Positions 1 through 64,000 of a stretch of 64,000 nucleotides of DNA are shown here, piece after piece. Source of the stretch: an uncultured Patescibacteria group bacterium. GTDB lineage: Bacteria > Patescibacteriota > Microgenomatia > UBA1400 > PJMF01. A program made the translations under genes and the position numbers. The number at the start of each line of letters is the position of its first letter. Within the stretch, counting starts at the first letter, position 1. Below the pieces are notes generated by a model. That model was given only the letters and a program-made list of their open reading frames with translations, did not search any database and had not been told where the DNA came from. Location: NCBI GenBank assembly GCA_905478415.1, contig CAJQIG010000005.1:1598-65597 (forward strand), written 5' to 3'.

Positions 1-496
1 GCACTTCAGTGACTTTATAGGCACTTTGGAATGGACCGAGTACAGTTCCTGTAATTTTTTTTGTAAGAATCTCTTTTTTTCTCACCTTTTTTACCCGAGG
101 AAAAAGCTCATCTGTGATCTGAATATAGAGCGGGCTTTTATCGTCTTTGAGTAAGACGTTAAAGTGTGGCTGATAGGTTCGAATCAGCTCAGCTTCTACT
201 AGAAGAGCCTCGAGTTCACTTTCGAGCGTTTCGAATTTTAGTTGTTCAGCAGTAACGACTAATTGTTTGATCCGATGACTGAGTTGTTTAATTTGGGTGT
301 ATGATCGGACTCTATTCTTGAGGTTTTTTGCCTTGCCAACATAGAGGACGTTATCTTCGCTGTCTAAGAACCAGTACACTCCCGGCGATGAGGGTAAGGA
401 CGACAGCACTTCCTGCCATCGCAATAATGATGGTTTGGTCGGTGACGTAGCTGATGAAGGCTGGTCCTGAAGTGGCTTCGAGTGTTTTGTGTTCAT
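1..496 (-). CDS. uvrC: Excinuclease ABC subunit C (UvrC), N-terminal GIY-YIG part. The gene continues beyond the window start (3' partial here). The start is uncertain: ATG at 496..494 or GTG at 409..407.
   Basis: The minus-strand translation of 1..409 reads ...SLPSSPGVYWFLDSEDNVLYVGKAKNLKNRVRSYTQIKQLSHRIKQLVVTAEQLKFETLESELEALLVEAELIRTYQPHFNVLLKDDKSPLYIQ... This matches the UvrC GIY-YIG N-terminus (E. coli PGVYRMYD...VIYVGKAKDLKKR). It is not in the ORF track because its stop lies outside the window. Confidence 0.7.
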   Translation of the reverse strand, partial: MNTKHSKPLQDQPSSATSPTKPSLLRWQEVLSSLPSSPGVYWFLDSEDNVLYVGKAKNLKNRVRSYTQIKQLSHRIKQLVVTAEQLKFETLESELEALLVEAELIRTYQPHFNVLLKDDKSPLYIQITDELFPRVKKVRKKEILTKKITGTVLGPFQSAYKVTEV

Positions 497-2300
497 ATAC
501 TTCATTTGTTTCGGTGCTAATGCGTGGTTGTATTGTAACCTGCTTTGGCAACTGGAGACCATCTTGATATACCGTCAGCGTATATTTACGTTGTTCGTAC
601 GGCAGAATGCTCGGTATCTTGATGGTTTTATTTTTTTGTAGAGTTACAGAAGGATCTCTTGATTCAAACTCTAAAGATATATTGTACCAGGCCTGCTCTG
701 TCTGGTTAGTAATGATGGCTGTTACGAGTCCTGGCAGTGGTATTCCAAAGACACGCTTCGGAATGAGTGCTACCGAGAGGTTAGGTGTCGCTGCTGGGAA
801 TGTTTCTGCAAACGAGATGGTAACGTCTTTTGCCGCTTCATTTCCTGTTGATTTATAGCTGCCTGCAGGATATGGAGTAGTGCTCGAGTTACCATTAATA
901 GCAAACACAATGTGGTTGAGGTCGAAGTTTGAAAAATAGTCTATACCGCCAGTAGTGTCTCCCCAAGTTGGGTCTATCGGAATCCAGAGTTCTTTTTCTT
1001 CGTTCCAGTATTCTGGCCAAGCATGCAGGATATCCCCCTCAAAACTAGAAGGTCTGAGATCATCATTTTCGGCATAGCCATAGCCAGTATTTCTTCGGGC
1101 TGGGATAGCTGCTGCTCTGGCAAGGGTAATAAAGGTATCACTAAATTCTTGACAGACTGCTTGTTCTGGATTTTCAAAGGCTTCGACTGCTCCTTGTCGT
1201 GAACTACCCTCGCTTAAATCACCAGTGCTGTAGGTGAGTGTCTTGACGACGTAATCATACATTTCTTTAGGGGTGCGATATTTTCTTACTAGATCTTGGA
1301 TAAGTGGATCTTGTACTTCCCAATAGGTATCTGCTTGCAAACTTTGTGCAGAGGGACGTAGTACAGGGACAGAAAGATTGGGTGTCAGTGTGACTAAAAT
1401 AGTAGCATTGACATAGACGTTAGTGGCCGAAGCAGGACCCAGCTTGTAGGTAGCAATCCAGTTGCCATCAGCATCAGTTTTGATATCTTCTGGAGCTGGA
1501 TCAATATCTTGGATTGAGATTTTTTGAAATGAAGTATCGGGTGGAAGAGCAATTTGAGCTAGGGTAGTTCCACTGGTCGAGTTTTCAAGCTGGTATCTTA
1601 AAGTGGCTGCATAGATTTGTTTATCTCCAAAAATTGCGGTAATGGGTTTCCCTTTCAGGTCATCGTAGCCAAGCACAAAGTAGTTATCTTTCGTATTTGT
1701 TTTGTCTGGATCGGGATCAATTCTTGGAGGATAGCCATACTGCTCTGGAACATACAGCTCAGTAGTATGTTGCGTATAGTTTGAAGCTTCGGGAAGTTCG
1801 GGAATATGAAGTTCGAGGACCTTCCCTCCAATAGTGGCCAAGTTTGTGTTCGAGTACTCAATGATGAATTTTCTAGCTTTACCTTGACCAACAACTTCAT
1901 CTGGAAAATCAATGGCGATACTAGTGCCGGAGTTATCTTTAACGATGTTAGGAATCAATACCTGGTCATCGTATCTGACGATAACATTTTGTAGATCGGG
2001 GTAGCTGGTTTTGAGTGCATATTGGGTAAGAAAAATAGTTGGTTGTTTGTTTGTGACGATAAAGTTATGAGCAACTTTAGTGACGCCAACAGCATCAACT
2101 GTGTAGGTTGATTTGAGGGTAATGTCGAAATTTTCATTTGCTTGTATTTTTGGCGGTAGTGTTACAGCTAAGCTTACAATCCAGCAGAAAAAAATGGCTC
2201 TAAGGATAGCCTTTTTGAAAGTGCTCATAGGAGTATTGTAACGCATTTGAGGTGTCTGAGTATGAAGAATTAGATACTGCCTTGAATTTTTGCAAAGCAA
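351..2300 (-). CDS. Secreted/membrane-anchored transglutaminase-like (Cys-protease-fold) domain protein. It has an N-terminal signal/TM and a C-terminal TM anchor. The true start is probably internal (Met at 2246 or 2228).
   Basis: The motif ...GAVEAFENPEQAVCQEFSDTFITLARAAAIPARRNTGYGY... resembles the transglutaminase-like core (Cys in a G..C..F motif, followed by GIPAR). The C-terminus is hydrophobic (AMAGSAVVLTLIAGSVLVL RQRR). A hydrophobic N-terminal segment follows internal Met residues. Confidence 0.55.
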   Translation of the reverse strand: MLCKNSRQYLILHTQTPQMRYNTPMSTFKKAILRAIFFCWIVSLAVTLPPKIQANENFDITLKSTYTVDAVGVTKVAHNFIVTNKQPTIFLTQYALKTSYPDLQNVIVRYDDQVLIPNIVKDNSGTSIAIDFPDEVVGQGKARKFIIEYSNTNLATIGGKVLELHIPELPEASNYTQHTTELYVPEQYGYPPRIDPDPDKTNTKDNYFVLGYDDLKGKPITAIFGDKQIYAATLRYQLENSTSGTTLAQIALPPDTSFQKISIQDIDPAPEDIKTDADGNWIATYKLGPASATNVYVNATILVTLTPNLSVPVLRPSAQSLQADTYWEVQDPLIQDLVRKYRTPKEMYDYVVKTLTYSTGDLSEGSSRQGAVEAFENPEQAVCQEFSDTFITLARAAAIPARRNTGYGYAENDDLRPSSFEGDILHAWPEYWNEEKELWIPIDPTWGDTTGGIDYFSNFDLNHIVFAINGNSSTTPYPAGSYKSTGNEAAKDVTISFAETFPAATPNLSVALIPKRVFGIPLPGLVTAIITNQTEQAWYNISLEFESRDPSVTLQKNKTIKIPSILPYEQRKYTLTVYQDGLQLPKQVTIQPRISTETNEVYEHKTLEATSGPAFISYVTDQTIIIAMAGSAVVLTLIAGSVLVLRQRR

Positions 2301-3097
2301 AAAGTCCCACTATATGAGGTGAACGTGAATGCTGTTTCGTTAATCTCAAGAATAGAGTAGATTCCAGGATTATTTTCTGAAAAATTTTCAGCTGCGATGT
2401 TTTCTGAGAATGCTGGGTTTGAAATGTAGTGTGTACCAGTTATTTCTTGGTGGGTAAGTAAATGCACATGCGCATTGAGAAATAAGTTTGCAGATGAATT
2501 TGCAAAAAGTTCTCTTATTATATGTGCATTTTTGTAGTACATGCCTTCTGGTTCATTCTCAAAATAGAAGCTGCCCTTTGAGTCAATAGGAATCAAAGAA
2601 TAGTGGGAGAGGATAATAGTTGGCTTTTCTCTTTGGAGCGCTTCCTTTAACCACTGAATTTTTTCTGTCGAAAGAAAAGCCCCATCGTTTTCATCTAGCT
2701 CGAGATCAAGCCAGAGAATGGTATGTGGTCCCAAAGTTGTTGTTCCGAAAAAAGTTGGTTCTTCTTTCAGTGTGTTTGCATAGATAGAATCAATTTCTTT
2801 CGGGGAAAATGCTTTGAGCTCATGGTTGCCTAAGAGATGAAGCGTTGGTGTAGGAATTTTCTGAAGAAGCGAGAGTGTTTTTATAAGATTTTTTGTATCA
2901 ATAGTTTTGTCATAGGTATCTCTGAGTGCGTCACCCATGTGGACAACTAGGTCGGGAGCTAGCTCTGTAAACTTTGGAATAAGCGCTGTCAGTGTAGCTT
3001 CTGCTTGGGTGTTTGCTTGGCGTACAACTTCGGCATGAGTAGTTGAATTTCTAGATGTTCCAAGGTGGATATCACTGATGATGAGAATCTTTTGCAT
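2270..3097 (-). CDS. Calcineurin-like metallophosphoesterase
   Basis: The N-terminus MQKILIISDIHLG and the motifs ...GDALRD... and GNHE are metallophosphoesterase signature motifs I-III. The gene lies between uvrA and the transglutaminase-like gene. Confidence 0.7.
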   Translation of the reverse strand: MQKILIISDIHLGTSRNSTTHAEVVRQANTQAEATLTALIPKFTELAPDLVVHMGDALRDTYDKTIDTKNLIKTLSLLQKIPTPTLHLLGNHELKAFSPKEIDSIYANTLKEEPTFFGTTTLGPHTILWLDLELDENDGAFLSTEKIQWLKEALQREKPTIILSHYSLIPIDSKGSFYFENEPEGMYYKNAHIIRELFANSSANLFLNAHVHLLTHQEITGTHYISNPAFSENIAAENFSENNPGIYSILEINETAFTFTSYSGTFCFAKIQGSI

Positions 3098-3121
3098 ATA
3101 CAGAAAGTATACCAGATCAAA

Positions 3122-6091
3122 TTACTTCATGGCCTCAAACTCGGTTTTGAGGTATTCTCCAGTTGCAGAGTTGGGATTATCAGCAATATTTCGTGGAGTG
3201 CCGGTAGCCACAATTTCTCCACCGTAAATGCCCCCTTCTGGACCTAAATCAATAACCCAATCCGCATTTTTAATGACATCTAAATTATGTTCGATAGTAA
3301 TGACCGTATTGTTTTGTTCGACCAGTTGATCAAGCACCTCGAGCAGTTTTTGAACATCTTCAAAGTGGAGTCCCGTGGTCGGTTCATCGAGTAAGTAGAC
3401 GACATGCTCATGTGTTTTTGTAGAAAGTTCTTTGGCAAGTTTGACTCTTTGCGCTTCTCCTCCACTTAGGGTTGGAGCTGGTTGTCCAAGCTCAATATAT
3501 CCCAGACCGACAGCCTGTAGGGTTTTGACTTTTTTCCGGATGGTTCCATGGTTGATAAAGAAGTCGACAGCCTCGTCAACGCTCATGTGGAGGACATCAC
3601 TTATTGATTTATCTTTGTATTTTATTTCGAGTGTATCTTCGTTATAGCGAGCACCATGACAGACATCACAGGTGACATAGACATCAGGTAAAAATTGCAT
3701 TTCAATTTTAAGTTGTCCATCTCCTTGGCAGGCTTCGCAACGACCACCTTTCACATTGAAACTAAAGCGACCTGGTCCAAAGCCACGCATTTGGGCGTCT
3801 TTGGTGTTGGCAAAAACTTTTCGAACATAGTCAAAGATCTTAGTGTAAGTAGCTGGATTTGATCGTGGAGTTTTGCCAATTGGACTCTGATCAATCATGG
3901 TGACACGTTTGACGATGTCGGGTACAGTAATTGAGGTAATTGGTCCTGGAGCGCCATCAGTCATTTTACCGAGGTGCTTACGGAGGTGTTGATAGAGAGT
4001 GTCGTGCAGCAACGTTGATTTACCAGACCCAGAAATTCCTGAAATACAGACAAATTTGCCCAAGGGGAATTCGGCATCAACATTTCTCAGATTGTGTTGG
4101 TTAGCACCGGTAATTCTAATAGATCTGCCTTGGGAACCTGGAATGGCATCGTCAGAAACAATTTTTCGTTCAGATTTCTTTCCGTAGAGACTCTTTCGCA
4201 GGACATCTTTTTTACGAGAAAGATATTTAGCTGTTAGAGACTTTTTATTTTTGAGAAGTTCTTCTGGAGTGCCTTCAGCTACAATTTCACCACCGAGTTT
4301 GCCCGCCAGTGGTCCAAAGTCGAAGACATAATCTGCGGCTAGCATGATATCGCGATCATGTTCGACCACAATAACGGTATTTCCCTTTTTCTGTAAGTTC
4401 TGAAGTGTTTTGATGAGGCGATGGTTGTCTCGTTGGTGGAGGCCAATTGTCGGTTCGTCGAGAATGTATAAGACTCCAGTCAAGCCAGTGCCAATTTGTG
4501 ACGCTAAGCGGATCCGTTGGGCTTCACCACCAGCGAGCGTTGCAGCTTCGCGGTTCAGACTTAAGTAGTTCAGGCCGACTGATTTTAAGAAGTGTAATCG
4601 GGCGCTGATTTCTTTAATAATTGACTCACCGATAAAGCGTTCTTTTTCGTTGAGAATTTCCTTTTCTCTGAGAGTATTGACCCAAGCTAGACACTCATCG
4701 ATAGGTAAGGTAGTGATTTCGGCGATAGTTTTACCATCAATATGGACACTCAGAGCTTCTTCTTTCAGTCGAGTTCCTTTACAAGTTGCACAGGTTTGTT
4801 TGAGCATGTAGGCCTGAATTTCTTTTCGAATGTAGTCACTGTCTGTTTCGTGATATCGGCGCTCTAGATTAGTGATGAAGCCTTCAAATTGTTCGTGAAT
4901 GACTGTTTGTCGGCCAAAGCGGTTTTCTCCTTCGACTTTATAAACCTTGTCACTGCCGTGTAGGAGCGTTTTTTGAAATTTTGGTGAAAATTCTTCCCAG
5001 GGGGTTTTTCTAAAATCAAACCCAGCTTCTTCGACTACCGTGGTAACTAGTCGTGCCCACCAAGTATCATTACTGAGCATTCGAGCAAACGGAATGATGG
5101 CTCCTTCACTCAGTGTCAGACTTTGAGCAACAATGGTTGATTCGTCAATTTTAAGGAGTGTTCCCAAACCGTTACAATCTGGACAAGCACCATGAGGTGA
5201 GTTAAATGAAAAAAGCCGAGGTTCAAGTTCTGGAATCGAAATACCACAGTCACTACACGCTCGTTTTTCGCTAAAGAGTCGATCTCTGAATTCAGTGGGT
5301 TTATCTGGAAACGAAAGAGATGCATCATCAACCAGTGAGAACATAACTAAACCATCAGCAAGTTGGAGTGATTCTTCTACTGCAACTGCAATTCGATGTC
5401 GAAGTTTTTTCCGTTCTGCGTCATCTTTCAGTTGTTTAGAGCTAATGACTCCCCGTTCGATGACAACTTCGATAGAGTGTTTATTATTCTTAAGGAGATT
5501 TAATTCTTCTTCAAGATCATACATGCGTCCATCAATTCGAACTCGGCGATATCCTTTTTGCTGTAAGGTGTCAAACAGCCCAGAAAACTCACCTTTTTTA
5601 TCTCGAACTACAGGTGAAAAGACCATAAATCGAGTTGGTTGACCATTTTTTTCGAAATCAAAGATATCCATGATGTGAGACACAATTTGGTCTGTACTTT
5701 GAGTGGCAACCTCGAGTCCACAGTTTGGACAGTGTGGGTGCCCTACTCTGGCGTAAAGGAGACGTAAATAATCATATATTTCTGTGATGGTTCCTACGGT
5801 CGAACGAGGGTTATGTGAAGTAGTCTTTTGGTCAATAGAAATCGCAGGAGAAAGTCCATCAATTTGATCAACTTCTGGTTTTTGCATGACTCCTAGAAAT
5901 TGACGAGCATAGGAGCTCAGACTTTCAACGTACCGGCGTTGCCCTTCTGCATACAGTGTGTCAAAGGCAAGTGAACTCTTACCACTGCCAGAAAGCCCTG
6001 TAAAGACAACCAACTTATTTTTTGGAATAGTCAGGGATATGTTTTTGAGGTTATGCTCTTTGGCACCAGTAACGGTAATGTTTTGTTCCAT
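3122..6091 (-). CDS. uvrA: Excinuclease ABC subunit A (UvrA). The ORF-track start at 6205 is probably too far upstream. The Met at 6091 aligns with canonical UvrA N-termini.
   Basis: [67 protein letters not shown] is near-identical in pattern to the E. coli UvrA N-terminus. There are two ABC ATPase modules and zinc-finger Cys clusters (CPNCG, CSDCG, CEAC..C). Length is ~990 aa. Confidence 0.93.
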
Positions 6092-6216
6092 AGGACTTTT
6101 TTCTTTTTTTATCGAGTCACCATTATACCGAATAAAGTCCGACATTAGGAGGGTCATCTTTTGTAAAATATACTTTTGGGTGGAAAGAACATGAAAGTAT
6201 GGCATACTAGAGGTAT

Positions 6217-6702
6217 ATGGGAGAAACAGAGGGATTATTACGGTTCGTGACCACTGAAGAAGGTAGAGCGGAACTACAAAGAATCAAAAGTGGTACACAA
6301 CAGTTGCCAAATAAAGAGCTTCAGCAAGAAGTTTCGGGTGAAGCTGTAGTATTCCCCACCGCTGGGGAGTATCCTCCAGATGCATCACTAGAATTTTTCT
6401 TTACCAATCCAGACTTGCAAAAATATCGAGATGCAGTCAGCGCTGGAGTCGACAATTTTGCTTCAGAAGCACATAACTATAGAACTGCAAAACTAGCCAA
6501 AGAACATGGTGTCTCAGGCGCTCGTGTACTCCATTTGCTTGACGTCTTAGAAAGAACCAATGGTTTGGATCCATTGAACTTAACGCATGTGTTATTTGGA
6601 TTACATTTTATAAAAGATGTCGTTGATCAAGCTGTATTTCCAAAGTTAGTGGTAAATGCACAAAAGAAACAACAGCTTTTAAAGATGCAGGAAGCTTCTT
6701 AA
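6217..6702 (+). CDS. Hypothetical protein
   Basis: A 161-aa ORF in the uvrA-uvrB intergenic interval. No recognisable motif. Coding status is uncertain. Confidence 0.3.
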   Translation: MGETEGLLRFVTTEEGRAELQRIKSGTQQLPNKELQQEVSGEAVVFPTAGEYPPDASLEFFFTNPDLQKYRDAVSAGVDNFASEAHNYRTAKLAKEHGVSGARVLHLLDVLERTNGLDPLNLTHVLFGLHFIKDVVDQAVFPKLVVNAQKKQQLLKMQEAS

Positions 6703-6713
6703 AAATGTTTGTT

Positions 6714-7028
6714 TTATTTTGGAATCTTTTTAATTCCTTGTAGTCCCCAAATAGTCAGTATTCCAATGATCCCTTTCAGGATATAGAAACCATTTGGATC
6801 CAAGAAATCCTCTGTCATCTTTGTCATCTGCCCAAAGAGCAAATGAATCAGAATACTCAGCGGCAAAGTCAATAGTAACCAATTTTTTTTAGGTACCGAA
6901 ATATGAAACTTTGAGAAGAGTTTGGAAAGCAATGGAGCTAGGAGGGCGACTCCTATAAAAGAAGCTGCAAAATCAAAAATGGCATACCCGGCTATACGAA
7001 ACTGACGAAGGTACTCTACGGTGAACAT
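6714..7028 (-). CDS. Small hypothetical membrane protein
   Basis: A 104-aa ORF with two or three hydrophobic helices. No known motif. Confidence 0.35.
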   Translation of the reverse strand: MFTVEYLRQFRIAGYAIFDFAASFIGVALLAPLLSKLFSKFHISVPKKNWLLLTLPLSILIHLLFGQMTKMTEDFLDPNGFYILKGIIGILTIWGLQGIKKIPK

Positions 7029-7066
7029 ACTAACTTTCTGTTACTCAACACATTGATGAGTACAGG

Positions 7067-7654
7067 CTATTGTACTTCAATTCCATAGCCAACCAGCAGG
7101 GCCAAAACTTCTGGCTGTGAAAAGATGGCTTTTTTTACTTTATTTTGATTGGGATCAATACTATAGTTCTTGGCACCTACAAAAGATGTTTTTTGAAGAT
7201 TTGAGCTTTGAAATATAGTTTTTTCGAGATCAGATCCGGCAAAAGTACTGCCTTCTAGATTTGTGTTTACAAAATCACATTCTTTGATAACGCAGTCAAT
7301 AAAAAAGCTTTTTTTAATGCTTAATTCACTAAAGTTACACAGTTCAATCTTGCACTCTTCGAACTTCCAATTGAGCAGTAAAGTATTGAGGCGTGAAAAG
7401 ATTGTACCTAAAAACTTACAGTTTTTAAAAGTAACTTCTTGAAAGCTGCAGTTGTCAACAATAATGTTTGAAAGATTGCAGTTTTGAAATACACAATCGG
7501 AAAATGTTGTGTTTGAGATAGTACTTCCGGTAAAGTCACAGGCTTTGAACGCACAGTCTGAAAATTCTTTTTGAGTTACATCTGTAGCAAGCTCAGAGAG
7601 CTTTTGAAAGTGTGCATTGGTATAGCTATCTTTTGTAAGTTTTGTAGGAATCAT
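7067..7654 (-). CDS. Pentapeptide-repeat protein (Qnr/MfpA-like right-handed quadrilateral beta-helix). It is translationally coupled to uvrB.
   Basis: The protein is built almost entirely of A(D/N)(L/F)xx pentapeptide units (CDFTGSTISNTTFSDCVFQNCNLSNIIVDNCSFQEVTFKNCKFLGTIF...). Its ATG (7654..7652) directly abuts the uvrB stop TAA (7657..7655), giving TAAATG. Confidence 0.75.
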   Translation of the reverse strand: MIPTKLTKDSYTNAHFQKLSELATDVTQKEFSDCAFKACDFTGSTISNTTFSDCVFQNCNLSNIIVDNCSFQEVTFKNCKFLGTIFSRLNTLLLNWKFEECKIELCNFSELSIKKSFFIDCVIKECDFVNTNLEGSTFAGSDLEKTIFQSSNLQKTSFVGAKNYSIDPNQNKVKKAIFSQPEVLALLVGYGIEVQ

Positions 7655-9913
7655 TTACTCAAGTTCCTTGATAGTATCTCTGAGAATGGCGGCTAGCTCA
7701 AAGTCCATATCTTTAGCCGCTTGGTTCATGCGTCGACGAAGTTTTGTGGCCATAGAGCGTTTATCGTATGGGGTCATGTCTGCAGGTTTTATTTTTGCAA
7801 TATCAACTTGCTCTGTTTTATTAAGTGCAATCAGAAGTTTAGCAGCCTTAGGCTGTTCTTTTCTTTTATCATCTTGTTTCTTTTTGAGCAGTCGTTTTCG
7901 GATGGGTTTGCTGATGGTTTCGGCAGTAATACCGTGTTCTTTGTTGTATGCAACTTGAATAGTTCGGCGACGGAGGGTTTCTTCGATAGCAGCTTTCATT
8001 GAGCGGGTATATTTGTCTGCATAGAGGATGGCGTGGCCCTCAATGTGTCTAGCTGCTCGGCCGATAGTTTGAGTCAGAGCTGTTTGTGACCGTAGGAATC
8101 CCTCTTTATCTGCATCTAAAATAGCTACCAAAGTAACTTCGGGTAAATCAAGGCCTTCTCTCAGGAGATTGATTCCGACCACAACGTCATAGACCCCTCG
8201 GCGTAAATCGTCGAGAATATCAGAGCGCTCTAGTGTTTCAATGTCTGAGTGAAGATAGGCAACTTTTGGGTATTCTAGTGGAGTGGAAATTTCATGAGTT
8301 GTTTGAAGGTGTCGATAGTACTTGTTTTCGATCGGGCCGACTTCCATTTGGGCCACTGGTAGCTCTGGGCTTTCCCAAATAGTTTTTTCAGGCTGGATGT
8401 CATTTTTAGTTTTTATTTTTCTTTCTTGCCAGCTGGCGAACAGCGAATCAATCTTTTGAGTGTCATTGAGATACTCGGTTAATGCTTCAGCCATTTTTTT
8501 GGTGAGAGTCGTTACTAATGTTCTCTGCCCCAATTGTTTGCGAGCAATAATTTCAATGACCAGATCTTCAATTTGATTTTTAATCGGGCGAAGTTCAATA
8601 TTTGGATCAATCAGTCCTGTTGGACGAATAATTTGTTCGATGGCTTTGTTTTCTGAAAAAGAAAGTTCTAAGGGTTGTGGAGTGGCCGATATGTAGCACA
8701 TGGTTTTGGTTCTCTCCATGAATTCATCGAAAGTGAGCGGACGGTTGTCGAGCGCGCTGGGCAGTCGAAACCCATACTCAATCAATGTTTCTTTTCGAGC
8801 ACGGTCTCCATTGTGCATGCCTCGGATTTGAGGGAGTGTCATATGACTTTCGTCAATCATAGTAAGAAAGTCACCATCTCCAAACTCTGTAGCATTATGT
8901 TGGAAATATTCTAGTAGTGTGTAGGGGGCGGAGCCAGGTTTACGACCATCAAAATGGCGTGAGTAGTTTTCAATACCATTTGTAAAACCAAATTCTTCAA
9001 TCATCTCCAAGTCGTAGTTAACTTTTTGTTCGAGGCGATAAGCTTCAATAATTTTTTCTTGGGTCCTGAGCTCATGCAATCGTTTTGCCAAGTCACTGCG
9101 AATTTCTTTGACTCCCTCAACTTGTGAAGTCTTGTTGAGCATATAGTGTTTTGCTGGAAATATAATGAATTCATCTCGGGCTGCGTGACTTTGTCCAGCA
9201 GCTTGATTTGAAGGTACTACTCTTTTACCACTAATGGGATCAATCCAAAAAATTGATTCAATGGTGTTTTCAAAGAAGTCGATTCTTAGTGCTCTATCCT
9301 CGTAGGCAGGCCAGAGTTGCAGACTGTCTCCGCGCAGGCGATAGGTCCCACGCCTAAAATCGGTGGTAGTGCGTTCATACTGTAAGTTGGTGAGTTGTAG
9401 AAACAGTGTTTCGCGAGCGATAATCTCGCCAATGGCGATTCTCAGCATCTGTTTACCATACTCAACTGGGGAACCAAGATTATAGATACATGATACAGAG
9501 GCAATGACAATGGAGTCGGGTCGAGTTAGGAGGTTAGTAGTTGATGCCAGGCGGAGTTTATCAATTTCGTCGTTAATAGTAGCTTCTTTTTCGATGTAGG
9601 TATCAGTGGTGGGCATGTATGTTTCAGGCTGGTAGTAGTCGTAGTACGAAACAAAGTAACTGACGGCATTATTTGGAAAGAAGTCTCGAAACTCTTGATA
9701 TAACTGAGCAGCTAAGGTTTTATTATGAGCGATTACAAGAGTAGGCTTCTGAATTTTTTCGATCACATTAGCCATAGTGAATGTTTTACCTGAGCCGGTT
9801 ACACCCAACAAAGTTTGGTGACGTTTTCCATCCGAGATACCCGCCACAAGGTCTTTAATAGCTTGGGGTTGATCTCCGGTTGGATGAAATGGTGAGTGGA
9901 GCTCGAACTTCAT
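7655..9913 (-). CDS. uvrB: Excinuclease ABC subunit B (UvrB). At 752 aa it is longer than the canonical ~670 aa, with a ~65-aa insertion in the C-terminal helicase domain.
   Basis: The N-terminus MKFELHSPFHPTGDQPQAIKDLVAGISDGKRHQTLLGVTGSGKTFTMANVIEK is classic UvrB. Helicase motifs DESH and YLHSDIETLERSDILDDLRRGVYDVVVGINLLREGLDLPEV are present. The C-terminal UVR domain reads DFELAAILRDTIKEL. The insertion NDTQKIDSLFASWQERKIKTKNDIQPEKTIWESPELPVAQMEVGPIENKYYRHLQTTHEISTPLEYPKVA sits between TEYL and YLHSDI. Confidence 0.93.
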   Translation of the reverse strand: MKFELHSPFHPTGDQPQAIKDLVAGISDGKRHQTLLGVTGSGKTFTMANVIEKIQKPTLVIAHNKTLAAQLYQEFRDFFPNNAVSYFVSYYDYYQPETYMPTTDTYIEKEATINDEIDKLRLASTTNLLTRPDSIVIASVSCIYNLGSPVEYGKQMLRIAIGEIIARETLFLQLTNLQYERTTTDFRRGTYRLRGDSLQLWPAYEDRALRIDFFENTIESIFWIDPISGKRVVPSNQAAGQSHAARDEFIIFPAKHYMLNKTSQVEGVKEIRSDLAKRLHELRTQEKIIEAYRLEQKVNYDLEMIEEFGFTNGIENYSRHFDGRKPGSAPYTLLEYFQHNATEFGDGDFLTMIDESHMTLPQIRGMHNGDRARKETLIEYGFRLPSALDNRPLTFDEFMERTKTMCYISATPQPLELSFSENKAIEQIIRPTGLIDPNIELRPIKNQIEDLVIEIIARKQLGQRTLVTTLTKKMAEALTEYLNDTQKIDSLFASWQERKIKTKNDIQPEKTIWESPELPVAQMEVGPIENKYYRHLQTTHEISTPLEYPKVAYLHSDIETLERSDILDDLRRGVYDVVVGINLLREGLDLPEVTLVAILDADKEGFLRSQTALTQTIGRAARHIEGHAILYADKYTRSMKAAIEETLRRRTIQVAYNKEHGITAETISKPIRKRLLKKKQDDKRKEQPKAAKLLIALNKTEQVDIAKIKPADMTPYDKRSMATKLRRRMNQAAKDMDFELAAILRDTIKELE

Positions 9914-9944
9914 ATCGGGCTATTATAACTTGAAACTGGTATAA

Positions 9945-10709
9945 TTGCGAAAAATGCACGTAACTGCGATTAAAACCCCTCGGCTTTTTGTGAATGACAA
10001 CCTTCTTGGTGTGATTTCGACAACTATTCCCCAATCGGCACTATCCGAACGGAGCGTTTTGGTTGTTACCTCTAAGGTAGTAGCCTTGTGGGAAGGGGCT
10101 GTAGCTGAAATTCCTCGCACAAAGGAAGAAAAACACAAATTAATTCAATCAGAGTCACAACTGTATACCAAACCAACGTCATCAAAATATGATTTGATGT
10201 TAACGGTTCGAGATGATGTTTTGGGAGTGAATGCCGGTATAGATGAATCAAATGTAGCTGAAGGTTTTGTGTTGTTACCAGAAAATTCCTATCAGTCCGC
10301 GGCACATATTTGGCAGTTTTTACGAAAGCAGTATGGACTGCGTGAAGTAGGAGTAATTATTACAGATAGTGTCTCTATGCCACTACGATGGGGCGTAGTT
10401 GGTAGATCCTTAGGTCATTGTGGGTTTAAAGCAATAAAGAGTCGTATTGGCGAAAAAGATCTTTTTGATCGTGAAATTACCATGACTCAAATGGCTGTAT
10501 CACAAGCATTAGCGACAGCTGCAGTGTTCGAAATGGGAGAAGTGGCTGAGTCCACTCCACTCTGTATTCTCACTGAGATCCCACACATAGAGTTTCAGGA
10601 CGCACCACCTTCAAAAGAAGAAATTGATACCTATAAAATAGCTCTTGAAGATGATGTATATGCGCCACTTCTTATGAATGCACGGTGGCAGAAAGGGCAA
10701 AAGGTATAA
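9945..10709 (+). CDS. CofE-like (F420-0:gamma-glutamyl ligase family) protein
   Basis: ...RSVLVVTSKVVALWEGAV... and ...LGVNAGIDESNVAEGFVLLP...VGVIITDSVSMPLRWGVVGRSLGHCGFKAIKSRIGEKDLFDREI... closely parallel Methanocaldococcus CofE (VLVVCSTVISKAEGR; VNAGIDASNVEEGSLLLP; VGVIITDTNGRCFRRGVVGFAIGISGVKAMKDWIGRKDLYGREL). Confidence 0.7.
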   Translation: MRKMHVTAIKTPRLFVNDNLLGVISTTIPQSALSERSVLVVTSKVVALWEGAVAEIPRTKEEKHKLIQSESQLYTKPTSSKYDLMLTVRDDVLGVNAGIDESNVAEGFVLLPENSYQSAAHIWQFLRKQYGLREVGVIITDSVSMPLRWGVVGRSLGHCGFKAIKSRIGEKDLFDREITMTQMAVSQALATAAVFEMGEVAESTPLCILTEIPHIEFQDAPPSKEEIDTYKIALEDDVYAPLLMNARWQKGQKV

Positions 10710-10712
10710 CCA

Positions 10713-11276
10713 ATGCCAACAAAAAAAGTTATAAATGTTTCCACTAAAGGTGGTGATGATGGAAGCTCTGGGTTGATTGATGGTGTACGTCTACCAAAAT
10801 CAAGTCATATTTTTCAAGTTTTGGGGGATGTTGACGAGTTGAACAGCTGGTTGGGATATTCGTTAGTAATGCTTTCGGTCAAACTGCCTGAGCAAAGTGC
10901 TGCTTTACGGCATGCGCAAAAGAATCTCTATTTACTCAGTGCTCTTATTGCTCAAGCTGATCCTAAAAAAGTTTCGGTAGCACGCGAAGAGTTGACCATT
11001 TTGGAGAAGAACTCACTGTATCTTCAGAAGTCAATGAAAGCAGATTGGACACAGTCTTTTTTATATCCAGGTGGCACTGAGACTGCAGCTCGTTTAGATA
11101 TTGCTCGCACCGTTTGTCGTCGATGTGAACGCTCAATGGTGGCTTTGAGTCAGGAGCAGCGAATTCCCGGTATTGCACTGCAGTATCTTAACCGTCTATC
11201 TGACTATTTGTATGTGTTGCGCTGTTTTGTAAACTTTAAAGAGGGATACCAGGAAGCTCAATTCGATATTAAGTAA
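10713..11276 (+). CDS. PduO-type ATP:cob(I)alamin adenosyltransferase family protein (MMAB-like)
   Basis: The N-terminus ...STKGGDDGSSGLIDGVRLPKSSHIFQVLGDVDELNSWLGY matches the PduO/MMAB signature (TKTGDKGxTSL..G.R..KDD..IEAYGTVDELNS.IG). Confidence 0.65.
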   Translation: MPTKKVINVSTKGGDDGSSGLIDGVRLPKSSHIFQVLGDVDELNSWLGYSLVMLSVKLPEQSAALRHAQKNLYLLSALIAQADPKKVSVAREELTILEKNSLYLQKSMKADWTQSFLYPGGTETAARLDIARTVCRRCERSMVALSQEQRIPGIALQYLNRLSDYLYVLRCFVNFKEGYQEAQFDIK

Positions 11277-11331
11277 AAAAATACAGCTGTGAGTTCTCTC
11301 AACAGCCGTATCTTTTCTGTCTAGTTCTGAC

Positions 11332-11952
11332 CTAGTATTTAAACTTTCTGATGAGTCCGACTACTCTGCCCTGAATCTGGACATTAGTAGCATAAATAGG
11401 GCTCATGGATGAGTTAGCGGGCTCTAAACGGACTCGAGTCACCTCTTTGTAGTATCGTTTGAGTGTGGCTAATCCATTATCTAAAAGTGCGACTACAATA
11501 TCGCCGTCTGCAACTTGGCTGGTTTCTTCAACTACAACATAGTCATCTTCTTGGATATGATCTTCGATCATTGAAGTTCCTTTAACTTGGAGTACGTATG
11601 ATCGTTTTTTACCACTAATCATTTCTGGAGAAACTTTAAAGGTAGCTCCTTCTTCAGGGTACGGTTCAATAGGAGAACCTGCTTGAATAAAGCCCATCAA
11701 GGGAAGGTCAATACTATCTGAAAGTTTGACAAAGGTTCGGTCAATGAGTTCAATTCCACGAACGGCTCCCTCATGCTTACGAATAACCTTTTTGCGTTGC
11801 AAAGCTTGTAGATGTTCATGAACTGTTGCCAAAGAAGAGACGCCAATTGAACCAGCAATTTCTTTAAGTGTTGGTGAATAGCCATTTTTTTGAATATACT
11901 GTCCAATGAAATCAACAATTTGTCGCTGACGTTTATACAAGGTGACGGCCAT
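11332..11952 (-). CDS. lexA: LexA repressor (SOS regulator, S24 peptidase)
   Basis: N-terminal wHTH (TLKEIAGSIGVSSLATVHEHLQALQRKKVIRK). C-terminal S24 domain with a GTSM (Ser) motif and VVGLIRKF (Lys). The cleavage-region Ala-Gly reads FIQAGSP. Confidence 0.85.
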   Translation of the reverse strand: MAVTLYKRQRQIVDFIGQYIQKNGYSPTLKEIAGSIGVSSLATVHEHLQALQRKKVIRKHEGAVRGIELIDRTFVKLSDSIDLPLMGFIQAGSPIEPYPEEGATFKVSPEMISGKKRSYVLQVKGTSMIEDHIQEDDYVVVEETSQVADGDIVVALLDNGLATLKRYYKEVTRVRLEPANSSMSPIYATNVQIQGRVVGLIRKFKY

Positions 11953-11991
11953 AAGGGTCCTTTTTAAGATATATTAGTACTGTCCATTTAT

Positions 11992-12014
11992 GTTCGGGCG
12001 TATGTTACCCGAAC
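11992..12014. promoter_or_regulatory. Candidate SOS/LexA operator: the perfect inverted repeat GTTCGGG-N9-CCCGAAC, 40-60 bp upstream of the lexA start
   Basis: A 7-bp perfect inverted repeat with GTTC/GAAC outer half-sites (Cheo-box-like ends, wider spacer) in the lexA 5' region. Flanking it are a CTGT motif and repeated CGAAC motifs. Confidence 0.3.
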
Positions 12015-12119
12015 TGAACACAGCATAACCGAACACAAGCCGTACCTTCAAGCAGATCTTACTATATCAAATATAATCAAAATACCTAAATGAAGAAAAA
12101 CCGAATGGTTTGGGTGTAA

Positions 12120-13811
12120 CTATATCAATGAGCGACCAGTCATCGTGTCAGGTTTGGGGATACCGAGGACTTTGAGCATGGTTGGAGCGATATCTGCAAG
12201 AATTCCAGTTGGAAGCATTATTGGTTTATTTGCATACTGTTGCCCGATGATAAGTAATGGGACTGGGTAAATTGAGTGTTCGGTGTCGACTTCGCCTGTT
12301 TCGTTATTTATTAATTCTTCGGCATTGCCATGATCAGCAGTAATAAGAACCACTCCACCTTGGGAATAAATTTCATTGACAATTCGGCCGAGATGATAAT
12401 CCAAAATTTCACAGGCAGCAATGGTTGCGTCTAAATTACCTGTGTGTCCAACCATATCCCCATTACAAAGATTCGAAATAATGACATCATATTTTTTTAA
12501 TCTGATCTTTTCAATCATGTGGTCAGCAATTTCTGGGGTACTCATTTCTGGTGCAAGGTCATATGACTTCACACCTTTAGATGGAAAAATAACACGATCT
12601 TCGCCCGGATAGATAGTATCTTGTTGCCCATTCATATAGAAGGTTACGAACCGCTCTTTTTCTGATTCTGACATTCTTAGCTGACTGAGTCCGTTCATTG
12701 AGATGATACGACACAGAGGATTCTTGATATTTTGAGGAGGAAAACCGATGTCAGTTGGCAGGTGTTCCTCATACTGTGTCATGGTCACGAAGTAAAGGTT
12801 ATTTATTTTTTTCTGTCGCTTAAAAGTAGTGATATGTTCTTTTTTCTGAATATTGGTGTTTTCATATTTTTCTGCATACGGGTCAAAAGCTTCTTCTGAG
12901 ATACCACCTTCAAAGTCTGGCATGACAAAGGCTCGAGTTAATTCACGAGGGCGGTCGATACGGTAGTTGAAAAAGATAGCTGCATCATTTTCTTGAATGG
13001 TGGTGACGTGGCCTTCGGCTGAGAGGATGTTGGTTGGTTCGATAAATTCATCGGTGACACCAGCTTCATACTGTTGTTGCAGATAGGCAATGGGGTCACT
13101 TGTTTGTTTGCCATTGCCGATGGTCAGTGCATTATAGGCAGCTTCAATTCGGTCCCAGCGTTTGTCTCGATCCATCGCATAGAATCTACCCATAAGAGTT
13201 ACAAGCTTCCCAACTCCGAGTGATTTGCAGGTGTCGGCAATTTGCTGTACGTAATTTACTCCAGATGTTGGAGGTGAGTCTCTACCGTCCGTGAAACCAT
13301 GGATAAAGACACGTTCAACTTGTTGCAGTTTACAAAAATTTAGAAGTGCATAGAGGTGTTCGATATTAGAGTGAACACCACCCGCTCCAATGAGTCCCAT
13401 GATATGTAAGTTCGAGTTGTGTTTTTTTGTGTGGTTAACGGCGTTTATAAATGCTGTTGTATTATTGAAAGAACCATCAGCTATTGCCATGTTGATACGA
13501 GGCAAATCTTGAAAGACGATGTGTCCAGCACCAATATTAAGATGACCGGTTTCTGTGTTCCCATCTTCACCTCTTGGAAGGCCAACGGCTTCGCCACTTG
13601 CAGTGATTTGAGTATGTGGAAACGAAAGCCAGTACTTATCCATGTTTGGGGTTTTGGCTCTCATAATGGCATTTCCAGCATTATTGGGGCCAATGCCCCA
13701 GCCATCTAGGATGAAAAGTGCAACTGGTTTTGAGCCGGAATAGTTGCCTTTTTGGTACGTGGTATTAAAAGGCATGCCACTGAGAGTAGGTTCGATTGGT
13801 TTGTCTGCCAT
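12120..13811 (-). CDS. gpmI: 2,3-bisphosphoglycerate-independent phosphoglycerate mutase (iPGM)
   Basis: LFILDGWGIGPNNAGNAIMRAKTPNMDKYW... is the cofactor-independent PGM N-terminal signature. The C-terminus carries metal-binding ...ITADHGNAE... Length 563 aa. Confidence 0.9.
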   Translation of the reverse strand: MADKPIEPTLSGMPFNTTYQKGNYSGSKPVALFILDGWGIGPNNAGNAIMRAKTPNMDKYWLSFPHTQITASGEAVGLPRGEDGNTETGHLNIGAGHIVFQDLPRINMAIADGSFNNTTAFINAVNHTKKHNSNLHIMGLIGAGGVHSNIEHLYALLNFCKLQQVERVFIHGFTDGRDSPPTSGVNYVQQIADTCKSLGVGKLVTLMGRFYAMDRDKRWDRIEAAYNALTIGNGKQTSDPIAYLQQQYEAGVTDEFIEPTNILSAEGHVTTIQENDAAIFFNYRIDRPRELTRAFVMPDFEGGISEEAFDPYAEKYENTNIQKKEHITTFKRQKKINNLYFVTMTQYEEHLPTDIGFPPQNIKNPLCRIISMNGLSQLRMSESEKERFVTFYMNGQQDTIYPGEDRVIFPSKGVKSYDLAPEMSTPEIADHMIEKIRLKKYDVIISNLCNGDMVGHTGNLDATIAACEILDYHLGRIVNEIYSQGGVVLITADHGNAEELINNETGEVDTEHSIYPVPLLIIGQQYANKPIMLPTGILADIAPTMLKVLGIPKPDTMTGRSLI

Positions 13812-13861
13812 TTTTTATTTCTAGTTATGATTTCAATGTGATACAGTCGATAGTATCATAG

Positions 13862-15190
13862 TTAGCTTGCTGATGTCTCTGGGTTTTGAGGTGCTTCTGC
13901 AGGTGGTGTCTCAACAGCCGGCGAACCAGCAACTTGGCTATGCAAAATTTCTTGATGAATTTGTAGTAGTCGGTTGTATTTTGAAACACGCTCTCCTCTG
14001 TTTGGAGGTCCAAACTTGGTGTAGTCAGCCCCCACGCCAACTGCAAAGTCAGCGATAAAGTCATCATTGGTTTCACCACTGCGGTGGGACATAATTACTT
14101 GCCAGTTGGCTTCTTTTGCTAAACGAATAACTTCGATTGTTTCACTAATAGTACCTGTCTGATTTGGTTTGACGAGTACAGCATTACAAGTTTTATTTTT
14201 AATAGCTTCTGCTGTTTTTTCTTTATTTGTAGCAAGTAAACTGTCACCAACAATCTTAGTTGTTTCTCCAAGATCAGCTGTGATTTGTTTCCAAGCATTT
14301 TCATCGTCTTCCTGGAACGGGTCTTCAATATAGAAGACATGATAGAGATCTCGAAGTTTTTTATAGTACTCGACCATCTCTTTTGATGTGTATGGCTCGG
14401 ATCGATCTTTAAGTGAGTATTTGCCACCTGTATACAGTTCGCTGGCAGCTGCATCGATGCCAAAGAAGACGTCTTGAGCAAAGGTGTACGGGCTGGTTTT
14501 GATTGTTTCTACTAAAATCTCGAATACATCAGTATTACTATAGAGGTTAGGGGTGAAACCACCCACTATTCCCGTTGAGTGGATAGCTCCTTTGATATTG
14601 AGAACCTCTTCGATTTTGTGAAAGAGGGTAACGGCAATGTTTAGTGATGATTCATAATCAATGTGACTGGCAGGAATAATCTCAAATTCTTGAAGATCCA
14701 GGTTGTCAGCACCGTGTTCTCCTCCATTTATCATTGTGTAGATACAGCTAGGAATAGCGACTTCGCTTACTAACTGATATTTTTGTTGAATGTAGTAGTA
14801 GAGTGGTACGTTGAGACTGAGAGCACCAGCTTTGAGAACTGCTTGACTGGCGGCTAAAATAGAGTTTGACCCAAGTTTTGATTTATCGTTGGTGCCATCT
14901 AAGGTGACGAGCAATTGATCAATTTCAAACTGCTGGGTTGGGTCTTTACCAATGAGAGCCTGAGCAATGGTTGTATTGAGATATTCAACTGCTTTGAGAA
15001 CGCCTTTACCATTCATTCGTTCTGGATCATTATCTCTGAGTTCATGTGCTTCGTACTTACCAACAGATGTACCAGTTGGAACACTCGTGGCTACAATAGC
15101 CCCGTTATCAAGCCAGAGTGTGCATTCGACCGTTGGAATTCCTCTCGAATCCATGATTTCGCGCGCGTAGAGTCCTTGAATGAGTGGCAT
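13862..15190 (-). CDS. eno: Enolase (phosphopyruvate hydratase), with a short Pro/Ala/Glu-rich C-terminal tail
   Basis: The N-terminus MPLIQGLYAREIMDSRGIPTVECTLWLDNG is the enolase hallmark. ...VLVKPNQTGTISETIEVIRLAKEANWQVIMSHRSGETNDDFIADFAVG... is the enolase C-terminal signature. Confidence 0.93.
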   Translation of the reverse strand: MPLIQGLYAREIMDSRGIPTVECTLWLDNGAIVATSVPTGTSVGKYEAHELRDNDPERMNGKGVLKAVEYLNTTIAQALIGKDPTQQFEIDQLLVTLDGTNDKSKLGSNSILAASQAVLKAGALSLNVPLYYYIQQKYQLVSEVAIPSCIYTMINGGEHGADNLDLQEFEIIPASHIDYESSLNIAVTLFHKIEEVLNIKGAIHSTGIVGGFTPNLYSNTDVFEILVETIKTSPYTFAQDVFFGIDAAASELYTGGKYSLKDRSEPYTSKEMVEYYKKLRDLYHVFYIEDPFQEDDENAWKQITADLGETTKIVGDSLLATNKEKTAEAIKNKTCNAVLVKPNQTGTISETIEVIRLAKEANWQVIMSHRSGETNDDFIADFAVGVGADYTKFGPPNRGERVSKYNRLLQIHQEILHSQVAGSPAVETPPAEAPQNPETSAS

Positions 15191-15202
15191 ATATAGTCTT
15201 CT

Positions 15203-17038
15203 TTATAGTACGATTTTATTTGATACTGTATTTTTTTTCTCGAGTAGCGGGGCCGCTTCGTAATCTATGATACAGGCTTTTGCGAGGGGCGCAACTGCTG
15301 GGCGAACAGTGACTCCAGTCAGCCCCAGTTTGACAGCCAGGGCAACGATAGCGGGGTTATATTGTTCCATTTGTAAGAGGATCGGAAGTTCTTCTAGTCG
15401 TGCTGTTTTCTTAGATTTTTGAATTTGAGCGATGAATGTTTCAAGTAACGTTTCTAGTAACTCTATTGGGGCAGAATAGTGCTCTTGAAGTAGAGAATTT
15501 GTGGGATCAGTGCCGAGGAGGAGTTGGAGCAACGTATCAACTTGAATACTAATGCCATCGATTTTTTTGACGGGATATGCTGAAGCGTTCAATATATTTT
15601 CGGGAGTGGTTACCTGCCACCAGAGTTCGAATTGTGGGGTTGGTAGCGCAGCTTCTGCAACTTTTACAATAATTCTCTGTAGCTCTTCTGGTGAGCGAAC
15701 AAAGGGTAGTAGAAGGCCAATTGTTGTTGATGAGTGTTGACAGTATTCTTTAAGTGTTTCAAGCTCTAGGTCAAAAAGATCTGGTTGAGAGAGCTGCTTG
15801 TAGGCTCCTCTTGTCCCGACCCAAGGATTTTGTTCAACCGATTCATACGTAGTTGCATGCTCAAGTTTTGAGAGTTCGTTCGAGGGGAAATCGAAACTTC
15901 TATACAGAATTTTTTTAATCTGAGGAAATGAGTTGAAGGTTTGGAGTGTATGAATGAGAGAGTGTTTAAGTAAGTTTCGCTTGTGACCACGAACCAAAGC
16001 GTGAGGATGTGTTCCGTATTTCAGAATCGAGTACTCACTTTTTAAGAGACCAATGCCAGCTATTGGTAGATCTGTATAAGTAGCAGATCTCTGAGGATTA
16101 CCTGCAGATGCGTACACTTGAGTGATGCTTTTTTGTTCAGAATCGAGGTGTTCATATTCGGCAAAATCTGAAATTGCGGTGATTGCAATGTTATTTTCAA
16201 GCAATGCCCACGATACTTTTTTGTGATCTAGGTGTTGCTTTTTAATACTGTTAACGATGTGAGCGATTTCAACTATCTGAGAATTGCTGAGGTGATGTCT
16301 TGATTGCTTTGAGGCTCCAAAGAGAGATGTCTTTTTGGGTGAAAGTCCGATCTTTTTTTTGATAACATTCCAGGTTCTGATATCGACTTCATAGCTATTT
16401 GAGTACTCAGACTCATGGTTTGCGTGGTCTGTTTGGTTACTGACAATATAGACTGTAGTTTTAACACCAGTTCGAGGATGTTTGGTAAAGGCAGTTCCAT
16501 GAGCAGCAGAAACAATATACTCACGTACAACTAGAGGAGAAGTGAAAAGGGCTGTGTGAATTTCCTTTTGTTTCGTTTGTAAGATGTGAGTAAGCACAAT
16601 CTGACTCCACTCTTCTAGCAAAGTGAGAAAAAAGTTGGTGTCACCGGTGGTTTTTTTTGTAGTAACGGAATTTGTGGAATTATTTGAAGAGAAAACAGAG
16701 ACTGCTTGTCCCAAAAAATAGTCATGATAGACCTGATGGAGTTCTTGAAGAATTGGGCTTGGGATTTTTGATCGAGTGATGATGTTTTTAACACTCTTTT
16801 GTAAGTGTGTCACAGACACTGGATCATGGAAATTTGTTTCTTTAAGAAGTAAGCCCAGTTTTTTTGTAAGTGTATTAGCGTCTGCAATAGCCTGGAGAGT
16901 ACTAAGTGGAATAATGGCGGTTTTAGGAATACTAAAATGCAACTTGAGGAGAGTAAGCTGTTTTGCTCCAAAAACACCAACGGTCGGTTTGGAGACGCGT
17001 GAAAAATCTCTGGGCAGGAGAACGAAACAATTTTTCAT
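15203..17038 (-). CDS. PEP-utilising enzyme family protein (pyruvate,phosphate dikinase / PEP synthase-like). I could not see the canonical phospho-histidine GGRTSHAAI motif.
   Basis: The N-terminal region resembles the PPDK/PEP-synthase nucleotide-binding domain. The C-terminal region (IGLLKSEYSILKYGTHPHALV...GLLLPFVRSPEELQRI...) resembles the PEP-utilising TIM-barrel domain. The gene lies between eno and pgi. Confidence 0.5.
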   Translation of the reverse strand: MKNCFVLLPRDFSRVSKPTVGVFGAKQLTLLKLHFSIPKTAIIPLSTLQAIADANTLTKKLGLLLKETNFHDPVSVTHLQKSVKNIITRSKIPSPILQELHQVYHDYFLGQAVSVFSSNNSTNSVTTKKTTGDTNFFLTLLEEWSQIVLTHILQTKQKEIHTALFTSPLVVREYIVSAAHGTAFTKHPRTGVKTTVYIVSNQTDHANHESEYSNSYEVDIRTWNVIKKKIGLSPKKTSLFGASKQSRHHLSNSQIVEIAHIVNSIKKQHLDHKKVSWALLENNIAITAISDFAEYEHLDSEQKSITQVYASAGNPQRSATYTDLPIAGIGLLKSEYSILKYGTHPHALVRGHKRNLLKHSLIHTLQTFNSFPQIKKILYRSFDFPSNELSKLEHATTYESVEQNPWVGTRGAYKQLSQPDLFDLELETLKEYCQHSSTTIGLLLPFVRSPEELQRIIVKVAEAALPTPQFELWWQVTTPENILNASAYPVKKIDGISIQVDTLLQLLLGTDPTNSLLQEHYSAPIELLETLLETFIAQIQKSKKTARLEELPILLQMEQYNPAIVALAVKLGLTGVTVRPAVAPLAKACIIDYEAAPLLEKKNTVSNKIVL

Positions 17039-17097
17039 TGCTAATACTATACTACCTTACTTAGGACAAAGGTTAAAGACCCCAAGCTGTCATATGG

Positions 17098-18183
17098 TTA
17101 ATAGTCTTGGCTCTGTTCTTTTAGTTTTTCTTTGAATGAGTCGACAAAAGGAATGGGACTTGGATCGATCCCTTCAAGCATGGCAATGTAGAAACTGCAA
17201 AAACTAAAGAGTGAAATCATCTCAAATGCCTGTTCAATTTTAGTGGCTGACTTGAGCGGTACCGCTGTTGTTTCAATCTCATTTTCTTCAACAATGTGTT
17301 GTGTTAATTTCATTCGCAGACTCACTTTAGGTGGGTATAAGACTGAGGTTACAAATACAAAGAAATGGGTTGAAGCATTACTTTTCGGAAACTTGAGTCC
17401 TTCCATCAGATGGTGGTTAATCTCTGGAACAACTTTATAGTTGACGAATACTTTTCCGTTTTCATTGTGTTGGTTAGCACTGACATGCGCAACTCCCTCA
17501 AGAAATTCTCCGGCTACGATGAACGGTTGTCTATCCATCATGAGGAATGCTAAAGTTTTTGCAGGGTTCGATTCGGCTGGAACTTCGACAGTGCACCCAG
17601 CAACTTGTGTATCAATTGCTTTGATAACTGCAGTAACATCTTCATCAGAAACACTGATGAGACCAGCTTTTTCAAGTAATCCAATAGTTCCAAACACTGA
17701 GTATCCAATGGCCATACGCGGTTGCTCTGATGGGTTGTGTACGGGGTCTATTTTGTAGTAGGTATAGCCTTTTTCTTGAGCAAGGTCAGCTAAAGCTCCA
17801 CCAGCACAAATAACCATAATCTGAGCTTGTTTTGCTTCAGCTTCTTTAGCTGCCGAGAGCACTTCTTCAGTAGTGCCTGAATAGCTAGAAAGAACCACTA
17901 GGGTGTGTTGGTCAACATAGTTAGGTAGTGAGTAGGTGCGATTGATGTAGAGTGGCACTTTCATTTGTTCTTTGAACAGGTGCAGGATGACATCTGCACC
18001 CAGCGCTGAGCCTCCCATTCCGGCTACAACAACATTGCGGATTTCGTCTTTGGCAGTGAATTGAACTTTTTTTAGCTCTTGCCAAGCATGTTCAATTTGT
18101 TTGCCGAGGGCTTCGATTGAACCGAGCATATTTGAGTTATCAAGCTGTGCAATTTCTTCTCGTGAATCAATGATACTAGCCAT
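17098..18183 (-). CDS. Bifunctional phosphoglucose/phosphomannose isomerase (archaeal-type SIS-domain PGI/PMI)
   Basis: SIS-domain motif VVAGMGGSALGADVILHLF and a second SIS-like half. Length ~360 aa. Adjacent to the mannose/glucose-1-P genes. Confidence 0.7.
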   Translation of the reverse strand: MASIIDSREEIAQLDNSNMLGSIEALGKQIEHAWQELKKVQFTAKDEIRNVVVAGMGGSALGADVILHLFKEQMKVPLYINRTYSLPNYVDQHTLVVLSSYSGTTEEVLSAAKEAEAKQAQIMVICAGGALADLAQEKGYTYYKIDPVHNPSEQPRMAIGYSVFGTIGLLEKAGLISVSDEDVTAVIKAIDTQVAGCTVEVPAESNPAKTLAFLMMDRQPFIVAGEFLEGVAHVSANQHNENGKVFVNYKVVPEINHHLMEGLKFPKSNASTHFFVFVTSVLYPPKVSLRMKLTQHIVEENEIETTAVPLKSATKIEQAFEMISLFSFCSFYIAMLEGIDPSPIPFVDSFKEKLKEQSQDY

Positions 18184-18194
18184 ACGTTCCTTTC

Positions 18195-19469
18195 CTATTC
18201 TGTTTCTATTGGTTCGTGTTCTGTATTTTTTGAAATGGTTGTAGCTGGGTGAACGAACGTTCGCGCCCCCAGTAAAATCCCCGGCATAGCTCGCACGCTA
18301 ATACCTAGATTGGCATATGCTCCGATAATGACACCTTGCCTATTTGAGGGCAGCGTGACCATTGACCCTTTGAGTTGGGTCCGGATAGGTGCCCGGTCAA
18401 GTCGTTTATTCGCTGTAATCAGACCTGCACCAACCTTTACTCCCTGGCCTAAGATTGAGTCTGCTAGATAGCCAAAGTGAATCGATGCTTTTGGTAGTAA
18501 AATTGCCCGCACGACTTCTGTGTTGGCTCCAACAGTAGCGCCAGCTTCAATACTACATTCGCCCCGAACAAAACAGTAGTCACCTACCATTGCCTCGGAA
18601 CCGATGTAACAAGGACCCACTATTTTTGCGAAGTCTCCGATTCTTGCTCCAGCTTTGATAATAATGGGGCCGGCTGAGTCATCGAGGACGGCAGTGGTAC
18701 TGATGTTTGCTTCTGGACTGATACTGGTTTTTTGATTTTCGAAGAGGTGAGAAAGCATCTCAAAAAGGTGCCAAGAATATTTGAGACTTGGTAGTTCTTC
18801 GGTATTTTCAACCCAAGTGACGACATGGTCTTTTGCGAAAGATGTTAGAGCTGCTTCAAGTGAGTACTCCTCTTGAGGAGTAGTTTCTAAGTGAGCCATA
18901 AAGCTTTTAGAGAGGAGATAAATGCTATTAATTTTATAGTTCGAAGGAGCATGTTCTTGGGGTTTTTCGACTATGCCGATAACTCGATTAGCATGCTCTG
19001 GATCAAACTCAAACATGCCATACAGAGAAGGGTTCTCGACTTGTGTACCCATAAAAACACATTCACTCTGCTCTGTTTGCTGTGAGTGCCAGAGTTCTTC
19101 TGCTAGTTCACCCGCATTTGTATAGTACGGTGACAGCATGATGAAGTGCTCAGTTTGCAGGTGTGCAGTGGCAGTTAAGAGCGCTTGCCCTGCTCCTTGT
19201 GCATCAGGTTGTAGTGTCCAAGATATGTTTGAGTTGAGATTATATTTTGTGATCTCAGCACTGAAACCTTTACCTTGAAAATCTTTTTCGGAGACAACAA
19301 TCACGATATCCATGAAGCCATGTGCTTCGAGATTTCTGAGAGTGCGAATGATAATTGGTTCGCCTAAAAGTGGCAAACAACCTTTGTGAGTTTCAGTATT
19401 GAGAGGAAAAAAGCGACTATTTTTACCAGCGGCTAGGATGACAACTGTGGGCTTTTGAGTTTCGTTCAT
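18195..19469 (-). CDS. Sugar-1-phosphate nucleotidylyltransferase with a C-terminal left-handed beta-helix (GlmU / ManC-like bifunctional architecture)
   Basis: N-terminal VVILAAGKNSRFFPLNTETHKGCLPLLGEPII (NTP_transferase G-rich loop). The C-terminal half is full of hexapeptide repeats (IGDFAKIVGPCYIGSEAMVGDYCFVRGECSIEAGATVGANTEVV...). Confidence 0.75.
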   Translation of the reverse strand: MNETQKPTVVILAAGKNSRFFPLNTETHKGCLPLLGEPIIIRTLRNLEAHGFMDIVIVVSEKDFQGKGFSAEITKYNLNSNISWTLQPDAQGAGQALLTATAHLQTEHFIMLSPYYTNAGELAEELWHSQQTEQSECVFMGTQVENPSLYGMFEFDPEHANRVIGIVEKPQEHAPSNYKINSIYLLSKSFMAHLETTPQEEYSLEAALTSFAKDHVVTWVENTEELPSLKYSWHLFEMLSHLFENQKTSISPEANISTTAVLDDSAGPIIIKAGARIGDFAKIVGPCYIGSEAMVGDYCFVRGECSIEAGATVGANTEVVRAILLPKASIHFGYLADSILGQGVKVGAGLITANKRLDRAPIRTQLKGSMVTLPSNRQGVIIGAYANLGISVRAMPGILLGARTFVHPATTISKNTEHEPIETE

Positions 19470-19528
19470 ACGTCTACTATACCATTCTTTTTTGTCTTCT
19501 CCAGATGTGTTAGGCAGTTCTAATCTGT

Positions 19529-19561
19529 GGAGGGGCAGGCGGCACAGCCGCCTGCCCCTCC
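19529..19561. repeat. Perfect GC-rich 14-bp-stem hairpin (GGAGGGGCAGGCGG-cacag-CCGCCTGCCCCTCC) immediately downstream of the phosphomannomutase gene. It lacks an obvious U-tract.
   Basis: An exact inverted repeat read directly from the sequence. Its GC content is far above the local background. It sits 30 bp past the stop of the 19592..21013 gene. Confidence 0.5.
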
Positions 19562-19591
19562 AACGTACCTGTTGCTACTGTATGTCTTTGT

Positions 19592-21013
19592 CTAGTCAAG
19601 CGCGTGAGTATTCACGCCTTGAGTCCAGTCAACCTCCGGATATTTTTTAAGCATGGTTCGAAGAATAGTTTTGACATGGTCATATTGTTCTTGAGTTTTA
19701 CCTTCGAACTTGACTGTAATATAGGGACCATTCTGTGAAGCTCTGATAATAGCCATTTCATTTTGGGTATCCATACGGATACCATCGATGTCGATATATT
19801 TTGCATCTGGCCATTGGGCTTTAAACTCATCCTTTATTTTTGTTTGGATGAACTCAAATTTTATATCATCAGCTAAGCCGAACTTTATCTCTGGACTCGA
19901 GATATAGACGGAAAGTTGTCCGGCGGCTTCAGAGAGGGTTTGCTTTTTTCTTTCGAGGTATTGAAGCAGTCTCAAACTAGCGTAGGCGCCATCATCATGA
20001 CCGTAGAAGTTATCCATAAAGAAAATATGTCCAGAAAGCTCTCCTCCAAAGGGAGCGCGGACCTCTTTTAGTTTGGCTTTGATAAAAGAGTGGCCGGTCA
20101 TCCACATGACTGGATCGCCACCAGATTTTTCGATAGCTTCAGTTACTTGTCGTGAGCAGAGCGTGTTATAGACAATTTTTGAACCCGGCATGAAATCAAG
20201 CACGTCTTGTGCAAACAGTGCTACGATCGAGTCCATCCAAAGTACTTGACCTTTTTCGTCAACAACAGCCATGCGATCACCATCAGTGTCATAGGCAAAG
20301 CCAATATCAGCTCCAGCTTTTTTAACACCAACAGCGAGTCTATCGAGAACCTCAACTTCTGTTGGATCTGGAACTCCCATTGGGAAGTTACCGTCGAGTT
20401 CTGTATTTTGTTCGACCACCTCGCAACCCATGGCTCTAAAAATTTCAGGGTAAAATTTTCCTGAGGTGGTGTTACAAGCATCGATGACAATTTTCCACTT
20501 TTTTTGTAAGTCAAAGTGTTTAATGATATCGGCTTTATAGGCTGGAAAGACATCTTCTTCTCTATTGGTTCCTTTGCCTTCTACAAACTCACCTTTGTCA
20601 CAGAGTTCGCGTAAATACTGAATTTCTTCAGTAATCATGGTGTCAGAATAACCAACACCAAGTTTGAGTCCATTGAATTCTTTTGGGTTGTGAGAGGCGG
20701 TAACCATGGCGCCACCTTTTGTTTTAAATTCATATGAAGAAAAATACACGATTTGACTCAAAGACAATCCCATGTCGATGGTATCAATACCGCCGTCATT
20801 GAGACCGGCAATGAAAGCCTTTGAGTAGACTTCTCCAGTTAATCGATTATCTCTACCAATAGTAGCTTCTTGAATTCTTCTTTGGTGTAAGAAGGTAGCG
20901 TATGCTCGGCCGAGTGTGTAGTAGACATCTTCGCTCAGGTCCACATCAGCAACTCCGCGGAGGTCATAGCCCCTAAAAATTTTAGGATTTATTTTGGAAA
21001 CTAATTTGTACAT
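19592..21013 (-). CDS. Phosphomannomutase/phosphoglucomutase (alpha-D-phosphohexomutase)
   Basis: Active-site motif GGAMVTASHNPKEFNGLKLG (phosphoserine loop T-A-S-H-N-P). Mg-binding FAYDTDGDR. Sugar-binding GGELSGHIFF. Confidence 0.88.
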   Translation of the reverse strand: MYKLVSKINPKIFRGYDLRGVADVDLSEDVYYTLGRAYATFLHQRRIQEATIGRDNRLTGEVYSKAFIAGLNDGGIDTIDMGLSLSQIVYFSSYEFKTKGGAMVTASHNPKEFNGLKLGVGYSDTMITEEIQYLRELCDKGEFVEGKGTNREEDVFPAYKADIIKHFDLQKKWKIVIDACNTTSGKFYPEIFRAMGCEVVEQNTELDGNFPMGVPDPTEVEVLDRLAVGVKKAGADIGFAYDTDGDRMAVVDEKGQVLWMDSIVALFAQDVLDFMPGSKIVYNTLCSRQVTEAIEKSGGDPVMWMTGHSFIKAKLKEVRAPFGGELSGHIFFMDNFYGHDDGAYASLRLLQYLERKKQTLSEAAGQLSVYISSPEIKFGLADDIKFEFIQTKIKDEFKAQWPDAKYIDIDGIRMDTQNEMAIIRASQNGPYITVKFEGKTQEQYDHVKTILRTMLKKYPEVDWTQGVNTHALD

Positions 21014-21078
21014 ACGAGTCCTTTCGTGCCGAAGTTGGCTCCAAGAATTTTTTTGTATGATAAAGTATGATACTTAAT

Positions 21079-21759
21079 TTACACCCCTAGCGTGAAAAGA
21101 TCAAGCTGGGATTGTAATGGCAAGGCTAGCCGGGAGGTTTTTGCTTTTTCATCAAGCTCAACCAATTTGGTATGAAGATGTATGAGTTGTGTTTCAGTGA
21201 AATTGTGTGCTTGTTTTTTGTACTTTGAGACCATAAACGGGGGTCCTTTAATGGTGCCACCTGTTTTTGCTAAGAGGAGTAAGCGAATATGGCGAACTAA
21301 CATCAAAAAACAAAGGTACTCACCATCTTTGAGGATGGCCTCATGTAAAAGGGAAAGTTTTTTTTGAGGATTTCCCTGTGATCCAAAGAGGTCTAGCCAA
21401 GCAAATAAAGCATTGCTGGTTTTGAACTCAGATGCTTGTGCTTGAGGGAATTTTTTTAACATTGTTGGGGTCAGTGCTCTTTTTTCCCAAAGGATGACTT
21501 CGTGTGGTGTTTCTTGTTCTAACAGACTCAAGAGTTCCTTTTTGCGGGCTGAGGTTGGGAGTGAATGCAGCGCTTCAATGACAATCCCCTTTTGTGTTCC
21601 AAAAAGATCACTCTCTCCCAGTGCCGATTCAAGTTCTGCTCGGGAAAGTGGCTTGGCATCAAAACGAACAACTTTTTTACCCTGTTCTTTGAGATTTGAT
21701 AGGTGTGAAGTTAGTTTTTCTCTGGAGGCTACGATGTTATCACCGTGTAAAATAATCAT
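21079..21759 (-). CDS. Possible DNA polymerase III delta subunit-like protein (short form)
   Basis: The N-terminus MIILHGDNIVASREKL resembles HolA N-termini (MIYLLYGED.f...). Confidence is weak and rests only on this pattern and the size. Confidence 0.35.
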   Translation of the reverse strand: MIILHGDNIVASREKLTSHLSNLKEQGKKVVRFDAKPLSRAELESALGESDLFGTQKGIVIEALHSLPTSARKKELLSLLEQETPHEVILWEKRALTPTMLKKFPQAQASEFKTSNALFAWLDLFGSQGNPQKKLSLLHEAILKDGEYLCFLMLVRHIRLLLLAKTGGTIKGPPFMVSKYKKQAHNFTETQLIHLHTKLVELDEKAKTSRLALPLQSQLDLFTLGV

Positions 21760-21798
21760 AGATTGAGTCTATTGAGTGGCACTGTATCTTAGCATAGA

Positions 21799-22515
21799 TC
21801 ATGAAAGGGAGAGCCCATTTCGTTTTAACCAGCCTCTTTTAATTCTGTACTCTGGATCGAATCTTTCAACCAGACTCCAAAACTTGCCTGAGTGGTCCAT
21901 ATGTGTTCGGTGCGCAAGTTCGTGGATAATGACATAGTCAATAATGGGTGGTTCAAAATGGGCCAGCCGCCAATTGAAGTTGAGGTTTCCTTTTGAACTG
22001 CAACTTCCCCACCGGGTTTTCTGTTCTTTAAGCGTAATGGCTTCGTAGGTGGTATCCATTTTTTTAGCTAGAGTTTTGGTTCTCGGCAGAATATAGCTCT
22101 GAGCGGTTCGTTTGAGGAACCGATCAATGTTTGTATGGTAGCTTTTAGTAAGTTCTTCGGCCGAATTAAGTTCTAAGGAGAGGGCTGAATTATGGAGAAT
22201 GGTGTCTCCTTGGATATGGATACCCAGAGGAATTTCTTTTGAAAAGACATCCTGGCGTTGGTATTTTTTTCCAAAGATAACGACGCTAGTGTCAGTCACA
22301 ATATTTTTCTGAACGGAAGCAATTTTTCTTTTTTGGAGTTCAATCCAGTGCGAATTGGTTTGGATAAATCGATCGGCTAAAAACTTAGGAGTAAAAGGGG
22401 GCGTGGTGAGAATAACTTCGCCAGTACCTGACACGCTAATCTTGAGTGATTTTGAGCGTGCATTTTTTTTATGAGTGTAGGTTATTTTTGCCATTTCCTT
22501 AGAAAAGTGTCTCAA
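21799..22515 (-). CDS. YgjP/DUF45-family zinc metallohydrolase (WLM/SprT-like HExxH)
   Basis: The C-terminal motif ...YVIIHELAHRTHMDHSGKFWSLVERFDPEYRIKRGWLKRNG is the DUF45 signature (HELaHl.h.nHs..FW.lv...P.....WL). Confidence 0.7.
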   Translation of the reverse strand: MRHFSKEMAKITYTHKKNARSKSLKISVSGTGEVILTTPPFTPKFLADRFIQTNSHWIELQKRKIASVQKNIVTDTSVVIFGKKYQRQDVFSKEIPLGIHIQGDTILHNSALSLELNSAEELTKSYHTNIDRFLKRTAQSYILPRTKTLAKKMDTTYEAITLKEQKTRWGSCSSKGNLNFNWRLAHFEPPIIDYVIIHELAHRTHMDHSGKFWSLVERFDPEYRIKRGWLKRNGLSLS

Positions 22516-23017
22516 CTAATGACACAAAGTCTATCATACTCACATAGTTTTGGAGTATGGGAGTAAAGATCAGGAAGGCCATGGAGATAATGAGATCGAG
22601 TGTGGGTCCTGTTTCTCTACGAACATTATGGAGTCGGAGTGCCAGTAAAAAGTAAATTACTGTGGTGATAGCGATCATAGCCGCCATAACACTCAGTTGA
22701 TTTACTTCTTGGGAAGTCACCAGTTTGAGGTCGAGTTTTGTATTGAGTTCAGGATAGGTTACCACTACAAAGACAATCGCATCATAGACACCTTTGACTC
22801 CATATGCTGTCAACAACACAGTTAAAATTCGATTCCAGTAATAGACAAGTTTAGCAACTGCACCTTCTATTTGAAGTCGAGTCATTCTTTTTTTGACTTG
22901 CTGTTCTTGCTCTGCTTGGATTGTTTCTTGGTCCTGAAGTGTGGGGGCTGGTGTTGTCACAGGTGGGACTGGGGTGGTTGGAAGTATTTGTTCGGCTTGT
23001 ATCATGATCTCTCCCAA
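22499..23017 (-). CDS. Hypothetical membrane protein with a Pro/Thr-rich N-terminus
   Basis: A 172-aa ORF with an N-terminal PTTPVPPVTTPAPT low-complexity segment, then three or four hydrophobic helices. Confidence 0.4.
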   Translation of the reverse strand: MGEIMIQAEQILPTTPVPPVTTPAPTLQDQETIQAEQEQQVKKRMTRLQIEGAVAKLVYYWNRILTVLLTAYGVKGVYDAIVFVVVTYPELNTKLDLKLVTSQEVNQLSVMAAMIAITTVIYFLLALRLHNVRRETGPTLDLIISMAFLIFTPILQNYVSMIDFVSLVETLF

Positions 23018-23081
23018 CTATAACAAATAATGCTTTTGGTGTACAATACCCCCATTGTGGAGATTTATCTCTATGAAATGT

Positions 23082-23166
23082 GCCGAAGTGGCGGAATTGG
23101 TAGACGCGCACGGTTTAGGACCGTGTAGAGCAATCTGTGGAGGTTCAAGTCCTCTCTTCGGCACCA
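23082..23166 (+). tRNA. tRNA-Leu (anticodon TAG), type II long variable arm, CCA encoded
   Basis: Cloverleaf read by eye. Acceptor GCCGAAG/CTTCGGC. Anticodon stem CACGG/CCGTG with loop TTTAGGA. Long variable arm. T-arm GGAGG-TTCAAGT-CCTCT. 3' end ACCA. Confidence 0.85.
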
Positions 23167-23256
23167 AAATAAAGAGACTTTACGTACGTGGGGTCTCTTT
23201 TTATAGCGGTTTACATATCTGTGTTATTATTGACATTTTTACTATAGGATGTTATA

Positions 23257-23499
23257 ATGATGGTTCTCTGTTTAACACGGAGTGGCTGTTTAATGTATCT
23301 GTTCAATTTTTTTCTGGAGGGAAAAGTGGCAACAAGAATGTTCGTATTCGCTTTGTTAGGAGCAATTGTGATGGCACTCTTATATGGTTTGCTCATAATT
23401 GCTTCTCCAGTACTTATTGGGAATCCTGTGACTCAAATGCTCATTGCTGCGCTTATTGGAGCGGTTATTGGGGCAATTGCAGGGACTTTAAAGATTTAA
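23257..23499 (+). CDS. Small hydrophobic membrane protein, two TM helices. The real start may be the internal Met MFVFALLG.
   Basis: An 80-aa ORF. Its C-terminal half is glycine-zipper-like (LIAALIGAVIGAIAGTL). A strong intrinsic terminator follows it. Confidence 0.4.
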   Translation: MMVLCLTRSGCLMYLFNFFLEGKVATRMFVFALLGAIVMALLYGLLIIASPVLIGNPVTQMLIAALIGAVIGAIAGTLKI

Positions 23500-23511
23500 A
23501 CAGTTCTCATT

Positions 23512-23540
23512 GGCCGCCTTTTTAGGCGGCCACTTTTTTT
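23512..23540 (+). terminator. Rho-independent terminator (GGCCGCC-ttttta-GGCGGCC + T7)
   Basis: A perfect 7-bp GC stem followed by TTTTTTT, directly after the 23257..23499 ORF. Confidence 0.7.
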
Positions 23541-23561
23541 ATACATACGCATACTAGGTAC

Positions 23562-23593
23562 AAAAAAATCCGCCTTGAAAGCGGATTCTTTTG
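23562..23593. terminator. Bidirectional terminator hairpin (AATCCGC-cttgaaa-GCGGATT). An A-run lies upstream and a T-run downstream.
   Basis: Stem plus flanking A7/T4 runs. It could terminate both the + strand small gene and the - strand 23726..24427 gene. Confidence 0.55.
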
Positions 23594-23725
23594 TCTCAGA
23601 ACGTGAATCCCGGTGAGGATAAACCTTCTGAGGTATTAAGATAATATCAAATTATTATAAGATTGTCAATAGGAATAAAAAAGTATCATACCATATCAGA
23701 TCGATAAAAAATATGGGAGTTTTAT

Positions 23726-24427
23726 TTAGAGTTGTGGCTCGATTTGTCCAGAACCTGATCCTTCAGAAGTAAACTCGAGGAGATAAGCACTATCAGCTTT
23801 GTTTTCTTGCCCGAGAACTCGATCATCGTAGCGCATTTCTGACATCCATTGATTAACTGATCGAGCCCAGGAACCATCACTGCTGGGTGTGTACTTCTTC
23901 ATAATTAGTTCAGGAGTGACTCGACCTTGGTCAATATAGTAAGCTTTGAGTTCTCTCGCTGCTCTCTCAAAGTTAGCTTCGTAGCTCTCAAATCCTAAAG
24001 TACCGCGTTCATGAATACCAAAGCCAAGACAATTATATGAGCCTGGAGGGATTCTCTTGCAGAGATTACTCTCTTGCATGGCAATTGCAGGCAAAAGTCT
24101 GAAGTCGATATCGTATCGGTCTGCGATTTCGACAATAGCTACACCATAGTAATCATATGGCTTCAGGGGGGAGTTATAGCGCTCTAAAAAGTTAGCAATG
24201 ATCAGTGGGCGGGCGTCGCCAGCTTCCAAGTAGGTTTTGAATTCGAGGTTATCTTCGTAATCAGCAACATCGTCGAGTGATGTCTCGACAACTTTGATAC
24301 CACTCATCTCAGAAGTAAAGTCTAAAAAATCTGGATTTATAGAATAAAAATTATATCCAGCTATGACGGTTAAAATCATTCCTGTGGCTAGAAATATCCA
24401 TGAAAATGCGTAAAATAAAGACTTCAT
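23726..24427 (-). CDS. Membrane-anchored lytic transglycosylase (SLT-domain)-like protein
   Basis: N-terminal TM. LLPAIAMQESNLCK resembles the SLT catalytic-Glu motif (A.a.qES.f). Confidence 0.45.
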   Translation of the reverse strand: MKSLFYAFSWIFLATGMILTVIAGYNFYSINPDFLDFTSEMSGIKVVETSLDDVADYEDNLEFKTYLEAGDARPLIIANFLERYNSPLKPYDYYGVAIVEIADRYDIDFRLLPAIAMQESNLCKRIPPGSYNCLGFGIHERGTLGFESYEANFERAARELKAYYIDQGRVTPELIMKKYTPSSDGSWARSVNQWMSEMRYDDRVLGQENKADSAYLLEFTSEGSGSGQIEPQL

Positions 24428-24498
24428 ATGGTGTGATTAACTAAGGTACTACTCGGATAGTATACCAGCTGTATGCACCTAGACAAACGAAGAGTCTT

Positions 24499-25557
24499 TT
24501 GATATCCTATAATAGTATGAAACTATATACCAGTTTAGCTCGTATTGCCTTTTCACTGACTCTAGTGGTGAGTCTTTTCGTGGCTACTCTTTCTCAAGTT
24601 GCTGCAGTTGCTTCAATTCCAGCAGGTATTCATATTCTTCGTATTGAAGAAGTGACTGAGGCGGCAGAGCTGACTCAGGACATGGGAGTTGATGATGTGT
24701 GGACCTATGTCACCATTCCGTTTACTTTAGCAGACCTCGATCGGCCGCAAGAATGGCAAGACTTTTTTGATACCGCAGCTTCTAAAAAAATGATTCCACT
24801 TGTTCGCTTAACAACAGCATTTGAAGATGAATCCTGGAATGTGCCAACTAAGAAAAATATTGTTGATCAAATTACTTTTCTTTCAAAGTTACAGTGGCCA
24901 ACTGACAAAAAGCATATTATCGTTTTTAACGAAGTCAATCACTCTAAAGAATGGGGAGGCACTGTTGATCCGGAAGAATATGCGAGACTTTTTGCGTTTA
25001 CTGCAAACTGGGCCCATACCGAAGAACAAAACTTTGTGGTGTTGCCTGCAGCACTTGATTTAGCGGCTCCGAATGGTCGTAGCACAGTAGAAGCCTTCAC
25101 CTTTCTTTCTCAAATGGAAGCGTCCCATCCCGATGTACTTTTACTCGCTGATGCTTGGAACTCACATTCCTATCCAAATCCTGGTTTTTCAGCTTCTCCA
25201 CAACGAAGTGGGCAAAACTCTCTGAGTGGTTTTAAGCTAGAACTCGCATGGTTGCAAGAACATACTGGCAAGGAGTTTCAAGTGTATATAACTGAGACTG
25301 GTTGGGATGTTTCTGGTTCACTCGATCGCTGGATGGCCTCTTATTATCAATATGCAGTCAGTCATATTTGGAGTGATCCGTCTGTTGTGGCTGTGACGCC
25401 TTTCATTTTACAAGGTTCACCAGGCCCTTTTTCAGGCTTCAGCTTTTTGGATGAAACGGGGGAGCCAACAACACAGTATGTTGCTTATCAAAAGGCATTG
25501 AAAAATCACTATGCACCTTCAGACTTTCTGTTAGCAAAAATACAAGTAATTGAGTAA
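24499..25557 (+). CDS. Secreted glycoside hydrolase, clan GH-A-like (GH5-like (beta/alpha)8)
   Basis: A signal peptide. IVFNEVNHSKEWGG is an NEP-type acid/base motif (here NEV). VYITETGWD is the ITE nucleophile motif of clan GH-A. Confidence 0.5.
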   Translation: MISYNSMKLYTSLARIAFSLTLVVSLFVATLSQVAAVASIPAGIHILRIEEVTEAAELTQDMGVDDVWTYVTIPFTLADLDRPQEWQDFFDTAASKKMIPLVRLTTAFEDESWNVPTKKNIVDQITFLSKLQWPTDKKHIIVFNEVNHSKEWGGTVDPEEYARLFAFTANWAHTEEQNFVVLPAALDLAAPNGRSTVEAFTFLSQMEASHPDVLLLADAWNSHSYPNPGFSASPQRSGQNSLSGFKLELAWLQEHTGKEFQVYITETGWDVSGSLDRWMASYYQYAVSHIWSDPSVVAVTPFILQGSPGPFSGFSFLDETGEPTTQYVAYQKALKNHYAPSDFLLAKIQVIE

Positions 25558-25612
25558 TTAATTTATACACTATCTTGACAGAAGTAAGAAAAAATCATAT
25601 AGTTGCCCTACC

Positions 25613-26425
25613 ATGGGAAAAAAACGCCTTACCATTACCCTTTCCGAAGAAATTGTTAAGAAAGTTGACAAGTATATCGATGGTGTCCAAATTCGAAACC
25701 GTTCGCACGCAATTGAAAGTCTGTTAGAACAGAGTTTCTCCCCTTCTATTGATACAGCCGTAATTTTAGCTGGTGGCCTTGAAGCCACAAAGGATAGTCC
25801 AGCTCTCAAAAAAATGAGTGATCGCTACGTGTTAGCAATTACTTTAGAAAAACTCCGTGACGTTGGTATTGACCAAGTTGTGATCTGTGCGGGTCAACTG
25901 ACCCCTCAAATTAAGGCCATTTTTGGTTCTGGAGCAAGCTATGGTGTCGACTTAGTCTACACAGAGGAACAAGAGCCTCTGGGGACGGCTGGGGCCCTTA
26001 AATTAGCTGAACGTTATCTTGTTGGCGAGCCATTTTTAGTGATTCATGCTGATGTGCTCAGTGATTTAGATTTTGGATCACTTGTTGAGTTCCATTTGAG
26101 TGAGAATACTTTGGCTACGATTGCCGTTAAACCAGCGATGGGTACGAAAGAGTATGGTCACGTGTACTTAGCAGGAAATAGAATTGTAGAGTTTTCAGAT
26201 TCAAGTGAAAAAAAAGGTATCAGTATTATTAATACTGGTATGTATGTGCTTGGTCCAGAAGTTTTAGACGCAATTGCTCCTCATTCTAAACTCTACTTAG
26301 AAAAAGATATTTTTCCACAACTAGCAGCTACGGGTGAATTAAGTGCATTCTTATTTCAGGGCTACTGGTTTGATGTTACTAAAGATACGACCTTTGCTGA
26401 AGCTGCTGATGCTTGGGAACTGTAG
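25613..26425 (+). CDS. Fusion protein: an N-terminal ribbon-helix-helix (CopG/NikR-like) DNA-binding domain plus a sugar-nucleotidyltransferase-fold domain with a degenerate G-rich loop
   Basis: The N-terminus MGKKRLTITLSEEIVKKVDKYIDGVQIRNRSHAIESLLEQSF is a textbook RHH (the KRLTITL beta-strand and the RSHAIESLL helix). It is followed by AVILAGGLEATKD... and ...EPLGTAGALKLAERYLVGEPFLVIHADVLSDLDF..., which is the NTP_transferase fold. The canonical GGxGTRL has become GGLEATKD. Confidence 0.6.
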   Translation: MGKKRLTITLSEEIVKKVDKYIDGVQIRNRSHAIESLLEQSFSPSIDTAVILAGGLEATKDSPALKKMSDRYVLAITLEKLRDVGIDQVVICAGQLTPQIKAIFGSGASYGVDLVYTEEQEPLGTAGALKLAERYLVGEPFLVIHADVLSDLDFGSLVEFHLSENTLATIAVKPAMGTKEYGHVYLAGNRIVEFSDSSEKKGISIINTGMYVLGPEVLDAIAPHSKLYLEKDIFPQLAATGELSAFLFQGYWFDVTKDTTFAEAADAWEL

Positions 26426-26427
26426 GA

Positions 26428-26871
26428 TTACAGCCATTGGTTAAATAGGTAGGCAGTAGTTATCAGCGTGACAATAGTCACACATTGCCAAAACAGTTGA
26501 TACACAAACCAAACAGAATCATTGTGAAACAAGGTGAATCCACGCATTTTTTTTGGTGGATTTCTTTCTATCGTAGAAAACTGCTGCAGGAACCAATAGA
26601 GTATCTCTCCCCCACTCCTGACTAGCCAGAATGTTGAAACAAGTAAAAGGAAGAGTACCCAATCTTGCAAAAGAAGTGAACTGAGTGCCGCCAGTGTCCA
26701 AAAAGGGCCAACTACTGTTGCATCTCCCCAAACAAAAATGCCGAGCCAAAAAAGAGCAGGTGTATCTCCCAGTGCATTTTTTTCTTGGGCGGATTGGTAG
26801 AAGCCTTTGATGGAAATGACGAGAGTAGTAATTGTAAAGACGAGTAGTAGTCCGGTTTGGAGTGGATGCAT
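26428..26871 (-). CDS. Hypothetical integral membrane protein (Trp-rich)
   Basis: A 147-aa ORF with four predicted TM helices. No motif recognised. Confidence 0.4.
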   Translation of the reverse strand: MHPLQTGLLLVFTITTLVISIKGFYQSAQEKNALGDTPALFWLGIFVWGDATVVGPFWTLAALSSLLLQDWVLFLLLVSTFWLVRSGGEILYWFLQQFSTIERNPPKKMRGFTLFHNDSVWFVYQLFWQCVTIVTLITTAYLFNQWL

Positions 26872-26954
26872 AGTTGATGAGGTTTATTTTACCAGATTAG
26901 TGGTAGTGCTCTTTTTAGTACAAAACCGTCAACAAGTGTCGACGGTTTATTTTG

Positions 26955-27026
26955 AGCGGGAGACGGGGTTCGAACCCGCGACCTCTTCCTTGGCAAGGAA
27001 GCGCTCTACCACTGAGCTACTCCCGC
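26955..27026 (-). tRNA. tRNA-Gly (anticodon GCC)
   Basis: The reverse complement reads GCGGGAGTAGCTCAGTGGTAGAGCGCTTCCTTGCCAAGGAAGAGGTCGCGGGTTCGAACCCCGTCTCCCGCT. The anticodon loop is TTGCCAA. Confidence 0.88.
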
Positions 27027-27293
27027 AGATGTTGATCTAACATTCAGAATTATACAACCTGATGCTGATCTTGTGAATAAGTGTCTGAGGTCGTATAGTA
27101 CACATATGAACAGAAATCCCCTCACATCACCAGAAATGAACCGACAAATGGGCAAAGCTACCGATAATGGGCTTAAGTTTTTCTTCAAGTGGTTTGGGAT
27201 TGCAGTTACAGAACTTGTTAAGTTTATTAAAGTGTTGGTTTCTTCAGCAATGGGAAAATAATTTTTTTCAAAAATTTTTCAAATAAAGATGTG

Positions 27294-27366
27294 TGCCAAG
27301 TTCAGGAATCGAACCTGAATCTCATGTTTTTCAGACATGCGCCGTAACCACCTTGGCTAACTTGGC
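27294..27366 (-). tRNA. tRNA-Phe (anticodon GAA)
   Basis: The reverse complement reads GCCAAGTTAGCCAAGGTGGTTACGGCGCATGTCTGAAAAACATGAGATTCAGGTTCGATTCCTGAACTTGGCA. The anticodon loop is CTGAAAA. Confidence 0.85.
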
Positions 27367-27399
27367 ATCTTTGTATCAAGAAAAGATACTTTTTTTCTG

Positions 27400-27472
27400 T
27401 GGAATGTAAGGGACTCGAACCCCTGACCCTTCGGATGTAAGCCGAATGCTCTACCAACTGAGCTAACATTCC
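27400..27472 (-). tRNA. tRNA-Val (anticodon TAC)
   Basis: The reverse complement reads GGAATGTTAGCTCAGTTGGTAGAGCATTCGGCTTACATCCGAAGGGTCAGGGGTTCGAGTCCCTTACATTCCA. The anticodon loop is CTTACAT. Confidence 0.88.
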
Positions 27473-27479
27473 ATTTTTG

Positions 27480-27560
27480 TGCCCAGGAGAGGAGTTGAAC
27501 CTCCACACCTTGCGGCATACGCACCTCAAGCGTACGTGTATACCATTTCACCACCTGGGC
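27480..27560 (-). tRNA. tRNA-Leu (anticodon GAG), long variable arm
   Basis: The reverse complement reads GCCCAGGTGGTGAAATGGTATACACGTACGCTTGAGGTGCGTATGCCGCAAGGTGTGGAGGTTCAACTCCTCTCCTGGGCA. The anticodon loop is TTGAGGT. Confidence 0.8.
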
Positions 27561-27662
27561 ACTTTTAAAAGAGCATGTAGTGTGTGAAATCACAGACTAC
27601 AAGGCTTGTATTATAAAATACTTTCACCTTTTTCGGAAGTACGGCTTCTGCCGATTTTCAGG

Positions 27663-27750
27663 TGGTGCCAGAGATGGGAGTCGAACCCATACGCCCGTAA
27701 TTGAGCACTAGTTCCTGAAACTAGCCTGTCTACCATTTCAGCACTCTGGC
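27663..27750 (-). tRNA. tRNA-Leu (anticodon CAG), long variable arm, CCA encoded
   Basis: The reverse complement reads GCCAGAGTGCTGAAATGGTAGACAGGCTAGTTTCAGGAACTAGTGCTCAATTACGGGCGTATGGGTTCGACTCCCATCTCTGGCACCA. The anticodon loop is TTCAGGA. Confidence 0.8.
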
Positions 27751-27809
27751 AATAAAAAGTATTGTACCTTTTTTTTACCTTTTTTCTAGTTCTAAGGGAA
27801 CAATAAAAA

Positions 27810-28499
27810 CTATTTTCGATTAATGGTTTCAAATTTTCGTTGAAAAGCTTCGATAATAATGTCGCGAGATTGTTTAAAATCAAAATAGGTTGTATTGATG
27901 GTCAGATCATATGAGTTAACTTTTTTAGGATCTTTTTTGAAGTACTGTTTGACAAATTCTCGACGTTCTTTTTCTACTTTAGCAATAACCTCTTTGGCTT
28001 TTGCTAGGTTGTGTCCTTCATAATCAATAGCTCTTTGAACTCTGACTTTGTAGGGAGCGGTGATGTTGACGTGCAGGCCCTTACCAAACGGAGTAATAAA
28101 ATTAGCTCCACGACCTAAGATGACGCACTTGCCTTGATAGGCATAGGCGAGCACGACTTTGATTAGTTCAGAGACATAGGCAGAATCATCAATATACTCA
28201 ACATTTAAGACTGAGTGGACGATATCTTCGATTTTCGAGCGGTTTTTCTCGTCAACAGCTTTAATAATTTCTTTTCGTCTTTTTGTTGAGGAAGCAATTT
28301 GGTCAATAATTTGTTCGTCTATGAGTTCAAAGCCAAGTTTTTGAGCTACCGCTTCAGCAATGGGGGCGCCACCACTCCCTGGTTCGCGGGCAATGGTAAT
28401 GAAGGGTTTTGTAAAAGAGTGCTCGGGGTTAAGAGCTGATTCTTTGAGATGAAAAAACTGTAAGGCCTTATTAATGAGGGGGTAATAACGTGTGTCCAT
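27810..28499 (-). CDS. Cytidylate-kinase-like family protein (P-loop, Cytidylate_kin2-type)
   Basis: FITIAREPGSGGAPIAEAVAQKLGFELIDEQII matches the cytidylate kinase-like family N-terminus (ItIsRe.GSGG..ia..la..Lg....D.eii). Confidence 0.55.
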   Translation of the reverse strand: MDTRYYPLINKALQFFHLKESALNPEHSFTKPFITIAREPGSGGAPIAEAVAQKLGFELIDEQIIDQIASSTKRRKEIIKAVDEKNRSKIEDIVHSVLNVEYIDDSAYVSELIKVVLAYAYQGKCVILGRGANFITPFGKGLHVNITAPYKVRVQRAIDYEGHNLAKAKEVIAKVEKERREFVKQYFKKDPKKVNSYDLTINTTYFDFKQSRDIIIEAFQRKFETINRK

Positions 28500-28620
28500 A
28501 GAACTATTATACCTACTTTCTACAAAAAACCAGGTCGAGTTCGCTTCTTTTTCGGAACTTTCATTTAGTGGTATAATATAATTTCTGGGTGTAAAAGCCC
28601 TGTCCTTTTTACTTTATTTT

Positions 28621-28693
28621 GCGCCAGTAGCTCAGCGGATAGAGCACCGGTCTTCGGAACCGGGTGTCGGGGGTTCGAATCCCTCCTGGCGCA
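28621..28693 (+). tRNA. tRNA-Arg (anticodon TCG)
   Basis: GCGCCAGTAGCTCAGCGGATAGAGCACCGGTCTTCGGAACCGGGTGTCGGGGGTTCGAATCCCTCCTGGCGCA. The anticodon loop is CTTCGGA. Confidence 0.88.
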
Positions 28694-28835
28694 CACATAA
28701 AGGACCAGCAATAGCTGGTTCTTGATGTGTTTGTTCGGTGATGATTTGAACTGTCGCGCCGGGCAAACGAGCACATTGTGCGAGTCACCCTAGTGCATGT
28801 GAGCCTCATCTAGTAGAAACAGATTGCGAATCGTA

Positions 28836-28856
28836 AATCCCTCCTGGCGCACACAT
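28836..28856 (+). repeat. 21-bp direct repeat of the tRNA-Arg 3' end (AATCCCTCCTGGCGCACACAT; first copy 28678..28698), 137 bp downstream. att-like scar.
   Basis: An exact 21-bp identity with the T-arm/acceptor 3' segment of the tRNA at 28621..28693. The intervening 137 bp contain a hairpin (GGACCAGC-aata-GCTGGTTC). Confidence 0.6.
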
Positions 28857-28872
28857 TTATTTATATATTGAT

Positions 28873-29382
28873 ATGTCAAAACAAGAAAAAAAATTAGTTT
28901 CGCGCGTTGCTCTTTTTGCACCAGATACTAAAGCTATTCAGCCCCACCTCCCTCCTGTTCAAGAAGTAATTTGTACTATTAGACCTAGCTGGTCGAAAGT
29001 TGGTGCATACGAAATGGCACTTCCTGGTGGCAAGATCGATTCAGTTGATTACGATAATCTTAAACAAACAGAAATGCTTACCGATGTTGAAGCTGGAGCC
29101 AATGCAGCTGCCCGAGAACTTTGGGAAGAGTTGGGAATTGAGCTGGCACCTACTGTTTTACGCTACATTTTAGAGTCTACTAATGATTCCGGTTGGACAA
29201 CCCTTTTATATGCCGCTTTTCTTCAAGAAAAGCCTGCCCTACAAGTGCTTCCAGAAAGTGCTGGTACTGTTTGGTTAGATGCTACTGCTGTGGCTGAAGG
29301 AAACATTCCTTTGTTTGCAGAACATGCTTATCTAGTCATTCAGGCTCTTGAGAGTTTTGGTAGTAGATTGAACAAAACATAA
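28873..29382 (+). CDS. NUDIX hydrolase
   Basis: Nudix-box-like GGKIDSVDYDNLKQTEMLTDVEAGANAAARELWEELGI (G-x5-E-x7-REL-EE-GI pattern). Confidence 0.55.
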   Translation: MSKQEKKLVSRVALFAPDTKAIQPHLPPVQEVICTIRPSWSKVGAYEMALPGGKIDSVDYDNLKQTEMLTDVEAGANAAARELWEELGIELAPTVLRYILESTNDSGWTTLLYAAFLQEKPALQVLPESAGTVWLDATAVAEGNIPLFAEHAYLVIQALESFGSRLNKT

Positions 29383-29424
29383 AAAAAAGCGGACCATTAT
29401 GATCCGCTTATGTAAATGAAATTC

Positions 29425-29817
29425 TCAGAGTTTGGGTACATTCAGTAGATCACCGAGTGCTTCTTGTAATGCACTTGCCAACTCAACCCTTCTCTCTTCT
29501 CTTTGAGCAAGAAATGAAATGTTGGCTAGCTTCAGTGCTAACACATTTCGATCTTCGCCCGCTTCTTTTATGGCAGAAGCTACATAAGCTGCCATAGTTG
29601 TTTTTTGAACGAGCGCTACTGCTTCTTCATCAGATACTCCATGGGCCAGAATGATACTGTGTTTATGGTTTTCTGACCAAGCAGGGAAGTTGTCAGCTGA
29701 AGCCAGTGATGTCCAGGTTCTGATCCCTGCATGATTACTACCTTTTTGACCGGTTCCTTCCAAAATAACATTGTAAGGCACGTACCTACTCCTTTGTGAA
29801 ACGAAAGCATTTTTCAT
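29425..29817 (-). CDS. Hypothetical protein
   Basis: A 130-aa ORF. A bidirectional hairpin plus T8 lies downstream (29385..29412). No motif recognised. Confidence 0.35.
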   Translation of the reverse strand: MKNAFVSQRSRYVPYNVILEGTGQKGSNHAGIRTWTSLASADNFPAWSENHKHSIILAHGVSDEEAVALVQKTTMAAYVASAIKEAGEDRNVLALKLANISFLAQREERRVELASALQEALGDLLNVPKL

Positions 29818-29971
29818 CCCACTTTTTAGTTAAAGAACTTCGACATGATTATAACATATAAATACAGGTCTTCTTTTTCTTGTGTGACACCCTTCTCTTT
29901 TTTATGTTGGTTTGGTATGCATCCTGAGTCATGAAGGCATTTGAAAACTTTGAATTTTTTTGATAAATCAA

Positions 29972-30002
29972 AAACCCAGGATTTTATTCCTGGGTTTTTT
30001 TA
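29972..30002. terminator. Bidirectional rho-independent terminator (AAACCCAGGA-ttttatt-TCCTGGGTTT + T-run)
   Basis: A 10-bp stem flanked by A5 and T7. It terminates the PKD-protein gene (minus strand). Confidence 0.65.
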
Positions 30003-30023
30003 AACACTCTATAAAGTGTGCCT

Positions 30024-31463
30024 TTAATTAACAATGATTGTAATCGTATCAGTACCTGTAAGACCATCGTTGTCTGTTACGGTTAACGTTACCGTGTAAG
30101 TCCCTGGATTTCTATACGTATGCAGAACACGATGATTTACACTTGTTGTTCCATCTCCAAAATCCCAAAGGTATGAGGATATTGTCCCATCTGAGTCATA
30201 AGATTGATCTCCATAGAAACGGTTTCTAACAGGTGCAGTGCCTTCATATGTTTCTGCTGTAGCAATTGCAACGGGTGCAGTGCCTTCAATTGGATCAGTT
30301 GCAGTAATACTCATTGTCGTACTACTAGTTGCACCTTCATTATCGGTAACAGTTAAAGTTACTAGATATGTTCCAGCCACTGTGTAAGTATGATTTGCAA
30401 TCACACCTGAGGCTGTAGTTTCATCTCCAAAATTCCAATCATAGGAGACTATGCTTCCATCTGAATCCGAAGAGCTTGAAGCATCAAAGTTGACCACCAG
30501 ATCAATTTCACCTGCGGAAACATTTGAGGTCATACTTGCTGTAGGTGCATAATTAAAGTTAGGATCCAAAGCAGTAATAGTAACGCTTTCTGTAGTACTA
30601 GCGCCTTCGTTATCTGTTGCTGTTACCACAGCTGTGTACTCACCAAAATCGTTATACACATGATTTAACTGTACTGCAGTTGATTGGGTGGCAACTTGGC
30701 CATCACCAAAATCCCAATCGTAAGAAACGATACTGCCATTTGGATCGTAAGATCCAGTTAGATCAAAGTTAACATCAAGTGGTGCATCTCCTGTTGTAGG
30801 ATTCGTCGATAACATAACTACTGGAGAGGCATTGCCGTTTCCCTCTGTTGCAAAGTAAACTCCATTAAATTTTACTGAATCACCTAGACTGGAAAAGTTA
30901 ACAACAAACTCTAATTTGTAAAATGGGTAAGATTGAGCAACCTGAGTAGTCTCAATTGCGTTTGTCCAACTCATATTAGGAATATCATAATCTTGATGTT
31001 GGAAAGCTTTCCAAACAAAAGTCCATTCTCCATCTATTGAATCTGAACCATACACATTAACATCGAATACATTAGGATTAGCTTGAATCCACCACATTGA
31101 GTAATGTAGCGTTGTATCATTTGGGTTAGCTTCTACGATTGTAGAAGTAACAGCATACTCAAAAGGAACTAAAAGACCGCCGAAGCTTGATGTAGATGCT
31201 TTGCGAGTATGCCCTTTGAATAAATCAGGGGTTGGTTGATTTTCTTTAGTACTAAAAGTCCAATTAGCATCATCTTCCCAATGAACAGAACTTTGAACTT
31301 CTGGGTTGTTAGGGTCTCTAAACCAAGGATTTAACACAAGATTATCCTCAGGTAAGGGACCAACTGTATTAACTGTTGCCAATGCAGGAGCAGCAAACCG
31401 GAGAAAAGCAACCGAAAAAACGGTCAAGATAAAAGAAAAAAACAATGACTTTTTCATATTCAT
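30024..31463 (-). CDS. Secreted protein with three tandem PKD domains
   Basis: Signal peptide MNMKKSLFFSFILTVFSVAFLRFAAPALA. Three repeats of the pattern ...SYDW(D/N)FGDG...Y(T/L)V.LTVTDNEG(A/L)... typical of the PKD fold. Confidence 0.7.
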   Translation of the reverse strand: MNMKKSLFFSFILTVFSVAFLRFAAPALATVNTVGPLPEDNLVLNPWFRDPNNPEVQSSVHWEDDANWTFSTKENQPTPDLFKGHTRKASTSSFGGLLVPFEYAVTSTIVEANPNDTTLHYSMWWIQANPNVFDVNVYGSDSIDGEWTFVWKAFQHQDYDIPNMSWTNAIETTQVAQSYPFYKLEFVVNFSSLGDSVKFNGVYFATEGNGNASPVVMLSTNPTTGDAPLDVNFDLTGSYDPNGSIVSYDWDFGDGQVATQSTAVQLNHVYNDFGEYTAVVTATDNEGASTTESVTITALDPNFNYAPTASMTSNVSAGEIDLVVNFDASSSSDSDGSIVSYDWNFGDETTASGVIANHTYTVAGTYLVTLTVTDNEGATSSTTMSITATDPIEGTAPVAIATAETYEGTAPVRNRFYGDQSYDSDGTISSYLWDFGDGTTSVNHRVLHTYRNPGTYTVTLTVTDNDGLTGTDTITIIVN

Positions 31464-31613
31464 AAACTATAACTTTATATTCTAATAACTATTGTAATGT
31501 ATCATTATCGACAATAATTAGTAAGTCTGAGTTTTGTGTAGCTTCATTAGGGGTGAAAGTTTCAATCCCAGCTTTTGACATATTGGAGAAATTTTTAGTA
31601 TATACTATGTAGT

Positions 31614-32804
31614 GTGAAACCCTCGAAAAAACAGCTCCAGCGCAACATTTTTTTAGTATATATCCTGACAGCTCTCGATTATGCCTGGTTTTGGATTGCT
31701 ATTTGGGTACTTTTTTACTTGCGATTTACCGATTATGCGGGGATTGGTTTACTTGAAGCTATTATGATTACTACTTCGGTATTTGCAGAGGTTCCTACAG
31801 GTGCAATTGCAGATTTATTAGGTAAGAAGAAGACGATGTTAGTCGCTTTTGCTGTTGGAAGTGTGGGAAATATACTCATGGGTTTAGCTGGAGATTTCAC
31901 ATTGCTCGCCTTAGGAGTCTTAGTAGCAACACTTGGTGGTGCACTGACTTCTGGGACTGTTGAAGCACTTGTGTATGATAGTTTGCTTTCAATCAAAAAG
32001 GAAAAAACATATGAAAAAGTTTTGGGAAATATGTCTTCCATTCGCATGGCTACATTAGGGTTTGTGGCTTTGATTGGTGGCTTTTTATACAGCTTGAACC
32101 CAGGACTTCCTTTTATCGGAGTTGGTTTGGCAAAATTAGTTGCTATAGGAGTTGGGTTATTATTAGTCGAACCTCCTATTGATTCTGAAACATTTTCTTG
32201 GAGTGTCTATAAAAACCAAACGGTGCAGGGTTTTAAACAATTCTTTGCTGTTGGATATCGAAAGCAGCATATAGCAGTGCTCCTTTTAACTGCCTTAGTG
32301 GTGATGAATGGTCATGTTTTTATTGATGCACAGTTGGTTGACTTAGGTTGGAACGAGAAACAGCTTGGTGTGATTGCCACAGTCATGTATGGCATCTCGG
32401 CTTTAGTTGGACAGTTGGCTCCTTGGATTTCTAAGAAATTTGGAACAGTTACGGCACATCTTTTTTCGGCTTTGTATATTGCCGGTACCATGTTGGTTGT
32501 ACCATTACTTGGACCAGTAGTTGCAACAGTGTTTATTATTTCTCGCAACAATACGATTGAAATTTTTGGTAATACAGCTTCAATGATTGTGAATGCGCAT
32601 ACTGAGTCGAAGTACAGGGCTACCACACTTTCTACATATAGTATGCTTTCGAACATTCCCTATATTTTTGCTGCGTATGGGCTTGGTAGTTTGATGGATC
32701 GATGGTCATCTCACACAGTGGTAGCTACGTTAGGTGCTTTGCTGGCAGCTGTTGTGGTTGCTGCCTTGTTTGTAGTGCCCCGTCAGTCAAAAAGCAGTAT
32801 CTGA
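31614..32804 (+). CDS. Major facilitator superfamily transporter
   Basis: ~12 TM helices. The loop 2-3 motif ...GAIADLLGKKKTMLVAF... resembles the MFS signature G-x3-D-(R/K)-x-G-R-(R/K). Confidence 0.7.
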   Translation: MKPSKKQLQRNIFLVYILTALDYAWFWIAIWVLFYLRFTDYAGIGLLEAIMITTSVFAEVPTGAIADLLGKKKTMLVAFAVGSVGNILMGLAGDFTLLALGVLVATLGGALTSGTVEALVYDSLLSIKKEKTYEKVLGNMSSIRMATLGFVALIGGFLYSLNPGLPFIGVGLAKLVAIGVGLLLVEPPIDSETFSWSVYKNQTVQGFKQFFAVGYRKQHIAVLLLTALVVMNGHVFIDAQLVDLGWNEKQLGVIATVMYGISALVGQLAPWISKKFGTVTAHLFSALYIAGTMLVVPLLGPVVATVFIISRNNTIEIFGNTASMIVNAHTESKYRATTLSTYSMLSNIPYIFAAYGLGSLMDRWSSHTVVATLGALLAAVVVAALFVVPRQSKSSI

Positions 32805-32819
32805 TATACTATATCTAAG

Positions 32820-33089
32820 ATGCCAAGAAATCCCGAATATCAACATTTTTTAGATGTTGTTGCTGGTCGTCAGACCGATGGTGGTACTCCAACAGAAGAA
32901 ACAACTGCATCAGATCAAGAAATTGGTTGGTGGAAACAGCACCAGTTTCGGCGAGCTATGCGACATGCTCGGGCTGGGAATGCTACAGATCTTGAGTTGC
33001 GATATTTAGCTAATCATGGGTACATTTACCCAGCTACTCCGAAAGAATATATTCAGAAGCCTACAAAAGAAAAAAAAGTTAGTCAATAG
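32820..33089 (+). CDS. Small hypothetical protein
   Basis: An 89-aa ORF with no motif. Confidence 0.3.
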   Translation: MPRNPEYQHFLDVVAGRQTDGGTPTEETTASDQEIGWWKQHQFRRAMRHARAGNATDLELRYLANHGYIYPATPKEYIQKPTKEKKVSQ

Positions 33090-33696
33090 TAGTGCAGACC
33101 TCGTCAGCCCACATTCCTCGCTTTTTTTCGATAGCAGTTTGTTGTAGTTTTTCAAACATTTCTTGGTATTTTATATCCGGTTTGTACTCTGAAGAGATCG
33201 CATAACCTTCTGTCAATAGCAGTTCATTTATAGAAACTAAATTTTCTGAAAGAGGTTCAGCCCCTTCAGGAAGAATATATACATATCTGAGCAAGCGACC
33301 GTAACGATCAGTGTCAGAAACATCTTTTTCAAGCCAAACGTGTTGCCCATCAACTAACTGGATATTAAAGGCAGAAGCTTCTTTCCCAAAACAGCCTTGA
33401 GGTCGATTGGGATCGACGGTTTCTGGAGTGTCGATGCCGATGTAGCGCACTTTTCTATCATCGATGAGAACAATAGTGTCGCCGTCGATGACGCGTGCTA
33501 CGGTGGCAGATTCGAGTTTTGCAAATTGTTTGGTGTTGTGTACTACTGCAGTTGATGGTTCTGGGAGTATTTTGTCAGTAGTGGGTGTGTCAAAACGAGT
33601 CAAACTAAAGGAGATGGCAAACAGCACTACTAAGATCACTAGCTTTTGTGAAAAGGAGGCTTTGTTGTAGAGTTTTCTGAATTCTTTTTTGATCAT
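33079..33696 (-). CDS. Membrane-anchored thermonuclease (staphylococcal nuclease, SNase-like)
   Basis: N-terminal TM. ATVARVIDGDTIVLIDDRKVRYIGIDTPE...GKEASAFN...DRYGRLLRYVY matches the SNase active-site pattern (DGDT...RL.GIDaPE...D.YgR.la.v). Confidence 0.75.
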   Translation of the reverse strand: MIKKEFRKLYNKASFSQKLVILVVLFAISFSLTRFDTPTTDKILPEPSTAVVHNTKQFAKLESATVARVIDGDTIVLIDDRKVRYIGIDTPETVDPNRPQGCFGKEASAFNIQLVDGQHVWLEKDVSDTDRYGRLLRYVYILPEGAEPLSENLVSINELLLTEGYAISSEYKPDIKYQEMFEKLQQTAIEKKRGMWADEVCTTID

Positions 33697-34196
33697 ATCT
33701 TGCGACTATCGTATGCCCAGTGTAACAGAGCTTGACGCTGTTTTTTTCGGCAGCTCAAATCACCTTTAATACAATTCTTTTTAAGTTGGCCAATGTGACG
33801 GCGCATGGCTTTCCACCGTTTAATTTGGCGTTCATCATCAACATCTCTACGGCCCATGTAGTATCTACAATACCACTGGAACCAGCCGCGCGGATCATCG
33901 GGATGAATCCAGCCTTTGGTTTGCCAGACCGAGAGTGGTTGACTGGCCTCGACTCCAAAAAAATTTACATTTGCATCAGGTTTTTGAGGAGAAAGTTTAG
34001 CATTAGCAAACCACTCTTTGGGAAATTCTCTTCGACAATCAGTCATGTATTTTCCGCTAAAGACACCAAGCTTGAGCATTTGTTGTGGTGTCAGCTCTGG
34101 CTTGAATTCGGGGTTAAAATGTTTGCCAATTGGTTCAGACAAAATATATTTGTAGTTTTTTTGAAATGAATCATTAACAACAACTATGGCAGACAT
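33693..34196 (-). CDS. Conserved hypothetical protein (W/R/Y-rich C-terminal motif WFQWYCRYYMGRRDVDDERQIKRWKAM). Family not identified.
   Basis: A 167-aa ORF overlapping the SNase gene start by 4 bp (operon). The motif-rich C-terminus suggests a conserved domain I cannot name. Confidence 0.4.
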   Translation of the reverse strand: MSAIVVVNDSFQKNYKYILSEPIGKHFNPEFKPELTPQQMLKLGVFSGKYMTDCRREFPKEWFANAKLSPQKPDANVNFFGVEASQPLSVWQTKGWIHPDDPRGWFQWYCRYYMGRRDVDDERQIKRWKAMRRHIGQLKKNCIKGDLSCRKKQRQALLHWAYDSRKI

Positions 34197-34966
34197 TAGG
34201 CACTTTTGGGAGGTAGTGGAATAAAGACACTGGTTCTTTTTTTGTAGGCCTCAAAATCGGGGCGGCCAGCATACTTTTTTTCAAGTAGCGGGATTCCTGA
34301 AACAAATAGAATCAAGATGGTAATAGTTACTGGTCCAACGAGGGTAAAGAGCGCATTCGGAAAAGAAAGTACTACAATAAAAATTCCCCACCAAAGGGTA
34401 ACTTCACCGAAGTAATTTGGATGGCGAGTATATTTCCACAAGCCAGATTCCATGAGTTTGCCTTTGTTTTTTTTATCAGCGATATGTTGTTTTAGTTGTC
34501 GATCCCCTACTACTTCGAAATAGAAACCAAAACTCCAAACAAGTAGCCCCAGAATATCAAAAACATAGACAGCGTTTGCTTTTTGTGTGTGAATAAAAAT
34601 AATTGGTATCGATATGAGGAACAGCAGAAAACCTTGTAACATAAAGACTTGGAAATACGATCTAATGGTAAACCACTTACCCCAGTCTTTTCTCCAGGCA
34701 AGGTAGCGAGAGTCTTCTGGCTTATTTTTATTTCGTGCATAGATATGGGAAGCTAGTCTTACTCCCCATATGGTGACAAGTAAGGTAATTACTAATGGTC
34801 TTAGTTGATAACTACCAATAAGTAAGAAGGCAGCCCAAGCTACAAGCACAAATCCAAGACCCCAAGCAATATCGGCAACGTCATTTCTTTTTTTGATGAC
34901 AGATATAAAGTACCAAGCATTCATGTAGAGAAAAATAATGCCAAGGAGTGTTAGATAGATGTTCAT
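34196..34966 (-). CDS. DUF1295 / ICMT / steroid-5-alpha-reductase-like membrane protein. The probable start is the Met at 34966 rather than 35032.
   Basis: The C-terminal motif [21 protein letters not shown] is the RHPNY.GE...W.G signature shared by the ICMT/DUF1295/phospholipid methyltransferase family. ~7 TM helices. Confidence 0.6.
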
Positions 34967-35355
34967 AATCCCAACTTTGTGGCTGCTACGTAGGTAAGTG
35001 TCGAGACTAAAGTTGCGAGGACTGTTCCCCAAATAAGATCAACAATAGTTACCAATAGTGGCCAGTCTTTGACAGTAGCTAGGTTAGTCAGATCATAGGT
35101 GGCATAGGTGACCAGACCGAACAGTGCCCCCATGAGTGCTGCTGACATTAGTGATTCTTTTTGAAGGGCTGGAGAAATCACAAAGATAAGTAGCCCTGCA
35201 ACAAAGATAAGGTAAAAAATAATGGCGGCAACCCAGTTAACATTGACTTTCATCAGGAAACCAAGTTGTTTACCATAAAAGTTTCTTGCAACCAGCCCCA
35301 GCCAGACCATATCTATTGCTAAAAAGATTGAGAAAGCGATGCCGTAGAGTTTCAT
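34963..35355 (-). CDS. Small integral membrane protein (DUF2177-like)
   Basis: A 130-aa ORF with four TM helices. It overlaps the downstream gene by 4 bp if that gene starts at 34966. Confidence 0.4.
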
Positions 35356-35510
35356 ATGAGTTTAGTGTACCAAATAAGTATGTGGGCTGAAAAGTCACAG
35401 CTCTAGGTTTGAAGTGATGAGTTGCCATGAAGGGAAGCTCAGAAATTTCCAGTAGGGTGCTTTTGAAAAGATTGATCAACTCAATAAGGTAGCTTATACT
35501 ATAACGTATC

Positions 35511-35885
35511 ATGATACATGAAACAGAAAAATCCTTTGATCAACAACTTGCTGAAGAAGCAGTAAGAATGAATAATTTCATTGCTTATCTTCCCGGGGGC
35601 TTGTATCGAAGACTTGCAGCAGATCAAGTGCAACCAGGCCAGACTTATGGAGAGTATTTGCCAGAAAGTGAACATAAATGGCGGAGTGAGATTTTTCTTA
35701 GTCAAACTCCCAACCAGTTTTTTGCTCTTGTTGATGAATTGATTACTCAGTTTGGAATTCAAACCGAGGAGATTGACTTATCAGGGGCTGATTGGAAAAA
35801 GAAGCTTCAAATTAAGAAACTTGTAGCTCCTGTTTTTATTGCCCTCCGTAAAATGGGATATACCGATTACGAATTAAATGTCTAG
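35511..35885 (+). CDS. Hypothetical protein
   Basis: A 124-aa ORF with no motif. Confidence 0.35.
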   Translation: MIHETEKSFDQQLAEEAVRMNNFIAYLPGGLYRRLAADQVQPGQTYGEYLPESEHKWRSEIFLSQTPNQFFALVDELITQFGIQTEEIDLSGADWKKKLQIKKLVAPVFIALRKMGYTDYELNV

Positions 35886-35912
35886 AGTAGTTTTAGAAAT
35901 GTAAGGTTACGT

Positions 35913-36407
35913 ATGAATTGTATTATCACTGTTGGTTTTCCCGAATCAAGATGGGAAGAGTACAAGACAATTCGAATGCAAGCGCTTAAAGAGGTGCCCC
36001 AAGCTTTCCTAGATGATATTGATCGTGCAGAAAAAGAACCTACATCATTTTGGATTGAGAGAGCTAAAAATGTTACCTTTGCTGAGGTTAATGGCAAGGT
36101 TGTAGGAATTGTGGGATTTTATCAAGAGGAAAAAACAAAGCAGCGTCACATTGCAAACCTTGTAGGTGTCTATGTGTTACCTGAACATCGAGGTAAAAAA
36201 ATTGGGTATGAGTTAGTAGTCCGAGTTCTAGATGAAATTAAGAAAAATCCAGAGATTACAGTCATTCAGTTGGGAGTCGTTGCTACCCAACAAAAAGCTC
36301 TGCAACTTTATACTTCTTTGGGATTCGTTGAAGTTGGCAAACTTAAGTTTGCGGTCAAGGTAGGTGATACTTATTTTGATGAATACTTGATGCAGCTGTA
36401 CCTATAG
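35913..36407 (+). CDS. GNAT family N-acetyltransferase
   Basis: VVGIVGF...HIANLVGVYVLPEHRGKKIGYELVVRVLDEIKKN...LGVVATQQKALQLYTSLGFVEVGK matches GNAT motifs A/B (the R/Q-x-x-G-x-G/A acetyl-CoA loop reads HRGKKIG). Confidence 0.75.
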   Translation: MNCIITVGFPESRWEEYKTIRMQALKEVPQAFLDDIDRAEKEPTSFWIERAKNVTFAEVNGKVVGIVGFYQEEKTKQRHIANLVGVYVLPEHRGKKIGYELVVRVLDEIKKNPEITVIQLGVVATQQKALQLYTSLGFVEVGKLKFAVKVGDTYFDEYLMQLYL

Positions 36408-36409
36408 CT

Positions 36410-36715
36410 TTATTTTTCTGGAATAGAATCCACCCAATTTTTAATGGCATTTTTGAGGGCCCGTGGTCCCGTCATTGTCGGAAATGATACGTACATACTC
36501 GATGGCGTATGTTTTATATAGAGGGTATGACGGTCAGATCTGATTTCAATGACATCACCATACTTTTGTTCTAGACTTATTTCATCTTTGTACCAATCTG
36601 CAGGGTTAGTTGCAGAAAATGATTGTGCGAGTAGGTCATGTTTTTCTAGTGCTGCTTGAACTTCTTCTGCTGTTGGGATGTCTGTGACTTCTGTAAAAGT
36701 TGGTCGTTCTGTCAT
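36410..36715 (-). CDS. Small hypothetical protein
   Basis: A 101-aa ORF with no motif. Confidence 0.35.
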   Translation of the reverse strand: MTERPTFTEVTDIPTAEEVQAALEKHDLLAQSFSATNPADWYKDEISLEQKYGDVIEIRSDRHTLYIKHTPSSMYVSFPTMTGPRALKNAIKNWVDSIPEK

Positions 36716-36794
36716 TATGTGGTGATTATAGCATTAGCGGAGAGATACTAGAGCTGAATACAGTAATGATACATATATACTGTAGAATGGTAGT

Positions 36795-37454
36795 ATGCCA
36801 GAATTCACTCGAAACTTCAGAGATATATTAGAAACCAGAAAAATAGCAAGGGCACATAGAGATGAAGAAGATGATCAGTGGTTACTTGATGACGAAGGTG
36901 TAGAAAACTTTAACTATTTTTTTAAGAATGTGCTTTTTGGAAAAAAGCTTGAAGATATTGTGAGGACTTTGAGGGAGAGTAAAGGAAACGTGGCAGCTCT
37001 CAATGTATTCGGTGGAACAAAAGTTTTAGAAGATCTCGAGATCGATTCAGGATTTGCAATTAAATTAAAACAAAAACGTGCCCCAGAAAAAGGATCTAAA
37101 GTTATTGAGGGAGATGTGCTGAGTAAAGCTACTTGGAGAGAAATACCAGATAATTTAGACTTAGTTTTATCAATGGGACGAGGTGCCTTATATGATCTTC
37201 CCGATAACGCAAATATTTTTTATTTTTTAATTAACACCATTTGGAACAAGATGAATGCTAGTGGGAGTATTGCCTTATTTCAGGTGCCCAGGTGGATGAA
37301 ATCAGACTTTGAGAGTTGGGCAAAAAAGGTATCCGAAAGTGGAGTTCAAATAAATTATAGTTTGACCCATGCAGATGATTCAGATAAGGACACCTACTAC
37401 GCAGTTCTTTTGTTGAAAGATGAGGAATCTCCGGTACAGTTACCTTCAGTTTGA
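36795..37454 (+). CDS. Hypothetical protein
   Basis: A 219-aa ORF with no motif recognised. Confidence 0.35.
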   Translation: MPEFTRNFRDILETRKIARAHRDEEDDQWLLDDEGVENFNYFFKNVLFGKKLEDIVRTLRESKGNVAALNVFGGTKVLEDLEIDSGFAIKLKQKRAPEKGSKVIEGDVLSKATWREIPDNLDLVLSMGRGALYDLPDNANIFYFLINTIWNKMNASGSIALFQVPRWMKSDFESWAKKVSESGVQINYSLTHADDSDKDTYYAVLLLKDEESPVQLPSV

Positions 37455-37477
37455 AGAATCAGTGAGTAAAATAATGG

Positions 37478-38092
37478 TTAGTGAACTATAAAACTATTAT
37501 TACTCAGAAGCTCTGTAACTATTACAGAAGTATTTATATTTGTTGTATCAAATACATGTTCGCTATTTAATGGATCATTATTAAGTTTATTTAATAAAAC
37601 TATAGAACGATTTAAGTACTGTACTTCTCCTCTTTTTTCTAATCGATTCTCAAGAGTTTTTTTATCTGCAATAAGCACAATATATTTGATTTTGATGTTT
37701 AAATCTTTAGTTTTTTCTACAAACCATCTCAGTTCCTCTTCAATAACAAAATCTATGACAACATCTATGACAACATCTAACTCTGCCTTAATATAACTTC
37801 TAGTAGTGTCTAAGATGCTATTCCAAGCTAAGCTAATTCGTTTTTCCCAAGAAAGTTTGCTCACTTTTTCAGTAGCATTAAGAAAAGTGTCGCCTTCAAT
37901 CAAAACTCCTTCATCTAGCTGACTTACTAATTTTCTTGTTACTGTAGTTTTACCAACCCCCAATGGGCCTGAAACGATATAAACTGTTCTTTGTTTGTTC
38001 ATGGTAACTATTTTTTGCAAACTAACCATACTTTCTATTGCTCTTGTAAAAACAAGTTGTTTTTTTTCTGGATAGTGTTCCACTGATATCAT
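37478..38092 (-). CDS. P-loop kinase-like protein (AAA_33 / chloramphenicol-phosphotransferase-like fold) containing an in-frame 12-bp tandem DNA repeat
   Basis: Walker A VYIVSGPLGVGKTTVTRKL. The tandem repeat ATCTATGACAAC x2.5 (37751..37779) encodes DVVIDVVIDFVI. Confidence 0.55.
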   Translation of the reverse strand: MISVEHYPEKKQLVFTRAIESMVSLQKIVTMNKQRTVYIVSGPLGVGKTTVTRKLVSQLDEGVLIEGDTFLNATEKVSKLSWEKRISLAWNSILDTTRSYIKAELDVVIDVVIDFVIEEELRWFVEKTKDLNIKIKYIVLIADKKTLENRLEKRGEVQYLNRSIVLLNKLNNDPLNSEHVFDTTNINTSVIVTELLSNNSFIVH

Positions 38093-38208
38093 TGATGCAT
38101 CTTGAGCATAGTTACTGCCAGGAGGGTTGTGAGGTTCTATTAGAATAATTTACCTTTTATCCAGTTGGTTGGCCAAGACTGCTCGCTCGCGTTGCTCACT
38201 GTGTGATG

Positions 38209-38381
38209 CTAGCCATTGAGGGTGGGGAAAGAATCGAACTTTCCTCTCAACCATTCCACTCACAGGGAAGCATTCTGCCGCTGAACTAAAGGTGATAATA
38301 CTTTGCTCACCTTCTGGGTATCGAACCCAGGTCTCTTCCGTGGTGGGTCAAGTGGGACTCGAACCCACGACACCCTGCTTA
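38209..38381. repeat. attL: the left copy of the 173-bp direct repeat. It contains a 3' fragment of tRNA-Lys (anticodon loop to CCA, ~38341..38381) plus ~130 bp of tRNA-flanking sequence that includes tRNA-like T-arm motifs.
   Basis: Matches 47711..47883 except for 2 substitutions. These form a compensatory pair in the tRNA T-stem (CTGGG/CCCAG versus GTGGG/CCCAC). Confidence 0.8.
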
Positions 38382-38581
38382 GGTAGCACGACTTAGATGT
38401 TAATACTTGTCTATTAAAAAATATTATACAGGGACAGTTTTATTTTGTCACTGAATTGTACTTAATAAATCTTGAATGCAAGGGATTTAGTGCTCCCCGT
38501 AATGGATTCGATACGAACTGCAATACTCGAGGCAGGCACTAATAAGTGGCTATACACTGAAGAATTTTTAACTAGTCCAGT

Positions 38582-39895
38582 TTAAAAAACACCTCTTTCA
38601 TTTAGTCTTTCAACTGAAATACCCTTTTGTAGGTCTTTAAACCCAAAGCTCCAATGTATGTCACGTGTTTTTTCAGCTACATATTCTTTCAAATCCGATT
38701 CATTCGATAGTGTCATTGTGTCTATAGCAATATCCCACGACCTTTGAGCAAAAACAGAAGTTCGAGGTTCTGGCCACATTGTTCTAATGGCAGGGTCTAT
38801 ATAAACATTTTCCATACCATTAATTTCCATAGTGCCTAAAATACTACCGCTAAATCCAAGTTTTTCATACATTTTACCTGCACCACTCAAGGTAACATAT
38901 AGTTGTGCAGCAAACCAAGAAAGGTAAATCGTTGGAGCACCACCCTCACCTGTTTTAAGAACATTTGTTGATGTGGACATCAAACCATTTGCGAAAACTT
39001 GTTGAGAATCTATTCCTCCATCTCTTCTTTTCCAACTTAGATGAATCATTCCTTCACTAATTGAGTCCCAATGAGTTGCCCTCGATGGAAAAGATGCAAA
39101 TCTAGTTCTAAATTCGGATTCCTGAATGAGCGTTTCAATATCTAAAGGTCTAATAAGCTCAGTCTGAGGAAAAAAAGGCTGTAAAGTTATATCTAACATT
39201 GCTACATTAATACCTAAATTGTGTTGAAATATTTGTGACTTGAATGGTGGCAAAGTATCCCCGTCTTCAAGGTGGATTTTCTTTGCTTCATAGTTTTGCT
39301 TTTCAACCTCAATTTCGTTCTTTCTTTCTCTATCTGCACTCTTTAGAAAGCTTTTATAGTTTAACTCAGCTCGGTTCTTATTATTATTTCTAGAAATCTG
39401 AGCCTTTTCACGCTTGCCAAACAGAAGTTCAATGTGCTCTGGCGATGCGATGTTCACAGACTTCTTTGTGCTTCCAGTTCTAATCCAAATATTACTGTCA
39501 TTATGAGCATAGTAAGGTGTTTCATTTCCTTCATATATTCTTAAGAGAAGAAATACTTTACCATTGTTGTCATTTGTCTTGTGAACCCCAAAACTTGGAA
39601 TAGGGGATATGTTGCCAATAACTTGAGCAATGTACTCATCGTGCCTTCCATCATCAATACCCTCCCATTTTGTTGGTTCACCTGTTTTTCTGTTTTCTCT
39701 AATACCTACAACAATTACGCCACCGCGAGTATTTGCGAACGCACAAACCAGCTTTGCTAGTTTCATCTTATCTGGAAGCTCCTCCTTGTAATCCAATTGC
39801 ATGCCTTCTGAATTTTTTTCTTCGGCAAAACTAACAACATCATCAAAAGAAAATTCACTCAATTTTTTAGTCAATATCTCCATTTTAGTCTCCAA
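38582..39895 (-). CDS. AlbA_2 / Schlafen-like (divergent AAA-associated DNA/RNA-binding) domain protein with an unknown ~230-aa C-terminal domain
   Basis: N-terminal ...LDYKEELPDKMKLAKLVCAFANTRGGVIVVGIRENRKTGEPTKWEGIDD... matches the AlbA_2 core (E.lEFK..l......l.k.vcAFANt.GG.l.iGv.d.g...Gi). Confidence 0.6.
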   Translation of the reverse strand: METKMEILTKKLSEFSFDDVVSFAEEKNSEGMQLDYKEELPDKMKLAKLVCAFANTRGGVIVVGIRENRKTGEPTKWEGIDDGRHDEYIAQVIGNISPIPSFGVHKTNDNNGKVFLLLRIYEGNETPYYAHNDSNIWIRTGSTKKSVNIASPEHIELLFGKREKAQISRNNNKNRAELNYKSFLKSADRERKNEIEVEKQNYEAKKIHLEDGDTLPPFKSQIFQHNLGINVAMLDITLQPFFPQTELIRPLDIETLIQESEFRTRFASFPSRATHWDSISEGMIHLSWKRRDGGIDSQQVFANGLMSTSTNVLKTGEGGAPTIYLSWFAAQLYVTLSGAGKMYEKLGFSGSILGTMEINGMENVYIDPAIRTMWPEPRTSVFAQRSWDIAIDTMTLSNESDLKEYVAEKTRDIHWSFGFKDLQKGISVERLNERGVF

Positions 39896-40122
39896 TCCTT
39901 TTCAACTCATCTAAATATCTGTTAACTAACTCAGCCATTTTTTTCTGTATCCTAACCTACTAAGTCACCAGCTAAGTCATGAGTAAATTCAAATAAATCA
40001 ATGAAATTCTCGTTACTGCCAATGTTCATTGTAGCATCACTAGAATACGAGTTCATACCTTTAGGGTTAGGTAGCACGACTTAGATGTTAATACTTGTCT
40101 ATGGCTATATTATAGCGCGCTC

Positions 40123-40812
40123 TTAATTTTTTTTACGCAAAATGATTGTTTTTGTTTTATTTGAAGAAGTGTTACTTTTTAGATTATCGGAGTTTATTGA
40201 ACTATCATAGAAATTGCAACTGTCCAAATTACTAGTGTTTAATGTCTCAGCAAATTTGCTATTTGGAAAAAATTCAGTACAAAGCATTGCTAATCCATTT
40301 TTTTTATTAGCAAATGTTTGATAAACTTGATTATTTTCGCAGATGTTTTCAAGAGTATTTTTTATATAAGTATTAAGGTGATACTTCCAAACAACACCCT
40401 GACAAAAGGAATTTCCCAAACCCTCAAACACATCTATTACTAAACGAACTTGCAATTCATTTTGAACATATTGGTCATTTTTTAATGACTCAACTATGAG
40501 GAGATTTTCTTTATCTTGATACAAGTCAGAATAAGCTTCGGCAGTTTGCTCTTGGCTTAATTTAGCTTTTTGAAAGAGTTGGTTTTCTTCTTGAATTTTA
40601 ACTGACTTATCAGCTTTTTCACCAGCTTCTATTGCAATAATATTCGATTCTTTTGAAATGATATTTGATTCTTTAGCAATAGATTGAGATGCAATTAGGG
40701 AAATAATAGACACGATAAGAGCACATATGCTTATCGTTGTTGACTTGTTTTTTTTGAGGTACACAACTAGCTTATTTAAGCTGAGGTTTCCCTGCTTCTT
40801 CGAGTTTGGCAT
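40123..40812 (-). CDS. Hypothetical membrane-anchored, low-complexity (Asn/Ser/Lys-rich) protein
   Basis: A 229-aa ORF with an N-terminal TM. It overlaps the upstream DUF4145 gene by 41 bp, so it appears to be in an operon with the AlbA_2 and DUF4145 genes. Confidence 0.35.
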   Translation of the reverse strand: MPNSKKQGNLSLNKLVVYLKKNKSTTISICALIVSIISLIASQSIAKESNIISKESNIIAIEAGEKADKSVKIQEENQLFQKAKLSQEQTAEAYSDLYQDKENLLIVESLKNDQYVQNELQVRLVIDVFEGLGNSFCQGVVWKYHLNTYIKNTLENICENNQVYQTFANKKNGLAMLCTEFFPNSKFAETLNTSNLDSCNFYDSSINSDNLKSNTSSNKTKTIILRKKN

Positions 40813-41455
40813 TTAATTTTTTTCTTTTGGCTTCTAAAATAGCAGGTTGAACAAAGTAATAATCAAAAAGACTCTCAATCACATCGAGATTCCATTCTGC
40901 TTCACCTTCCTCCACGTCCACAATCCCACCAGTGTTTTTACTTTTGATTGGATGTGCTGCAAAGTTCCCAACCACACGAATAGCATCAATGCCTTGTGAT
41001 ATTGATGATGGTAGGCCTCCATTGTCTAATACTTGTTGAATTTCACTATCAAGGCTTCCTGCTTTAACATTGATTGTTTCAATTTTACCTGTTTCGCTAT
41101 GTAACACCTTGAGCTTTGCTTTTTCTCTAAGTATGTGTTGCAAACATCTTCTGCTTAAAGCTGCACTAGCCTTGGGACTATCCTGAAGGACGTTTGCTGC
41201 TTCTAAATATTCATGCGTGTATTCACTTGGGATTTCTTTTGAAATGGGACTTCTGGCTATGTTTTTAGGATACACTACTATATTGGAACTTCCTCCGCCA
41301 TCTTTTGGTATTTTTCTAAATCTTATTATTGCTTTACCACATTCAGGACAAATCATTGAACTTATATACCAGTGTGCATCAATATCTGAAATAGAGTTGC
41401 GAGATAGTTCAGAAAATGATTCGTGTATAGATGTTTTACAATGTGGACATATCAT
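40772..41455 (-). CDS. Zinc-ribbon + DUF4145 domain protein
   Basis: N-terminal CPHC...(x27)...CPEC is a four-Cys zinc ribbon. C-terminal ...AALSRRCLQHILRE...IDAIRVVGNFAAHPIKSKNTGGIVDVEEGEAEWNLDVIESLFDYYFVQP matches the DUF4145 pattern (R..lE..l......ld.iR..GN.aaH......i..eea...l..le.ll...f). Confidence 0.6.
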   Translation of the reverse strand: MICPHCKTSIHESFSELSRNSISDIDAHWYISSMICPECGKAIIRFRKIPKDGGGSSNIVVYPKNIARSPISKEIPSEYTHEYLEAANVLQDSPKASAALSRRCLQHILREKAKLKVLHSETGKIETINVKAGSLDSEIQQVLDNGGLPSSISQGIDAIRVVGNFAAHPIKSKNTGGIVDVEEGEAEWNLDVIESLFDYYFVQPAILEAKRKKLNAKLEEAGKPQLK

Positions 41456-42326
41456 GTTTATATTATACCAAAGTATTCCGAAAAGGTTTTACCTCGATAT
41501 AACAAAAATATTTTATTGCATAGTAAACAATACCCTATTATTATTCCCCTGCCATAAGTACTGGATAATTAACCTAGAGTAGCTATACATGATTAGTATC
41601 CAGTGGACTTAGCCTAGTCTGACTTTCTAGGTCGAATTAACACTGGGTTGTAGACTGGTGTTATTTATGGGCTCCCGCAGGACAATAATGACCCCCGTGC
41701 AAGTTCACTTATAGTCAAAACCATAAGCTATCAATCACGCTCAGCGCAGTCTCTAAGGTACAACAGACCTCTTCAATATATTTTTAATATTTCCGTCACC
41801 ACTATTTCCAGGGCCTAGTGGCAAGCCCTCGTATCCATTCTCGCGGTTAATTTAAAGACACCCGCTACTGCTAGAATAAAGCTCACCTGTGTCTGTGGTG
41901 GTAATAAAAAAACCACCAAAATAGGTTTCTCATGTTTTTCCTACTTGGTGGTTTCAAATGAAACACACTATATGTTTTTTCTCGCTGTAATAAAAAAATC
42001 CACTTAGACGTAGTTAGTATTGTGTATGCTGTGAGGCTACTAACCACGTCCAAATGGACTTTTCATACACATAACTATACCTACCCTCTATATTGTCCCA
42101 ATAAAGACCGTTTGTCAATAGATAAAAGCTTGATAAATCAGACAAAATAGACAATGATGAGCAAGTAGATAACTATGTAGTATTATAGGGCCTCACACCA
42201 ATGTTTATCTTGCTTTAGGTTTTGAGCTACTGGTAACACCCACACCCCCCTCTGTGAGAAAGGGGCCCTTTAACCCGAGTTGGACTACTAGTAGAAGGTA
42301 TTATAAGGATATTTTTTTTCCTTTTT

Positions 42327-44408
42327 TTACCACTCTTTTGGAGGATTTTCAAAAAGGTCTATTAATTCCAAAGCTCTTTTGCCAATATTTTTACCTTTTG
42401 AGCTCTTATAAATCATAATTCTCTTTTCAATTTCTTTAATTGGGTATAACTCGCCTAATGACTTAAGACCTAATGTTTCGTATGAACCTTTATTTGAAGA
42501 GTGAACCATACCTGTAAAACCATCTAATAATTTAATTAACCCTACATCATCTTGAACTAATTTTCGAATGTAATTCTTGACGCTCTTTTCATTTCCCCAC
42601 TTCAACCACCTGAATAATATTACATCTAGGCGAGTTTCATCTTCGAGTTTCCCATTCTTTACTTTCTTTTTTATTAATTTTAAAACCTCTTTTCTGAATT
42701 TTTCTACAAATTTTTTGTCAACTAATATATCTTTATCATTTTTTTCTATTTGCTCACCAAAGACATCAAGGAGTCTAAGAGAAAAATGAATATTTTGAGT
42801 TTCATTCATAGTGTTAAGAATAAAATCAGCACGTTTATCTTTTGAAACAATATTCTTTAGGGCCTGGTATGTCAAGCGACCCACTTGAGTGTTAAAGTCA
42901 TTTAACCCAAACAATCCACTCTGAGTATCTGAGACATGTCCATCAATATTCCATAAATTCACTATTATTTTTTGGATTTGTTCTTGGGTAATTTTTTCAA
43001 TTCTGTCTAATAACAAATCAATAGTCTTAGTCAGTTTCTTTTCTTTATCTAGTAATAAAAACTTTTCTTTCAAAGAATCTTCATTTGTTTTTGTAGAAAG
43101 AACTGCTTGCACCTCAACTTCTGAAACCTCATCTTCAGGCACACTTAGCTGAAAATAAAAATCGAATTTTTGCTCTGAACAAATTCTCTTTTGTAGACGC
43201 CATTCTCTTTCATAACTTGAACCACTCGATGAATCCATCTTCAACTGAGGAAAAAGTTCTCTTGTTATTCCATCTATTGACGACATAAATTCTTTAGGAA
43301 CGATTTTTTCATTATCTAAAATTTCTTTATAAATTTTTTGACGTTCTTCATCTCTTTCTCTTGAAGGAAAACTAAGTAATGAATCATCTTTATTCAAAAA
43401 AACATACTTGTTACCAGCAATAACATTATAATATGTTGGGACAAAAATTCTTAAAGCTTCTACCGCAATAAAATCCACTGGATTAACATCTTCCTTGTTA
43501 ACTACAGACCAATTTAGTTGAAGAGAACTCAAAAAACGATTAATATCTCTAATGGTAACAAACAAATTACTAAAACCATTTCTAAATATGGCTTCCCAAT
43601 GCTTCTGTTCTTCACTGTCAAAAACATATGTACCGTAAATAGAATCTAGTGTTTTATCTAATCCAGAAAACAAAACACCTCTTAGGTTCTGTTTATCTGG
43701 AACTGGGATTGTAAATGATACCTGAATAATTTTTTTAAGATAGTCATGTCCTTCAATTCCACGTTCTGTTATCCTACTCGCTACTTTTTCTCTATCATAT
43801 GCAAGTAAAAAAACCGTGTTTGGGAAGTTTGCTGTCATTTTAACCATCTTTAATATCAGTAATGTCTCCTGTTTATCTAGGCGGTCAATATCATCAATTA
43901 CTACCAAAATTTTCTTTCTCCGCCTTTTTAAAAGAACATCAATCGATTCTCTTATTTCAGTTAAAGTTTGAACACCACCATATTTTTTAATTTTTCCTGG
44001 TGAAAACTCAAAAAACCAAAGAAATTTTACAGAAGGATTAAACTCAAACATGGACTGTTTAAGTAGTTTTGAAGAATAATTTGTAAGTTTCTGCTTCAAT
44101 TCGTCTTTTTCACCATTTTTATCTAATGCAGCAGTAAATGAGTCAAAAAAATCGGAAATTAGTTGATTTTGACTAGAAAAATTCCAAGGATTGAACTTAA
44201 TAATAACGACATCTTTTCTTTTAAAATTTTCAAGAATTAAATTTATAAATGACGTTTTTCCTGCACCCCATATACCTTCAATACCAATAACATAGCTTTC
44301 TTTGCCTTTATAATTCTTAATTAGCTGTGCTACCTTTTCAGCTAATGGCGCCCTTTTTAAAACGTCTTCTTTACCTTTTTTTTGTATTGGTGAATCAGTT
44401 GATATCAT
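42327..44408 (-). CDS. KAP-family P-loop NTPase
   Basis: N-terminal Walker A GIEGIWGAGKTSFINLIL, followed by a long helical region with VVIDDIDRLDKQE (Walker B-like DD). This is typical KAP NTPase architecture and length (693 aa). Confidence 0.7.
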   Translation of the reverse strand: MISTDSPIQKKGKEDVLKRAPLAEKVAQLIKNYKGKESYVIGIEGIWGAGKTSFINLILENFKRKDVVIIKFNPWNFSSQNQLISDFFDSFTAALDKNGEKDELKQKLTNYSSKLLKQSMFEFNPSVKFLWFFEFSPGKIKKYGGVQTLTEIRESIDVLLKRRRKKILVVIDDIDRLDKQETLLILKMVKMTANFPNTVFLLAYDREKVASRITERGIEGHDYLKKIIQVSFTIPVPDKQNLRGVLFSGLDKTLDSIYGTYVFDSEEQKHWEAIFRNGFSNLFVTIRDINRFLSSLQLNWSVVNKEDVNPVDFIAVEALRIFVPTYYNVIAGNKYVFLNKDDSLLSFPSRERDEERQKIYKEILDNEKIVPKEFMSSIDGITRELFPQLKMDSSSGSSYEREWRLQKRICSEQKFDFYFQLSVPEDEVSEVEVQAVLSTKTNEDSLKEKFLLLDKEKKLTKTIDLLLDRIEKITQEQIQKIIVNLWNIDGHVSDTQSGLFGLNDFNTQVGRLTYQALKNIVSKDKRADFILNTMNETQNIHFSLRLLDVFGEQIEKNDKDILVDKKFVEKFRKEVLKLIKKKVKNGKLEDETRLDVILFRWLKWGNEKSVKNYIRKLVQDDVGLIKLLDGFTGMVHSSNKGSYETLGLKSLGELYPIKEIEKRIMIYKSSKGKNIGKRALELIDLFENPPKEW

Positions 44409-44485
44409 ATTGATATACTATCACAAAACTTTTTCAAATTTTTACTTTCTTAGTATTAACATGACCTGTTGTATAATAAAGAAAA

Positions 44486-44606
44486 CTCGCGGCTATTATT
44501 ACACCTTTTTTAGGTGAGTTTTTACTTGTCGTTAATGATAGGCAGCCCTATCTGTCAAACGACAAGTCGTAGCCGCGAGGAAGTCTAGGATGGGCTGCCT
44601 TTTTTT
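44486..44606 (+). promoter_or_regulatory. Candidate cis-regulatory leader RNA. It has nested perfect inverted repeats (10-bp, 10-bp, 6-bp and 4-bp stems) plus an alternative 8-bp pairing and a U7 tract. A putative -10 (TATAAT 44472..44477) lies upstream. The downstream gene starts at 44629.
   Basis: P1 is CTCGCGGCTA (44486..95) pairing with TAGCCGCGAG (44570..79). P2 is CACC-ttttttta-GGTG. P3 is ACTTGTCGTT (44524..33) pairing with AACGACAAGT (44558..67). The inner hairpin is GATAGG-cagc-CCTATC. GGCAGCCC (44541..48) is complementary to GGGCTGCC (44592..99), which is followed directly by TTTTTTT. Confidence 0.45.
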
Positions 44607-44628
44607 GAAAAGCCCAAGGAAGGAACTC

Positions 44629-45303
44629 ATGATTCAACTCGGGCTATTTTTTTTAGGAATTTTTGTATACACATTTGGTCTTAATCTTTTTGCACAATAC
44701 CGCAGAGGACAAATGCAATTTGGTGGCGTACTTGGAATTTTTGCCGCCTGTTGGGCTTTGTTCACTAACATTTATTTGTTCCTGGTAATGATTCCTTTAT
44801 TCTTCATTTTCCGCAAACTTGCTAGTTATTTAGTCTTCCTCTTTTTCAAGAAACAATATCCCAAAGCAGTGAACCTTGATTGGAAAACATTTCAGTTACG
44901 AGAAACATACAGAGAAAATAAAAAACCTGAAAACTTACTAGACGGCAAATGTCTTGAGGGCATGGTGAGTAAAATGGAAGCAAAAAATAAAGAGCTGGAA
45001 GAATTTTGTGACAACGCATACAAGGTCACAGGTATTAAAGAAACTTTGCAAAAACATGATGAAAAGAAGGAGAGTCTGAAAAGTATCTATAGTCAGGTTC
45101 TAACTAGTTATGGAGGAATTTTTACCGCGAAAGCAATAATTACTGCTCCTTACTACCTCAACAAATATCTTGAAACAATCAATAAACCTGGTCATTTCTT
45201 AAAACCAAATACTGAAATCAAAATGTTTGGTGATATTGACCCTAAAGAGAAACAGTTTCTGGGAAGTCTCAATGAGTCATTTGGATTCCCTGACTTAATA
45301 TAA
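44629..45303 (+). CDS. Hypothetical membrane protein. The start at 44629 (RBS AAGGAAGG 44616..44623) is preferred over the ORF-track start at 44590.
   Basis: Two N-terminal TM helices, then a soluble Lys/Glu-rich domain. There is a good Shine-Dalgarno sequence 5 bp upstream of the Met at 44629. Confidence 0.4.
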   Translation: MIQLGLFFLGIFVYTFGLNLFAQYRRGQMQFGGVLGIFAACWALFTNIYLFLVMIPLFFIFRKLASYLVFLFFKKQYPKAVNLDWKTFQLRETYRENKKPENLLDGKCLEGMVSKMEAKNKELEEFCDNAYKVTGIKETLQKHDEKKESLKSIYSQVLTSYGGIFTAKAIITAPYYLNKYLETINKPGHFLKPNTEIKMFGDIDPKEKQFLGSLNESFGFPDLI

Positions 45304-45320
45304 CAACCAAGAAAGGAAGC

Positions 45321-45647
45321 ATGAGCAAGAATTACTTAGCGCTTAGCACTGTTGCAACAGTGTCATTAGTAGGAATCCTAGCTATACTTTTCTACACAAC
45401 CTTCGTGGTTAGACCTAGAGAACAAGCACTACAAAAGCATATTGCAGTTATGCAGGCTTGCAATCAGCAACGTCTATACATGACTTGGGAGCTAAAAAAC
45501 TCACTAAATGATGTGAGCGAGTTTGCTCCTCAAGAAGAAAAAGACCTTATAAACCAGACATTGGATAATGCTACAGGATATTTTCATAGCTCTGATTTTT
45601 TTGATACATGTTTCGAAAAAACTATAGAGGAATGGAATTTAAATTAA
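45321..45647 (+). CDS. Small hypothetical membrane-anchored protein
   Basis: A 108-aa ORF with one N-terminal TM. Confidence 0.35.
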   Translation: MSKNYLALSTVATVSLVGILAILFYTTFVVRPREQALQKHIAVMQACNQQRLYMTWELKNSLNDVSEFAPQEEKDLINQTLDNATGYFHSSDFFDTCFEKTIEEWNLN

Positions 45648-46006
45648 TTTGTTTCAATTGGCTTACTTTTTAGTATGTAGGCTTCATGAACTTTAAAACC
45701 ATTAACTTTCTCATTTTGAAGGTGGAATCCTTCTTTGTATTTTAAAAATAGTTCAGTTATGTGGTCTTGGACAGGGAATATTCCAATTCTTGCAATAGAT
45801 TTATTTTCTTCTTCACTTAGATTTTCTCTCATTTTAGAGGCGACAAGGTTAAAGATTTCTGTTCTATTTTCGTCAGTAATCCAGTCAGCAGAAACTAATA
45901 CTGACCACTTATCTATGAAATCATCCATTCTCATTATGGCAAAAAGAGTAAAGTTGCCTTTTTGAGCTTCAATTTCGTTAGTAATTAATTTAAATTTTTC
46001 TACCAT
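45644..46006 (-). CDS. Hypothetical protein. Its start overlaps the stop of the upstream HEPN gene.
   Basis: A 120-aa ORF. It overlaps the 46000..46458 gene by 7 bp (operon). No minimal-nucleotidyltransferase motif is seen. Confidence 0.35.
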   Translation of the reverse strand: MVEKFKLITNEIEAQKGNFTLFAIMRMDDFIDKWSVLVSADWITDENRTEIFNLVASKMRENLSEEENKSIARIGIFPVQDHITELFLKYKEGFHLQNEKVNGFKVHEAYILKSKPIETN

Positions 46007-46458
46007 CTTTTCTTTAAGTATACAAGAATCCCATTTGAATTATTAGTAAGAGCATTGTAAACAGATTTAACTTTTGATTCAGTCCAGTAATTTGGTTGAT
46101 ATCGCATATTTACCCATTGCTGGTTTCCTGGCAGAACATAATCTTGCGTGGCAGCAGACCATGATGCAAAATAGGGATTATTTCCTACATTTGTGAACTT
46201 GTTCGATAATCCGGATAATATTTGAAGTTTGTCTAGTTCATGAGTTCTGAAAATGGTTCGTATGTTGTTATCAACGCTGCTATCATCAGCTGGGTAACTT
46301 ACCAGGTCAAGTTTCTTACAAACGCAAGCCTTAAGGGCACATTCCAACACAAAGCCCATTGTGTAGCCTGCATAATCATAATCCCCTGCTTCAATTAAAA
46401 TTTTTGCAGCCTTTATTCTCGCTCGTGTTATCTTTTTTAGTTCGGTGCGTGTTGCCAT
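46000..46458 (-). CDS. HEPN-domain protein (putative RNase/abortive-infection-type)
   Basis: The N-terminal helix pair ARIKAAKILIEAGDYDYAGYTMGFVLECALKACVCKKL is typical of HEPN. A candidate R-x(4-6)-H motif is present in RTIFRTHELDKL. Confidence 0.45.
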   Translation of the reverse strand: MATRTELKKITRARIKAAKILIEAGDYDYAGYTMGFVLECALKACVCKKLDLVSYPADDSSVDNNIRTIFRTHELDKLQILSGLSNKFTNVGNNPYFASWSAATQDYVLPGNQQWVNMRYQPNYWTESKVKSVYNALTNNSNGILVYLKKRW

Positions 46459-46479
46459 TACAATATTACGATTTTATCA

Positions 46480-47559
46480 TTATTTTGATATGTTTTGATG
46501 TTCAAATGCTTGTTTGTCACTAACCATAATTTCAATGATTAATTTCCCTTTTTTTCTACATTCTTTTATTGTAAAACGCTTATCATTTTTTATCCCTGAT
46601 TCATCTAGTCTTCGTTGCTCCAGGTCAAGGCGAGTTTCTGAACTTTCATCTTTCAACCACAAAGGGTCGTACATACGCTGTACGTCACTTTTGCCCTTTG
46701 TTGAAAATTGTCGGTAAATGTTTAGAGTAACATTGATACCTTTGTGACCCATTACTTCTTTGACGTCTATCGGTTTTGCCCCAGCATCAATCATTGCTGT
46801 AGTTTTAATATGCCTAAAACGGTGCAAGGTAATTCTTTTCTTGATACCATGTTCTTTTAAAGATTCTCTCCAGGATTTTGCAACACCTTCTGGGTTTGCA
46901 GGGAAAACCTTTTCCCAGTTTGTCCTATTTTTGAGAGTATCGATATATTTGGGAGGTATTATCATTATTTCCCTCCTTCTCCCCTTTCTTAGAACCTCAA
47001 AATAAGGTTCAGGCACATCGAAGTGAAGGTCATCACCTGTGACATGTGTAAGCTCCTCTTTTCTTGCACCGGTTAGAAGTAGCATGATGAGATACAGTCT
47101 TCGCTCATTCTTTCTTTCTCTGACTAGTTTATTATCCGTTGGTTTTATTTCATTACTTTTATTCGCTAGGCTAAGCGCTAATTCAGGTGAAATCATGTCC
47201 TTTTTCCTATTATCAACAATGACGAAAGGGACCTGCCTGGAAAAGTTATGGCTAATGTGTTGGTACAAAAAGAGCCAGTTAATGAAAGAGCGAATCATTC
47301 GTATTTCAGTGTTCAGAGATGAAGGCTTCCATGGTTTTTTTAGATTATCATTCTTGTGACAACCATACCTTCTCAGCTTTTCGAGGTAAGCTATGATGTT
47401 TTTGGTTATCAAGGATTGATTCCCAAATTCTCGGGTAAATCTGTGAAAGAATTCACGTTTCTTTTTTTGTGTCTTGGGAGACTCATTTTTTCGCAGAGGA
47501 ACATCGATGCAGTACTCCTTTAGGAGTGTGTGGAGTTTTTTCCCTTGGATTGCTACCAT
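46480..47559 (-). CDS. Tyrosine recombinase / phage-type integrase
   Basis: C-terminal catalytic motifs: ...LLLTGARKEEL (Arg), ...ITLHRFRHIKTTAMIDAGAKPIDVKEVMGHKGINVTLNIYRQ (H-x-x-R ... H ... Y). It is adjacent to tRNA-Lys. Confidence 0.85.
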   Translation of the reverse strand: MVAIQGKKLHTLLKEYCIDVPLRKNESPKTQKKKREFFHRFTREFGNQSLITKNIIAYLEKLRRYGCHKNDNLKKPWKPSSLNTEIRMIRSFINWLFLYQHISHNFSRQVPFVIVDNRKKDMISPELALSLANKSNEIKPTDNKLVRERKNERRLYLIMLLLTGARKEELTHVTGDDLHFDVPEPYFEVLRKGRRREIMIIPPKYIDTLKNRTNWEKVFPANPEGVAKSWRESLKEHGIKKRITLHRFRHIKTTAMIDAGAKPIDVKEVMGHKGINVTLNIYRQFSTKGKSDVQRMYDPLWLKDESSETRLDLEQRRLDESGIKNDKRFTIKECRKKGKLIIEIMVSDKQAFEHQNISK

Positions 47560-47710
47560 AACAGAATTTACCTAGATGTGTATCTAAGTACTTTCTGTTG
47601 TTTCTTTTCCAAGGCGGGACGCTATGGGTAATGGACCCCGATATTGCGTTATCCCCATAAAGGGAGGCGATGCCAAACAACTTAATGCTAATCTGGACTA
47701 GCTCATGAGG

Positions 47711-47883
47711 CTAGCCATTGAGGGTGGGGAAAGAATCGAACTTTCCTCTCAACCATTCCACTCACAGGGAAGCATTCTGCCGCTGAACTAAAGGTGATAA
47801 TACTTTGCTCACCTTCTGGGTATCGAACCCAGGTCTCTTCCGTGGTGGGTCAACTGGGACTCGAACCCAGGACACCCTGCTTA
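47711..47883. repeat. attR: the right copy of the 173-bp direct repeat. It overlaps the 3' portion of the intact tRNA-Lys.
   Basis: See attL. Confidence 0.8.
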
Positions 47884-47919
47884 AGAGGCAGGTGCTCTAA
47901 CCGACTGAGCTATTGACCC
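47843..47919 (-). tRNA. tRNA-Lys (anticodon CTT), CCA encoded. It is the integration target of the island.
   Basis: The reverse complement reads GGGTCAATAGCTCAGTCGGTTAGAGCACCTGCCTCTTAAGCAGGGTGTCCTGGGTTCGAGTCCCAGTTGACCCACCA. The anticodon loop is CTCTTAA. Confidence 0.88.
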
Positions 47920-48016
47920 GACTATTTTTGACAGCTATTTCCACTGTCAATCAGATCGGTAGTATATCAAAAAAAATACTTTTTGACCACTAGTCTGTCT
48001 CAAGAGATACAAAAGT

Positions 48017-48763
48017 CTAGTAACATCCAAAGGTGCTTTTTTCTCCATTACAGCAAAACGGTTTGGGATCCATTTTACGATACTTTTCCCAGTACTCTTC
48101 TTGCCAATAAGTACTATGCACGGTGTATCGACCTAGCTCTGGTGAGTAACAACCGCAAGGAATGTTTTCGAGAATATTTCCATCTGGGCAAATGGGAGCA
48201 ACTTGTTCCCAACAGTTTTGTTGTACTTCTTGGAGTTGGGCGGTTCGAGAGGCTTCATCTTCGCCAATAAGGGAAAGGCGTTCTACTTGTGAGGAGGTAA
48301 CTTCTTCTACTTGGATGTAATCGCAAACTTGGACTTTGCATTTTTCTGGTTGTGTCGTTAGATTGCAGATGGCAAATCCATTATCAAACGAGACTTTTGC
48401 TAAGTGTTTTTGGCTTGTCGAAGTAATAGCTGCAAAGGTGTAACACCGATCTGGGGCATTTGTGGCGAGACACTTCACCACGTTTGAGGTCATTTTAATT
48501 CCTTGTTGGGCTAAGGTGAGTTGTATCAGAGCAACAGGAGAAAAAAGTAGAAAGAAAAAGATTAAAACAAATGTTGTGATTGGATGATACTTATAGCGTT
48601 CACTTCTTCTTCTGAGGAAAGGAAGTGCAATGACGGTTAAAAGTGCGGTTAGTGCGCTAAAAAGGATAAAGATGATCAAAACAAGCCCATGGGTTTCCCA
48701 TAGCAGTCTTGGTAAAGAAGTGCAGACCCACGGTTGCATGGTACAAATTGAGTACTCGAACAT
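48017..48763 (-). CDS. Cys-rich membrane/secreted hypothetical protein
   Basis: Three N-terminal TM helices. The C-terminal domain has 14+ Cys (…CPDGNILENIPCGCY…FCCNGEKSTFGCY). Confidence 0.4.
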   Translation of the reverse strand: MFEYSICTMQPWVCTSLPRLLWETHGLVLIIFILFSALTALLTVIALPFLRRRSERYKYHPITTFVLIFFFLLFSPVALIQLTLAQQGIKMTSNVVKCLATNAPDRCYTFAAITSTSQKHLAKVSFDNGFAICNLTTQPEKCKVQVCDYIQVEEVTSSQVERLSLIGEDEASRTAQLQEVQQNCWEQVAPICPDGNILENIPCGCYSPELGRYTVHSTYWQEEYWEKYRKMDPKPFCCNGEKSTFGCY

Positions 48764-48878
48764 GTATTCAGTATAGATGATTTTCAGGTACTAAAAAAGC
48801 GGGCCTGAATAAACTATCCCTTTACAATACTACTCAAAACAATATATAGTATAAATACTTAACATAAAGCACAACATT

Positions 48879-49202
48879 TTGTGTATTTTGGATAAAATGA
48901 TTACTTTCGTACATAAGTCAACACCACGCCGAAGAATTCAAGATTTTTTTTCATCTGTTTCAAAGCGTCACTCGCAAGCTAATACCTACTACTTGCAGGC
49001 TCGGGTCGATTACTTGAAAGCACAGATCTTTCGTTTGATTGCTTTGGCACAGCAAGATCCTAAAGCCAAAGGTGGTAAGGAAACACATGAGGATCAGATT
49101 ACTAGGCTTCGGGCAAAGCTCAGCCAGTGTCGTGAACACTTAGAAAGTGCGCGCCGCCAAAAAAATGTTCGGAAGCGCAACTCTATTATTTTAGAAATGT
49201 AG
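48879..49202 (+). CDS. Small basic hypothetical protein
   Basis: A 107-aa ORF. The C-terminal part looks like a basic coiled coil. Confidence 0.3.
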   Translation: MCILDKMITFVHKSTPRRRIQDFFSSVSKRHSQANTYYLQARVDYLKAQIFRLIALAQQDPKAKGGKETHEDQITRLRAKLSQCREHLESARRQKNVRKRNSIILEM

Positions 49203-49230
49203 GTTTTTCTCAGGTTATCATAGTGCCAGT

Positions 49231-50406
49231 ATGGTAGTATGGCTTGGTATGCAGCATATACATCGACTATTTTCGCTGTTACGTACATATAAATGGTACG
49301 TATTTTTTTTCTTGCTTGGGATGGTACTGATTGCCTTTTTTACTTTTTCAGTGGTAAAGTTTGGTTCTGTTTTTGTGGCTAGTAAACAAAACAAAGAAGT
49401 TGTGCAACCTGTGTCTCTGGTGACTCCAACGCCCTCTCCTCCACCCGACCCTCTTCGTCCATATACAATTTTACTGTTAGGATATGGTGGCTTTGGTCAT
49501 GATGGAGGGAGTCTGACAGACACCATGCTTTTAGCATACATCGTTCCTCGAGAACAACGAGCCACTTTATTTTCAATTCCTCGTGATCTTTGGGTTGAGT
49601 TACCAATTAAGACTGAAGAAAAAAAATGGGGAAAGATTAACTCAGCCTTTGCTATTGGTAATGATGATCGTAAATATACTCATAAACCTGAATTATTTAC
49701 TGGTGTAGGCGGCGGTGGCCGAATGGCGAAAGCTGTTGTGTCTGAAATTTTAGGGATTGAAGTTGATTACTTTGCAGCTATCGATTTTTCTGGCTTCACT
49801 CGCGCACTTGATTCTTTGGGGTCACTTTCAATTTCTGTGCCAATTACGTTTGATGACAAATTTTATCCAGTAGCAGGTAAAGAAGATGAAACTTGTGATA
49901 AGTCAGAAGAAGATATTGCAGCTTTGACAGCTACTATGAGTGGGTACAAACTGGAGCAAGAGTTTACTTGCCGGTATGAAGAACTACACTTTGATGCAGG
50001 TGTTCAGCCAATGGATGCTGAGACGGCACTCAAGTTTGTACGTTCTCGTCACTCAGAACAATATGGAGGTGATTTTGGTCGTTCACAGCGGCAGCAGGCA
50101 TTACTAGTTGCACTCAAGAACAAATTGTTTTCGCCAGCTGGTTTTGTAAAACTTGTTCCCACCGTTTTACAGCTGACTAACTATGTACAAACTGATATTA
50201 CGAGCGAAAAAATCAGAGATATTTTGACCACACATGAAGGTTTGAGAGACTATACCTTTAGCACAGTTCGTCTCACCGATAGCAAAGAGGACAATGTTTT
50301 ACAGCAGGGATATAGTAGCGATCGCCAGTACATTTTGATGCCAACTTCTGGTGAGGGAGACTGGACGAGTGTGCGTGAGTTTTTTGGACGAGAAGTTATC
50401 GAGTAA
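49231..50406 (+). CDS. LytR-CpsA-Psr (LCP) family cell-envelope phosphotransferase
   Basis: N-terminal TM. YTILLLGYGGFGHDGGSLTDTMLLAYIVPREQRATLFSIPRDLWVEL is the LCP core (nillLG.D.......sDtiml......k....lSIPRDt.v). Confidence 0.75.
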   Translation: MVVWLGMQHIHRLFSLLRTYKWYVFFFLLGMVLIAFFTFSVVKFGSVFVASKQNKEVVQPVSLVTPTPSPPPDPLRPYTILLLGYGGFGHDGGSLTDTMLLAYIVPREQRATLFSIPRDLWVELPIKTEEKKWGKINSAFAIGNDDRKYTHKPELFTGVGGGGRMAKAVVSEILGIEVDYFAAIDFSGFTRALDSLGSLSISVPITFDDKFYPVAGKEDETCDKSEEDIAALTATMSGYKLEQEFTCRYEELHFDAGVQPMDAETALKFVRSRHSEQYGGDFGRSQRQQALLVALKNKLFSPAGFVKLVPTVLQLTNYVQTDITSEKIRDILTTHEGLRDYTFSTVRLTDSKEDNVLQQGYSSDRQYILMPTSGEGDWTSVREFFGREVIE

Positions 50407-50414
50407 CCACTTGG

Positions 50415-50690
50415 TTAGTTTTTTTGGCCCATTTCTGCAAGCCAGGCATCACTGAGGACTACTCCACCTTCGACTCTGGTAAGAAAATTCAGTTCGACTA
50501 GCTTGTCGATACTTCCAGATTGAGAAGTCATTGCCTCAGGAACGGGAGTGTTTGGGTGTGCTAAACAGTACTCCATAATTCCTTGTAAGACCCTACCGTC
50601 AGTCTCCATATTTAGGTTAGTAAATTCGTCGGAAAGAGTGCCGTTGGTTGCGTCAAAATCCATTCCTGTACCTGGCTGTGGTTCTAGCAT
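50415..50690 (-). CDS. Small hypothetical protein
   Basis: A 91-aa ORF. Confidence 0.3.
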   Translation of the reverse strand: MLEPQPGTGMDFDATNGTLSDEFTNLNMETDGRVLQGIMEYCLAHPNTPVPEAMTSQSGSIDKLVELNFLTRVEGGVVLSDAWLAEMGQKN

Positions 50691-50799
50691 AGTTCCTTTA
50701 TTACTTATGTATACTCAAAGTATACCAGATGTTTTTAAAACTAAATTGAAATATAAACTCAGTACTTATAGTTTTGGAGTCCCATATCCAAGAATTTTT

Positions 50800-51336
50800 T
50801 TAATATGGTAAATCCCCCACATTAGGTCTCACTACTAATATTTGAGGGGGAACATTATTTTGAGTGCCTCTTATGGCAACAGAGCTTTTGTCATATCTAT
50901 TATTATGTTTAATGATTGATAGCTCAGGAACAAGATCAGATTTTTCATTTTTACTAAATAATTTTTCGCATTCTTCTTTTGTTCGTTTAATAGAACTATC
51001 TCCAGATTCAGAACCTGGAATGACCAGATAAGATAATTGGGCACCTTCTATTTGAGTTTTAAACTCAGTTATTAGTTGTTCTACATAACTTCGACCACTT
51101 TTATGAACTAAAGAAATGAAACTTTTTCCTTCCTTTGTTATTCCCCATAGTGCAATAACAATGCAATCAACTACTTGTGTAGCTTTTATTGTTCTTTTTA
51201 TCTCTTTTGTTTCATTATCAAACGTGACTAGAGATGATTTATCGGTTAGTAGGTTTTCGCTGCCTGCTCTAAAAAAACTATGATATAACTCAGCATTTAC
51301 TTGCGCATTATTTCCAGCGGTATCAAAAGATGACAT
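50800..51336 (-). CDS. Hypothetical protein
   Basis: A 178-aa ORF with no motif recognised. Confidence 0.35.
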   Translation of the reverse strand: MSSFDTAGNNAQVNAELYHSFFRAGSENLLTDKSSLVTFDNETKEIKRTIKATQVVDCIVIALWGITKEGKSFISLVHKSGRSYVEQLITEFKTQIEGAQLSYLVIPGSESGDSSIKRTKEECEKLFSKNEKSDLVPELSIIKHNNRYDKSSVAIRGTQNNVPPQILVVRPNVGDLPY

Positions 51337-51427
51337 ATCTTCGATATTACCATACTAATTTATATTAGACAAAGCAAGGGTTTTCAACCATTCAAATGAT
51401 GGCACTGTTGTACTATGTGGGAGTTAG

Positions 51428-52261
51428 TTATTTAGAGAATAAATATTTGTTGGCAACTAAAATTGATTCTGCTAAATATTTTTTATAAGTGTCTTTGTCT
51501 TTTTGATAAATATAGAACCAAAAACCAACAAATAGCTTTGTCATAGAAATCCACCAAAAAAATCTATATTCTCTTTCCTTAGTAAATTCTAAGCCACATT
51601 GGCTGACAAATGTGTTCCATTTTTCTTTCGGAACATAGTCCCATGCAAACTGCCCAATATCTCTCAATGGATCTGACATTCGCACATCATCCCAATCTAC
51701 AATATATATTTTCTCTTCCTTTAATATAAAGTTAGAAATATTTGGGTCAGCATGTATTGGTGTAGTTTCATCAGAAATAGCTTTAGGTTTTCCTTCAATT
51801 AACCTATCCAAGTGTTTTGTGACGGACTCATCTTTAGAAGAAGTATCTATTTCTTTTTTCCATTTTTCTACTTCTCTAAGAAATCTATTTGAAGTTTCCT
51901 TGTATTCTGAAGGAGTTTCAAGTTCTAAAATTGCTTTTAATTTTTCATCAGAATGGTATTTACAAATTAATTTTGCAATTTCTTGATAGTTTCTATTTAG
52001 CCATGCAGTGCTTGGTTGTTCTCCCGAGATATACTCTTGAACAATGATCTTGCTATCTGCATATAAGATTTGAGGTGTAATGTTTGTATCTGCCAATCTT
52101 AATAATGAGGTATTTACCGATTCAACTTTAATAAATACTTTATCTTTTTCAAGAACGCCAATATAGCTAGTTTTTGATTTACCAGCTGGACTCTCCTCTA
52201 GCTTCCAGTTGCCTTTTTTAATCTTACTATTAAGAACCTGTCTTATTTCTTCAATATTCAT
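51428..52261 (-). CDS. Aminoglycoside-phosphotransferase/choline-kinase-like (APH family) small-molecule kinase
   Basis: Catalytic loop PIHADPNISNFIL (HxDxxxxN). DFG-equivalent IVDWDDVRMSDPLRDIGQF (D-W-[DE] ... DP..D). Confidence 0.65.
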   Translation of the reverse strand: MNIEEIRQVLNSKIKKGNWKLEESPAGKSKTSYIGVLEKDKVFIKVESVNTSLLRLADTNITPQILYADSKIIVQEYISGEQPSTAWLNRNYQEIAKLICKYHSDEKLKAILELETPSEYKETSNRFLREVEKWKKEIDTSSKDESVTKHLDRLIEGKPKAISDETTPIHADPNISNFILKEEKIYIVDWDDVRMSDPLRDIGQFAWDYVPKEKWNTFVSQCGLEFTKEREYRFFWWISMTKLFVGFWFYIYQKDKDTYKKYLAESILVANKYLFSK

Positions 52262-52353
52262 ATATAAAAAATTATAACAGGTTTGAACTTTACCCTAAGG
52301 ATAAGTTTATGTGTCCTAATGGAGTGTGAGATCACCTAAAAAGAAAGAGATTG

Positions 52354-52424
52354 ATGCCCGACATGGATTTGAACCATGATTGACGGCTTCAAAGGCCGCT
52401 GTCCTGCCATTAGACGATCGGGCA
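52354..52424 (-). tRNA. tRNA-Gln (anticodon TTG)
   Basis: The reverse complement reads TGCCCGATCGTCTAATGGCAGGACAGCGGCCTTTGAAGCCGTCAATCATGGTTCAAATCCATGTCGGGCA. The anticodon loop is CTTTGAA. Acceptor TGCCCGA/TCGGGCA. Confidence 0.8.
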
Positions 52425-52546
52425 ACGTGTAGCCAAGGCTACAGGGAAGTATTGTAACAAATTTTTTGAGTTTGCTCAATCTGTGTATTTATAGTTTCCA
52501 GGCTTCATCTATTCAAGTAAGGTGAATTGAGAGTATACTCAAATTC

Positions 52547-53080
52547 ATGAAGCATATTTTTAAAGACACAAACTTAATTAAACCAGCGGTGTTTGGTGCT
52601 ACTGATGGCATTATTACCACGTTTGCAGTCGTAGCCAGTGTGGCGGGAGCGAATCTTTCTCCAAGTATTGTGCTGATTATGGGCATTGCTAATATGTTGG
52701 GTGATGGGGTTAGTATGGGACTTGGTGATTACTTAGGTGAGCGATCAGAGCGTTTAGTTGTTTCTAAAGGAGAATGTGAAGACGCATGTAAAGGTGTTTG
52801 GAAAACAGGCGTAGTTACGTTTACTGCTTTTGTGATTGCGGGTGTATTTCCTCTTCTCCCCTATTTTCTTGAAGCTTTTGGAGTTCCTATTGCTCATGAA
52901 TCTCAGTTTATGTACTCGATTATTTCTACAATGATAACCTTGTTTGTAGTGGGGTCACTAAGAACCATCATTGTTCCAATTGCTTGGTGGAAAAATGGTT
53001 TAGAGATGCTACTGGTTGGATCAGCCGCCGCAAGTGTAGCGTACCTTTTTGGGTATTTAGTTGATGCTTGGGTACTCTAA
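52547..53080 (+). CDS. VIT1/CCC1-family (vacuolar iron transporter-like) membrane protein
   Basis: PAVFGATDGIITTFAVVASVAGANLS...GIANMLGDGVSMGLGDYLG matches VIT-family TM1-2 motifs. Confidence 0.65.
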   Translation: MKHIFKDTNLIKPAVFGATDGIITTFAVVASVAGANLSPSIVLIMGIANMLGDGVSMGLGDYLGERSERLVVSKGECEDACKGVWKTGVVTFTAFVIAGVFPLLPYFLEAFGVPIAHESQFMYSIISTMITLFVVGSLRTIIVPIAWWKNGLEMLLVGSAAASVAYLFGYLVDAWVL

Positions 53081-54624
53081 GCAGATTTCGAATCTAGTTC
53101 TCTATTGATCGTTCCAATTGTTTGGGGTCCATTGTAAATCATGCCCGTAATGAGTTGGAGTAAGTCGGCTCCAGCATCCAGTTTGGTCTGTGCAGTCTTT
53201 GTATCAAAAATTCCTCCACAACCGACGATAGTAAAGCGATTTTTAAAATTCTTTTTGGTGAGTTTAATTAAGTTATTTGATCTTTCGAAGGTGGGTTGTC
53301 CGCTAAGATTGCCTTTTCTTTGTTTCCAAATTTTCCGATCTGCATCTGTTACTGCTGGATTATTTTTATCTTTGGTTAAGTTGCCAAAAATAACTCCTTG
53401 GACAGTATGTGCGGCACTTACTCGTAAGAGAGCTAAGGTTTCTTTTTCGGATTGGTCTATTGGCATTTTTATATAGAGCGGTTTTGAAAGTTCCAGTGTG
53501 TCGATAACGCTCAGCAATTGCTCGAGTCGATTTGGAGTGGTAAATGGTTCGCCACCAAATGTATTTGGGCAGCTAATATTGAGTTCGTAGTAACTGTGAT
53601 GTACTTGTGATTTTTCAAAGAGTACAAAGCTTTTGATAACATCCATAACTTGCTCGTGATCAGAATCGAAGTGAGTATTGGTCGAAGCGATACTGATACC
53701 CACAGGGACAGAAAAATGAATGCCACTAAGTTTGGCAATAATTGTTTTTGCACCAAGTGATTTTAGTCCTTTGTTGACAATCAGTGCTTTTGAGTCTGGT
53801 AGTCTTCCAAGTCTGGGTTTAGGGTTCCCTTGGTATGGCTGGGCCGTCACTGTTCCAATTGTATGAAAGCCAAAGCCAACTGGTCCAAGGATGCGGGCCA
53901 TTTCTCCATTGTAATCAAAGCCAGCACAGAGGCCAATTTTATTTGGGAATGAAATTCCATTAAAGGTAACAGCAGTTGTTGGTGAGTTGTACGAAAATAT
54001 CCAGTTGGTGAGTGATCGGGTAAGACTATTTTGTCCCAAGATATACCCAGCTTTTGTAAAGGCAGTATGTATGGTCTCTGGATCAAATAAGAAAAGAACT
54101 GGTTTTAAAAGTTGGGTGTACAAGAAGTTAAAAATAGTGTGAGAAATAGTTTTTAAAAGAAGGTGTGGTTTTTTTTGAGTCATCGAGAAATATTTCCAAG
54201 AAACAAAGAATAGTGTCATGCTCGTCGCCGCTGAGATGAGGCAGTAGAGACACCAGCCTTTAATAACAAACGCCATGATAAACACTAAATACAAACTAAA
54301 AAGTCCCCCCAAGGTCGCCAATGTTGTAAAAAGTTGTGGCAAGGTTGCAAATGATTGTAGCTTTTTTGGTACAAAACCTTTGATATCTAATTCGAGGATA
54401 GTAGCAACTCCGAGAATAAAAAGAGTTAAGTAGAAAAGTAGTCCCAGTGCGTAGAGTGGTACTGGACCAATGTGGGCATACGGGCTTGAGAGGACTTCGC
54501 CACAACTAAAACCACTACCGCAAGGTGGGACTATGCCCTGCAATTCTTCATAGGCAAGGTAGCTTGCGTCAGCAATTCCAATAAGTGGTAGTGCGACGTG
54601 CAAAAGTAGGAGAAAAGTTTTCAT
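53077..54624 (-). CDS. pyrD: Fusion protein: an N-terminal VKOR (vitamin-K-epoxide-reductase-like, CxxC) membrane domain plus a C-terminal class-2 (quinone-dependent) dihydroorotate dehydrogenase
   Basis: N-terminus: ...SYLAYEELQGIVPPCGSGFSCGEVLSSPYAHIGPVPLYALGLLFY...GWCLYCLISA (VKOR loop Cys pair plus CXXC in a TM helix). C-terminus: ...FPNKIGLCAGFDYNGEMARILGPVGFGFHTIGTVTAQPYQGNPKPRLGRLPDSKALIVNKGLKSLG..., ...ELNISCPNTFGG... and ...IVGCGGIFDTKTAQTKLDAGADLLQLITGMIYNGPQ. These parallel E. coli PyrD ([53 protein letters not shown]...GASLVQIYSGFIFKGP). Confidence 0.7.
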   Translation of the reverse strand: MKTFLLLLHVALPLIGIADASYLAYEELQGIVPPCGSGFSCGEVLSSPYAHIGPVPLYALGLLFYLTLFILGVATILELDIKGFVPKKLQSFATLPQLFTTLATLGGLFSLYLVFIMAFVIKGWCLYCLISAATSMTLFFVSWKYFSMTQKKPHLLLKTISHTIFNFLYTQLLKPVLFLFDPETIHTAFTKAGYILGQNSLTRSLTNWIFSYNSPTTAVTFNGISFPNKIGLCAGFDYNGEMARILGPVGFGFHTIGTVTAQPYQGNPKPRLGRLPDSKALIVNKGLKSLGAKTIIAKLSGIHFSVPVGISIASTNTHFDSDHEQVMDVIKSFVLFEKSQVHHSYYELNISCPNTFGGEPFTTPNRLEQLLSVIDTLELSKPLYIKMPIDQSEKETLALLRVSAAHTVQGVIFGNLTKDKNNPAVTDADRKIWKQRKGNLSGQPTFERSNNLIKLTKKNFKNRFTIVGCGGIFDTKTAQTKLDAGADLLQLITGMIYNGPQTIGTINRELDSKSA

Positions 54625-54628
54625 GTGG

Positions 54629-55393
54629 TTATTCTACACGCTCTTTCGGGGCTTTCAAGGTTGTTACATAGTAGGTATTTACTTCATTCTCTCGGCCGTC
54701 GGCACGATAAGTTGTTACAAGTTGTAGAGGAGTTCCTTTTAGCAAGTCTGCGACTTCTTCAGTTGTGTAGGCATGACAGTAGCGGATGGCTTGCTCTCCT
54801 CTTCTCCAGTCCAAAAAGTAATCGTTATTTTCAAGTTGGTTTGTGTCAATTTTGAGCTTTGTTGGAGCAATGAGCCGATCAGTGAATCGTTCAAACTCAA
54901 TAAAATTCCAGGTAGTAAATACGAGTTGACCTCCAGGGTTGAGCCGTGAAGCAAGTTTCTTTAGAAATATTTTTCGAAGTTGTGTACTTGGAATATGATG
55001 CATAACTCCAAAAACAGTGATCAGGTCAAAGGTTTGTGAATCAAAAGAAAGTAGTTTATTCGTTAACAAAGTTTCTAGGATATTTTCTTGGTTGAGTGTT
55101 ACTTTCTCTTTTTGAGGAGAGAGTGTTTTGATGGCAGCCTCAAGAAGAGTGGGATTTGAGTCAATTCCAGTATAGTGAGTCAGGTAATCAAAGTTTTCGA
55201 AGGCAAAAGCTCCAAATCGTCCATTTCCGCAGCCAAGGTCAAGGATCGTCTTGGTTGTTGAAGGTTCAATGTGTGTAAGCAGTGTTTCCCATCCGGGCCA
55301 GATATGGTTGCGAGTAGTATCAAATTCCTTGGCAGTTGTAGTGTAAAAGTCCGCATTAAGTTGGTTGAGTGCAGAAATTGTGTGAATATCCAT
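54629..55393 (-). CDS. Class I SAM-dependent methyltransferase, Trm9-like (candidate tRNA wobble-uridine methyltransferase)
   Basis: SAM motif I ILDLGCGNGRF. ...DLITVFGVMHHIPSTQLRKIFLKKLASRLNPGGQLVFTTWNF resembles Trm9/ALKBH8-type MTases (aViHHlst..rR...i.el.R.l..GG..li..Wa). It is divergent from the Elp3 homolog. Confidence 0.6.
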   Translation of the reverse strand: MDIHTISALNQLNADFYTTTAKEFDTTRNHIWPGWETLLTHIEPSTTKTILDLGCGNGRFGAFAFENFDYLTHYTGIDSNPTLLEAAIKTLSPQKEKVTLNQENILETLLTNKLLSFDSQTFDLITVFGVMHHIPSTQLRKIFLKKLASRLNPGGQLVFTTWNFIEFERFTDRLIAPTKLKIDTNQLENNDYFLDWRRGEQAIRYCHAYTTEEVADLLKGTPLQLVTTYRADGRENEVNTYYVTTLKAPKERVE

Positions 55394-55430
55394 AGGTACT
55401 GCTATAATACCAGAGAAAATAGATTTATTT

Positions 55431-57296
55431 ATGTACGCATTTAACCCTCATGACTACTTAGAACAATTAGTTCCCTTGTTGCTCGAGCTAGAAAAAGTTG
55501 AGCAAATTTCTGCCAAAGGTTTAGCTCAGCTAGTAAAGCGACACGCCAAACCGAATGGAAATGTTTTTTCTAAAGATGAAATTGTGCGTGGGTATCGAGA
55601 GTTGGCCGGCACTCATGGAATTGCTCCATTTGTCCAATCCTTTTTAAAAAAAGTAACGATGAAGCCAACGAGAACTCAATCGGGAGTATCTCCGGTTACG
55701 GTTTTGACAAAGCCGTTCCCCTGTCCTGGTCAGTGTATTTTTTGTCCGAATGATGTTCGGATGCCGAAGAGTTACTTGGCGGATGAGCCCGGCGCGCAGC
55801 GTGCCGAGCGTAATTGGTTTGATCCTTACTTGCAAACCTATAACCGTTTGCAGGCGTTACATAATATTGGTCACTTAGTTGATAAAACTGAAGTTATTGT
55901 ATTGGGTGGCACTTGGTCATTTTATCCAGAGAGCTATCAAATTTGGTTTATCAAAGAGTGTTTTAGAGCCTTAAATGATTTTGGGACACATGATGGTCGC
56001 GATAAGATTTTTCAGTGGTATGAAGATATGGCTGAAGAGTTAAAAAAGAAAGATATTCTTCGTACAAATAGCCCAAAGCAGAATCAAAAATCACTGGCCG
56101 AGTTACAGATAGATGGTGAAGCCATTACCAAGACATATAATCGAATCATTTCAGAACAGTACACAGCCCCAGAAAAGCTGGGTGGCTTTGATTCATATCA
56201 AGTTGCATCTTGGGAAGAATTGGAAGCTGAGCAGAAAAAAAATGAAACGGCTGCTGTGAGGTGTGTGGGATTAGTAATTGAAACTCGACCTGACAATATT
56301 TCAGAAGCTGAAGTTGTCAGAGTGCGCCGTCTGGGTTGTACTAAAACTCAAATTGGAGTTCAGTCGTTGCAAGATAGTGTGCTTAACCTAAATAAGCGTG
56401 GTCACGATGTTGCCGCCACTAGGAAAGCGTTTAAGTTACTTAGACAAGCCGGTTTTAAAATTCATGCTCACTGGATGGCAAATTTATATGGTTCATCGGT
56501 CGAGGCAGATAAAATTGATTATGAACAATTATTTTCTGATCCAGATTTTTGTCCTGACGAGCTCAAAATTTATCCGTGTAGCTTAATTGGCAGTGCTGAG
56601 TTAATGCAGGTGTATAAAGCTGGTAAATGGAAGCCATATACACAGACTGAGTTAGCCGAAGTGCTCTCTCACGTATTTAAAGTTACACCTCAGTATGCTC
56701 GTTTAACTCGGGTTATTCGTGACATTCCTTCACAAGATATTGTTGAAGGAAATATGTTAACAAACTTCAGACAAATTGTTGAACAGTCTTTAGAAGAACA
56801 AAAAATTATTCCGCAAGACATTCGCTCCAGAGAAATTAAAGATGGAATCTTTGATCCAAAAGATATTGAGTTTAAAGTTTCAGAGTATCAAACCCAAGTT
56901 AGTACAGAGTATTTTTTGCAGTATCTGGTTCCTGCTGAAAAAGTTGCCTATCCACATCGAACCAGTAAGAAAATTCCTGGTACTGAAAAAATTCTAGGAT
57001 TTTTGCGTCTCTCAATTCCTAAAGAACAGTCATTTATTTCAGAGTTGAAAGAGAGCACGATGATCCGTGAAATTCATGTGTATGGCACCGTAGTGGCGTT
57101 GGGGAAAGATGGAACTTCAAAGGCACAACACTTAGGACTTGGAAAAAAATTAATAGTACGAGCAGAAAAAATATCTCAAGATGCTGGGTATAAAAAAATG
57201 GCTGTCATTTCTGGAATTGGAACAAAGGAATACTATCGTAAACGAGGGTTTACTGATGGTGAGTTGTATCAATTTAAAGCTGTTTCTGCAAAATAA
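55431..57296 (+). CDS. elp3: Elp3-family radical-SAM + GNAT protein (Elongator catalytic subunit homolog; tRNA wobble-uridine carboxymethylation)
   Basis: Radical SAM Cys cluster PFPCPGQCIFCPND. ...GTWSFYPESYQ..., ...VIETRPDNISEAEVVRVRRLGCTKTQIGVQS... and the C-terminal GNAT ...HLGLGKKLIVRAEKISQDAGYKKMAVISGIGTKEYYRKRGF form the Elp3 architecture. Confidence 0.8.
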   Translation: MYAFNPHDYLEQLVPLLLELEKVEQISAKGLAQLVKRHAKPNGNVFSKDEIVRGYRELAGTHGIAPFVQSFLKKVTMKPTRTQSGVSPVTVLTKPFPCPGQCIFCPNDVRMPKSYLADEPGAQRAERNWFDPYLQTYNRLQALHNIGHLVDKTEVIVLGGTWSFYPESYQIWFIKECFRALNDFGTHDGRDKIFQWYEDMAEELKKKDILRTNSPKQNQKSLAELQIDGEAITKTYNRIISEQYTAPEKLGGFDSYQVASWEELEAEQKKNETAAVRCVGLVIETRPDNISEAEVVRVRRLGCTKTQIGVQSLQDSVLNLNKRGHDVAATRKAFKLLRQAGFKIHAHWMANLYGSSVEADKIDYEQLFSDPDFCPDELKIYPCSLIGSAELMQVYKAGKWKPYTQTELAEVLSHVFKVTPQYARLTRVIRDIPSQDIVEGNMLTNFRQIVEQSLEEQKIIPQDIRSREIKDGIFDPKDIEFKVSEYQTQVSTEYFLQYLVPAEKVAYPHRTSKKIPGTEKILGFLRLSIPKEQSFISELKESTMIREIHVYGTVVALGKDGTSKAQHLGLGKKLIVRAEKISQDAGYKKMAVISGIGTKEYYRKRGFTDGELYQFKAVSAK

Positions 57297-57452
57297 TATC
57301 TCATAACATTGTTTTTTATTGATAGTACGGTATAATTTGGGCACTCTAGTTGCTCGATTCGCATTGTTGCAGTAAGTAGCGGCTAGTGTTGTTTAACAAT
57401 CAACACAACTAACAATCCGGTTAGTTGGAACATATCTCAAAGGAGAAAGCTT

Positions 57453-58265
57453 TTGAACTATTTGCCATTAGTGCAGAGGACTTGGAATTTAGCAGATGTG
57501 ATGATGGGTGCAGCTGGTCGACCGTTACATGTAACGGTTTTGGTTGCAGATGAGCAAAAAAATGTTTTAGCCATCAAGTCCGATTGGGCTGGTGGTGAAA
57601 AAGTGACTTCACGGGCTCCATACTTTGGTCCCAAGAAGGCGGCTGAACTGGTTGACACCATTCAGCTAAATAGCAAGATTATTGCTATGACACCAGTTCC
57701 AACCTTTAAGACCTCCACTGGTTTTATGGGTGGGGTGCGCCGTATGTATGATGGAAAATATCTCATCACGGCATGCAGCGCCTGGGACGAAAAGGCCGAC
57801 GCTTTGATGGCACTGGTACTAAACTATGCCATGACCTATGAGTTGCGGTTTCATCACGTTGGGTTTACCCATCTGACTGAAGAAGCTATGTGGACAGCTA
57901 TTAGCAAGGATCAGTCTCGCTTGGGTGTCATGCCACTTCCCATAGATAGTGATGATTCTGGATATATACTGAGAGTCGAAGAACAGCGAGTACCCAATGG
58001 GGTCTATTGGATCGAACACCATTATTCCCCAGTAGTGCTAGAACCGACAATTTTCTGGGGGGTAGTAACTACTCCGGGTTTAGTAGAATATCTTGGATTT
58101 TGGTTGGATTTACAACCAGGATTTAATGTAGAGCTTTCTGATAATGACCGCCTTGCAATGATTCAAGTAACGGATCGTGATGGCACAGAGTTGGCCATTA
58201 TGGAACGATCTAAGTGGTGGGATGTTGATGTTCAAAATGCTAAGCGGGGAAATCCGCGGCATTAG
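57453..58265 (+). CDS. Hypothetical protein, slightly GC-enriched, downstream of elp3 with its own TATAAT-containing promoter region
   Basis: A 270-aa ORF. Candidate -10 at 57333..57338 and RBS AAAGGAGAAAG. No motif recognised. Confidence 0.4.
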   Translation: MNYLPLVQRTWNLADVMMGAAGRPLHVTVLVADEQKNVLAIKSDWAGGEKVTSRAPYFGPKKAAELVDTIQLNSKIIAMTPVPTFKTSTGFMGGVRRMYDGKYLITACSAWDEKADALMALVLNYAMTYELRFHHVGFTHLTEEAMWTAISKDQSRLGVMPLPIDSDDSGYILRVEEQRVPNGVYWIEHHYSPVVLEPTIFWGVVTTPGLVEYLGFWLDLQPGFNVELSDNDRLAMIQVTDRDGTELAIMERSKWWDVDVQNAKRGNPRH

Positions 58266-58332
58266 TTGTTGATTGTAGATGGGCCAGGCTTTCAGCCTGG
58301 CCCATATTTGTAGCTATTGCTAGAGAGTATGG

Positions 58333-58668
58333 TTATTCTTTTAAGTCCATGTCGAATCTTTTTCTGGTAAAGTCAATTTTTTTCTGCATAACTTGTTCGA
58401 CGTCGATGTCGAGTTCAATTCCGAGTAGGATAAGTGAACCGAGCACATCGGCAAATTCGTCTTCGACATTTTCTCGGCTGAATTTTTCAATTTTTGTATT
58501 TCGTTGCAAGTTCATTGAGGTTAAGATTTCGTCAGAAAGTTCACCTAACTCTTCCATGATTTTCATGGTGCGAGCAAATGTGCGTTGTTCATGATTTTTA
58601 AGTGGCCAGCGGTCATTTAAAAATGAACTAATTGATTCATATTGAGTTACTAAATCTTTAATTGTCAT
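58333..58668 (-). CDS. MazG-like nucleotide pyrophosphohydrolase (all-alpha NTP-PPase)
   Basis: ...MKIMEELGELSDEI...EDEFADVLGSLILLGIELDIDVEQVMQKKIDF matches the MazG EE..E/D metal-binding helix pattern (E..EL......EElgDvL..l..la...giDle.a...K). Confidence 0.6.
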   Translation of the reverse strand: MTIKDLVTQYESISSFLNDRWPLKNHEQRTFARTMKIMEELGELSDEILTSMNLQRNTKIEKFSRENVEDEFADVLGSLILLGIELDIDVEQVMQKKIDFTRKRFDMDLKE

Positions 58669-60125
58669 GCCTGTATTTTATCATCTTTGGCCCGAATCAG
58701 GCGAGTAATCTGGTTTGAGTGTCGAAGATACCCAGTTCCAAGTCCAGGAATACCGGAAAATTCTGCTGGCTGCAAGAGTGAGAGAAAGTGAGCAGTGCTT
58801 TTTGGAAGTTTGGCTTTAGAAGATTGGTTCAACTTAAATCTTAGTTTTCTAAGTCCATAAAAAAGAGGCGCTGAAATGTTTCTTCTCATGTGTATGTGTA
58901 ACTTGTGTTTAGAGAGACAGGAACTGCATTTTGTACAACTGGGTGTAGTACTGCCAAAATAGGCTCCCAACTTTTTCATCTTACAGAATTTTGTGAGTAA
59001 AATATGTTCCATTTTCTGTAAATCGTTCGTTATCTTTTTTTGTTGAGAGGTGGATTTATTTTTCTTTTGGAACTTAGAGCGATTTTCCTGATCAATTTTT
59101 GAAAAAAAAGTGTAACAAGCTGTTGGTTGACCATCGCGACCACCTCGACCAATTTCTTGGGCATAATCCTCTACAGAGATAGGAGTATCAAAATGGATAA
59201 CGAATCGGACGTTTGGTTTATCAACTCCCATCCCAAAAGCATTGGTAGCGGCAATGATATTTATTTTCCCAGAGATAAAATCAGTCTGAATTTTTTTTCG
59301 CAGCTGATTTTCTAATACACCATGATAGGCAGCTACTTTGAGTTGTGGCACTAGCTGTGTAAGTATGAGTGCAATGTACTCAGTATTTTTTCGAGTTGAA
59401 GCATAGATAATACCATCTTCTCCAACATGATTGGAAAGAATTTCGAGTAAGTACAATAATTTAGTGACCACAGTTGGCGTATTGAGCACCAAAACTTGTA
59501 AGTTAGAACGATAGACATTCTCTGAAAAAATATTTGGGTGGGTGAGTTCTAGTGAAGAGATAACCTCATTGAGAATATGTTGGGTAGCAGTGGCCGTTAC
59601 GGCTAAAAGTACTGGCATTTGTGTAGTTGCTTTGAGTGAAGATAGTATTTTTTTATAACTTGGCCGAAACTCATTTCCCCATTGGCTAATACAGTGAGCT
59701 TCATCAATAACCACTAAGGAAAGAGTGATCTTTTTTAAAATACTCTGGAACGCTTTTGTTTCTAATTTTTCTGGAGAAATATATACAATTTTGTATTTAT
59801 TTTTAAGAATTTCTTGAGTTCGTATTTTCTTTTCACCATCAGAAAGTGAAGTATTTAAAAAAGTCGCAGCCACTCCCCTTTCTACTAAATTCTTAACTTG
59901 ATCTTGCATCAGCGAGATAAGTGGTGAGATTACCAGAGTGATTCCAGGAAATAAAAGTGCAGGCACTTGAAAACAAATTGATTTCCCACCGCCAGTTGGT
60001 AGGACGGCAATGGTGTTTTTTCCAGACAAGACTGAAGTAATAATTTCCTTTTGGCCTTTTCTAAACGAAGTATATCCCCAATGAGCTTGCAAAATTTTTT
60101 CTGGTGTCATGGTTGCACTATACAA
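58665..60125 (-). CDS. recQ: ATP-dependent DNA helicase RecQ (short form without HRDC)
   Basis: Motif I VLPTGGGKSICFQVPAL. Motif II VVIDEAHCISQWGNEFRPSY (DEAH). The RecQ-specific aromatic loop and the C-terminal zinc-binding Cys (CTKCSSC). Confidence 0.85.
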   Translation of the reverse strand: MYSATMTPEKILQAHWGYTSFRKGQKEIITSVLSGKNTIAVLPTGGGKSICFQVPALLFPGITLVISPLISLMQDQVKNLVERGVAATFLNTSLSDGEKKIRTQEILKNKYKIVYISPEKLETKAFQSILKKITLSLVVIDEAHCISQWGNEFRPSYKKILSSLKATTQMPVLLAVTATATQHILNEVISSLELTHPNIFSENVYRSNLQVLVLNTPTVVTKLLYLLEILSNHVGEDGIIYASTRKNTEYIALILTQLVPQLKVAAYHGVLENQLRKKIQTDFISGKINIIAATNAFGMGVDKPNVRFVIHFDTPISVEDYAQEIGRGGRDGQPTACYTFFSKIDQENRSKFQKKNKSTSQQKKITNDLQKMEHILLTKFCKMKKLGAYFGSTTPSCTKCSSCLSKHKLHIHMRRNISAPLFYGLRKLRFKLNQSSKAKLPKSTAHFLSLLQPAEFSGIPGLGTGYLRHSNQITRLIRAKDDKIQA

Positions 60126-60145
60126 ACCAAAAATGACAAAAAGTG

Positions 60146-60709
60146 TTATGAAAGTTCTGTGTATCTAAAACAGTTGGTGGTATGATCCATTACCATTCCT
60201 GTAGCCTGCATAAAGGCATACATAATGGTTGGTCCCACGAAACTACAGCCACGTTTTTTTAAATCTATACTCAGAGCTACAGACTGAGTAGATTGCACGG
60301 GAACCAGACAGAGTTTTTTATACGAATGAATAATCGGTGATCCACCCACAAAACTCCACAGGTACTTTGAAAAACTGCCAAGCTCTTTTTGTATTGCAAG
60401 CACAGCACGAGCATTTTTTATCGTTGATCTGACTTTTAACTTGTTCCGAATGATTCCAGGATTTTGTAAAATTAGGGCAATTTCTTCCTCGTCAATTTCG
60501 GAAACTTTTTCAACTTCGAAATTGTAAAAAACTTTTTTATATTCACTTCTCTTTTTCAGTACAGTTTCCCAAGAAAGACCAGCTTGTGCTCCTTCTAATA
60601 TTAAAAACTCAAAAAGTAACCGATCATCGTATACGGGCACTCCCCACTCAGTGTCGTGATACTTTTGATAGTTGGGATTGTCTTTTGGAACCCATCCACA
60701 ACGAGTCAT
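60146..60709 (-). CDS. tag: DNA-3-methyladenine glycosylase I (Tag)
   Basis: N-terminus RCGWVPKDNPNYQKYHDTEWGVPVYDDRLLFEFLILEGAQAGLSWETVLKKR is the Tag signature, including zinc-binding Cys/His. Confidence 0.85.
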   Translation of the reverse strand: MTRCGWVPKDNPNYQKYHDTEWGVPVYDDRLLFEFLILEGAQAGLSWETVLKKRSEYKKVFYNFEVEKVSEIDEEEIALILQNPGIIRNKLKVRSTIKNARAVLAIQKELGSFSKYLWSFVGGSPIIHSYKKLCLVPVQSTQSVALSIDLKKRGCSFVGPTIMYAFMQATGMVMDHTTNCFRYTELS

Positions 60710-61914
60710 TATTTAAGATATTTCTTATGTTTTATTTTTTCTGGTAGAAGCGATTTATTTTTATCTGGATACATCTCGTAGCCTTTACCATACCCTTGAT
60801 TTTTCATGAGAGAGGTTGGGGCGTTTCGAAGTTCTAGAGGAATACTCAAGTTCCCAAATGTTTCGACATCTCTGAGCGCTGAAAAGTAGGCGTCATAGGC
60901 TGTTCGATTTTTTTTACATCTTGCTAGGTAAGCAACTCCATGAGCCAAATTAATTTGGGCTTCCGGATAGCCAATGTTGTGGACAGCTTCAAAGACAGCA
61001 TTGGCAACAACTAAGGCCGTGGGTGCGGCCAGACCAATATCTTCACTAGCAAAGACTACCATTCGACGAGCAATAAACTTTGGATCTTCTCCAGCACTAA
61101 CCATTCGAGCTAAGTAGTAGAGAGCAGCATCAGTGTTACTAGCACGCATTGATTTAATAAAGGCGCTGATAGTGTCGTAGTGTTGTTCTCCCTTTTTGTC
61201 ATAACTCAGGTGTGAAGATTGCAGAGTTTCTTTTAATGTCTTGGTGGTAACTTTTTCGTAAATGGTAACTGTTTGGTCTAGTAAATTAAGTAATTTTCTG
61301 GCATCTCCATTGCTGAAGCGAATCAGCCAATCGGTAGCATCTTTACTAATTGTTTTTATTTTAAGATGTTTCTTTGCATTTTTTAGAACCACGGCTAAAT
61401 CTTCATCTGTATGACTGGTGAGTACAAAGACTTTGCATCGTGAGAGTAACGCCGAATTAACTTCGAAGCTAGGGTTTTCGGTGGTGGCCCCAATTAAAAT
61501 GAGAGTGCCATTTTCAACAAAGGGAAGCAAGTAGTCTTGTTGGGCTTTATTAAACCTATGAATTTCGTCAAGAAAAAGAATGGGAGCCTCATAGCTTTCT
61601 GTAAGCTGTTTCTGACTGGCACTTTGGAGCACGATTTTTCGAATGTCATCTTTTTTTGCAGAAACGGCACTCAGTTCATAAATATCACGGTTGTGAGTAT
61701 GGGCAATAATTTTGGCTAACGTGGTTTTACCAACACCTGGTGGTCCCCAAAAAAGCATCGAAAATATATGCCCTTTTTCGATCGCAATTCGCAGTGGTTT
61801 GTCTGGACCCACAAGATGTGACTGCCCAATAAAGGTGTCTAAATTTGTGGGTCGAAGGAGTGTTGCGAGATTGGGCATAACCCTAATGTAACCCAAACAA
61901 AGGGGCGAAATCAA
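60709..61914 (-). CDS. rarA: Replication-associated recombination protein A (RarA/MgsA AAA+ ATPase)
   Basis: Walker A GPPGVGKTTLAKIIA. Walker B ILFLDEIHRFNKAQQD. The C-terminal MgsA helical domain YYLARMVSAGEDPKFIARRMVVFASEDIGLA. Confidence 0.85.
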   Translation of the reverse strand: MISPLCLGYIRVMPNLATLLRPTNLDTFIGQSHLVGPDKPLRIAIEKGHIFSMLFWGPPGVGKTTLAKIIAHTHNRDIYELSAVSAKKDDIRKIVLQSASQKQLTESYEAPILFLDEIHRFNKAQQDYLLPFVENGTLILIGATTENPSFEVNSALLSRCKVFVLTSHTDEDLAVVLKNAKKHLKIKTISKDATDWLIRFSNGDARKLLNLLDQTVTIYEKVTTKTLKETLQSSHLSYDKKGEQHYDTISAFIKSMRASNTDAALYYLARMVSAGEDPKFIARRMVVFASEDIGLAAPTALVVANAVFEAVHNIGYPEAQINLAHGVAYLARCKKNRTAYDAYFSALRDVETFGNLSIPLELRNAPTSLMKNQGYGKGYEMYPDKNKSLLPEKIKHKKYLK

Positions 61915-61932
61915 GCAGGGATTTTCGGGAAT

Positions 61933-62886
61933 TTATTGGTTCAGAATTTTGGCGAAATGATCTTTAATTTTTTCAGTAGCATGCACTTCTACTAGGCCTT
62001 GTTTCGGTTGTCCATAATAGACATAGCTTCCCAAGGGGGCAACTAAAACAGCCGCAACTGCTAAGAGATCTTCTTCCCCATCGACTTTGATGAATGCCTT
62101 TTCTCTTTGATCAGTAGCATTGATAAGTGACTGCACAGCGCCGTGTTCAATAGTTCCGGCGGCATTGGTGACGCTGCTTGTTGGAGTAATAGCATCAATA
62201 GTAGTTGATGGATAGAGCTTTCTTTCGCAGTAGCCATCAAAGATGCCAATATCAAACTTCCAACCAAACGTTATGAATTTTTCGAGTGTTGAATCGCCAA
62301 CGACAATTTTTGGACTTGGGATAGTGCTTGGTTCAACCACTACTTTTCCTTGGATTTTACTAAAATCTTGTCGTTGCTCTTCGGTTAACTGAATGTCTTT
62401 CTCAAAAATATTGGCATAGACTTGGCCAGAACGAGATATCTTTCCAGCTCGAATTCGTGCGGCGTGAATTGGTTGGCCGTCCTCGGCTGGAACCATGTCG
62501 ACGATATAGACTGGGAGTTTTTTTAAACGAAGCTGGTCTCTAATGGCGGTAATTTTGTCAGCTCCGGCTTCGGTCTCTTTTGTTACATAAAGCGCGTCAA
62601 CTTTTTGATTTGGGTCAATCAGAGGACCATAGATATCATTCAACTCGACTAATTCAGCAGTGTAACCTTGTGTTTTACAGTACTGACTCACGTTTCTAAA
62701 TCGAGTTCCCAGCGTTTCCAAATTATGACGAAATGGCTTATTCAGAATAAGTTTCTTGGTTGCGATACCAATCAGCAGCCGCTGTCCCACTTCGGCAGCA
62801 GCATCAATAAAAGCTTTATGACCATCATGAAGATGATCAAAAGTGCCGCCTAGGGCTACAGTTATATATTTTTTTCTTTTTTTCAT
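61933..62886 (-). CDS. Fusion of a cytidylyltransferase-fold phosphopantetheine adenylyltransferase-like domain (HxGH) with a DUF359 domain (archaeal-type GTP-dependent dephospho-CoA kinase family)
   Basis: N-terminus ITVALGGTFDHLHDGHKAFI (T/HxGH nucleotidyltransferase motif). C-terminus ...IVVGDSTLEKFITFGWKFDIGIFDGYCERK...ITPTSSVTNAAGTIEHGA...KVDGEEDLLAVAAVLVAP... matches DUF359/COG1909 hallmarks (the VGD and DGEEDLa motifs). Confidence 0.55.
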   Translation of the reverse strand: MKKRKKYITVALGGTFDHLHDGHKAFIDAAAEVGQRLLIGIATKKLILNKPFRHNLETLGTRFRNVSQYCKTQGYTAELVELNDIYGPLIDPNQKVDALYVTKETEAGADKITAIRDQLRLKKLPVYIVDMVPAEDGQPIHAARIRAGKISRSGQVYANIFEKDIQLTEEQRQDFSKIQGKVVVEPSTIPSPKIVVGDSTLEKFITFGWKFDIGIFDGYCERKLYPSTTIDAITPTSSVTNAAGTIEHGAVQSLINATDQREKAFIKVDGEEDLLAVAAVLVAPLGSYVYYGQPKQGLVEVHATEKIKDHFAKILNQ

Positions 62887-62963
62887 ACCAACGTGTATTG
62901 TACCTTGAGAAAGGCATAAAAAAAACTCCTGGGTGGAGTTTGGGATTTTTGGGCAAAAAGGGG

Positions 62964-62989
62964 GGCCACAACTTTACAGCTGTGGCCCG
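62964..62989 (-). terminator. Rho-independent terminator for the 63005..63337 gene (GGCCACA-loop-TGTGGCC, then a T-run on the minus strand)
   Basis: A 7-bp GC-rich stem. Its reverse complement is followed by CCCCTTTTTGCCC. Confidence 0.55.
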
Positions 62990-63004
62990 CGATTAAAAAT
63001 CGTT

Positions 63005-63337
63005 TTACCCTTCCAGCATGTCGGCCATATCGGCTTCGACATCTAAGGCTTCATCGCGTTCGGCAATGGCTTCATTCAGCTCAGTCTCGGCCGTACGCAG
63101 CGCCATGCGGAGTTCGTTAACAGTAATCTGAGCCTCTTCAACGCGCCCATTGGCTTTTTCGACCAGGGCGGCGATGGCTTCGCGAATTTCTGTAACGGTT
63201 TTGCCGGTTGCGGCTGAAATCAGCTTGAACATGCTGCGGAATTGTTGTGCAAACTCCTTGCGCAGGCTGTTCTCTACTCGTTGCAGGTCGGCTTTACGGG
63301 TTGAAGTTTTTTCTAAACCAAACATAAGATCCTCCAA
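63005..63337 (-). CDS. Hypothetical coiled-coil protein. The gene is markedly GC-rich (~55%) relative to the window.
   Basis: A 110-aa ORF. Heptad-like E/A/R-rich sequence (…EAQITVNELRMALRTAETELNEAIAERDEALDVEADMADM…). A GGAGG RBS at 63341..63348 overlaps a hairpin. Confidence 0.4.
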   Translation of the reverse strand: MEDLMFGLEKTSTRKADLQRVENSLRKEFAQQFRSMFKLISAATGKTVTEIREAIAALVEKANGRVEEAQITVNELRMALRTAETELNEAIAERDEALDVEADMADMLEG

Positions 63338-63597
63338 AGGATGTAGAGCACGAGAGCGTGCTCAATAAGGGAAAAACGATTTATTAAAAAACAGTTGTTG
63401 ATCGCCGCGAAGGGCGGGGGCCAAAATTGGGCCAAAGAGCCAGACGGCGACCAACAACTCAGATAGTATAGCAAAAAAGGCCCATAATGTCAATATGTGT
63501 AAATATAAACAATTATTATGATATACTACTATGTCTTTTAAAAAAATAGTCCACACTTTTCCCACTGTAAATTCGCGTCGCGAAAAGGAGTCGTATC

Positions 63598-63942
63598 ATG
63601 TGTTTTTCGGAAGGGGCTTCTCTGCCCTCTACCCCAGCCCAGATTTGGGGTGCGTTTAGGGATTGGGCTTCATGCCATTTATACAAAAGAGATGGCAAGC
63701 GGCTTATAACCTATACAGATTTGGGTTTTAGATTGTTGCACAAGTCAGACGTTTTTCAGCTCTCTAAGAGAGCGCATAGAGCCCAAGTTGAATATTGGTC
63801 TGTACAGCTGCTATCTCGATTTGTAGCTGACACGGTTGTACTAGAAGTACCTATGTCTCATTTAGGACTAGCTGAGTTTGGATTAGAACAAAAGTTTGAT
63901 CGCCGCCGCCCTGTTATTATGGTATTGCGACGACCAGCTTGA
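63598..63942 (+). CDS. Hypothetical protein
   Basis: A 114-aa ORF followed by a strong terminator. Confidence 0.35.
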   Translation: MCFSEGASLPSTPAQIWGAFRDWASCHLYKRDGKRLITYTDLGFRLLHKSDVFQLSKRAHRAQVEYWSVQLLSRFVADTVVLEVPMSHLGLAEFGLEQKFDRRRPVIMVLRRPA

Positions 63943-63952
63943 AGAGGTTATT

Positions 63953-63982
63953 GCGACCGGTTTGTTCCGGTCGCTTTTTTTT
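63953..63982 (+). terminator. Rho-independent terminator (GCGACCGG-tttgtt-CCGGTCGC + T8)
   Basis: A perfect 8-bp stem and T8 run read from the sequence. Confidence 0.75.
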
Positions 63983-64000
63983 ATTTCATCAGAGAAATGA

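Follow-up and report, generated by a model that had tools for sequence, protein, structure and literature searches.

A RAZR homologue, an orphan membrane protein and a prokaryotic Schlafen share an integrative island in a Patescibacteria group bacterium and are probably independent systems

The genomes of Patescibacteria are tiny, and little work has been done on how these bacteria defend themselves against phages. In a 64,000-nt stretch of DNA from an uncultured Patescibacteria group bacterium (GCA_905478415.1, CAJQIG010000005.1:1598-65597; hereafter the window, with positions counted from its first nucleotide), three co-directional genes lie side by side on the minus strand, and a preliminary description proposed that they form a novel three-gene defence module. 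Do these genes encode the parts of one machine, or do they merely share a site? The genes are as follows.

40772-41455, minus strand: gene 1, RAZR / PD-T7-4 homologue, 227 aa (Pfam, PADLOC and PDB matches)
40123-40812, minus strand: gene 2 (ORF2), orphan membrane protein, 229 aa (TM prediction, homologues)
38582-39883, minus strand: gene 3, prokaryotic Schlafen (pSlfn), 433 aa from an ATG start (Pfam SLFN_AlbA_2)

We consider all three ORFs to be real genes because each has conserved homologues, and the 41-bp overlap described for the first two was confirmed. The first-pass ORF of gene 3 spanned 38582-39895 and encoded 437 aa from a TTG codon. Since public-collection gene callers use the ATG at 39883, and every pSlfn homologue aligns starting at the Met of this codon, we placed the start there rather than at TTG 39895. 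An exact look-up of the 437-aa protein returned no record; the 433-aa form is on record. With the ATG start, ORF2 and pSlfn are separated by 239 nt, so the description of the genes as overlapping or tightly spaced holds for genes 1 and 2 and not for genes 2 and 3.

At tRNA-Lys(CTT) lies an integrative island of 9.5 kb, with the three genes at its cargo end. It has these further features.

38204-38388, no strand assigned: attR, a 185-nt direct repeat comprising the copied 3' part of tRNA-Lys and 137 nt of downstream sequence
47706-47919, minus strand: attL with intact tRNA-Lys(CTT) (ARAGORN; Rfam tRNA, 74 bits)
46480-47559, minus strand: tyrosine integrase, 359 aa (Pfam Phage_integrase, 5.7e-13; Xer/integron-integrase-like in NCBIfam)
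42327-44408, minus strand: PifA-like KAP-family P-loop NTPase, 693 aa (PADLOC PifA, 1.8e-88; Pfam KAP_NTPase, 2.7e-49)

At attL, the tRNA-Lys gene (47843-47919) overlaps the second 185-nt copy (47706-47890). The two copies are 97 % identical and lie 9502 nt apart, and the GC content of the island is 0.31-0.37 vs ~0.41 in the flanks. A contig from a sister strain (L108, ENA ERZ23498646) matches the window from 49371 to 47706 and from 38381 to 35437 at 99.9 %. This contig is a precise empty site, in which both flanks meet through a single copy of the 185-nt repeat, and it indicates that the island was gained or lost whole. Another contig (L003), whose ends overlap by 91 nt, was considered as an excised circular form of the island and rejected; because its ends fall within a 144-nt identical att stretch, as an assembly graph at k = 127 would leave them, the overlap says nothing on excision.

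The PADLOC PifA profile match spans the full length of the 693-aa NTPase. PifA of the F plasmid is a KAP NTPase known for T7 exclusion, and its relative here is a candidate further single-gene defence on the same island. A Schlafen, that of Enterococcus lactis, and a KAP NTPase were both validated as defences in an independent study (PLoS Biol 2026, PMC13552941). The PifA-like NTPase, the integrase at tRNA-Lys and the empty site in the sister strain bear out the earlier view of the region as a defence-related locus.

Upon comparison with PADLOC profiles, the gene 1 protein matched PD-T7-4 (PDLC04109) at 1.8e-21, with aa 3-169 aligned to positions 16-155 of 211. PD-T7-4 is the former name of RAZR, a ring-activated zinc-finger RNase that protects E. 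coli on its own, from its own promoter, as a single-gene abortive-infection system (Nature 2026, PMC13017515). In this enzyme, phage ring proteins contact the zinc ribbon and switch on the RNase effector, a divergent HEPN domain of the DUF4145 type with catalytic residues R146 and H154 (PMC13017515). Pfam placed DUF4145 at aa 85-180 of gene 1 (1e-11, about 40916-41203) and gave weak zinc-ribbon matches, and the original Zn-ribbon/DUF4145 call is correct. The role then assigned to DUF4145, that of an accessory or sensor domain, is not the one it has in RAZR, where it is the effector and the zinc ribbon meets the trigger.

A search of PDB returned 9y9c, the RAZR cryo-EM entry, at E 2.6e-7. Gene 1 and the E. 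coli protein have few identical residues, and the significant alignment is confined to aa 74-170, the HEPN core; at the R...H motif, IRVVGNFAAHP pairs with ICRIVGNQAVHP. The Cys4 zinc ribbon of gene 1 consists of C3, C6, C36 and C39 (CPHC spans aa 3-6, CPEC aa 36-39; about 41339-41449), and its HEPN motif is R160-x7-H168. All six residues are invariant in an alignment of 30 RAZR-family sequences. The two proteins also share a length class (219 aa in E. coli vs 227 aa here), the order of N-terminal Cys4, linker and C-terminal DUF4145/HEPN, an identical R-x7-H spacing (R146/H154 vs R160/H168), and the habit of a standalone gene on mobile elements and prophages. Judged by sequence, gene 1, which has >6130 homologues, is a distant RAZR (PD-T7-4) homologue from a CPR bacterium and so of a known kind. 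If gene 1 works as RAZR does in E. coli, a phage protein that forms a ring, for instance the portal, would be bound by its zinc ribbon, and the gene 1 protein would then oligomerise round this ring, activating the HEPN site R160/H168. The active enzyme would cleave single-stranded RNA, including tRNA, and halt translation. Neither the phages of CPR bacteria nor the portal proteins of these phages are known to have been characterised.

The gene 3 protein matched Pfam SLFN_AlbA_2 (PF04326) at 2.3e-19, with aa 26-143 (39455-39808) covering positions 1-117 of the 118-position profile, and the earlier AlbA_2 call is likewise correct. This domain is followed by a helical linker and then by an alpha+beta C-terminal domain at aa ~215-433 (38585-39241). 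When searched against PDB, the family profile matched SLFN14 (1.4e-7), Slfn8 (5.5e-4) and the CRISPR-associated Schlafen CbCash (3e-3). Published pSlfn proteins are sensor-effector defences in a single polypeptide, in which the AlbA_2/Slfn domain, with the motif Ex4(E/D)xK, acts as effector nuclease and sensing is presumed to fall to the C-terminal domain (PMC13056530). In gene 3 the motif reads E26-GMQL-D31-Y-K33, and among 61 relatives we found E in 61, D/E in 56+5 and K in 61; in an alignment of homologues it is invariant. Gene 3 shares an N-terminal nuclease joined to a variable C-terminal domain with pSlfn1-55, RorSlfn5 and EcoSlfn7 (Nat Microbiol 2026, PMC13056530) and with the E. lactis Schlafen (PMC13552941). 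Like them it combines a conserved nuclease with a divergent C-domain in the setting of a defence island or mobile element. On motif and architecture, gene 3 is a member of the known prokaryotic Schlafen class, with an N-terminal Slfn nuclease and a C-terminal presumed sensor. The suggestion that the C-terminal domain could be the effector is therefore at odds with how pSlfn proteins are built, and the notion that the domains of one system are split across separate polypeptides fails for both genes 1 and 3, each of which has the complete architecture of a single-gene system.

In pairwise comparison of the pSlfn relatives, the nuclease domains are on average 50 % identical and the C-domains 25 %; the latter thus diverge twice as fast, which fits the expectation for a sensor. 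No Pfam family matched the C-domain, and NCBIfam gave no match for gene 3. Its AF2 model (pLDDT 89, pTM 0.85) had its best fold matches in TBP and in the RnlA domains that resemble TBP, but these were weak (E ~0.02) against PDB and BFVD alike. Nucleic-acid binding is common for TBP-like folds, and the C-domain may sense nucleic acid, unlike the protein-sensing Ig-like domain of RorSlfn5. It is nearly confined to one ~420-aa architecture (117 cluster representatives, with AlbA_2 in 61/61 long ones), and at 50 % identity the clade comprises about 117 clusters. The C-domain differs from the Ig-like, DUF262 and histidine-kinase domains of tested pSlfn systems. Of the surveyed pSlfn proteins, 1.5 % fall in a fusion class labelled 'TBP-like' (PMC13056530), to which gene 3, with its weak TBP-like assignment, may belong. 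The RNase LS toxins RnlA/LsoA, which act against T4, resemble gene 3 in combining one or more TBP-like domains with an RNase that is unleashed on infection. They differ in having a HEPN rather than a Slfn nuclease, the opposite domain order and a need for the antitoxin RnlB, and because the structural similarity is weak we take the likeness as an analogy, not as membership. The pSlfn effector would be the Slfn nuclease with E26/D31/K33, most likely a tRNase, and the fast-evolving, weakly TBP-like C-domain would sense infection and free the nuclease.

Could the AlbA_2 protein instead be a nucleic-acid-binding regulator or a housekeeping RNA-processing enzyme that hitch-hikes on the island? One homologue (L007) does sit in a housekeeping setting, beside Mur ligases, an ABC transporter and RecQ, gene 3 has no PADLOC match, and the resemblance to TBP would suit a nucleic-acid binder. 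Moreover, 30.4 % of surveyed pSlfn genes are not near known defence genes (PMC13056530). Against this, the invariant catalytic triad combined with a fast-evolving C-domain is an arms-race pattern, and PADLOC v2 (2023) is older than the pSlfn papers. The family, concentrated in Patescibacteria, has a patchy phyletic spread; its commonest neighbour family is that of serine recombinases (Resolvase), and here it lies on an integrative island. At several loci the neighbours of pSlfn homologues include Shedu-like, PLD, PD-(D/E)XK, DUF2726 and restriction-modification genes, as well as GmrSD and defence reverse transcriptases. We consider a non-immune role very unlikely. A 77-aa DUF2188 gene is found immediately upstream of three pSlfn homologues; as a partner for gene 3 it was rejected, as the spacer in the window holds no DUF2188 remnant.

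The middle protein is Asn/Ser/Lys-rich and membrane-anchored, as first described, with 11.8 % N, 10.9 % S and 10.9 % K and one strong TM segment at aa 27-45 (mean Kyte-Doolittle 2.2). From the N-terminus, ORF2 consists of a K-rich stretch, the TM helix, an all-alpha domain with four invariant Cys and a low-complexity N/S/K tail. Its AF2 core (aa ~75-200) has pLDDT >90. The fold comparison that had been recommended for this protein and for the AlbA_2 C-terminal domain gave the weak TBP-like matches for the latter, and for ORF2 no PDB match below E = 1. Sequence searches of Pfam, PADLOC and NCBIfam gave zero matches. The family is rare, with only four homologues found in 5.8 billion clusters, and has the invariant motifs FCQG..VW..H.NT, KNGLAMLC and C.F.DSS. 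Pfam searches of the homologues' N-terminal extensions and of their neighbours yielded nothing informative, and scans of viral contigs found neither the ORF2 nor the pSlfn family. The surroundings of ORF2 homologues vary and are of the conflict type, with MazG-like, SLFN-g3 helicase, CTD10 and MC6 genes, and no other gene is common to the 4 loci (3 independent contexts). ORF2 is an orphan type-II membrane protein and most likely an independent cargo, which might act at the cell surface or in exclusion.

The sequence between and around the genes contains the following elements.

41456-42326, minus strand: non-coding spacer of 871 nt that parts RAZR from the PifA-like gene, no ORF over 56 aa
41453-41472, minus strand: extended -10-like box TGgTATAAT, its end lying about 6 nt ahead of the RAZR ATG (read from the sequence)
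within 40094-40120, no strand assigned: TATAAT box in the ORF2-pSlfn spacer, ahead of copy 2 of repeat D2
40067-40102, no strand assigned: copy 2 of D2, a 36-nt perfect direct repeat, inside the ORF2-pSlfn spacer
38379-38414, no strand assigned: copy 1 of D2, just downstream of pSlfn at the right end of the island, abutting attR

The TGgTATAAT box suggests that RAZR has its own promoter and would be read from a near-leaderless mRNA. Upstream of it, the 871-nt spacer contains two long hairpins (41987-42064 and 41900-41954), both with a U-run behind them, and the RNA fold of 41560-42300 has z = -3.9 against 20 shuffles. These terminator-like hairpins, which set the PifA-like gene apart from the three ORFs, are probably terminators parting transcription units. 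An Rfam scan of 35-49 kb returned tRNA only and no family for this spacer. Between ORF2 and pSlfn no terminator was detected (spacer fold z = +0.5). The D2 copies flank pSlfn on both sides, and the region's best sigma-70-like match (GTGACA-17-TATAAT, 38451->38423) precedes copy 1. A metagenome search for the 36-nt repeat with other cargo yielded the same strain only. The repeat may serve cassette exchange at the att arm of the island, swapping defence genes.

The preliminary description had named a lack of conserved operon linkage across genomes as grounds against its reading, and at the loci compared the linkage is indeed lacking. RAZR and ORF2 homologues were found near 0/23 pSlfn-family loci (within 8 kb on either side), ORF2 and pSlfn homologues at 0/62 RAZR loci (4 to 6 kb on either side), and RAZR and pSlfn homologues at none of the four ORF2-family loci. 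A cooperating module of sensor, membrane protein and effector would be consistent with three co-directional genes on a common island that comes and goes as a whole, and read-through into one transcript is possible. However, pairwise co-occurrence was found at none of the other loci compared, the 239-nt gap holds a TATAAT box, the 36-nt repeat brackets gene 3, and genes 1 and 3 each amount to a complete sensor-plus-nuclease of a published single-gene system. That the three proteins cooperate is thus extremely unlikely.

RAZR and ORF2 might alternatively make up a lineage-specific two-gene system, with ORF2 as co-effector, anchor or antitoxin-like regulator and pSlfn separate. The two share a strand and a 41-nt overlap, a junction type of translationally coupled partners; a promoter-like box lies directly ahead of RAZR with none evident ahead of ORF2, ORF2 homologues keep conflict-type company, and DUF4145-TM fusions are known in other families (PMC3710099). 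Yet the two families do not meet at any of the RAZR or ORF2-family loci, and both of the closest RAZR relatives (58-61 % identity) lack ORF2. There is no conserved neighbour gene across the 62 RAZR loci, most of which lack any downstream ORF on the same strand, and the overlap with a downstream membrane-protein gene is absent from them. The ORF2-family loci themselves have no gene in common, E. coli RAZR acts alone (PMC13017515), and an alternative GTG start for ORF2 at 40764, read from the sequence, would abolish the overlap. We regard such a pair as unlikely; ORF2 would probably be co-transcribed with RAZR merely through its landing place. As a partner not seen before, ORF2 may modify RAZR signalling in CPR and so give a two-component RAZR variant. 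Similarly improbable is the reading that takes ORF2 as the membrane partner of RAZR, the pSlfn C-domain as a new TBP-like trigger and the 36-nt repeat as an exchange site.

Taken together, we think it likely that the abortive-infection systems stacked on the island are single genes that work independently and not one three-protein machine. With the PifA-like neighbour counted as another single-gene abortive-infection protein, the island would be a stack of such genes. This is little new in kind, an ordinary defence island, and for genome scans it carries a caution, namely that neighbouring co-directional defence genes on islands are often independent systems and not a single operon. With its att sites and empty site, the locus is a clean natural example of an island. 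The analysis also defines a CPR-centred Schlafen clade with a candidate sensor C-domain. For Patescibacteria, it would add a small mobile island on which no fewer than three abortive-infection systems of one gene each are stacked, namely the PifA-like NTPase, the RAZR homologue and the Schlafen.

Three co-directional minus-strand ORFs, proposed in the preliminary description to form a novel three-gene defence module, were reproduced by our ORF listing, and Pfam returned the domains previously assigned to them (DUF4145/zinc ribbon and AlbA_2):

40772-41455, minus strand: gene 1, DUF4145 and zinc ribbon, 227 aa
40123-40812, minus strand: gene 2, membrane protein, 229 aa
38582-39895, minus strand: gene 3, SLFN_AlbA_2; public gene calls place the ATG at 39883, giving 433 aa

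Gene 1 matched DUF4145 at 1e-11 together with weak zinc-ribbon matches, and gene 3 matched SLFN_AlbA_2 at 2.3e-19 over aa 26-143 of the 433-aa form. An exact-sequence search located the window on a 192-kb metagenomic scaffold, and the closest named relatives of the genes are found in Patescibacteria/CPR MAGs. The tight spacing described earlier holds for one of the two junctions: genes 1 and 2 share 41 nt, but since gene 3 begins at ATG 39883, the Met from which all of its homologues align, 239 nt separate genes 2 and 3.

Judged from its sequence, gene 1 is a homologue of RAZR/PD-T7-4. The PADLOC library yielded PD-T7-4 at 1.8e-21, and the sole significant PDB match was 9y9c ('DUF4145 domain-containing protein', 24 chains, E 2.6e-7), in whose alignment IRVVGNFAAHP of gene 1 pairs with ICRIVGNQAVHP. 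Gene 1 carries the motifs CPHC (aa 3), CPEC (aa 36), and R160-x7-H168, and its four Cys, R160, and H168 are invariant (6/6 residues) across 30 aligned homologues. This is a very large family (>6130 matches); among the matches listed, identity was ∼50 % or above. PD-T7-4 was renamed RAZR in the paper that solved the 9y9c complex, where it is described as a single protein in which a Cys4 zinc-finger domain at the N-terminus is followed by a C-terminal DUF4145, a divergent HEPN RNase with catalytic R146/H154 (PMC13017515); the Arg-His spacing is the same in gene 1. RAZR is activated by 24-mer assembly around ring-shaped phage proteins (Gp77, portal), cleaves ssRNA, and blocks translation in an abortive-infection manner; on its own it is sufficient to protect E. 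coli (PMC13017515). Because DUF4145 belongs to the HEPN families, to which it was assigned in 2013 (PMC3710099), it would be the effector rather than the accessory or sensor domain for which it had been taken.

We assigned gene 3 to the prokaryotic Schlafens (pSlfn), whose defining feature is a Slfn nuclease bearing the catalytic motif Ex4(E/D)xK (PMC13056530). In gene 3 this reads E26-GMQL-D31-Y-K33, and the E, D/E, and K positions are each kept in 61/61 relatives. Searching the PDB with the family profile retrieved human SLFN14 (1.4e-7), Slfn8, and CbCash, a CRISPR-associated Schlafen. There are ∼30 full-length relatives (33-58 % identity), mostly from CPR MAGs, while a phmmer search of 1.84 billion representatives with the C-terminal 230 aa found 117 clusters, nearly all of 405-445 aa with this domain at residues ∼200-420. 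When 74 of the proteins were sampled, AlbA_2 was present in all 61 long ones and was their only Pfam domain. Bacterial Schlafens are fused to another domain, thought to sense phage, in 97 % of cases; 55 architectures have been tabulated, including TBP-like (1.5 %) and many unannotated ones, and two Schlafens were protective in E. coli, one via trigger-dependent tRNA cleavage (PMC13056530). Mean pairwise identity among the gene 3 relatives is 50 % in the nuclease domain versus 25 % in the C-terminal domain, a twofold contrast that follows the effector-versus-sensor pattern described by the pSlfn5 authors (PMC13056530). The C-terminal domain had been suggested as the effector; the roles are likely reversed, with AlbA_2 as effector and the C-terminal domain as sensor. 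AlphaFold2 modeled the latter confidently (pLDDT 89, pTM 0.85) as an alpha+beta fold with a beta-alpha-beta4-alpha unit. The top Foldseek matches, in PDB and BFVD alike, were TATA-binding proteins and the TBP-like domains of RnlA, at weak scores (E 0.008-0.04, TM ∼0.2), so that the modeled domain is possibly TBP-like, and we do not claim membership of the published TBP-like class.

In three unrelated genomes, the gene for a conserved 77-aa DUF2188 protein (55-73 % identical between loci) precedes the Schlafen homologue by 3 to ∼290 nt (L007 7728-7961, L020 7446-7679, and L023 5542-5775). The window lacks this gene, whose product could occasionally act as a partner or regulator of Schlafens of this clade. 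Separately, the homologue in three CPR loci (L032, L035, and L037; 5717-7972 / 1958-4213) has a 751-aa ORF ∼29 nt upstream of it.

Gene 2 (ORF2) is a real gene, rare and unexplained, with only four homologues in a 5.8-billion-cluster collection and no match in Pfam, PADLOC, or NCBIfam. As described earlier, it is N/S/K-rich and has a single strong hydrophobic segment (aa 27-45). A TM helix is common to the homologues, as is a highly conserved domain that contains four invariant Cys and the motifs FCQGxVW..H.NT, KNGLAMLC, and C.F.DSS. From its K-rich N-terminus and conserved Cys, gene 2 may encode an N-in/C-out membrane protein whose outer domain is disulfide-bonded. In the AF2 model, the core (aa ∼75-200) is confidently predicted to be all-alpha, and a comparison with PDB folds gave nothing below E = 1.

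The proposed module had been made to depend on operon linkage of the three families across genomes, and our co-occurrence check found none in pSlfn, RAZR, or ORF2 loci, leaving it without support. Neighborhoods of pSlfn homologues differ among themselves and never include RAZR (DUF4145), ORF2, or PifA homologues, as confirmed by tblastn of 23 pSlfn-family loci with ±8 kb flanks. The commonest neighbors are serine recombinases (8/148 ORFs) and LexA/S24 repressors; restriction-modification methylases, GmrSD, DUF2726, AbiEii-like ATPases, and defence reverse transcriptases are also present, and PLD/Shedu/PD-(D/E)XK genes adjoin pSlfn in one locus. These are mobile and defence settings in which no partner gene is fixed. 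The two nearest RAZR relatives (58-61 %) adjoin integrase or recombinase genes, with neither ORF2 nor pSlfn beside them, and 60 further RAZR loci on viral contigs contain no ORF2 or pSlfn homologue. A true three-gene machine is thus highly improbable. A narrower alternative, in which ORF2 is a partner of the RAZR gene that it overlaps, is somewhat less remote though still unlikely: the 60 viral-contig loci usually have no same-strand ORF downstream of RAZR, and ORF2-family loci in three independent contexts have no RAZR, no pSlfn, and no other gene in common. We consider the genes to be probably independent systems rather than one machine, with ORF2 most likely unrelated cargo.

The local anatomy also argues for separate units. 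A TGgTATAAT box lies ∼6 nt before the RAZR ATG, and a perfect 36-nt direct repeat (40067-40102 and 38379-38414) exactly flanks the pSlfn gene. TATAAT precedes both copies, the downstream one having the best sigma-70-like match of the region. Two transcripts, RAZR(+ORF2) and pSlfn, would be the most economical reading; read-through from ORF2 into pSlfn is possible since no terminator was detected between them. The repeat, found only in the same strain in a metagenome search, may mark accretion or exchange of a terminal cargo gene at the att arm of the island described below. It also resembles a degenerate 5′ half of tRNA-Lys. Upstream, an 871-nt non-coding spacer with no ORF >56 aa parts RAZR from a PifA-like gene; it is unusually structured (fold z-score -3.9) and matched no Rfam family.

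41456-42326, minus strand: 871-nt spacer
41987-42064, minus strand: ∼27-bp hairpin followed by a U-run, within the spacer
41900-41954, minus strand: second hairpin followed by a U-run, within the spacer
42327-44408, minus strand: full-length PifA-like KAP-family P-loop NTPase (PADLOC PifA 1.8e-88; weaker QatA-like matches)
45644-46006, minus strand: 120-aa ORF, overlapping the next by 7 nt
46000-46458, minus strand: 152-aa ORF, weak HEPN match (Pfam 9e-4; PADLOC PDC-M28A 2e-4)
44590-45303 and 45321-45647, plus strand: two unannotated ORFs beside this pair

The NTPase is a further candidate single-gene defence system, and the 152- and 120-aa ORFs, which adjoin the integrase, may form a toxin-antitoxin-like pair. 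All lie on an island bounded by a 185-nt direct repeat (38204-38388 and 47706-47890, 97 % identical) that duplicates the 3′ portion of tRNA-Lys(CTT) together with the 137 nt following it. A tyrosine integrase adjoins the intact tRNA-Lys, and GC content is 0.31-0.37 inside the island versus ∼0.41 in the flanks. Looking up a flanking kinase gene led us to contig L108, which comes from a different sample in this series. There the left flank, tRNA-Lys, a single repeat copy, and the right flank follow one another without interruption at 99.9 % identity. L108 is therefore an empty site from which the 9.5-kb island is precisely absent. The repeat copies differ by a compensatory T-stem pair, G..C in attR (38352, 38368) and C..G in attL (47854, 47870). 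The allele at the empty site is that of attL, which implies that crossover occurs 3′ of the T-arm and that the island brings its own tRNA-Lys-like 3′ segment. Contig L003 (9593 nt) equals the island with a 91-nt exact terminal overlap; we judged this an assembly-graph effect of the att repeat rather than a circular excised form.

Downstream of tRNA-Lys, pseudo-tRNA fragments occur on the minus strand (47706-47842, copied at 38204-38340). A T-arm and acceptor 3′ strand (AAGGTGA) precede the 5′ strand complementary to the latter (TCACCTT), and after these come a D-arm, a GTG-anticodon-like arm, and another T-arm. ARAGORN and Rfam called none of these fragments, which may be remnants of past integration events. 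About 10 kb upstream of the right flank of the island is a cluster of six tRNA genes (Gly, Phe, Val, Leu, Leu, Arg; 26954-27750 and 28621-28694).

For the independent systems that we favor, mechanisms can be proposed by analogy with work in E. coli, Raoultella, and Enterococcus, from which we infer the steps beyond sequence and architecture membership. RAZR, with its zinc-ribbon domain as sensor, would recognize a ring-forming phage structural protein and oligomerize, switching on RNA cleavage at the HEPN site (R160/H168). The Schlafen would be kept off until an infection cue is detected by its C-terminal domain; as the fold is weakly TBP-like, this cue could be either nucleic acid or a phage protein. 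E26/D31/K33 would then cleave tRNA. As abortive-infection RNases, the two would provide layers of defence alongside the PifA-like NTPase. The preliminary description was largely right in what it observed, and right about the defence character of the locus, which places known defence families on a mobile island; they would be new members of known defence kinds in an under-sampled phylum, carried by a well-defined integrative island.

What the first reader, a model, noticed from the sequence alone, without database searches (positions are those of the whole stretch)
44472..44631. Nested perfect palindromes plus an alternative pairing and a U7 tract upstream of a membrane-protein gene. Riboswitch/attenuator-like leader.
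Immediately after a TATAAT box, the sequence forms P1 (10 bp: CTCGCGGCTA/TAGCCGCGAG), enclosing a small hairpin (CACC/GGTG) and P3 (10 bp: ACTTGTCGTT/AACGACAAGT). P3 encloses GATAGG-cagc-CCTATC. The segment GGCAGCCC buried in the inner hairpin is exactly complementary to GGGCTGCC 44 nt downstream, and that is followed by TTTTTTT. This gives two mutually exclusive folds, one of them terminator-like, which is the logic of a riboswitch or attenuator. The annotated ORF-track start (ATGGGCTGCC at 44590) lies inside this structure. The better start at 44629 has a strong RBS. Two perfect 10-bp stems in ~35%-GC DNA are very unlikely by chance.
Basis: seen in the sequence. Interest (0 to 1): 0.55.

Follow-up and report, generated by a model that had tools for sequence, protein, structure and literature searches.

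The report
Conserved three-way-junction leader RNA
A roughly 120-base RNA that folds into a three-armed structure starts the transcript of a small membrane-protein operon inside a mobile defence island. The same fold, built from different sequence, recurs at three other metagenomic loci, so it is a real regulatory RNA that matched no Rfam family; what triggers it is unknown.

Summary

It is a conserved RNA, not a DNA palindrome. Covariance models built from it found three more copies: L029, L151 and L153. Each has a perfect TATAAT 6-12 nt before P1 and points into a membrane-protein operon. Stem sequences differ but pairing holds (13 of 32 pairs compensatory, window vs L029).

The long-range helix (apex of the long hairpin against a segment 7-13 nt past P1, then a U run) is kept in all copies, with one or two compensatory pairs. 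In L153 the same segment is also the 3' arm of a canonical terminator.

No Rfam family matches. Junction nucleotides are not conserved, and two unrelated gene families follow the element, so a small-molecule riboswitch is unlikely.

Best reading: a new structured 5' leader that gates membrane-protein genes by attenuation and Shine-Dalgarno (SD) occlusion, much like type I toxin mRNAs. The divergent neighbour gene varies: PifA-like KAP NTPase, HNH or CTD10.

The parts
44449..44456 (+). CTTAGTAT, a -35-region block of the leader promoter
   Evidence: Conserved with L153 (CTTAGCAT), although the leader that follows is only 37% identical. Its role as a promoter element is inferred.
44472..44477 (+). 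TATAAT -10 box. The expected transcription start is about 44484, 1-2 nt before P1.
   Evidence: Sequence. A perfect TATAAT lies 6-12 nt before P1 in all four copies. Homology between L029 and L151 starts exactly at this box. The consensus scan did not score it because the -35 is weak.
44486..44496 (+). P1, 5' arm (CUCGCGGCUAU)
   Evidence: Pairs with 44569-44579, 11 bp including one terminal U.G. Five of its 11 pairs are compensatory against L029.
44502..44516 (+). Small hairpin (CACCU-UUUUU-AGGUG)
   Evidence: Present in all copies with different sequence. The L029 and L151 versions differ by A-U to G.U and U.G to C-G.
44524..44567 (+).
   Evidence: The basal stem is kept in all copies (10 of 10 pairs each). 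The inner GUCG/CGAC pairs and the apical GGCAG are the best-conserved sequence.
44540..44548 (+). T5: apical segment AGGCAGCCC, the 5' strand of the long-range helix
   Evidence: Exactly complementary to 44592-44600 (I9). The helix is kept in L029, L151 and L153.
44569..44579 (+). P1, 3' arm (GUAGCCGCGAG)
44592..44600 (+). T3: GGGCUGCCU, the 3' strand of the long-range helix
   Evidence: In L153 the equivalent segment is also the 3' arm of a canonical terminator hairpin.
44600..44606 (+). U7 run directly after T3
   Evidence: U-rich runs follow T3 in every copy: UUUUAGGUUU in L029/L151 and UUUUGUUU in L153.
44616..44625 (+). Shine-Dalgarno region AAGGAAGGAA
   Evidence: Predicted to lie inside an AGCCC/GGGCU hairpin. 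The other copies have clearer SD-sequestering hairpins.
44629..45303 (+). 224-aa membrane protein gene: N-terminal transmembrane helices, no known family
   Evidence: The L153 orthologue is 89% identical.
45321..45647 (+). 108-aa single-pass membrane protein, second gene of the operon
   Evidence: The L153 orthologue is 82% identical.
42327..44408 (-). Divergent neighbour: PifA-like KAP NTPase, a variable defence cargo gene and not part of the RNA
   Evidence: Pfam KAP_NTPase 2.7e-49. PADLOC PifA 1.8e-88. Replaced by HNH in L153 and by CTD10/MC6-7/DUF2326 in L151.

Best explanation
The element is the 5' end of the mRNA of the membrane-protein operon (44629-45647). It belongs to a structured leader RNA family that matched no Rfam model.

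Transcription starts 1-2 nt before P1, from the TATAAT at 44472. The first roughly 95 nt fold into a very stable three-way junction: P1, a small hairpin and a long hairpin. The apex of the long hairpin (AGGCAGCCC) is complementary to a segment 13 nt past P1 (GGGCUGCCU), and that segment is followed directly by a U run.

Inferred mechanism. The junction is a scaffold that presents the apical strand to the emerging 3' segment. The resulting helix next to the U run stops or pauses most transcripts: it acts as an attenuator. Weak structures around the Shine-Dalgarno sequence then keep translation of any read-through transcripts low. Together they hold a pair of possibly harmful membrane proteins off until some factor disturbs the apex. 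That factor could be a protein, an antisense RNA, processing or a ribosome.

Shown: the fold, its strand, its conservation with covariation, the promoter, the conserved long-range helix, and the linkage to membrane-protein operons.

Inferred: termination, translational gating, toxicity of the proteins, and the trigger.
For: Fold and chance.

Family:
- A model built from the window alone finds L029 (E = 1e-5 in 539 kb).
- The window+L029 model finds L151 (E = 6e-27) and L153 (E = 2e-9), each exactly upstream of a membrane-protein ORF.
- No other hit turned up in about 100 loci.

Covariation:
- 13 of 32 pairs changed on both sides and 96.8% of cells paired. Slid controls give 0-1 compensatory pairs.
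- All helices are intact in three distinct sequences.

Strand:
- 3WJ energy on the membrane-gene strand against the opposite strand: L153 -49.9 vs -38.7; L029 -51.6 vs -45.2; L151 -54.2 vs -50.9.
- Long-range duplex: L029 -27.3 vs -15.9; L153 -22.4 vs -13.4.

Promoter:
- TATAAT lies 6-12 nt before P1 in 4 of 4 copies.
- L029/L151 homology begins at that box.

Long-range helix:
- 9 contiguous pairs in all three distinct sequences.
- C-G to U-A and A-U/C-G/G-C compensatory columns, plus two G-C/G.U columns.
- A U-rich run always follows it.
- In L153 the same 3' segment forms an 8-bp canonical terminator that overlaps the last 4 nt of P1.

Leader continuity:
- Between L029 and L151 the whole leader down to the start codon is 93-100% identical, while the block as a whole is about 80% identical.
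- It includes an SD-sequestering hairpin with several one-sided, pair-preserving changes.

Gene linkage:
- The window and L153 share the 224-aa/108-aa operon (89% and 82% aa identity).
- L029 and L151 share two small transmembrane ORFs (43 and 62-63 aa), each with an SD; the 62-aa one has a 74%-identical homologue.
Against: - There are no expression data of any kind.
- Only three distinct sequences exist (L029 and L151 are nearly identical), so the covariation statistics are thin. The model-fitted alignment also leans towards the structure.
- The window has no canonical terminator hairpin before the U run. A long-range or pseudoknotted helix acting as a terminator is unproven.
- The nested alternative fold is 9-12 kcal/mol worse than the junction fold.
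- The two downstream gene families are unrelated, and nothing shows they are toxic.
- A 54%-identical homologue of the 224-aa gene lacks the element.
- Between the window and L153, the leader is 37% identical while the flanking coding sequence is 87% identical. Recombination breakpoints flank the leader on either side. This behaviour fits a self-contained RNA gene just as well.
Confidence: 0.5

Rival explanations
1. It is a stand-alone small RNA gene: promoter, three-way junction, and a terminator made by the long-range helix plus U run. Its roughly 120-nt product acts in trans or binds a protein. It could be an antitoxin or regulator for the neighbouring membrane proteins or defence genes. 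Read-through into the operon would be incidental.
For: - The unit has its own perfect -10 box and a U run 3' of a strong helix in every copy. L153 has a canonical terminator right after the junction.
- Recombination breakpoints fall on both sides of the unit, as expected of an autonomous module.
- The unit is adjacent to a KAP gene in the window and L029, with a decayed remnant in L030.
- The junction would be very stable as a free RNA.
Against: - Between L029 and L151 the high conservation runs without a break from the junction to the start codon, as expected for a 5' UTR.
- No separate promoter for the operon scores well.
- The unit always points into a membrane-protein operon (4 of 4).
- No trans target was found. 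The one 9-nt match to the KAP mRNA is low-complexity (D5), and by eye it has no counterpart in the L029 KAP sequence.
Confidence: 0.2
2. It is a small-molecule or ion riboswitch. The three-way junction is an aptamer, and the long-range helix plus U run is its expression platform.
For: - The architecture resembles three-way-junction aptamers with a terminator platform.
- In L153 the terminator's 5' arm overlaps the 3' end of P1, as in ON-type purine switches (the comparison rests on general knowledge).
- Conserved structure with variable stems is typical of riboswitches.
Against: - No Rfam match, even at E <= 10.
- Junction strands are not conserved in sequence or length: UAUUA / AACAAA / UUUACA, and AGUUUUU / none / UU.
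- The conserved bases sit in the distal long hairpin and its partner strand.
- The regulated genes are two unrelated families of membrane proteins with no metabolic link.
- The family is very rare.
Confidence: 0.08
3. It is a DNA-level element. Options are an operator for a DNA-binding protein, a folded single-stranded recombination site (attC-like), or the marker of a hotspot where defence cargo genes are exchanged.
For: - In the window nearly all pairs are Watson-Crick, so both strands fold equally well (-42.8 vs -42.7).
- In both locus pairs, different defence genes sit next to the element between conserved flanks.
- attC sites also conserve structure rather than sequence (general knowledge).
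Against: - Operators conserve sequence, not complementarity. Here 13 of 32 pairs changed on both sides.
- Strand asymmetry of 3-11 kcal/mol from G.U pairs in the other copies.
- A conserved TATAAT, U run and downstream SD hairpins are unexplained by a DNA site.
- The breakpoints lie outside the element, not inside it.
- No integron-type integrase is present: the only recombinase gene scanned in the island is the tRNA-Lys tyrosine integrase. By eye there are no attC-like R'/R'' boxes.
Confidence: 0.05
4. It is a passive 5' structure: a stabiliser that protects the mRNA from 5'-end-dependent decay, with no switching function.
For: - The structure starts within 0-5 nt of the predicted transcription start in every copy.
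- It is extremely stable.
Against: A simple hairpin would be enough for protection. The conserved three-arm architecture, the conserved apex and its conserved partner strand next to a U run all point to more than protection.
Confidence: 0.12

Closest known systems
timP mRNA leader of the enterobacterial timPR type I toxin-antitoxin system (PMC11228461, PMC13000454)
   Same: A structured 5' UTR in front of a small inner-membrane protein gene. It has a pseudoknot or long-range interaction between distant stem-loops, an SD-sequestering stem-loop, and mutually exclusive conformations that gate expression without a metabolite ligand.
   Different: - No sequence or Rfam relationship.
- timP control is translational and uses a known antisense sRNA (TimR). 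No antitoxin RNA has been identified here.
- The conserved helix here abuts a U run, which looks like termination.
- One of the two downstream gene families encodes a 224-aa protein, which is not a typical short toxin.
Other type I toxin mRNAs with folded, translationally inert leaders (hok, dinQ, H. pylori aapA1; PMC6733600, PMC5066626)
   Same: Tight repression of small hydrophobic proteins by mRNA folding and SD occlusion. The genes are often carried on mobile elements.
   Different: Those systems rely on processing and cis-antisense RNAs. None is known to use a 5'-terminal three-way junction with an apex-to-tail helix.
Three-way-junction riboswitches with terminator platforms (purine, TPP and c-di-GMP-I classes; general knowledge)
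   Same: P1 closes a junction with two hairpins, followed by a U-run platform. In L153 the terminator overlaps the 3' strand of P1.
   Different: Riboswitch junction and loop nucleotides are highly conserved and bind a ligand, and the regulated genes share a pathway. Neither holds here.
Retron msr-msd non-coding RNA (general knowledge; bioRxiv 10.1101/2020.06.21.156273)
   Same: A terminal inverted repeat (a1/a2, like P1) encloses a short hairpin and then a long hairpin. Retrons sit in defence islands, often with transmembrane effectors.
   Different: None of the island ORFs scanned matched a reverse-transcriptase domain, and none is called near L029, L151 or L153. The apex-to-tail helix, U run and SD hairpins are not retron features.
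Leader control of the Lactococcus abortive-infection gene abiD1 (PMC2661086; title and abstract only)
   Same: A defence-context gene whose expression is controlled at the level of mRNA translation and activated by a phage protein.
   Different: A different organism and gene. Only translational control is reported there. No activation by a phage factor is shown here.

Membership tests
Any Rfam 15 family | Covariance-model match at or near the gathering score | tested here: not met
   - Whole window at gathering threshold: tRNAs only.
- 44300-44800 at E <= 10: only noise, all below 10 bits.
- L029 and L151: none.
Small-molecule riboswitch | Conserved structured domain upstream of genes on the same strand | tested here: met
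   Four copies, each followed by an operon on the same strand.
Small-molecule riboswitch | Invariant unpaired nucleotides that form a ligand pocket (junctions or loops) | tested here: not met
   Junction strands differ in sequence and length among the three distinct copies. This rests on only three sequences.
Small-molecule riboswitch | Regulated genes share a metabolic or transport theme | tested here: not met
   Two unrelated membrane-protein families with no Pfam, NCBIfam or PADLOC match.
Small-molecule riboswitch | Direct ligand binding | not testable with these tools
   Needs in-line probing, ITC or SHAPE with ligands.
Intrinsic (Rho-independent) terminator / attenuator | A G+C-rich hairpin immediately followed by a U run | tested here: inconclusive
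   - Window: no local hairpin before U7. The only strong partner for the pre-U segment is the apex 43 nt upstream.
- L153: canonical 8-bp stem plus TTTTGTTT.
- L029/L151: long-range helix only.
Intrinsic (Rho-independent) terminator / attenuator | Transcripts actually end at the U run, conditionally | not testable with these tools
   Needs Term-seq or in vitro transcription.
Type I toxin-antitoxin toxin mRNA | A short hydrophobic toxin ORF | tested here: inconclusive
   L029/L151 have 43-aa and 62-63-aa transmembrane ORFs with SD sequences. The window and L153 have 224-aa and 108-aa membrane proteins, which is atypical.
Type I toxin-antitoxin toxin mRNA | A folded leader that occludes the ribosome-binding site | tested here: inconclusive
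   SD-sequestering hairpins are predicted in L029/L151 (several one-sided, pair-preserving changes) and in L153. The window has only a weak enclosure.
Type I toxin-antitoxin toxin mRNA | An antisense or divergent antitoxin sRNA, and demonstrated toxicity | not tested
   No antisense promoter scored in the scans. RNA-seq and toxicity assays are needed.
Retron | An adjacent reverse-transcriptase gene | tested here: not met
   - All island ORFs of 120 aa or more are listed. The ones scanned against Pfam gave no RVT domain.
- No RT gene is called at L029, L151 or L153.
MITE / REP-type repeated palindromic element | Many copies per genome | tested here: not met
   - One copy in 64 kb.
- A P1-pattern scan of 185,579 species genomes gave 23 hits, mostly in high-G+C genomes. 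This is near my estimate of about 30 chance matches, and none is a full copy.
Integron attC-like folded recombination site | An integron integrase, R'/R'' core sites, and crossover inside the site | tested here: not met
   Only a tRNA-Lys tyrosine integrase is present. By eye there is no GTTRRRY / RYYYAAC at the ends. Breakpoints lie outside the element.

The most novel reading that the evidence does not exclude
The leader is an RNA gate for abortive infection or addiction. Its conserved apex would be the sensor surface. A phage product, loss of a cognate antisense RNA, or the neighbouring defence protein would disrupt the apex-to-tail helix. That would lift attenuation and release membrane-damaging proteins.

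A related reading is that the 'promoter, junction, terminator' unit is a portable regulatory cassette. It would sit at the edge of a slot where defence genes (PifA-like KAP, HNH, CTD10/MC6-7/DUF2326) are swapped, and it would be exchanged together with them.
Probability: 0.12. Interest if true: 0.8.

Novelty: new variant of a known kind. Interest (0 to 1): 0.55.

Why it matters
Structured leader RNAs that act without a metabolite ligand are few and hard to find. This one has an unusual design: a 5'-terminal three-way junction whose apex pairs with the strand just before a U run. It sits at the border of a slot where defence genes are swapped, in very small, poorly understood bacteria (probably Patescibacteria/CPR).

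If it gates harmful membrane proteins, it would extend the logic of type I toxin mRNAs to a new RNA fold and a new phylum. It would also show a way of building a terminator or antiterminator from a long-range helix.

Practically, the covariance model built here gives a handle for finding more members. The window vs L153 contrast (leader 37% identical inside 87%-identical genes) is a clean natural experiment on conservation of structure without conservation of sequence.

Tried and rejected
1. Known RNA family: Rfam at gathering threshold and at E <= 10 gave nothing.

2. Leader of the KAP NTPase gene. I held this view after finding L029 and then rejected it.
- The KAP genes carry a conserved extended -10 box 6 nt before the start codon and look leaderless.
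- About 110 other KAP loci lack the element.
- A KAP copy at least 90% identical sits in a restriction-modification operon without the element.
- L151 and L153 have the element without a KAP gene.
- Wobble pairs favour the opposite strand.

3. Retron: no reverse transcriptase found.

4. Repeated mobile palindrome: single copy. The genome-wide P1 scan gave chance-level hits. A cyanobacterial REP-like element next to an IS200/RAYT-like gene shares only the P1 10-mers.

5. Similar DNA in phage or plasmid records: none.

6. Viral-contig scans:
- P1 pattern: nothing.
- Long-hairpin pattern: one unrelated terminator.
- A motif pattern derived from two copies: 5 hits, none confirmed by the model.

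7. A trans target in the KAP mRNA: only a low-complexity 9-mer (D5), with no counterpart seen by eye in the L029 KAP sequence.

8. A leader peptide: by eye there is a 17-codon ORF inside the long hairpin, without an SD and with no ATG at the equivalent place in L029.

9. Structure of the 224-aa protein: the AlphaFold model has mean pLDDT 53 from a 2-sequence alignment. It is unusable, so I ran no fold search.

10. Family scans of the downstream proteins (Pfam, NCBIfam, PHROGs, PADLOC): nothing informative.
Full report
**1. The observation**

- TATAAT lies at 44472-77.
- P1 is 44486-95 / 44570-79, 10 perfect pairs, or 11 as RNA with a terminal U.G pair.
- A small hairpin, CACCT/AGGTG, lies at 44502-16.
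- A long hairpin spans 44524-67. It has a perfect 10-bp basal stem and an apical GATAGG-cagc-CCTATC.
- AGGCAGCCC (44540-48) is exactly complementary to GGGCTGCCT (44592-600), which is followed by T7.

The 99-nt core folds at -44.4 kcal/mol against -20.4 +/- 3.3 for shuffles (z = -7.2). The P1 pattern is unique in the window and absent from 100 shuffles.

In the window both strands fold equally well. The window alone therefore cannot say which strand matters, or whether the element works as DNA or RNA.

**2. Setting**

The host contig is about 41% G+C and looks like a Patescibacteria/CPR genome (PamR-like pilus protein, Elp3).

The element lies in a 9.5-kb, 32-35% G+C island. The island is bounded by a 185-nt direct repeat at tRNA-Lys, with a tyrosine integrase at one end. 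It carries defence-type genes:
- a PifA-like KAP NTPase, 42327-44408 on the minus strand (Pfam 2.7e-49; PADLOC PifA 1.8e-88)
- a PD-T7-4/DUF4145 protein
- a Schlafen/AlbA_2 protein
- a HEPN-like pair

The element fills the 220-bp gap between the KAP gene and a divergent operon. That operon encodes a 224-aa membrane protein and a 108-aa single-pass membrane protein.

No Rfam family matches, even at E <= 10. Phage and plasmid records contain no similar DNA.

**3. Finding relatives**

The 224-aa protein is very rare: two clusters among 5.8 billion proteins. Its 54%-identical homologue (L001) has a divergent HTH gene upstream and no such structure.

Scanning upstream regions of KAP homologues turned up L029 (KAP 66% identical). 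It has a junction of the same architecture, about 80 nt from the KAP start, with entirely different stem sequences.
- A covariance model built from the window alone finds it at E = 1e-5 in 539 kb, and finds nothing else.
- Between the two copies, 13 of 32 pairs changed on both sides and 96.8% of cells pair. Structures slid by 1-3 columns give 0-1 compensatory pairs.

I first read this as a KAP-linked element. That reading failed:
- About 110 further KAP loci lack it.
- The close KAP genes carry a conserved TGnTAnnAT box 6 nt before their start codon and look leaderless.
- A KAP copy at least 90% identical sits at the end of a restriction-modification operon.

**4. The decisive loci**

In L029, two small transmembrane ORFs (43 and 62 aa, both with SD sequences) follow the element on its own strand.

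A 74%-identical homologue of the 62-aa ORF led to L151.
- The model hits L151 at E = 6e-27.
- There is no KAP gene. The divergent neighbour is a CTD10 / MC6-MC7 / DUF2326 / EamA block.
- Homology between L029 and L151 starts exactly at the TATAAT box. It runs through the junction, the whole leader and both small ORFs. A second homologous flank lies beyond the variable genes.
- The leader is 93-100% identical there, better than the roughly 80% for the block as a whole.

A member of the 224-aa protein's 90% cluster led to L153.
- The operon is orthologous: 89% and 82% aa identity, 85.6% DNA identity starting at the ATG.
- The divergent neighbour is an HNH gene.
- The model hits directly upstream at E = 2e-9.
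- The window and L153 leaders are only 37% identical, between a recognisable promoter (63%) and coding sequence (87%). Even so, all helices are intact.

So the constant unit is: TATAAT, junction, apex-to-tail helix, U run, membrane-protein operon. The divergent defence gene is variable cargo.

**5. Strand and molecule**

All four copies have a perfect TATAAT 6-12 nt before P1 on the membrane-gene strand.

G.U pairs occur only on that strand: 1 in the window, 4 in L029 and 5 in L153. The energy differences follow:

| Copy | Junction, gene strand vs opposite (kcal/mol) | Long-range duplex, gene strand vs opposite |
|---|---|---|
| L153 | -49.9 vs -38.7 | -22.4 vs -13.4 |
| L029 | -51.6 vs -45.2 | -27.3 vs -15.9 |
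| L151 | -54.2 vs -50.9 | not computed |

The two differences between L029 and L151 within the junction are A-U to G.U and U.G to C-G.

It does not fit an operator or a duplex-DNA palindrome.

**6. The 'alternative pairing'**

The helix between the apex of the long hairpin and the segment 7-13 nt past P1 is present in every copy:
- window: AGGCAGCCC / GGGCUGCCU
- L029 and L151: GCGGCAGCUCC / GGGGCUGUCGC
- L153: GGGCAGUUCCC / GGGGACUGUCC

Nine contiguous pairs hold in all three distinct sequences. Two columns changed on both sides (C-G to U-A; A-U/C-G/G-C), and two columns alternate G-C with G.U. A U-rich run always follows.

In L153 the same 3' segment is also the 3' arm of a canonical 8-bp terminator, whose 5' arm overlaps the last 4 nt of P1. 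The window has no such local hairpin.

Forcing the helix into a nested fold costs 9-12 kcal/mol relative to the junction fold. However, the helix clashes only with the weak apical hairpin (-5.3 and -5.6 kcal/mol, against -20.7 and -27.3 for the duplex). I therefore think it more likely that the 3' segment invades the apex while P1 and the basal stem persist, which gives a pseudoknot. A wholesale refolding of the RNA seems less likely. This step is inference.

**7. What it is not**

- A junction-pocket riboswitch. The junction strands differ in sequence and length. The conserved bases are the inner long-hairpin pairs, the apical GGCAG and its partner strand. The regulated genes are two unrelated families with no functional annotation.
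- A retron. No reverse transcriptase is present.
- A multi-copy palindromic repeat.
- An attC-like site. The breakpoints lie outside it, and there is no integron integrase.

**8. Most likely mechanism**

Shown: this is a 5'-terminal structured leader of membrane-protein operons.

Inferred: the junction is a scaffold that presents the apex to the nascent 3' segment. The helix next to the U run attenuates transcription. L153 adds a canonical terminator that uses the same strand. Downstream hairpins then occlude the SD.

The closest analogues in logic are type I toxin mRNAs. The nearest is timP, whose 5' UTR uses a pseudoknot, a long-range contact and an SD-sequestering stem-loop to gate a small inner-membrane toxin (PMC11228461, PMC13000454).

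Membership in that class is not established. No antitoxin RNA has been found, no toxicity has been shown, and one of the downstream gene families is much longer than a typical toxin.

A stand-alone small RNA remains a serious rival, because recombination breakpoints flank the unit on both sides.

**9. Verdict**

- The family matches nothing in Rfam 15, is rare (four copies, three of them distinct) and has an unusual architecture.
- Function is inferred only.

Noticed in passing
window 38204-38388 and 47706-47890; tRNA-Lys 47843-47919 (-); integrase 46480-47559 (-): A 185-nt direct repeat (97% identical) bounds a 9.5-kb low-G+C island integrated at tRNA-Lys(ctt). The island carries several defence-type genes.
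   Followed up: partly
window 38379-38414 and 40067-40102: A perfect 36-nt direct repeat brackets the Schlafen/AlbA_2 gene (38582-39895). The first copy abuts the att repeat. It could be the remnant of a second, tandemly integrated island or cassette.
   Followed up: no
window 44415-44423 (-); also L028 ~63-71, L029 ~2217-2225, L030 ~2484-2492, L031 ~178-186, L113 ~456-464: The PifA-like KAP genes of the close subfamily have a conserved extended -10 box (TGnTAnnAT). It ends 6 nt before the ATG/GTG, and there is no Shine-Dalgarno sequence. They look like leaderless mRNAs.
   Followed up: partly
L152 4001-6079; L027 3174-5252; L111 86-2164; L030 2191-2275 and 2499-4577: The KAP/PifA-like gene moves as a single gene. 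Copies at least 90% identical sit beside the leader RNA (L029) or at the end of a methylase/ResIII restriction operon (L152; L027 is similar). Others start 8 nt after a tRNA gene (L111; I read it by eye as tRNA-Glu) or 220 nt after tRNA-Ser (L030).
   Followed up: partly
L030 2303-2326: GGACAGCCCCCGAGCTGCCGC matches the apical strand and the partner strand of the L029-type element fused together, without P1 or the hairpin arms. It is apparently a decayed remnant beside a KAP gene that has no membrane operon next to it.
   Followed up: partly
L029 282-850 and L151 5501-6070: A 570-nt stretch is 94.7% identical between two loci that are otherwise about 80% identical. No gene is called there and no Rfam match appears even at E <= 1. 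It may be a large uncharacterised non-coding RNA.
   Followed up: partly
L005 2194-2206 and 2690-2830: A cyanobacterial MAG has a nested palindrome (P1 plus two hairpins) with the same P1 10-mers as the window. It is flanked by tandem repeats and sits next to an IS200/RAYT-like gene, so it looks REP-like. I judged the shared 10-mers to be chance, because the genome-wide scan gave about the number of hits expected by chance.
   Followed up: partly
L001 1300-1560, 1560-2816, 2823-3062: The only distant homologue of the 224-aa membrane protein sits beside an RVT_1/GIIM reverse transcriptase, which has a structured upstream region. That homologue has a divergent HTH_3 regulator in place of the leader RNA.
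   Followed up: no
window 41455-42327: About 870 bp of the island have no sizeable ORF. The part at 42233-42316 is 81% identical to L153 1897-1979, so it is the conserved flank on the far side of the variable cargo slot.
   Followed up: no
window 26954-27750: A cluster of five tRNA genes (Gly, Phe, Val, Leu, Leu) lies on the minus strand within 800 bp.
   Followed up: no

What the first reader, a model, noticed from the sequence alone, without database searches (positions are those of the whole stretch)
53077..54624. VKOR domain fused to a class-2 dihydroorotate dehydrogenase
The DHODH part is complete (FMN/orotate motifs and a catalytic Ser in SCPNT). Its usual N-terminal quinone-binding helices are replaced by a VKOR-like 4-5 TM domain with the paired loop cysteines and a TM CXXC. 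Both modules normally reduce quinones. The fusion suggests a novel electron route, for example dihydroorotate oxidation coupled to disulfide chemistry or a protein-bound quinone, in a lineage that may lack a conventional respiratory quinone pool.
Basis: partly seen in the sequence, partly recalled or inferred. Interest (0 to 1): 0.6.

Follow-up and report, generated by a model that had tools for sequence, protein, structure and literature searches.

The report
VKOR fused to Cys-type DHODH
A membrane enzyme of disulfide-bond formation (VKOR) is fused to the quinone-type dihydroorotate dehydrogenase of pyrimidine synthesis across many ultra-small CPR bacteria, which published surveys say generally lack a respiratory chain and quinone synthesis, so where the electrons go is an open, testable question.

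Summary
The ORF is real: 53077-54624, minus strand, 515 aa. It holds an intact four-helix VKOR (residues 1-150) joined to a complete class-2-type DHODH (about 151-515). The native N-terminal quinone-tunnel helices are kept, not replaced. The catalytic-base position holds Cys352, not Ser.

All four VKOR cysteines, Ser47, Cys352 and the tunnel residues His186 and Arg274 are invariant across homologues. The junction length is fixed and the whole-protein AlphaFold model is confident.

The fusion is widespread in Microgenomates-type CPR bacteria. In relatives the two genes are separate but stay clustered, often with L-LDH, flavodoxin and a Crp-type regulator.

No paper in the searched library describes this architecture. 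Published surveys report that CPR genomes generally lack respiratory complexes, terminal oxidases and quinone synthesis; I could not check this genome. Fungal class-II DHODs with the same Cys substitution work anaerobically.

Best reading (0.45): both halves are canonical quinone reducers sharing a scavenged quinone. Most novel reading (0.25): dihydroorotate electrons leave through VKOR running in reverse. Verdict: a new variant of known kinds, with the mechanism unresolved.

The parts
53077..54624 (-). Whole fusion gene, 515 aa: VKOR plus class-2-type DHODH
   Evidence: ORF; Pfam VKOR and DHO_dh; AlphaFold pLDDT 93.5, pTM 0.89; all 120 best homologues have the same architecture
54175..54624 (-). 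VKOR domain, residues 1-150. Four TM helices (2-28, 57-76, 95-121, 126-149) plus a short loop helix (41-45). Predicted N-terminus in the cytoplasm, cysteines outside
   Evidence: Pfam 86.7 bits; hydropathy; AlphaFold; Foldseek top 14 hits are all VKORs; positive-inside K+R counts 4.5 and 3.0 against 1.3 and 0.25
54502..54522 (-). Loop cysteine pair C35-GSGFS-C41, the shuttle cysteines. The conserved Ser47 follows at 54484-54486
   Evidence: Aligns with Synechococcus VKOR C50/C56 and the Ser-Ser pair; invariant in 117 of 117
54241..54255 (-). W124-C125-L-Y-C128: the active-site CXXC at the outer end of TM4
   Evidence: Aligns with C130-x-x-C133 of Synechococcus VKOR and C132-x-x-C135 of human VKOR; cysteines invariant
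53980..54174 (-). Junction plus the retained class-2 DHODH N-terminal subdomain, residues 151-215. Holds the amphipathic helix alpha1 (155-177) and alpha2 (182-198) of the quinone tunnel, including the invariant His186 (54067-54069)
   Evidence: Aligns from position 2 of E. coli PyrD and the NCBIfam class-2 models; helices in the model; His186 invariant; CXXC-to-His distance is 58 +/- 1 residues in 121 of 133 sequences
53080..53979 (-). DHODH FMN-binding barrel, residues 216-515. Includes Arg274 (53803-53805), the tunnel Arg equivalent to E. coli R102 and human R136, and Lys386
   Evidence: Pfam DHO_dh; TIGR01036 at 204 bits against a cut-off of 200; Foldseek to class-2 DHODHs, TM 0.87-0.90; invariant columns
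53560..53580 (-). Active-site motif N349-I-S-C352-P-N-T, with Cys at the catalytic-base position where class-2 enzymes have Ser
   Evidence: Aligned to E. coli NIS-S175-PNT; invariant in 117 of 117; the same motif occurs in unfused CPR DHODHs
54629..55393 (-). Context only: a generic class-I SAM methyltransferase 4 nt upstream on the same strand. It may be co-transcribed. It is probably tied to the divergent Elp3 gene, not to the fusion
   Evidence: Pfam and NCBIfam hits to UbiG, UbiE and CmoB are all far below their cut-offs; found upstream in 22 of 81 loci

Best explanation
This is one polypeptide carrying two intact quinone-linked redox enzymes on opposite faces of the membrane.

Cytoplasmic face: a complete class-2-type DHODH oxidises dihydroorotate on FMN, with Cys352 as the base. 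It passes the electrons to a lipid-phase quinone bound in the retained alpha1/alpha2 tunnel (His186, Arg274).

Outer face: a canonical short four-helix VKOR takes electrons from an exported thioredoxin-fold (DsbA-like) protein. They travel through C35/C41 to C125-x-x-C128 and on to quinone.

The VKOR bundle is joined to helix alpha1 by a fixed-length linker. It therefore also acts as the integral-membrane anchor of the DHODH, and it holds both quinone sites in one small patch of membrane.

These organisms apparently make no quinone and have no respiratory chain. I therefore infer that the quinone is scavenged from a host or the surroundings, and that the quinol is re-oxidised outside any respiratory chain, by oxygen, by another chemical oxidant, or by diffusing away. 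Fusion and operon linkage would then co-express and co-localise what may be the cell's main users of a scarce cofactor.

Shown here: the domain identities, the catalytic residues and their conservation, the topology, the fixed junction, the lineage distribution and the gene linkage.

Inferred: quinone as the acceptor of both halves, the origin of the quinone, and the sink.
For: - Both domains pass their family tests, and every catalytic or quinone-site residue I examined is invariant.
- Four TM helices and the positive-inside counts put the cysteines outside and the DHODH inside.
- The VKOR signature residues, including Asp19 in TM1, are shared with a VKOR that sits in a canonical DsbA-VKOR gene pair.
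- A DsbA/Thioredoxin_4 gene lies directly upstream of the adjacent VKOR and DHODH genes in L051.
- An intact VKOR-only gene occupies the same synteny in L091, so the VKOR half can stand alone.
- Nineteen of the 83 DHODH loci scored have no VKOR within 10 kb, and those DHODHs start directly at alpha1, so the DHODH half can stand alone too.
- All characterised VKOR and DsbB enzymes run from thiol to quinone (established knowledge; PMC13486548).
Against: - Two electron donors with no known acceptor is an incomplete circuit. Published CPR surveys report no terminal oxidases, no complexes I-IV and no quinone synthesis.
- In E. coli, extra dehydrogenase input into the quinone pool makes quinone limiting for DsbB, and reduced DsbA accumulates (PMC7598926). 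Fusing two quinone reducers should therefore create competition, not benefit, unless the sink is strong.
- A fixed-length junction and linkage that recurs through many rearrangements suggest tighter coupling than cofactor sharing alone.
- The invariant Cys base matches fungal class-II DHODs that work without respiration (PMC8520639). That hints the acceptor may not be an ordinary quinone pool.
Confidence: 0.45

Rival explanations
1. Source-and-sink pair with VKOR running in reverse. Dihydroorotate (about -258 mV) reduces FMN. FMN reduces a captive or scavenged quinone at the inner face. The quinol then reduces the VKOR CXXC at the outer face. The electrons leave through C35/C41 to an external thioredoxin-fold protein or other disulfides. 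The protein would then be a dihydroorotate:disulfide oxidoreductase that gives pyrimidine synthesis an electron sink in a cell with no respiratory chain.
For: - If the genomes lack other quinone enzymes, as surveys report, this is the only closed circuit that runs thermodynamically downhill. The bound FMN potential of -242 to -330 mV comes from PMC8520639; the other potentials are established knowledge.
- The junction has a fixed length and the whole-protein model has pTM 0.89.
- Fused, adjacent and operonic layouts recur, and the closest standalone VKORs with usable context are DHODH-linked in five of six cases.
- The Cys base is a mark of respiration-independent class-II DHODs.
- In E. coli, a reduced quinone pool leaves DsbA reduced.
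Against: - No VKOR or DsbB is known to work in reverse.
- Menaquinol (about -74 mV) to a DsbA-type disulfide (about -120 mV or lower) is uphill at standard state.
- The partners seen next to VKOR are DsbA/Thioredoxin_4 types, which are normally oxidases.
- A VKOR-only gene and solitary DHODHs both exist.
- The VKOR residues are the same as in a DsbA-linked VKOR.
Confidence: 0.25
2. The Cys-type DHODH does not use a quinone pool in vivo. It passes electrons to a soluble acceptor such as flavodoxin, free flavin or fumarate. VKOR acts as an independent disulfide-forming enzyme and as a membrane anchor. The linkage reflects shared redox regulation only.
For: - A flavodoxin gene sits immediately beside DHODH or VKOR in operons of unfused relatives (L028, L084, L086), together with L-LDH and a Crp-type regulator.
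- A fungal Cys-type class-II DHOD uses free FMN or FAD, and another appears fumarate-linked (PMC8520639).
- Crp-type regulators lie next to both fused and unfused genes.
Against: - The quinone-tunnel helices, His186 and Arg274 are invariant, which is hard to explain if the tunnel is unused.
- No flavodoxin, LDH or Crp homologue is present in the 64-kb window.
- The flavodoxin linkage is limited to one group of relatives.
Confidence: 0.15
3. Reverse of the previous circuit. Thiol oxidation by VKOR feeds a quinone, and the DHODH half re-oxidises the quinol by reducing orotate or a fumarate-like acid. This would give disulfide-bond formation a terminal acceptor.
For: - It would solve the missing oxidant for VKOR.
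- Cys-base class-1A DHODHs reduce fumarate at the same site (established knowledge).
Against: - Quinol at about -74 mV to enzyme-bound FMN at -242 to -330 mV is steeply uphill.
- The orotate/dihydroorotate couple (about -258 mV) is a poorer oxidant than the disulfides being formed.
Confidence: 0.05
4. Artefact: a mis-assembly, a sequencing frameshift or a mis-called ORF joins two neighbouring genes.
For: - Adjacent split versions exist (L027, L051, L090), so a single base error could mimic a fusion.
Against: - The same continuous ORF occurs in more than 115 distinct protein clusters and 57 of the 83 loci scored, drawn from many studies and assemblers.
- The junction length is conserved and the junction is modelled with confidence.
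Confidence: 0.01

Closest known systems
Bacterial VKOR (Synechococcus VKOR-thioredoxin fusion, PDB 3KP9 and 4NV2/5/6; M. tuberculosis VKOR), the functional analogue of DsbB
   Same: Four-helix core, the C-x5-C loop pair, a conserved Ser, CXXC at the start of TM4, and cysteines on the outer face. Fold match TM 0.72-0.73.
   Different: There is no fifth TM helix and no thioredoxin-like domain. The C-terminus stays in the cytoplasm and continues into a DHODH. Asp19 in TM1 is typical of this short VKOR group and is Leu in the Synechococcus enzyme.
Class-2 quinone-dependent DHODH (E. coli PyrD 1F76 and 7T5K; M. tuberculosis 8OFW; human DHODH)
   Same: Full barrel plus the alpha1/alpha2 quinone-tunnel subdomain, the tunnel His and Arg, and the FMN and orotate residues. 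TIGR01036 scores above its cut-off. Fold match TM 0.87-0.90.
   Different: The catalytic base is Cys, not Ser. The protein is integral to the membrane through a fused enzyme domain, where bacterial enzymes are peripheral and the mitochondrial enzyme has a single TM helix.
Anaerobically active fungal class-II DHODs with a Cys base (Ura9 of Schizosaccharomyces japonicus, Dekkera bruxellensis and Anaeromyces robustus; PMC8520639)
   Same: A class-II scaffold with Cys replacing the catalytic Ser, in organisms that make pyrimidines without respiration. Two of the three keep their quinone-site residues.
   Different: They are eukaryotic and have no VKOR partner. The Anaeromyces enzyme has lost its N-terminal domain and uses free flavins.
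Giant-virus VKOR redox modules (PMC13486548)
   Same: VKOR is genetically linked to, or near enzymes fused with, another membrane enzyme, and a shared vitamin K cofactor is proposed to connect them.
   Different: [quoted passage not shown] Here the partner normally produces quinol.
Quinone-mediated electron export in fermentative Gram-positive bacteria (Listeria flavin-based extracellular electron transfer; from my own knowledge, not tested here)
   Same: This is an analogy for the novel reading only: a dedicated cytoplasmic dehydrogenase feeds a special quinone that carries electrons to the outside for redox balance.
   Different: The proteins are unrelated (Ndh2, EetA/B, PplA) and the acceptors are flavins or metals, not disulfides.

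Membership tests
VKOR family (Pfam PF07884) | Sequence match above the curated threshold | tested here: met
   86.7 bits against a cut-off of 27.5, covering profile positions 3-134 of 134
VKOR family (Pfam PF07884) | Four-helix transmembrane bundle | tested here: met
   Four hydrophobic segments. AlphaFold helices at 2-28, 57-76, 95-121 and 126-149. Foldseek top 14 PDB hits are all VKORs, TM up to 0.74
VKOR family (Pfam PF07884) | Four conserved cysteines (loop pair plus CXXC in TM4) and a conserved Ser/Thr | tested here: met
   C35, C41, S47, C125 and C128 align with the catalytic residues of Synechococcus VKOR and are invariant in 117 of 117 homologues
VKOR family (Pfam PF07884) | A thioredoxin-fold redox partner, fused or encoded separately | tested here: inconclusive
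   There is no fused thioredoxin domain. A DsbA/Thioredoxin_4 gene is adjacent only in L051, and in the distant VKOR locus L088. None is present in the window. Whole genomes could not be searched
VKOR family (Pfam PF07884) | Quinone or vitamin K reductase activity coupled to thiol oxidation | not testable with these tools
   Needs biochemistry or dsbB complementation
Class-2 (quinone-dependent) DHODH, PyrD | Sequence match to class-2 equivalog models, and not to class-1 models | tested here: met
   TIGR01036 scores 204 bits against a cut-off of 200, which is marginal. NF003652 scores 259.8 against 267, just below. Class-1 models score only 39-52 bits against cut-offs of 269-330
Class-2 (quinone-dependent) DHODH, PyrD | N-terminal two-helix subdomain forming the quinone tunnel, with its conserved His and Arg | tested here: met
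   Aligns from residue 2 of E. coli PyrD. Helices at 155-177 and 182-198. TM 0.90 to full-length M. tuberculosis DHODH. His186 and Arg274 are invariant
Class-2 (quinone-dependent) DHODH, PyrD | Serine as the catalytic base | tested here: not met
   Cys352 aligns with E. coli Ser175 and is invariant in 117 of 117. The protein therefore has a class-2 scaffold with a class-1-type base, and I file it as a variant, not a canonical member
Class-2 (quinone-dependent) DHODH, PyrD | Respiratory quinone as the physiological electron acceptor | not testable with these tools
   Literature reports that CPR genomes generally lack quinone synthesis and respiratory complexes. The acceptor is unknown
Class-1 DHODH (1A fumarate-dependent, 1B NAD-dependent) | Cysteine catalytic base | tested here: met
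   Cys352
Class-1 DHODH (1A fumarate-dependent, 1B NAD-dependent) | Class-1 sequence type, soluble, without the N-terminal tunnel subdomain | tested here: not met
   Class-1 models score far below their cut-offs, and the N-terminal subdomain is present. No PyrK-like gene is adjacent
Respiration-independent class-II DHOD variants (fungal Ura9 type, PMC8520639) | A class-II scaffold with Cys replacing the catalytic Ser | tested here: met
Respiration-independent class-II DHOD variants (fungal Ura9 type, PMC8520639) | Supports pyrimidine synthesis without respiration or oxygen | not testable with these tools
   Needs anaerobic complementation. The lineage is reported to be fermentative

The most novel reading that the evidence does not exclude
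The fusion is a self-contained transmembrane electron-export device. Dihydroorotate oxidised in the cytoplasm reduces a captive, scavenged quinone. The VKOR half then works in reverse as a quinol:disulfide oxidoreductase and discharges the electrons to external disulfides. This would give a fermentative cell with no respiratory chain the sink it needs for de novo pyrimidine synthesis. It would be the first reversed VKOR/DsbB-type enzyme and a new class of DHODH electron acceptor.
Probability: 0.25. Interest if true: 0.85.

Novelty: new variant of a known kind. Interest (0 to 1): 0.62.

Why it matters
- **A gap in CPR metabolic models.** CPR (Patescibacteria) bacteria make up a large share of bacterial diversity and are modelled as fermenters without respiratory chains or quinones. 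Yet here many of them conserve, fuse and co-regulate two enzymes whose known relatives both need a membrane quinone and a downstream oxidant.
- **Each possible answer is informative.** These cells may scavenge and use foreign quinones, which would be a new dependency on hosts or neighbours. They may have an unrecognised quinol sink. Or the pair may form a new circuit in which pyrimidine synthesis and extracytoplasmic thiol chemistry are directly coupled.
- **A link to fungal enzymes.** The invariant Cys base ties these enzymes to the rare fungal class-II DHODs that work anaerobically and whose acceptor is also unresolved.
- **Testability.** The protein is a single gene and could be tested by pyrD and dsbB complementation in E. 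coli. The question is therefore directly testable even though no member of these particular lineages has been reported in culture, to my knowledge.

Tried and rejected
- **Interdomain geometry.** Model coordinates are not exposed, so I could not measure the distance between the DHODH tunnel mouth and the VKOR quinone pocket. Only pTM, pLDDT and secondary structure were available.
- **AFDB fold search.** The library was not available.
- **Pathway genes.** I probed about 1.3 Mb of held CPR DNA plus the window with phmmer, using E. coli PyrB, PyrC, PyrE, PyrF, MenA and CydA sequences written from memory. There were no hits. This is uninformative, because only local neighbourhoods are held.
- **PyrE candidate.** A 'Pribosyltran' gene near DHODH in L084 looked like PyrE but is ComF-like.
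- **Quinone methyltransferase idea.** The upstream methyltransferase hits UbiG and UbiE only far below their cut-offs (41 against 103 bits, 30 against 216). It tracks with the divergent Elp3 gene, so I rejected it as a quinone methyltransferase.
- **Asp19 as a marker.** Asp19 in TM1 looked like a mark of DHODH-linked VKORs, but the DsbA-linked and solitary VKORs share it. Only M117 and W124 differ, and I cannot interpret those.
- **Partners in the window.** No DsbA, flavodoxin, LDH or Crp homologue is present in the window. No further DsbA-like genes occur in the held loci.
- **Literature.** Nine full-text searches found no description of a VKOR-DHODH fusion. The 2015 VKOR phylogeny paper mentions only C-terminal thioredoxin-like domains.
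- **Promoter.** The promoter-like site just upstream of the start codon is not above shuffle expectation.
- **Tree.** The neighbour-joining tree has short, unsupported internal branches. I use it only to say that the architectures are interspersed.
Full report
**1. The observation**

The window carries a 515-aa ORF on the minus strand, 53077-54624, running from ATG to TAG. Pfam finds VKOR (PF07884) at residues 9-143 with 86.7 bits against a cut-off of 27.5. It finds DHO_dh (PF01180) at residues 218-512 with 150 bits.

The VKOR part aligns with the solved Synechococcus VKOR so that C35/C41 match the loop pair C50/C56. S46-S47 match its Ser-Ser pair, and C125-x-x-C128 match C130-x-x-C133. An AlphaFold model of residues 1-150 alone has pLDDT 94. 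Its 14 best PDB matches are all VKORs, with TM up to 0.74, followed by a sharp drop in significance.

**2. Three corrections**

First, the native class-2 N-terminal helices are present, not replaced. The NCBIfam class-2 models and E. coli PyrD (1f76, residues 2-330) align from query residue about 169. The full-length model (pLDDT 93.5, pTM 0.89) shows an amphipathic helix at 155-177 and helices at 182-198 and 200-209 before the barrel. Foldseek superposes the DHODH part on full-length M. tuberculosis DHODH at TM 0.90 and 1.9 Å. The tunnel residues His186 and Arg274, equivalent to E. coli His19 and Arg102, are invariant.

Solitary CPR DHODHs start directly at helix alpha1 with no other anchor. 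VKOR is therefore an addition.

Second, the catalytic base is Cys, not Ser. NIS-C352-PNT aligns with E. coli NIS-S175-PNT, and Cys352 is invariant in 117 of 117 homologues.

Third, there are four TM helices. Positive charges concentrate in loop 2-3 and after TM4, with mean K+R of 4.5 and 3.0, against 1.3 and 0.25 in the other two loops. This predicts an N-terminus in the cytoplasm, both cysteine pairs outside, and the DHODH inside. With four helices, the cysteines and the FMN domain lie on opposite faces whichever way the protein inserts. Any electronic link between them must therefore go through a membrane-soluble carrier.

**3. Conservation and distribution**

All 120 best database hits, at 51-100% identity, have both domains. 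The named ones are Pacebacteria, Woesebacteria or unclassified Patescibacteria.

A scan of one genome per species returned 80 loci. Those with usable titles are all CPR: Pacebacteria, Woesebacteria, Roizmanbacteria, Gottesmanbacteria, Microgenomates, Levybacteria, Magasanikbacteria and Nomurabacteria.

I built HMMs of each half and scored all 83 loci held at that point, which included three near-identical loci from one Pacebacteria relative. Fifty-seven are fused in one ORF. Seven have separate VKOR and DHODH genes adjacent or within 2 kb. Nineteen have DHODH without VKOR within 10 kb.

All of these carry the NISCP motif, but the scan pattern selected for it, so that point is biased.

The distance from the CXXC to the alpha2 His is 58 +/- 1 residues in 121 of 133 scorable sequences, across proteins that diverge to about 40% identity. 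Together with pTM 0.89, this argues for a fixed interdomain geometry and against a flexible tether.

A rough neighbour-joining tree puts the CPR enzymes on one long branch away from E. coli PyrD. Fused, linked and solitary forms are interspersed in it. Its internal branches are short and unsupported.

**4. Gene context**

In the window and in its Pacebacteria relatives the neighbours are a generic methyltransferase 4 nt upstream, a divergent Elp3 gene and a convergent VIT1 transporter gene. None is a pyrimidine, quinone or Dsb gene. Nor is anything else I annotated in the 64 kb.

The unfused relatives are more telling:
- L028 has an overlapping operon of VKOR, L-LDH, flavodoxin and DHODH beside a divergent Crp-type regulator.
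- L084 has DHODH, then Crp on the opposite strand, then VKOR, L-LDH and flavodoxin. The L-LDH scores above the TIGR01771 cut-off.
- L086 has LDH, then Crp on the opposite strand, then VKOR, flavodoxin and DHODH.
- L089 and L090 are further variants of the same grouping.
- L078 has DHODH followed by VKOR.
- L051 has a DsbA/Thioredoxin_4 gene followed by VKOR and DHODH.

Six close standalone VKORs had usable context, and five are DHODH-linked. The sixth (L091) is an intact VKOR-only gene in exactly the window's synteny, with no DHODH remnant.

More distant short VKORs sit in a canonical DsbA-VKOR pair or alone. They share the fused domain's signature residues, including Asp19 in TM1.

An exhaustive search with the VKOR domain found 171 representatives at E <= 1e-10. 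Most are standalone proteins of 140-190 aa, with a few further fusion clusters such as P0278.

**5. Literature**

Nine full-text searches found no description of this architecture. The 2015 VKOR phylogeny paper records only thioredoxin-like fusion partners.

Published CPR surveys report the following:
- No electron-transport complexes I-IV or terminal oxidases, a fermentative lifestyle and widespread LDH (PMC8672522, PMC7507113).
- No quinones (PMC5113843).
- No quinone biosynthesis genes in the soil CPR genomes analysed (PMC8407418).

Reports on pyrimidine synthesis in CPR are mixed.

PMC8520639 shows that Cys at the catalytic-base position is rare in class-II DHODs. In fungi it marks enzymes that support anaerobic, respiration-independent pyrimidine synthesis. 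It also gives the bound FMN potential as -242 to -330 mV.

PMC7598926 shows that in E. coli, heavy dehydrogenase input makes quinone limiting for DsbB and leaves DsbA reduced.

**6. Mechanism**

The anatomy establishes two intact quinone-type active sites on opposite faces of the membrane in one rigid protein. My best-supported reading (0.45) is conservative. Both halves do what their families do, which is to reduce a membrane quinone. VKOR doubles as the membrane anchor. The quinone is scavenged. Fusion or operon linkage co-expresses two users of a scarce cofactor.

Several facts favour this reading: the canonical VKOR signature, the DsbA-type neighbours, and the existence of VKOR-only and DHODH-only genomes.

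Its weakness is that it has two donors and no known sink, and donors compete for oxidised quinone.

The main rival (0.25) closes the circuit. Dihydroorotate, the lower-potential donor, reduces the quinone. The quinol then reduces the VKOR cysteines, and the electrons leave to external disulfides. If no other quinone enzymes exist, this is the only closed loop that runs downhill. It would explain the rigid junction and the persistent linkage. It requires a reversed VKOR, which has no precedent, and a step that is mildly uphill at standard state.

A third option (0.15) is that the Cys-type DHODH uses flavodoxin, free flavin or fumarate, and that the linkage reflects shared redox regulation. The invariant tunnel residues argue against this.

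Reverse flow into DHODH (0.05) is thermodynamically poor. An assembly artefact is excluded by the breadth of independent assemblies.

**7. Classification and novelty**

The N-terminal half is a member of the VKOR family by every sequence and fold test I could run. Its partner and its activity are untested.

The C-terminal half has a class-2 scaffold. It scores marginally above the TIGR01036 cut-off and has a full tunnel subdomain, but it fails the class-2 defining feature of a Ser base. I therefore file it as a Cys-type variant of class-2 DHODH, analogous to the fungal anaerobic Ura9 enzymes, and not as a canonical PyrD.

Public databases already hold these sequences under automatic names such as 'dihydroorotate dehydrogenase (quinone)' or 'hypothetical protein'. 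I found no description, analysis or experiment on the fusion.

My rating is a new variant of known kinds, with interest 0.62. The architecture is real, widespread and paradoxical for its hosts, and it is directly testable. Its mechanism is unresolved, and the ordinary reading remains the most likely.

Noticed in passing
window 38582-47919: A low-GC stretch (0.32-0.35 against about 0.40-0.43 elsewhere). It carries a Schlafen/AlbA_2 protein (38582-39895), a DUF4145 protein (40772-41455), a KAP-family P-loop NTPase (42327-44408) and a tyrosine integrase (46480-47559) next to tRNA-Lys (47843-47919). It looks like an integrated mobile or defence island at a tRNA gene.
   Followed up: partly
window 54629-57296: A bacterial Elp3 gene (55431-57296; TIGR01211 at 463 bits against a cut-off of 350) lies divergent from a generic class-I methyltransferase (54629-55393). 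The pair is conserved in about 18-22 of 81 related loci. It may be a tRNA wobble-uridine modification pair. Elp3 is uncommon in bacteria.
   Followed up: partly
L028 7452-11113; L084 6110-9861; L086 6321-9979; L089; L090: In unfused relatives, VKOR, L-lactate dehydrogenase, flavodoxin and DHODH form tight operons, often with overlapping stop and start codons, beside a divergent Crp-type regulator. This looks like a small redox island whose logic is unknown.
   Followed up: partly
L091 7037-7558: An intact VKOR-only gene (173 aa, all catalytic residues kept) sits in the same Elp3 / methyltransferase / VKOR / VIT1 synteny as the window, with no trace of the DHODH part. This is either a natural domain loss or a relocation of DHODH elsewhere in that genome.
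   Followed up: yes
L086 1-2483; L089 1687-5440: A copper-type P-type ATPase, a DsbD_2-Cupredoxin_1 fusion protein and a small HMA protein lie 3-6 kb from the VKOR/DHODH cluster in two loci. DsbD_2 belongs to the family of transmembrane thiol-disulfide electron carriers.
   Followed up: no
window 9945-11276: An F420-0:gamma-glutamyl ligase-like gene (9945-10709) lies next to a cob(I)alamin adenosyltransferase gene (10713-11276). These are unexpected cofactor-related genes in a reduced CPR genome.
   Followed up: no
window 12120-18183: A glycolysis cluster on the minus strand: cofactor-independent phosphoglycerate mutase, enolase, a PEP-utilising (PPDK-like) enzyme and a bacterial-type phosphoglucose isomerase. 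This fits a fermentative lifestyle.
   Followed up: no
window 26954-27750: A cluster of five tRNA genes on the minus strand: Gly-GCC, Phe-GAA, Val-TAC, Leu-GAG and Leu-CAG.
   Followed up: no
loci L004-L083 (record titles): Many species-representative MAG records titled 'uncultured Pseudomonadales' or 'uncultured Gammaproteobacteria' carry CPR-type VKOR-DHODH genes and CPR-type synteny. These titles look like placeholder or wrong taxonomy.
   Followed up: no
window 54631-54658 (minus strand): The best sigma-70-like match in the region (TTGAAA, 16-nt spacer, TAGAAT; 10 of 12 matches) lies inside the 3' end of the methyltransferase gene, just upstream of the fusion gene's start. The number of such sites is not above shuffle expectation.
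   Followed up: yes
VKOR domain residues 117 and 124 (window 54253-54276): DHODH-linked VKORs have Met117 and Trp124. Most other short VKORs have Gln at 117 and Ile, Phe or Tyr at 124. These are the only subfamily-specific positions I found, and I cannot interpret them.
   Followed up: partly
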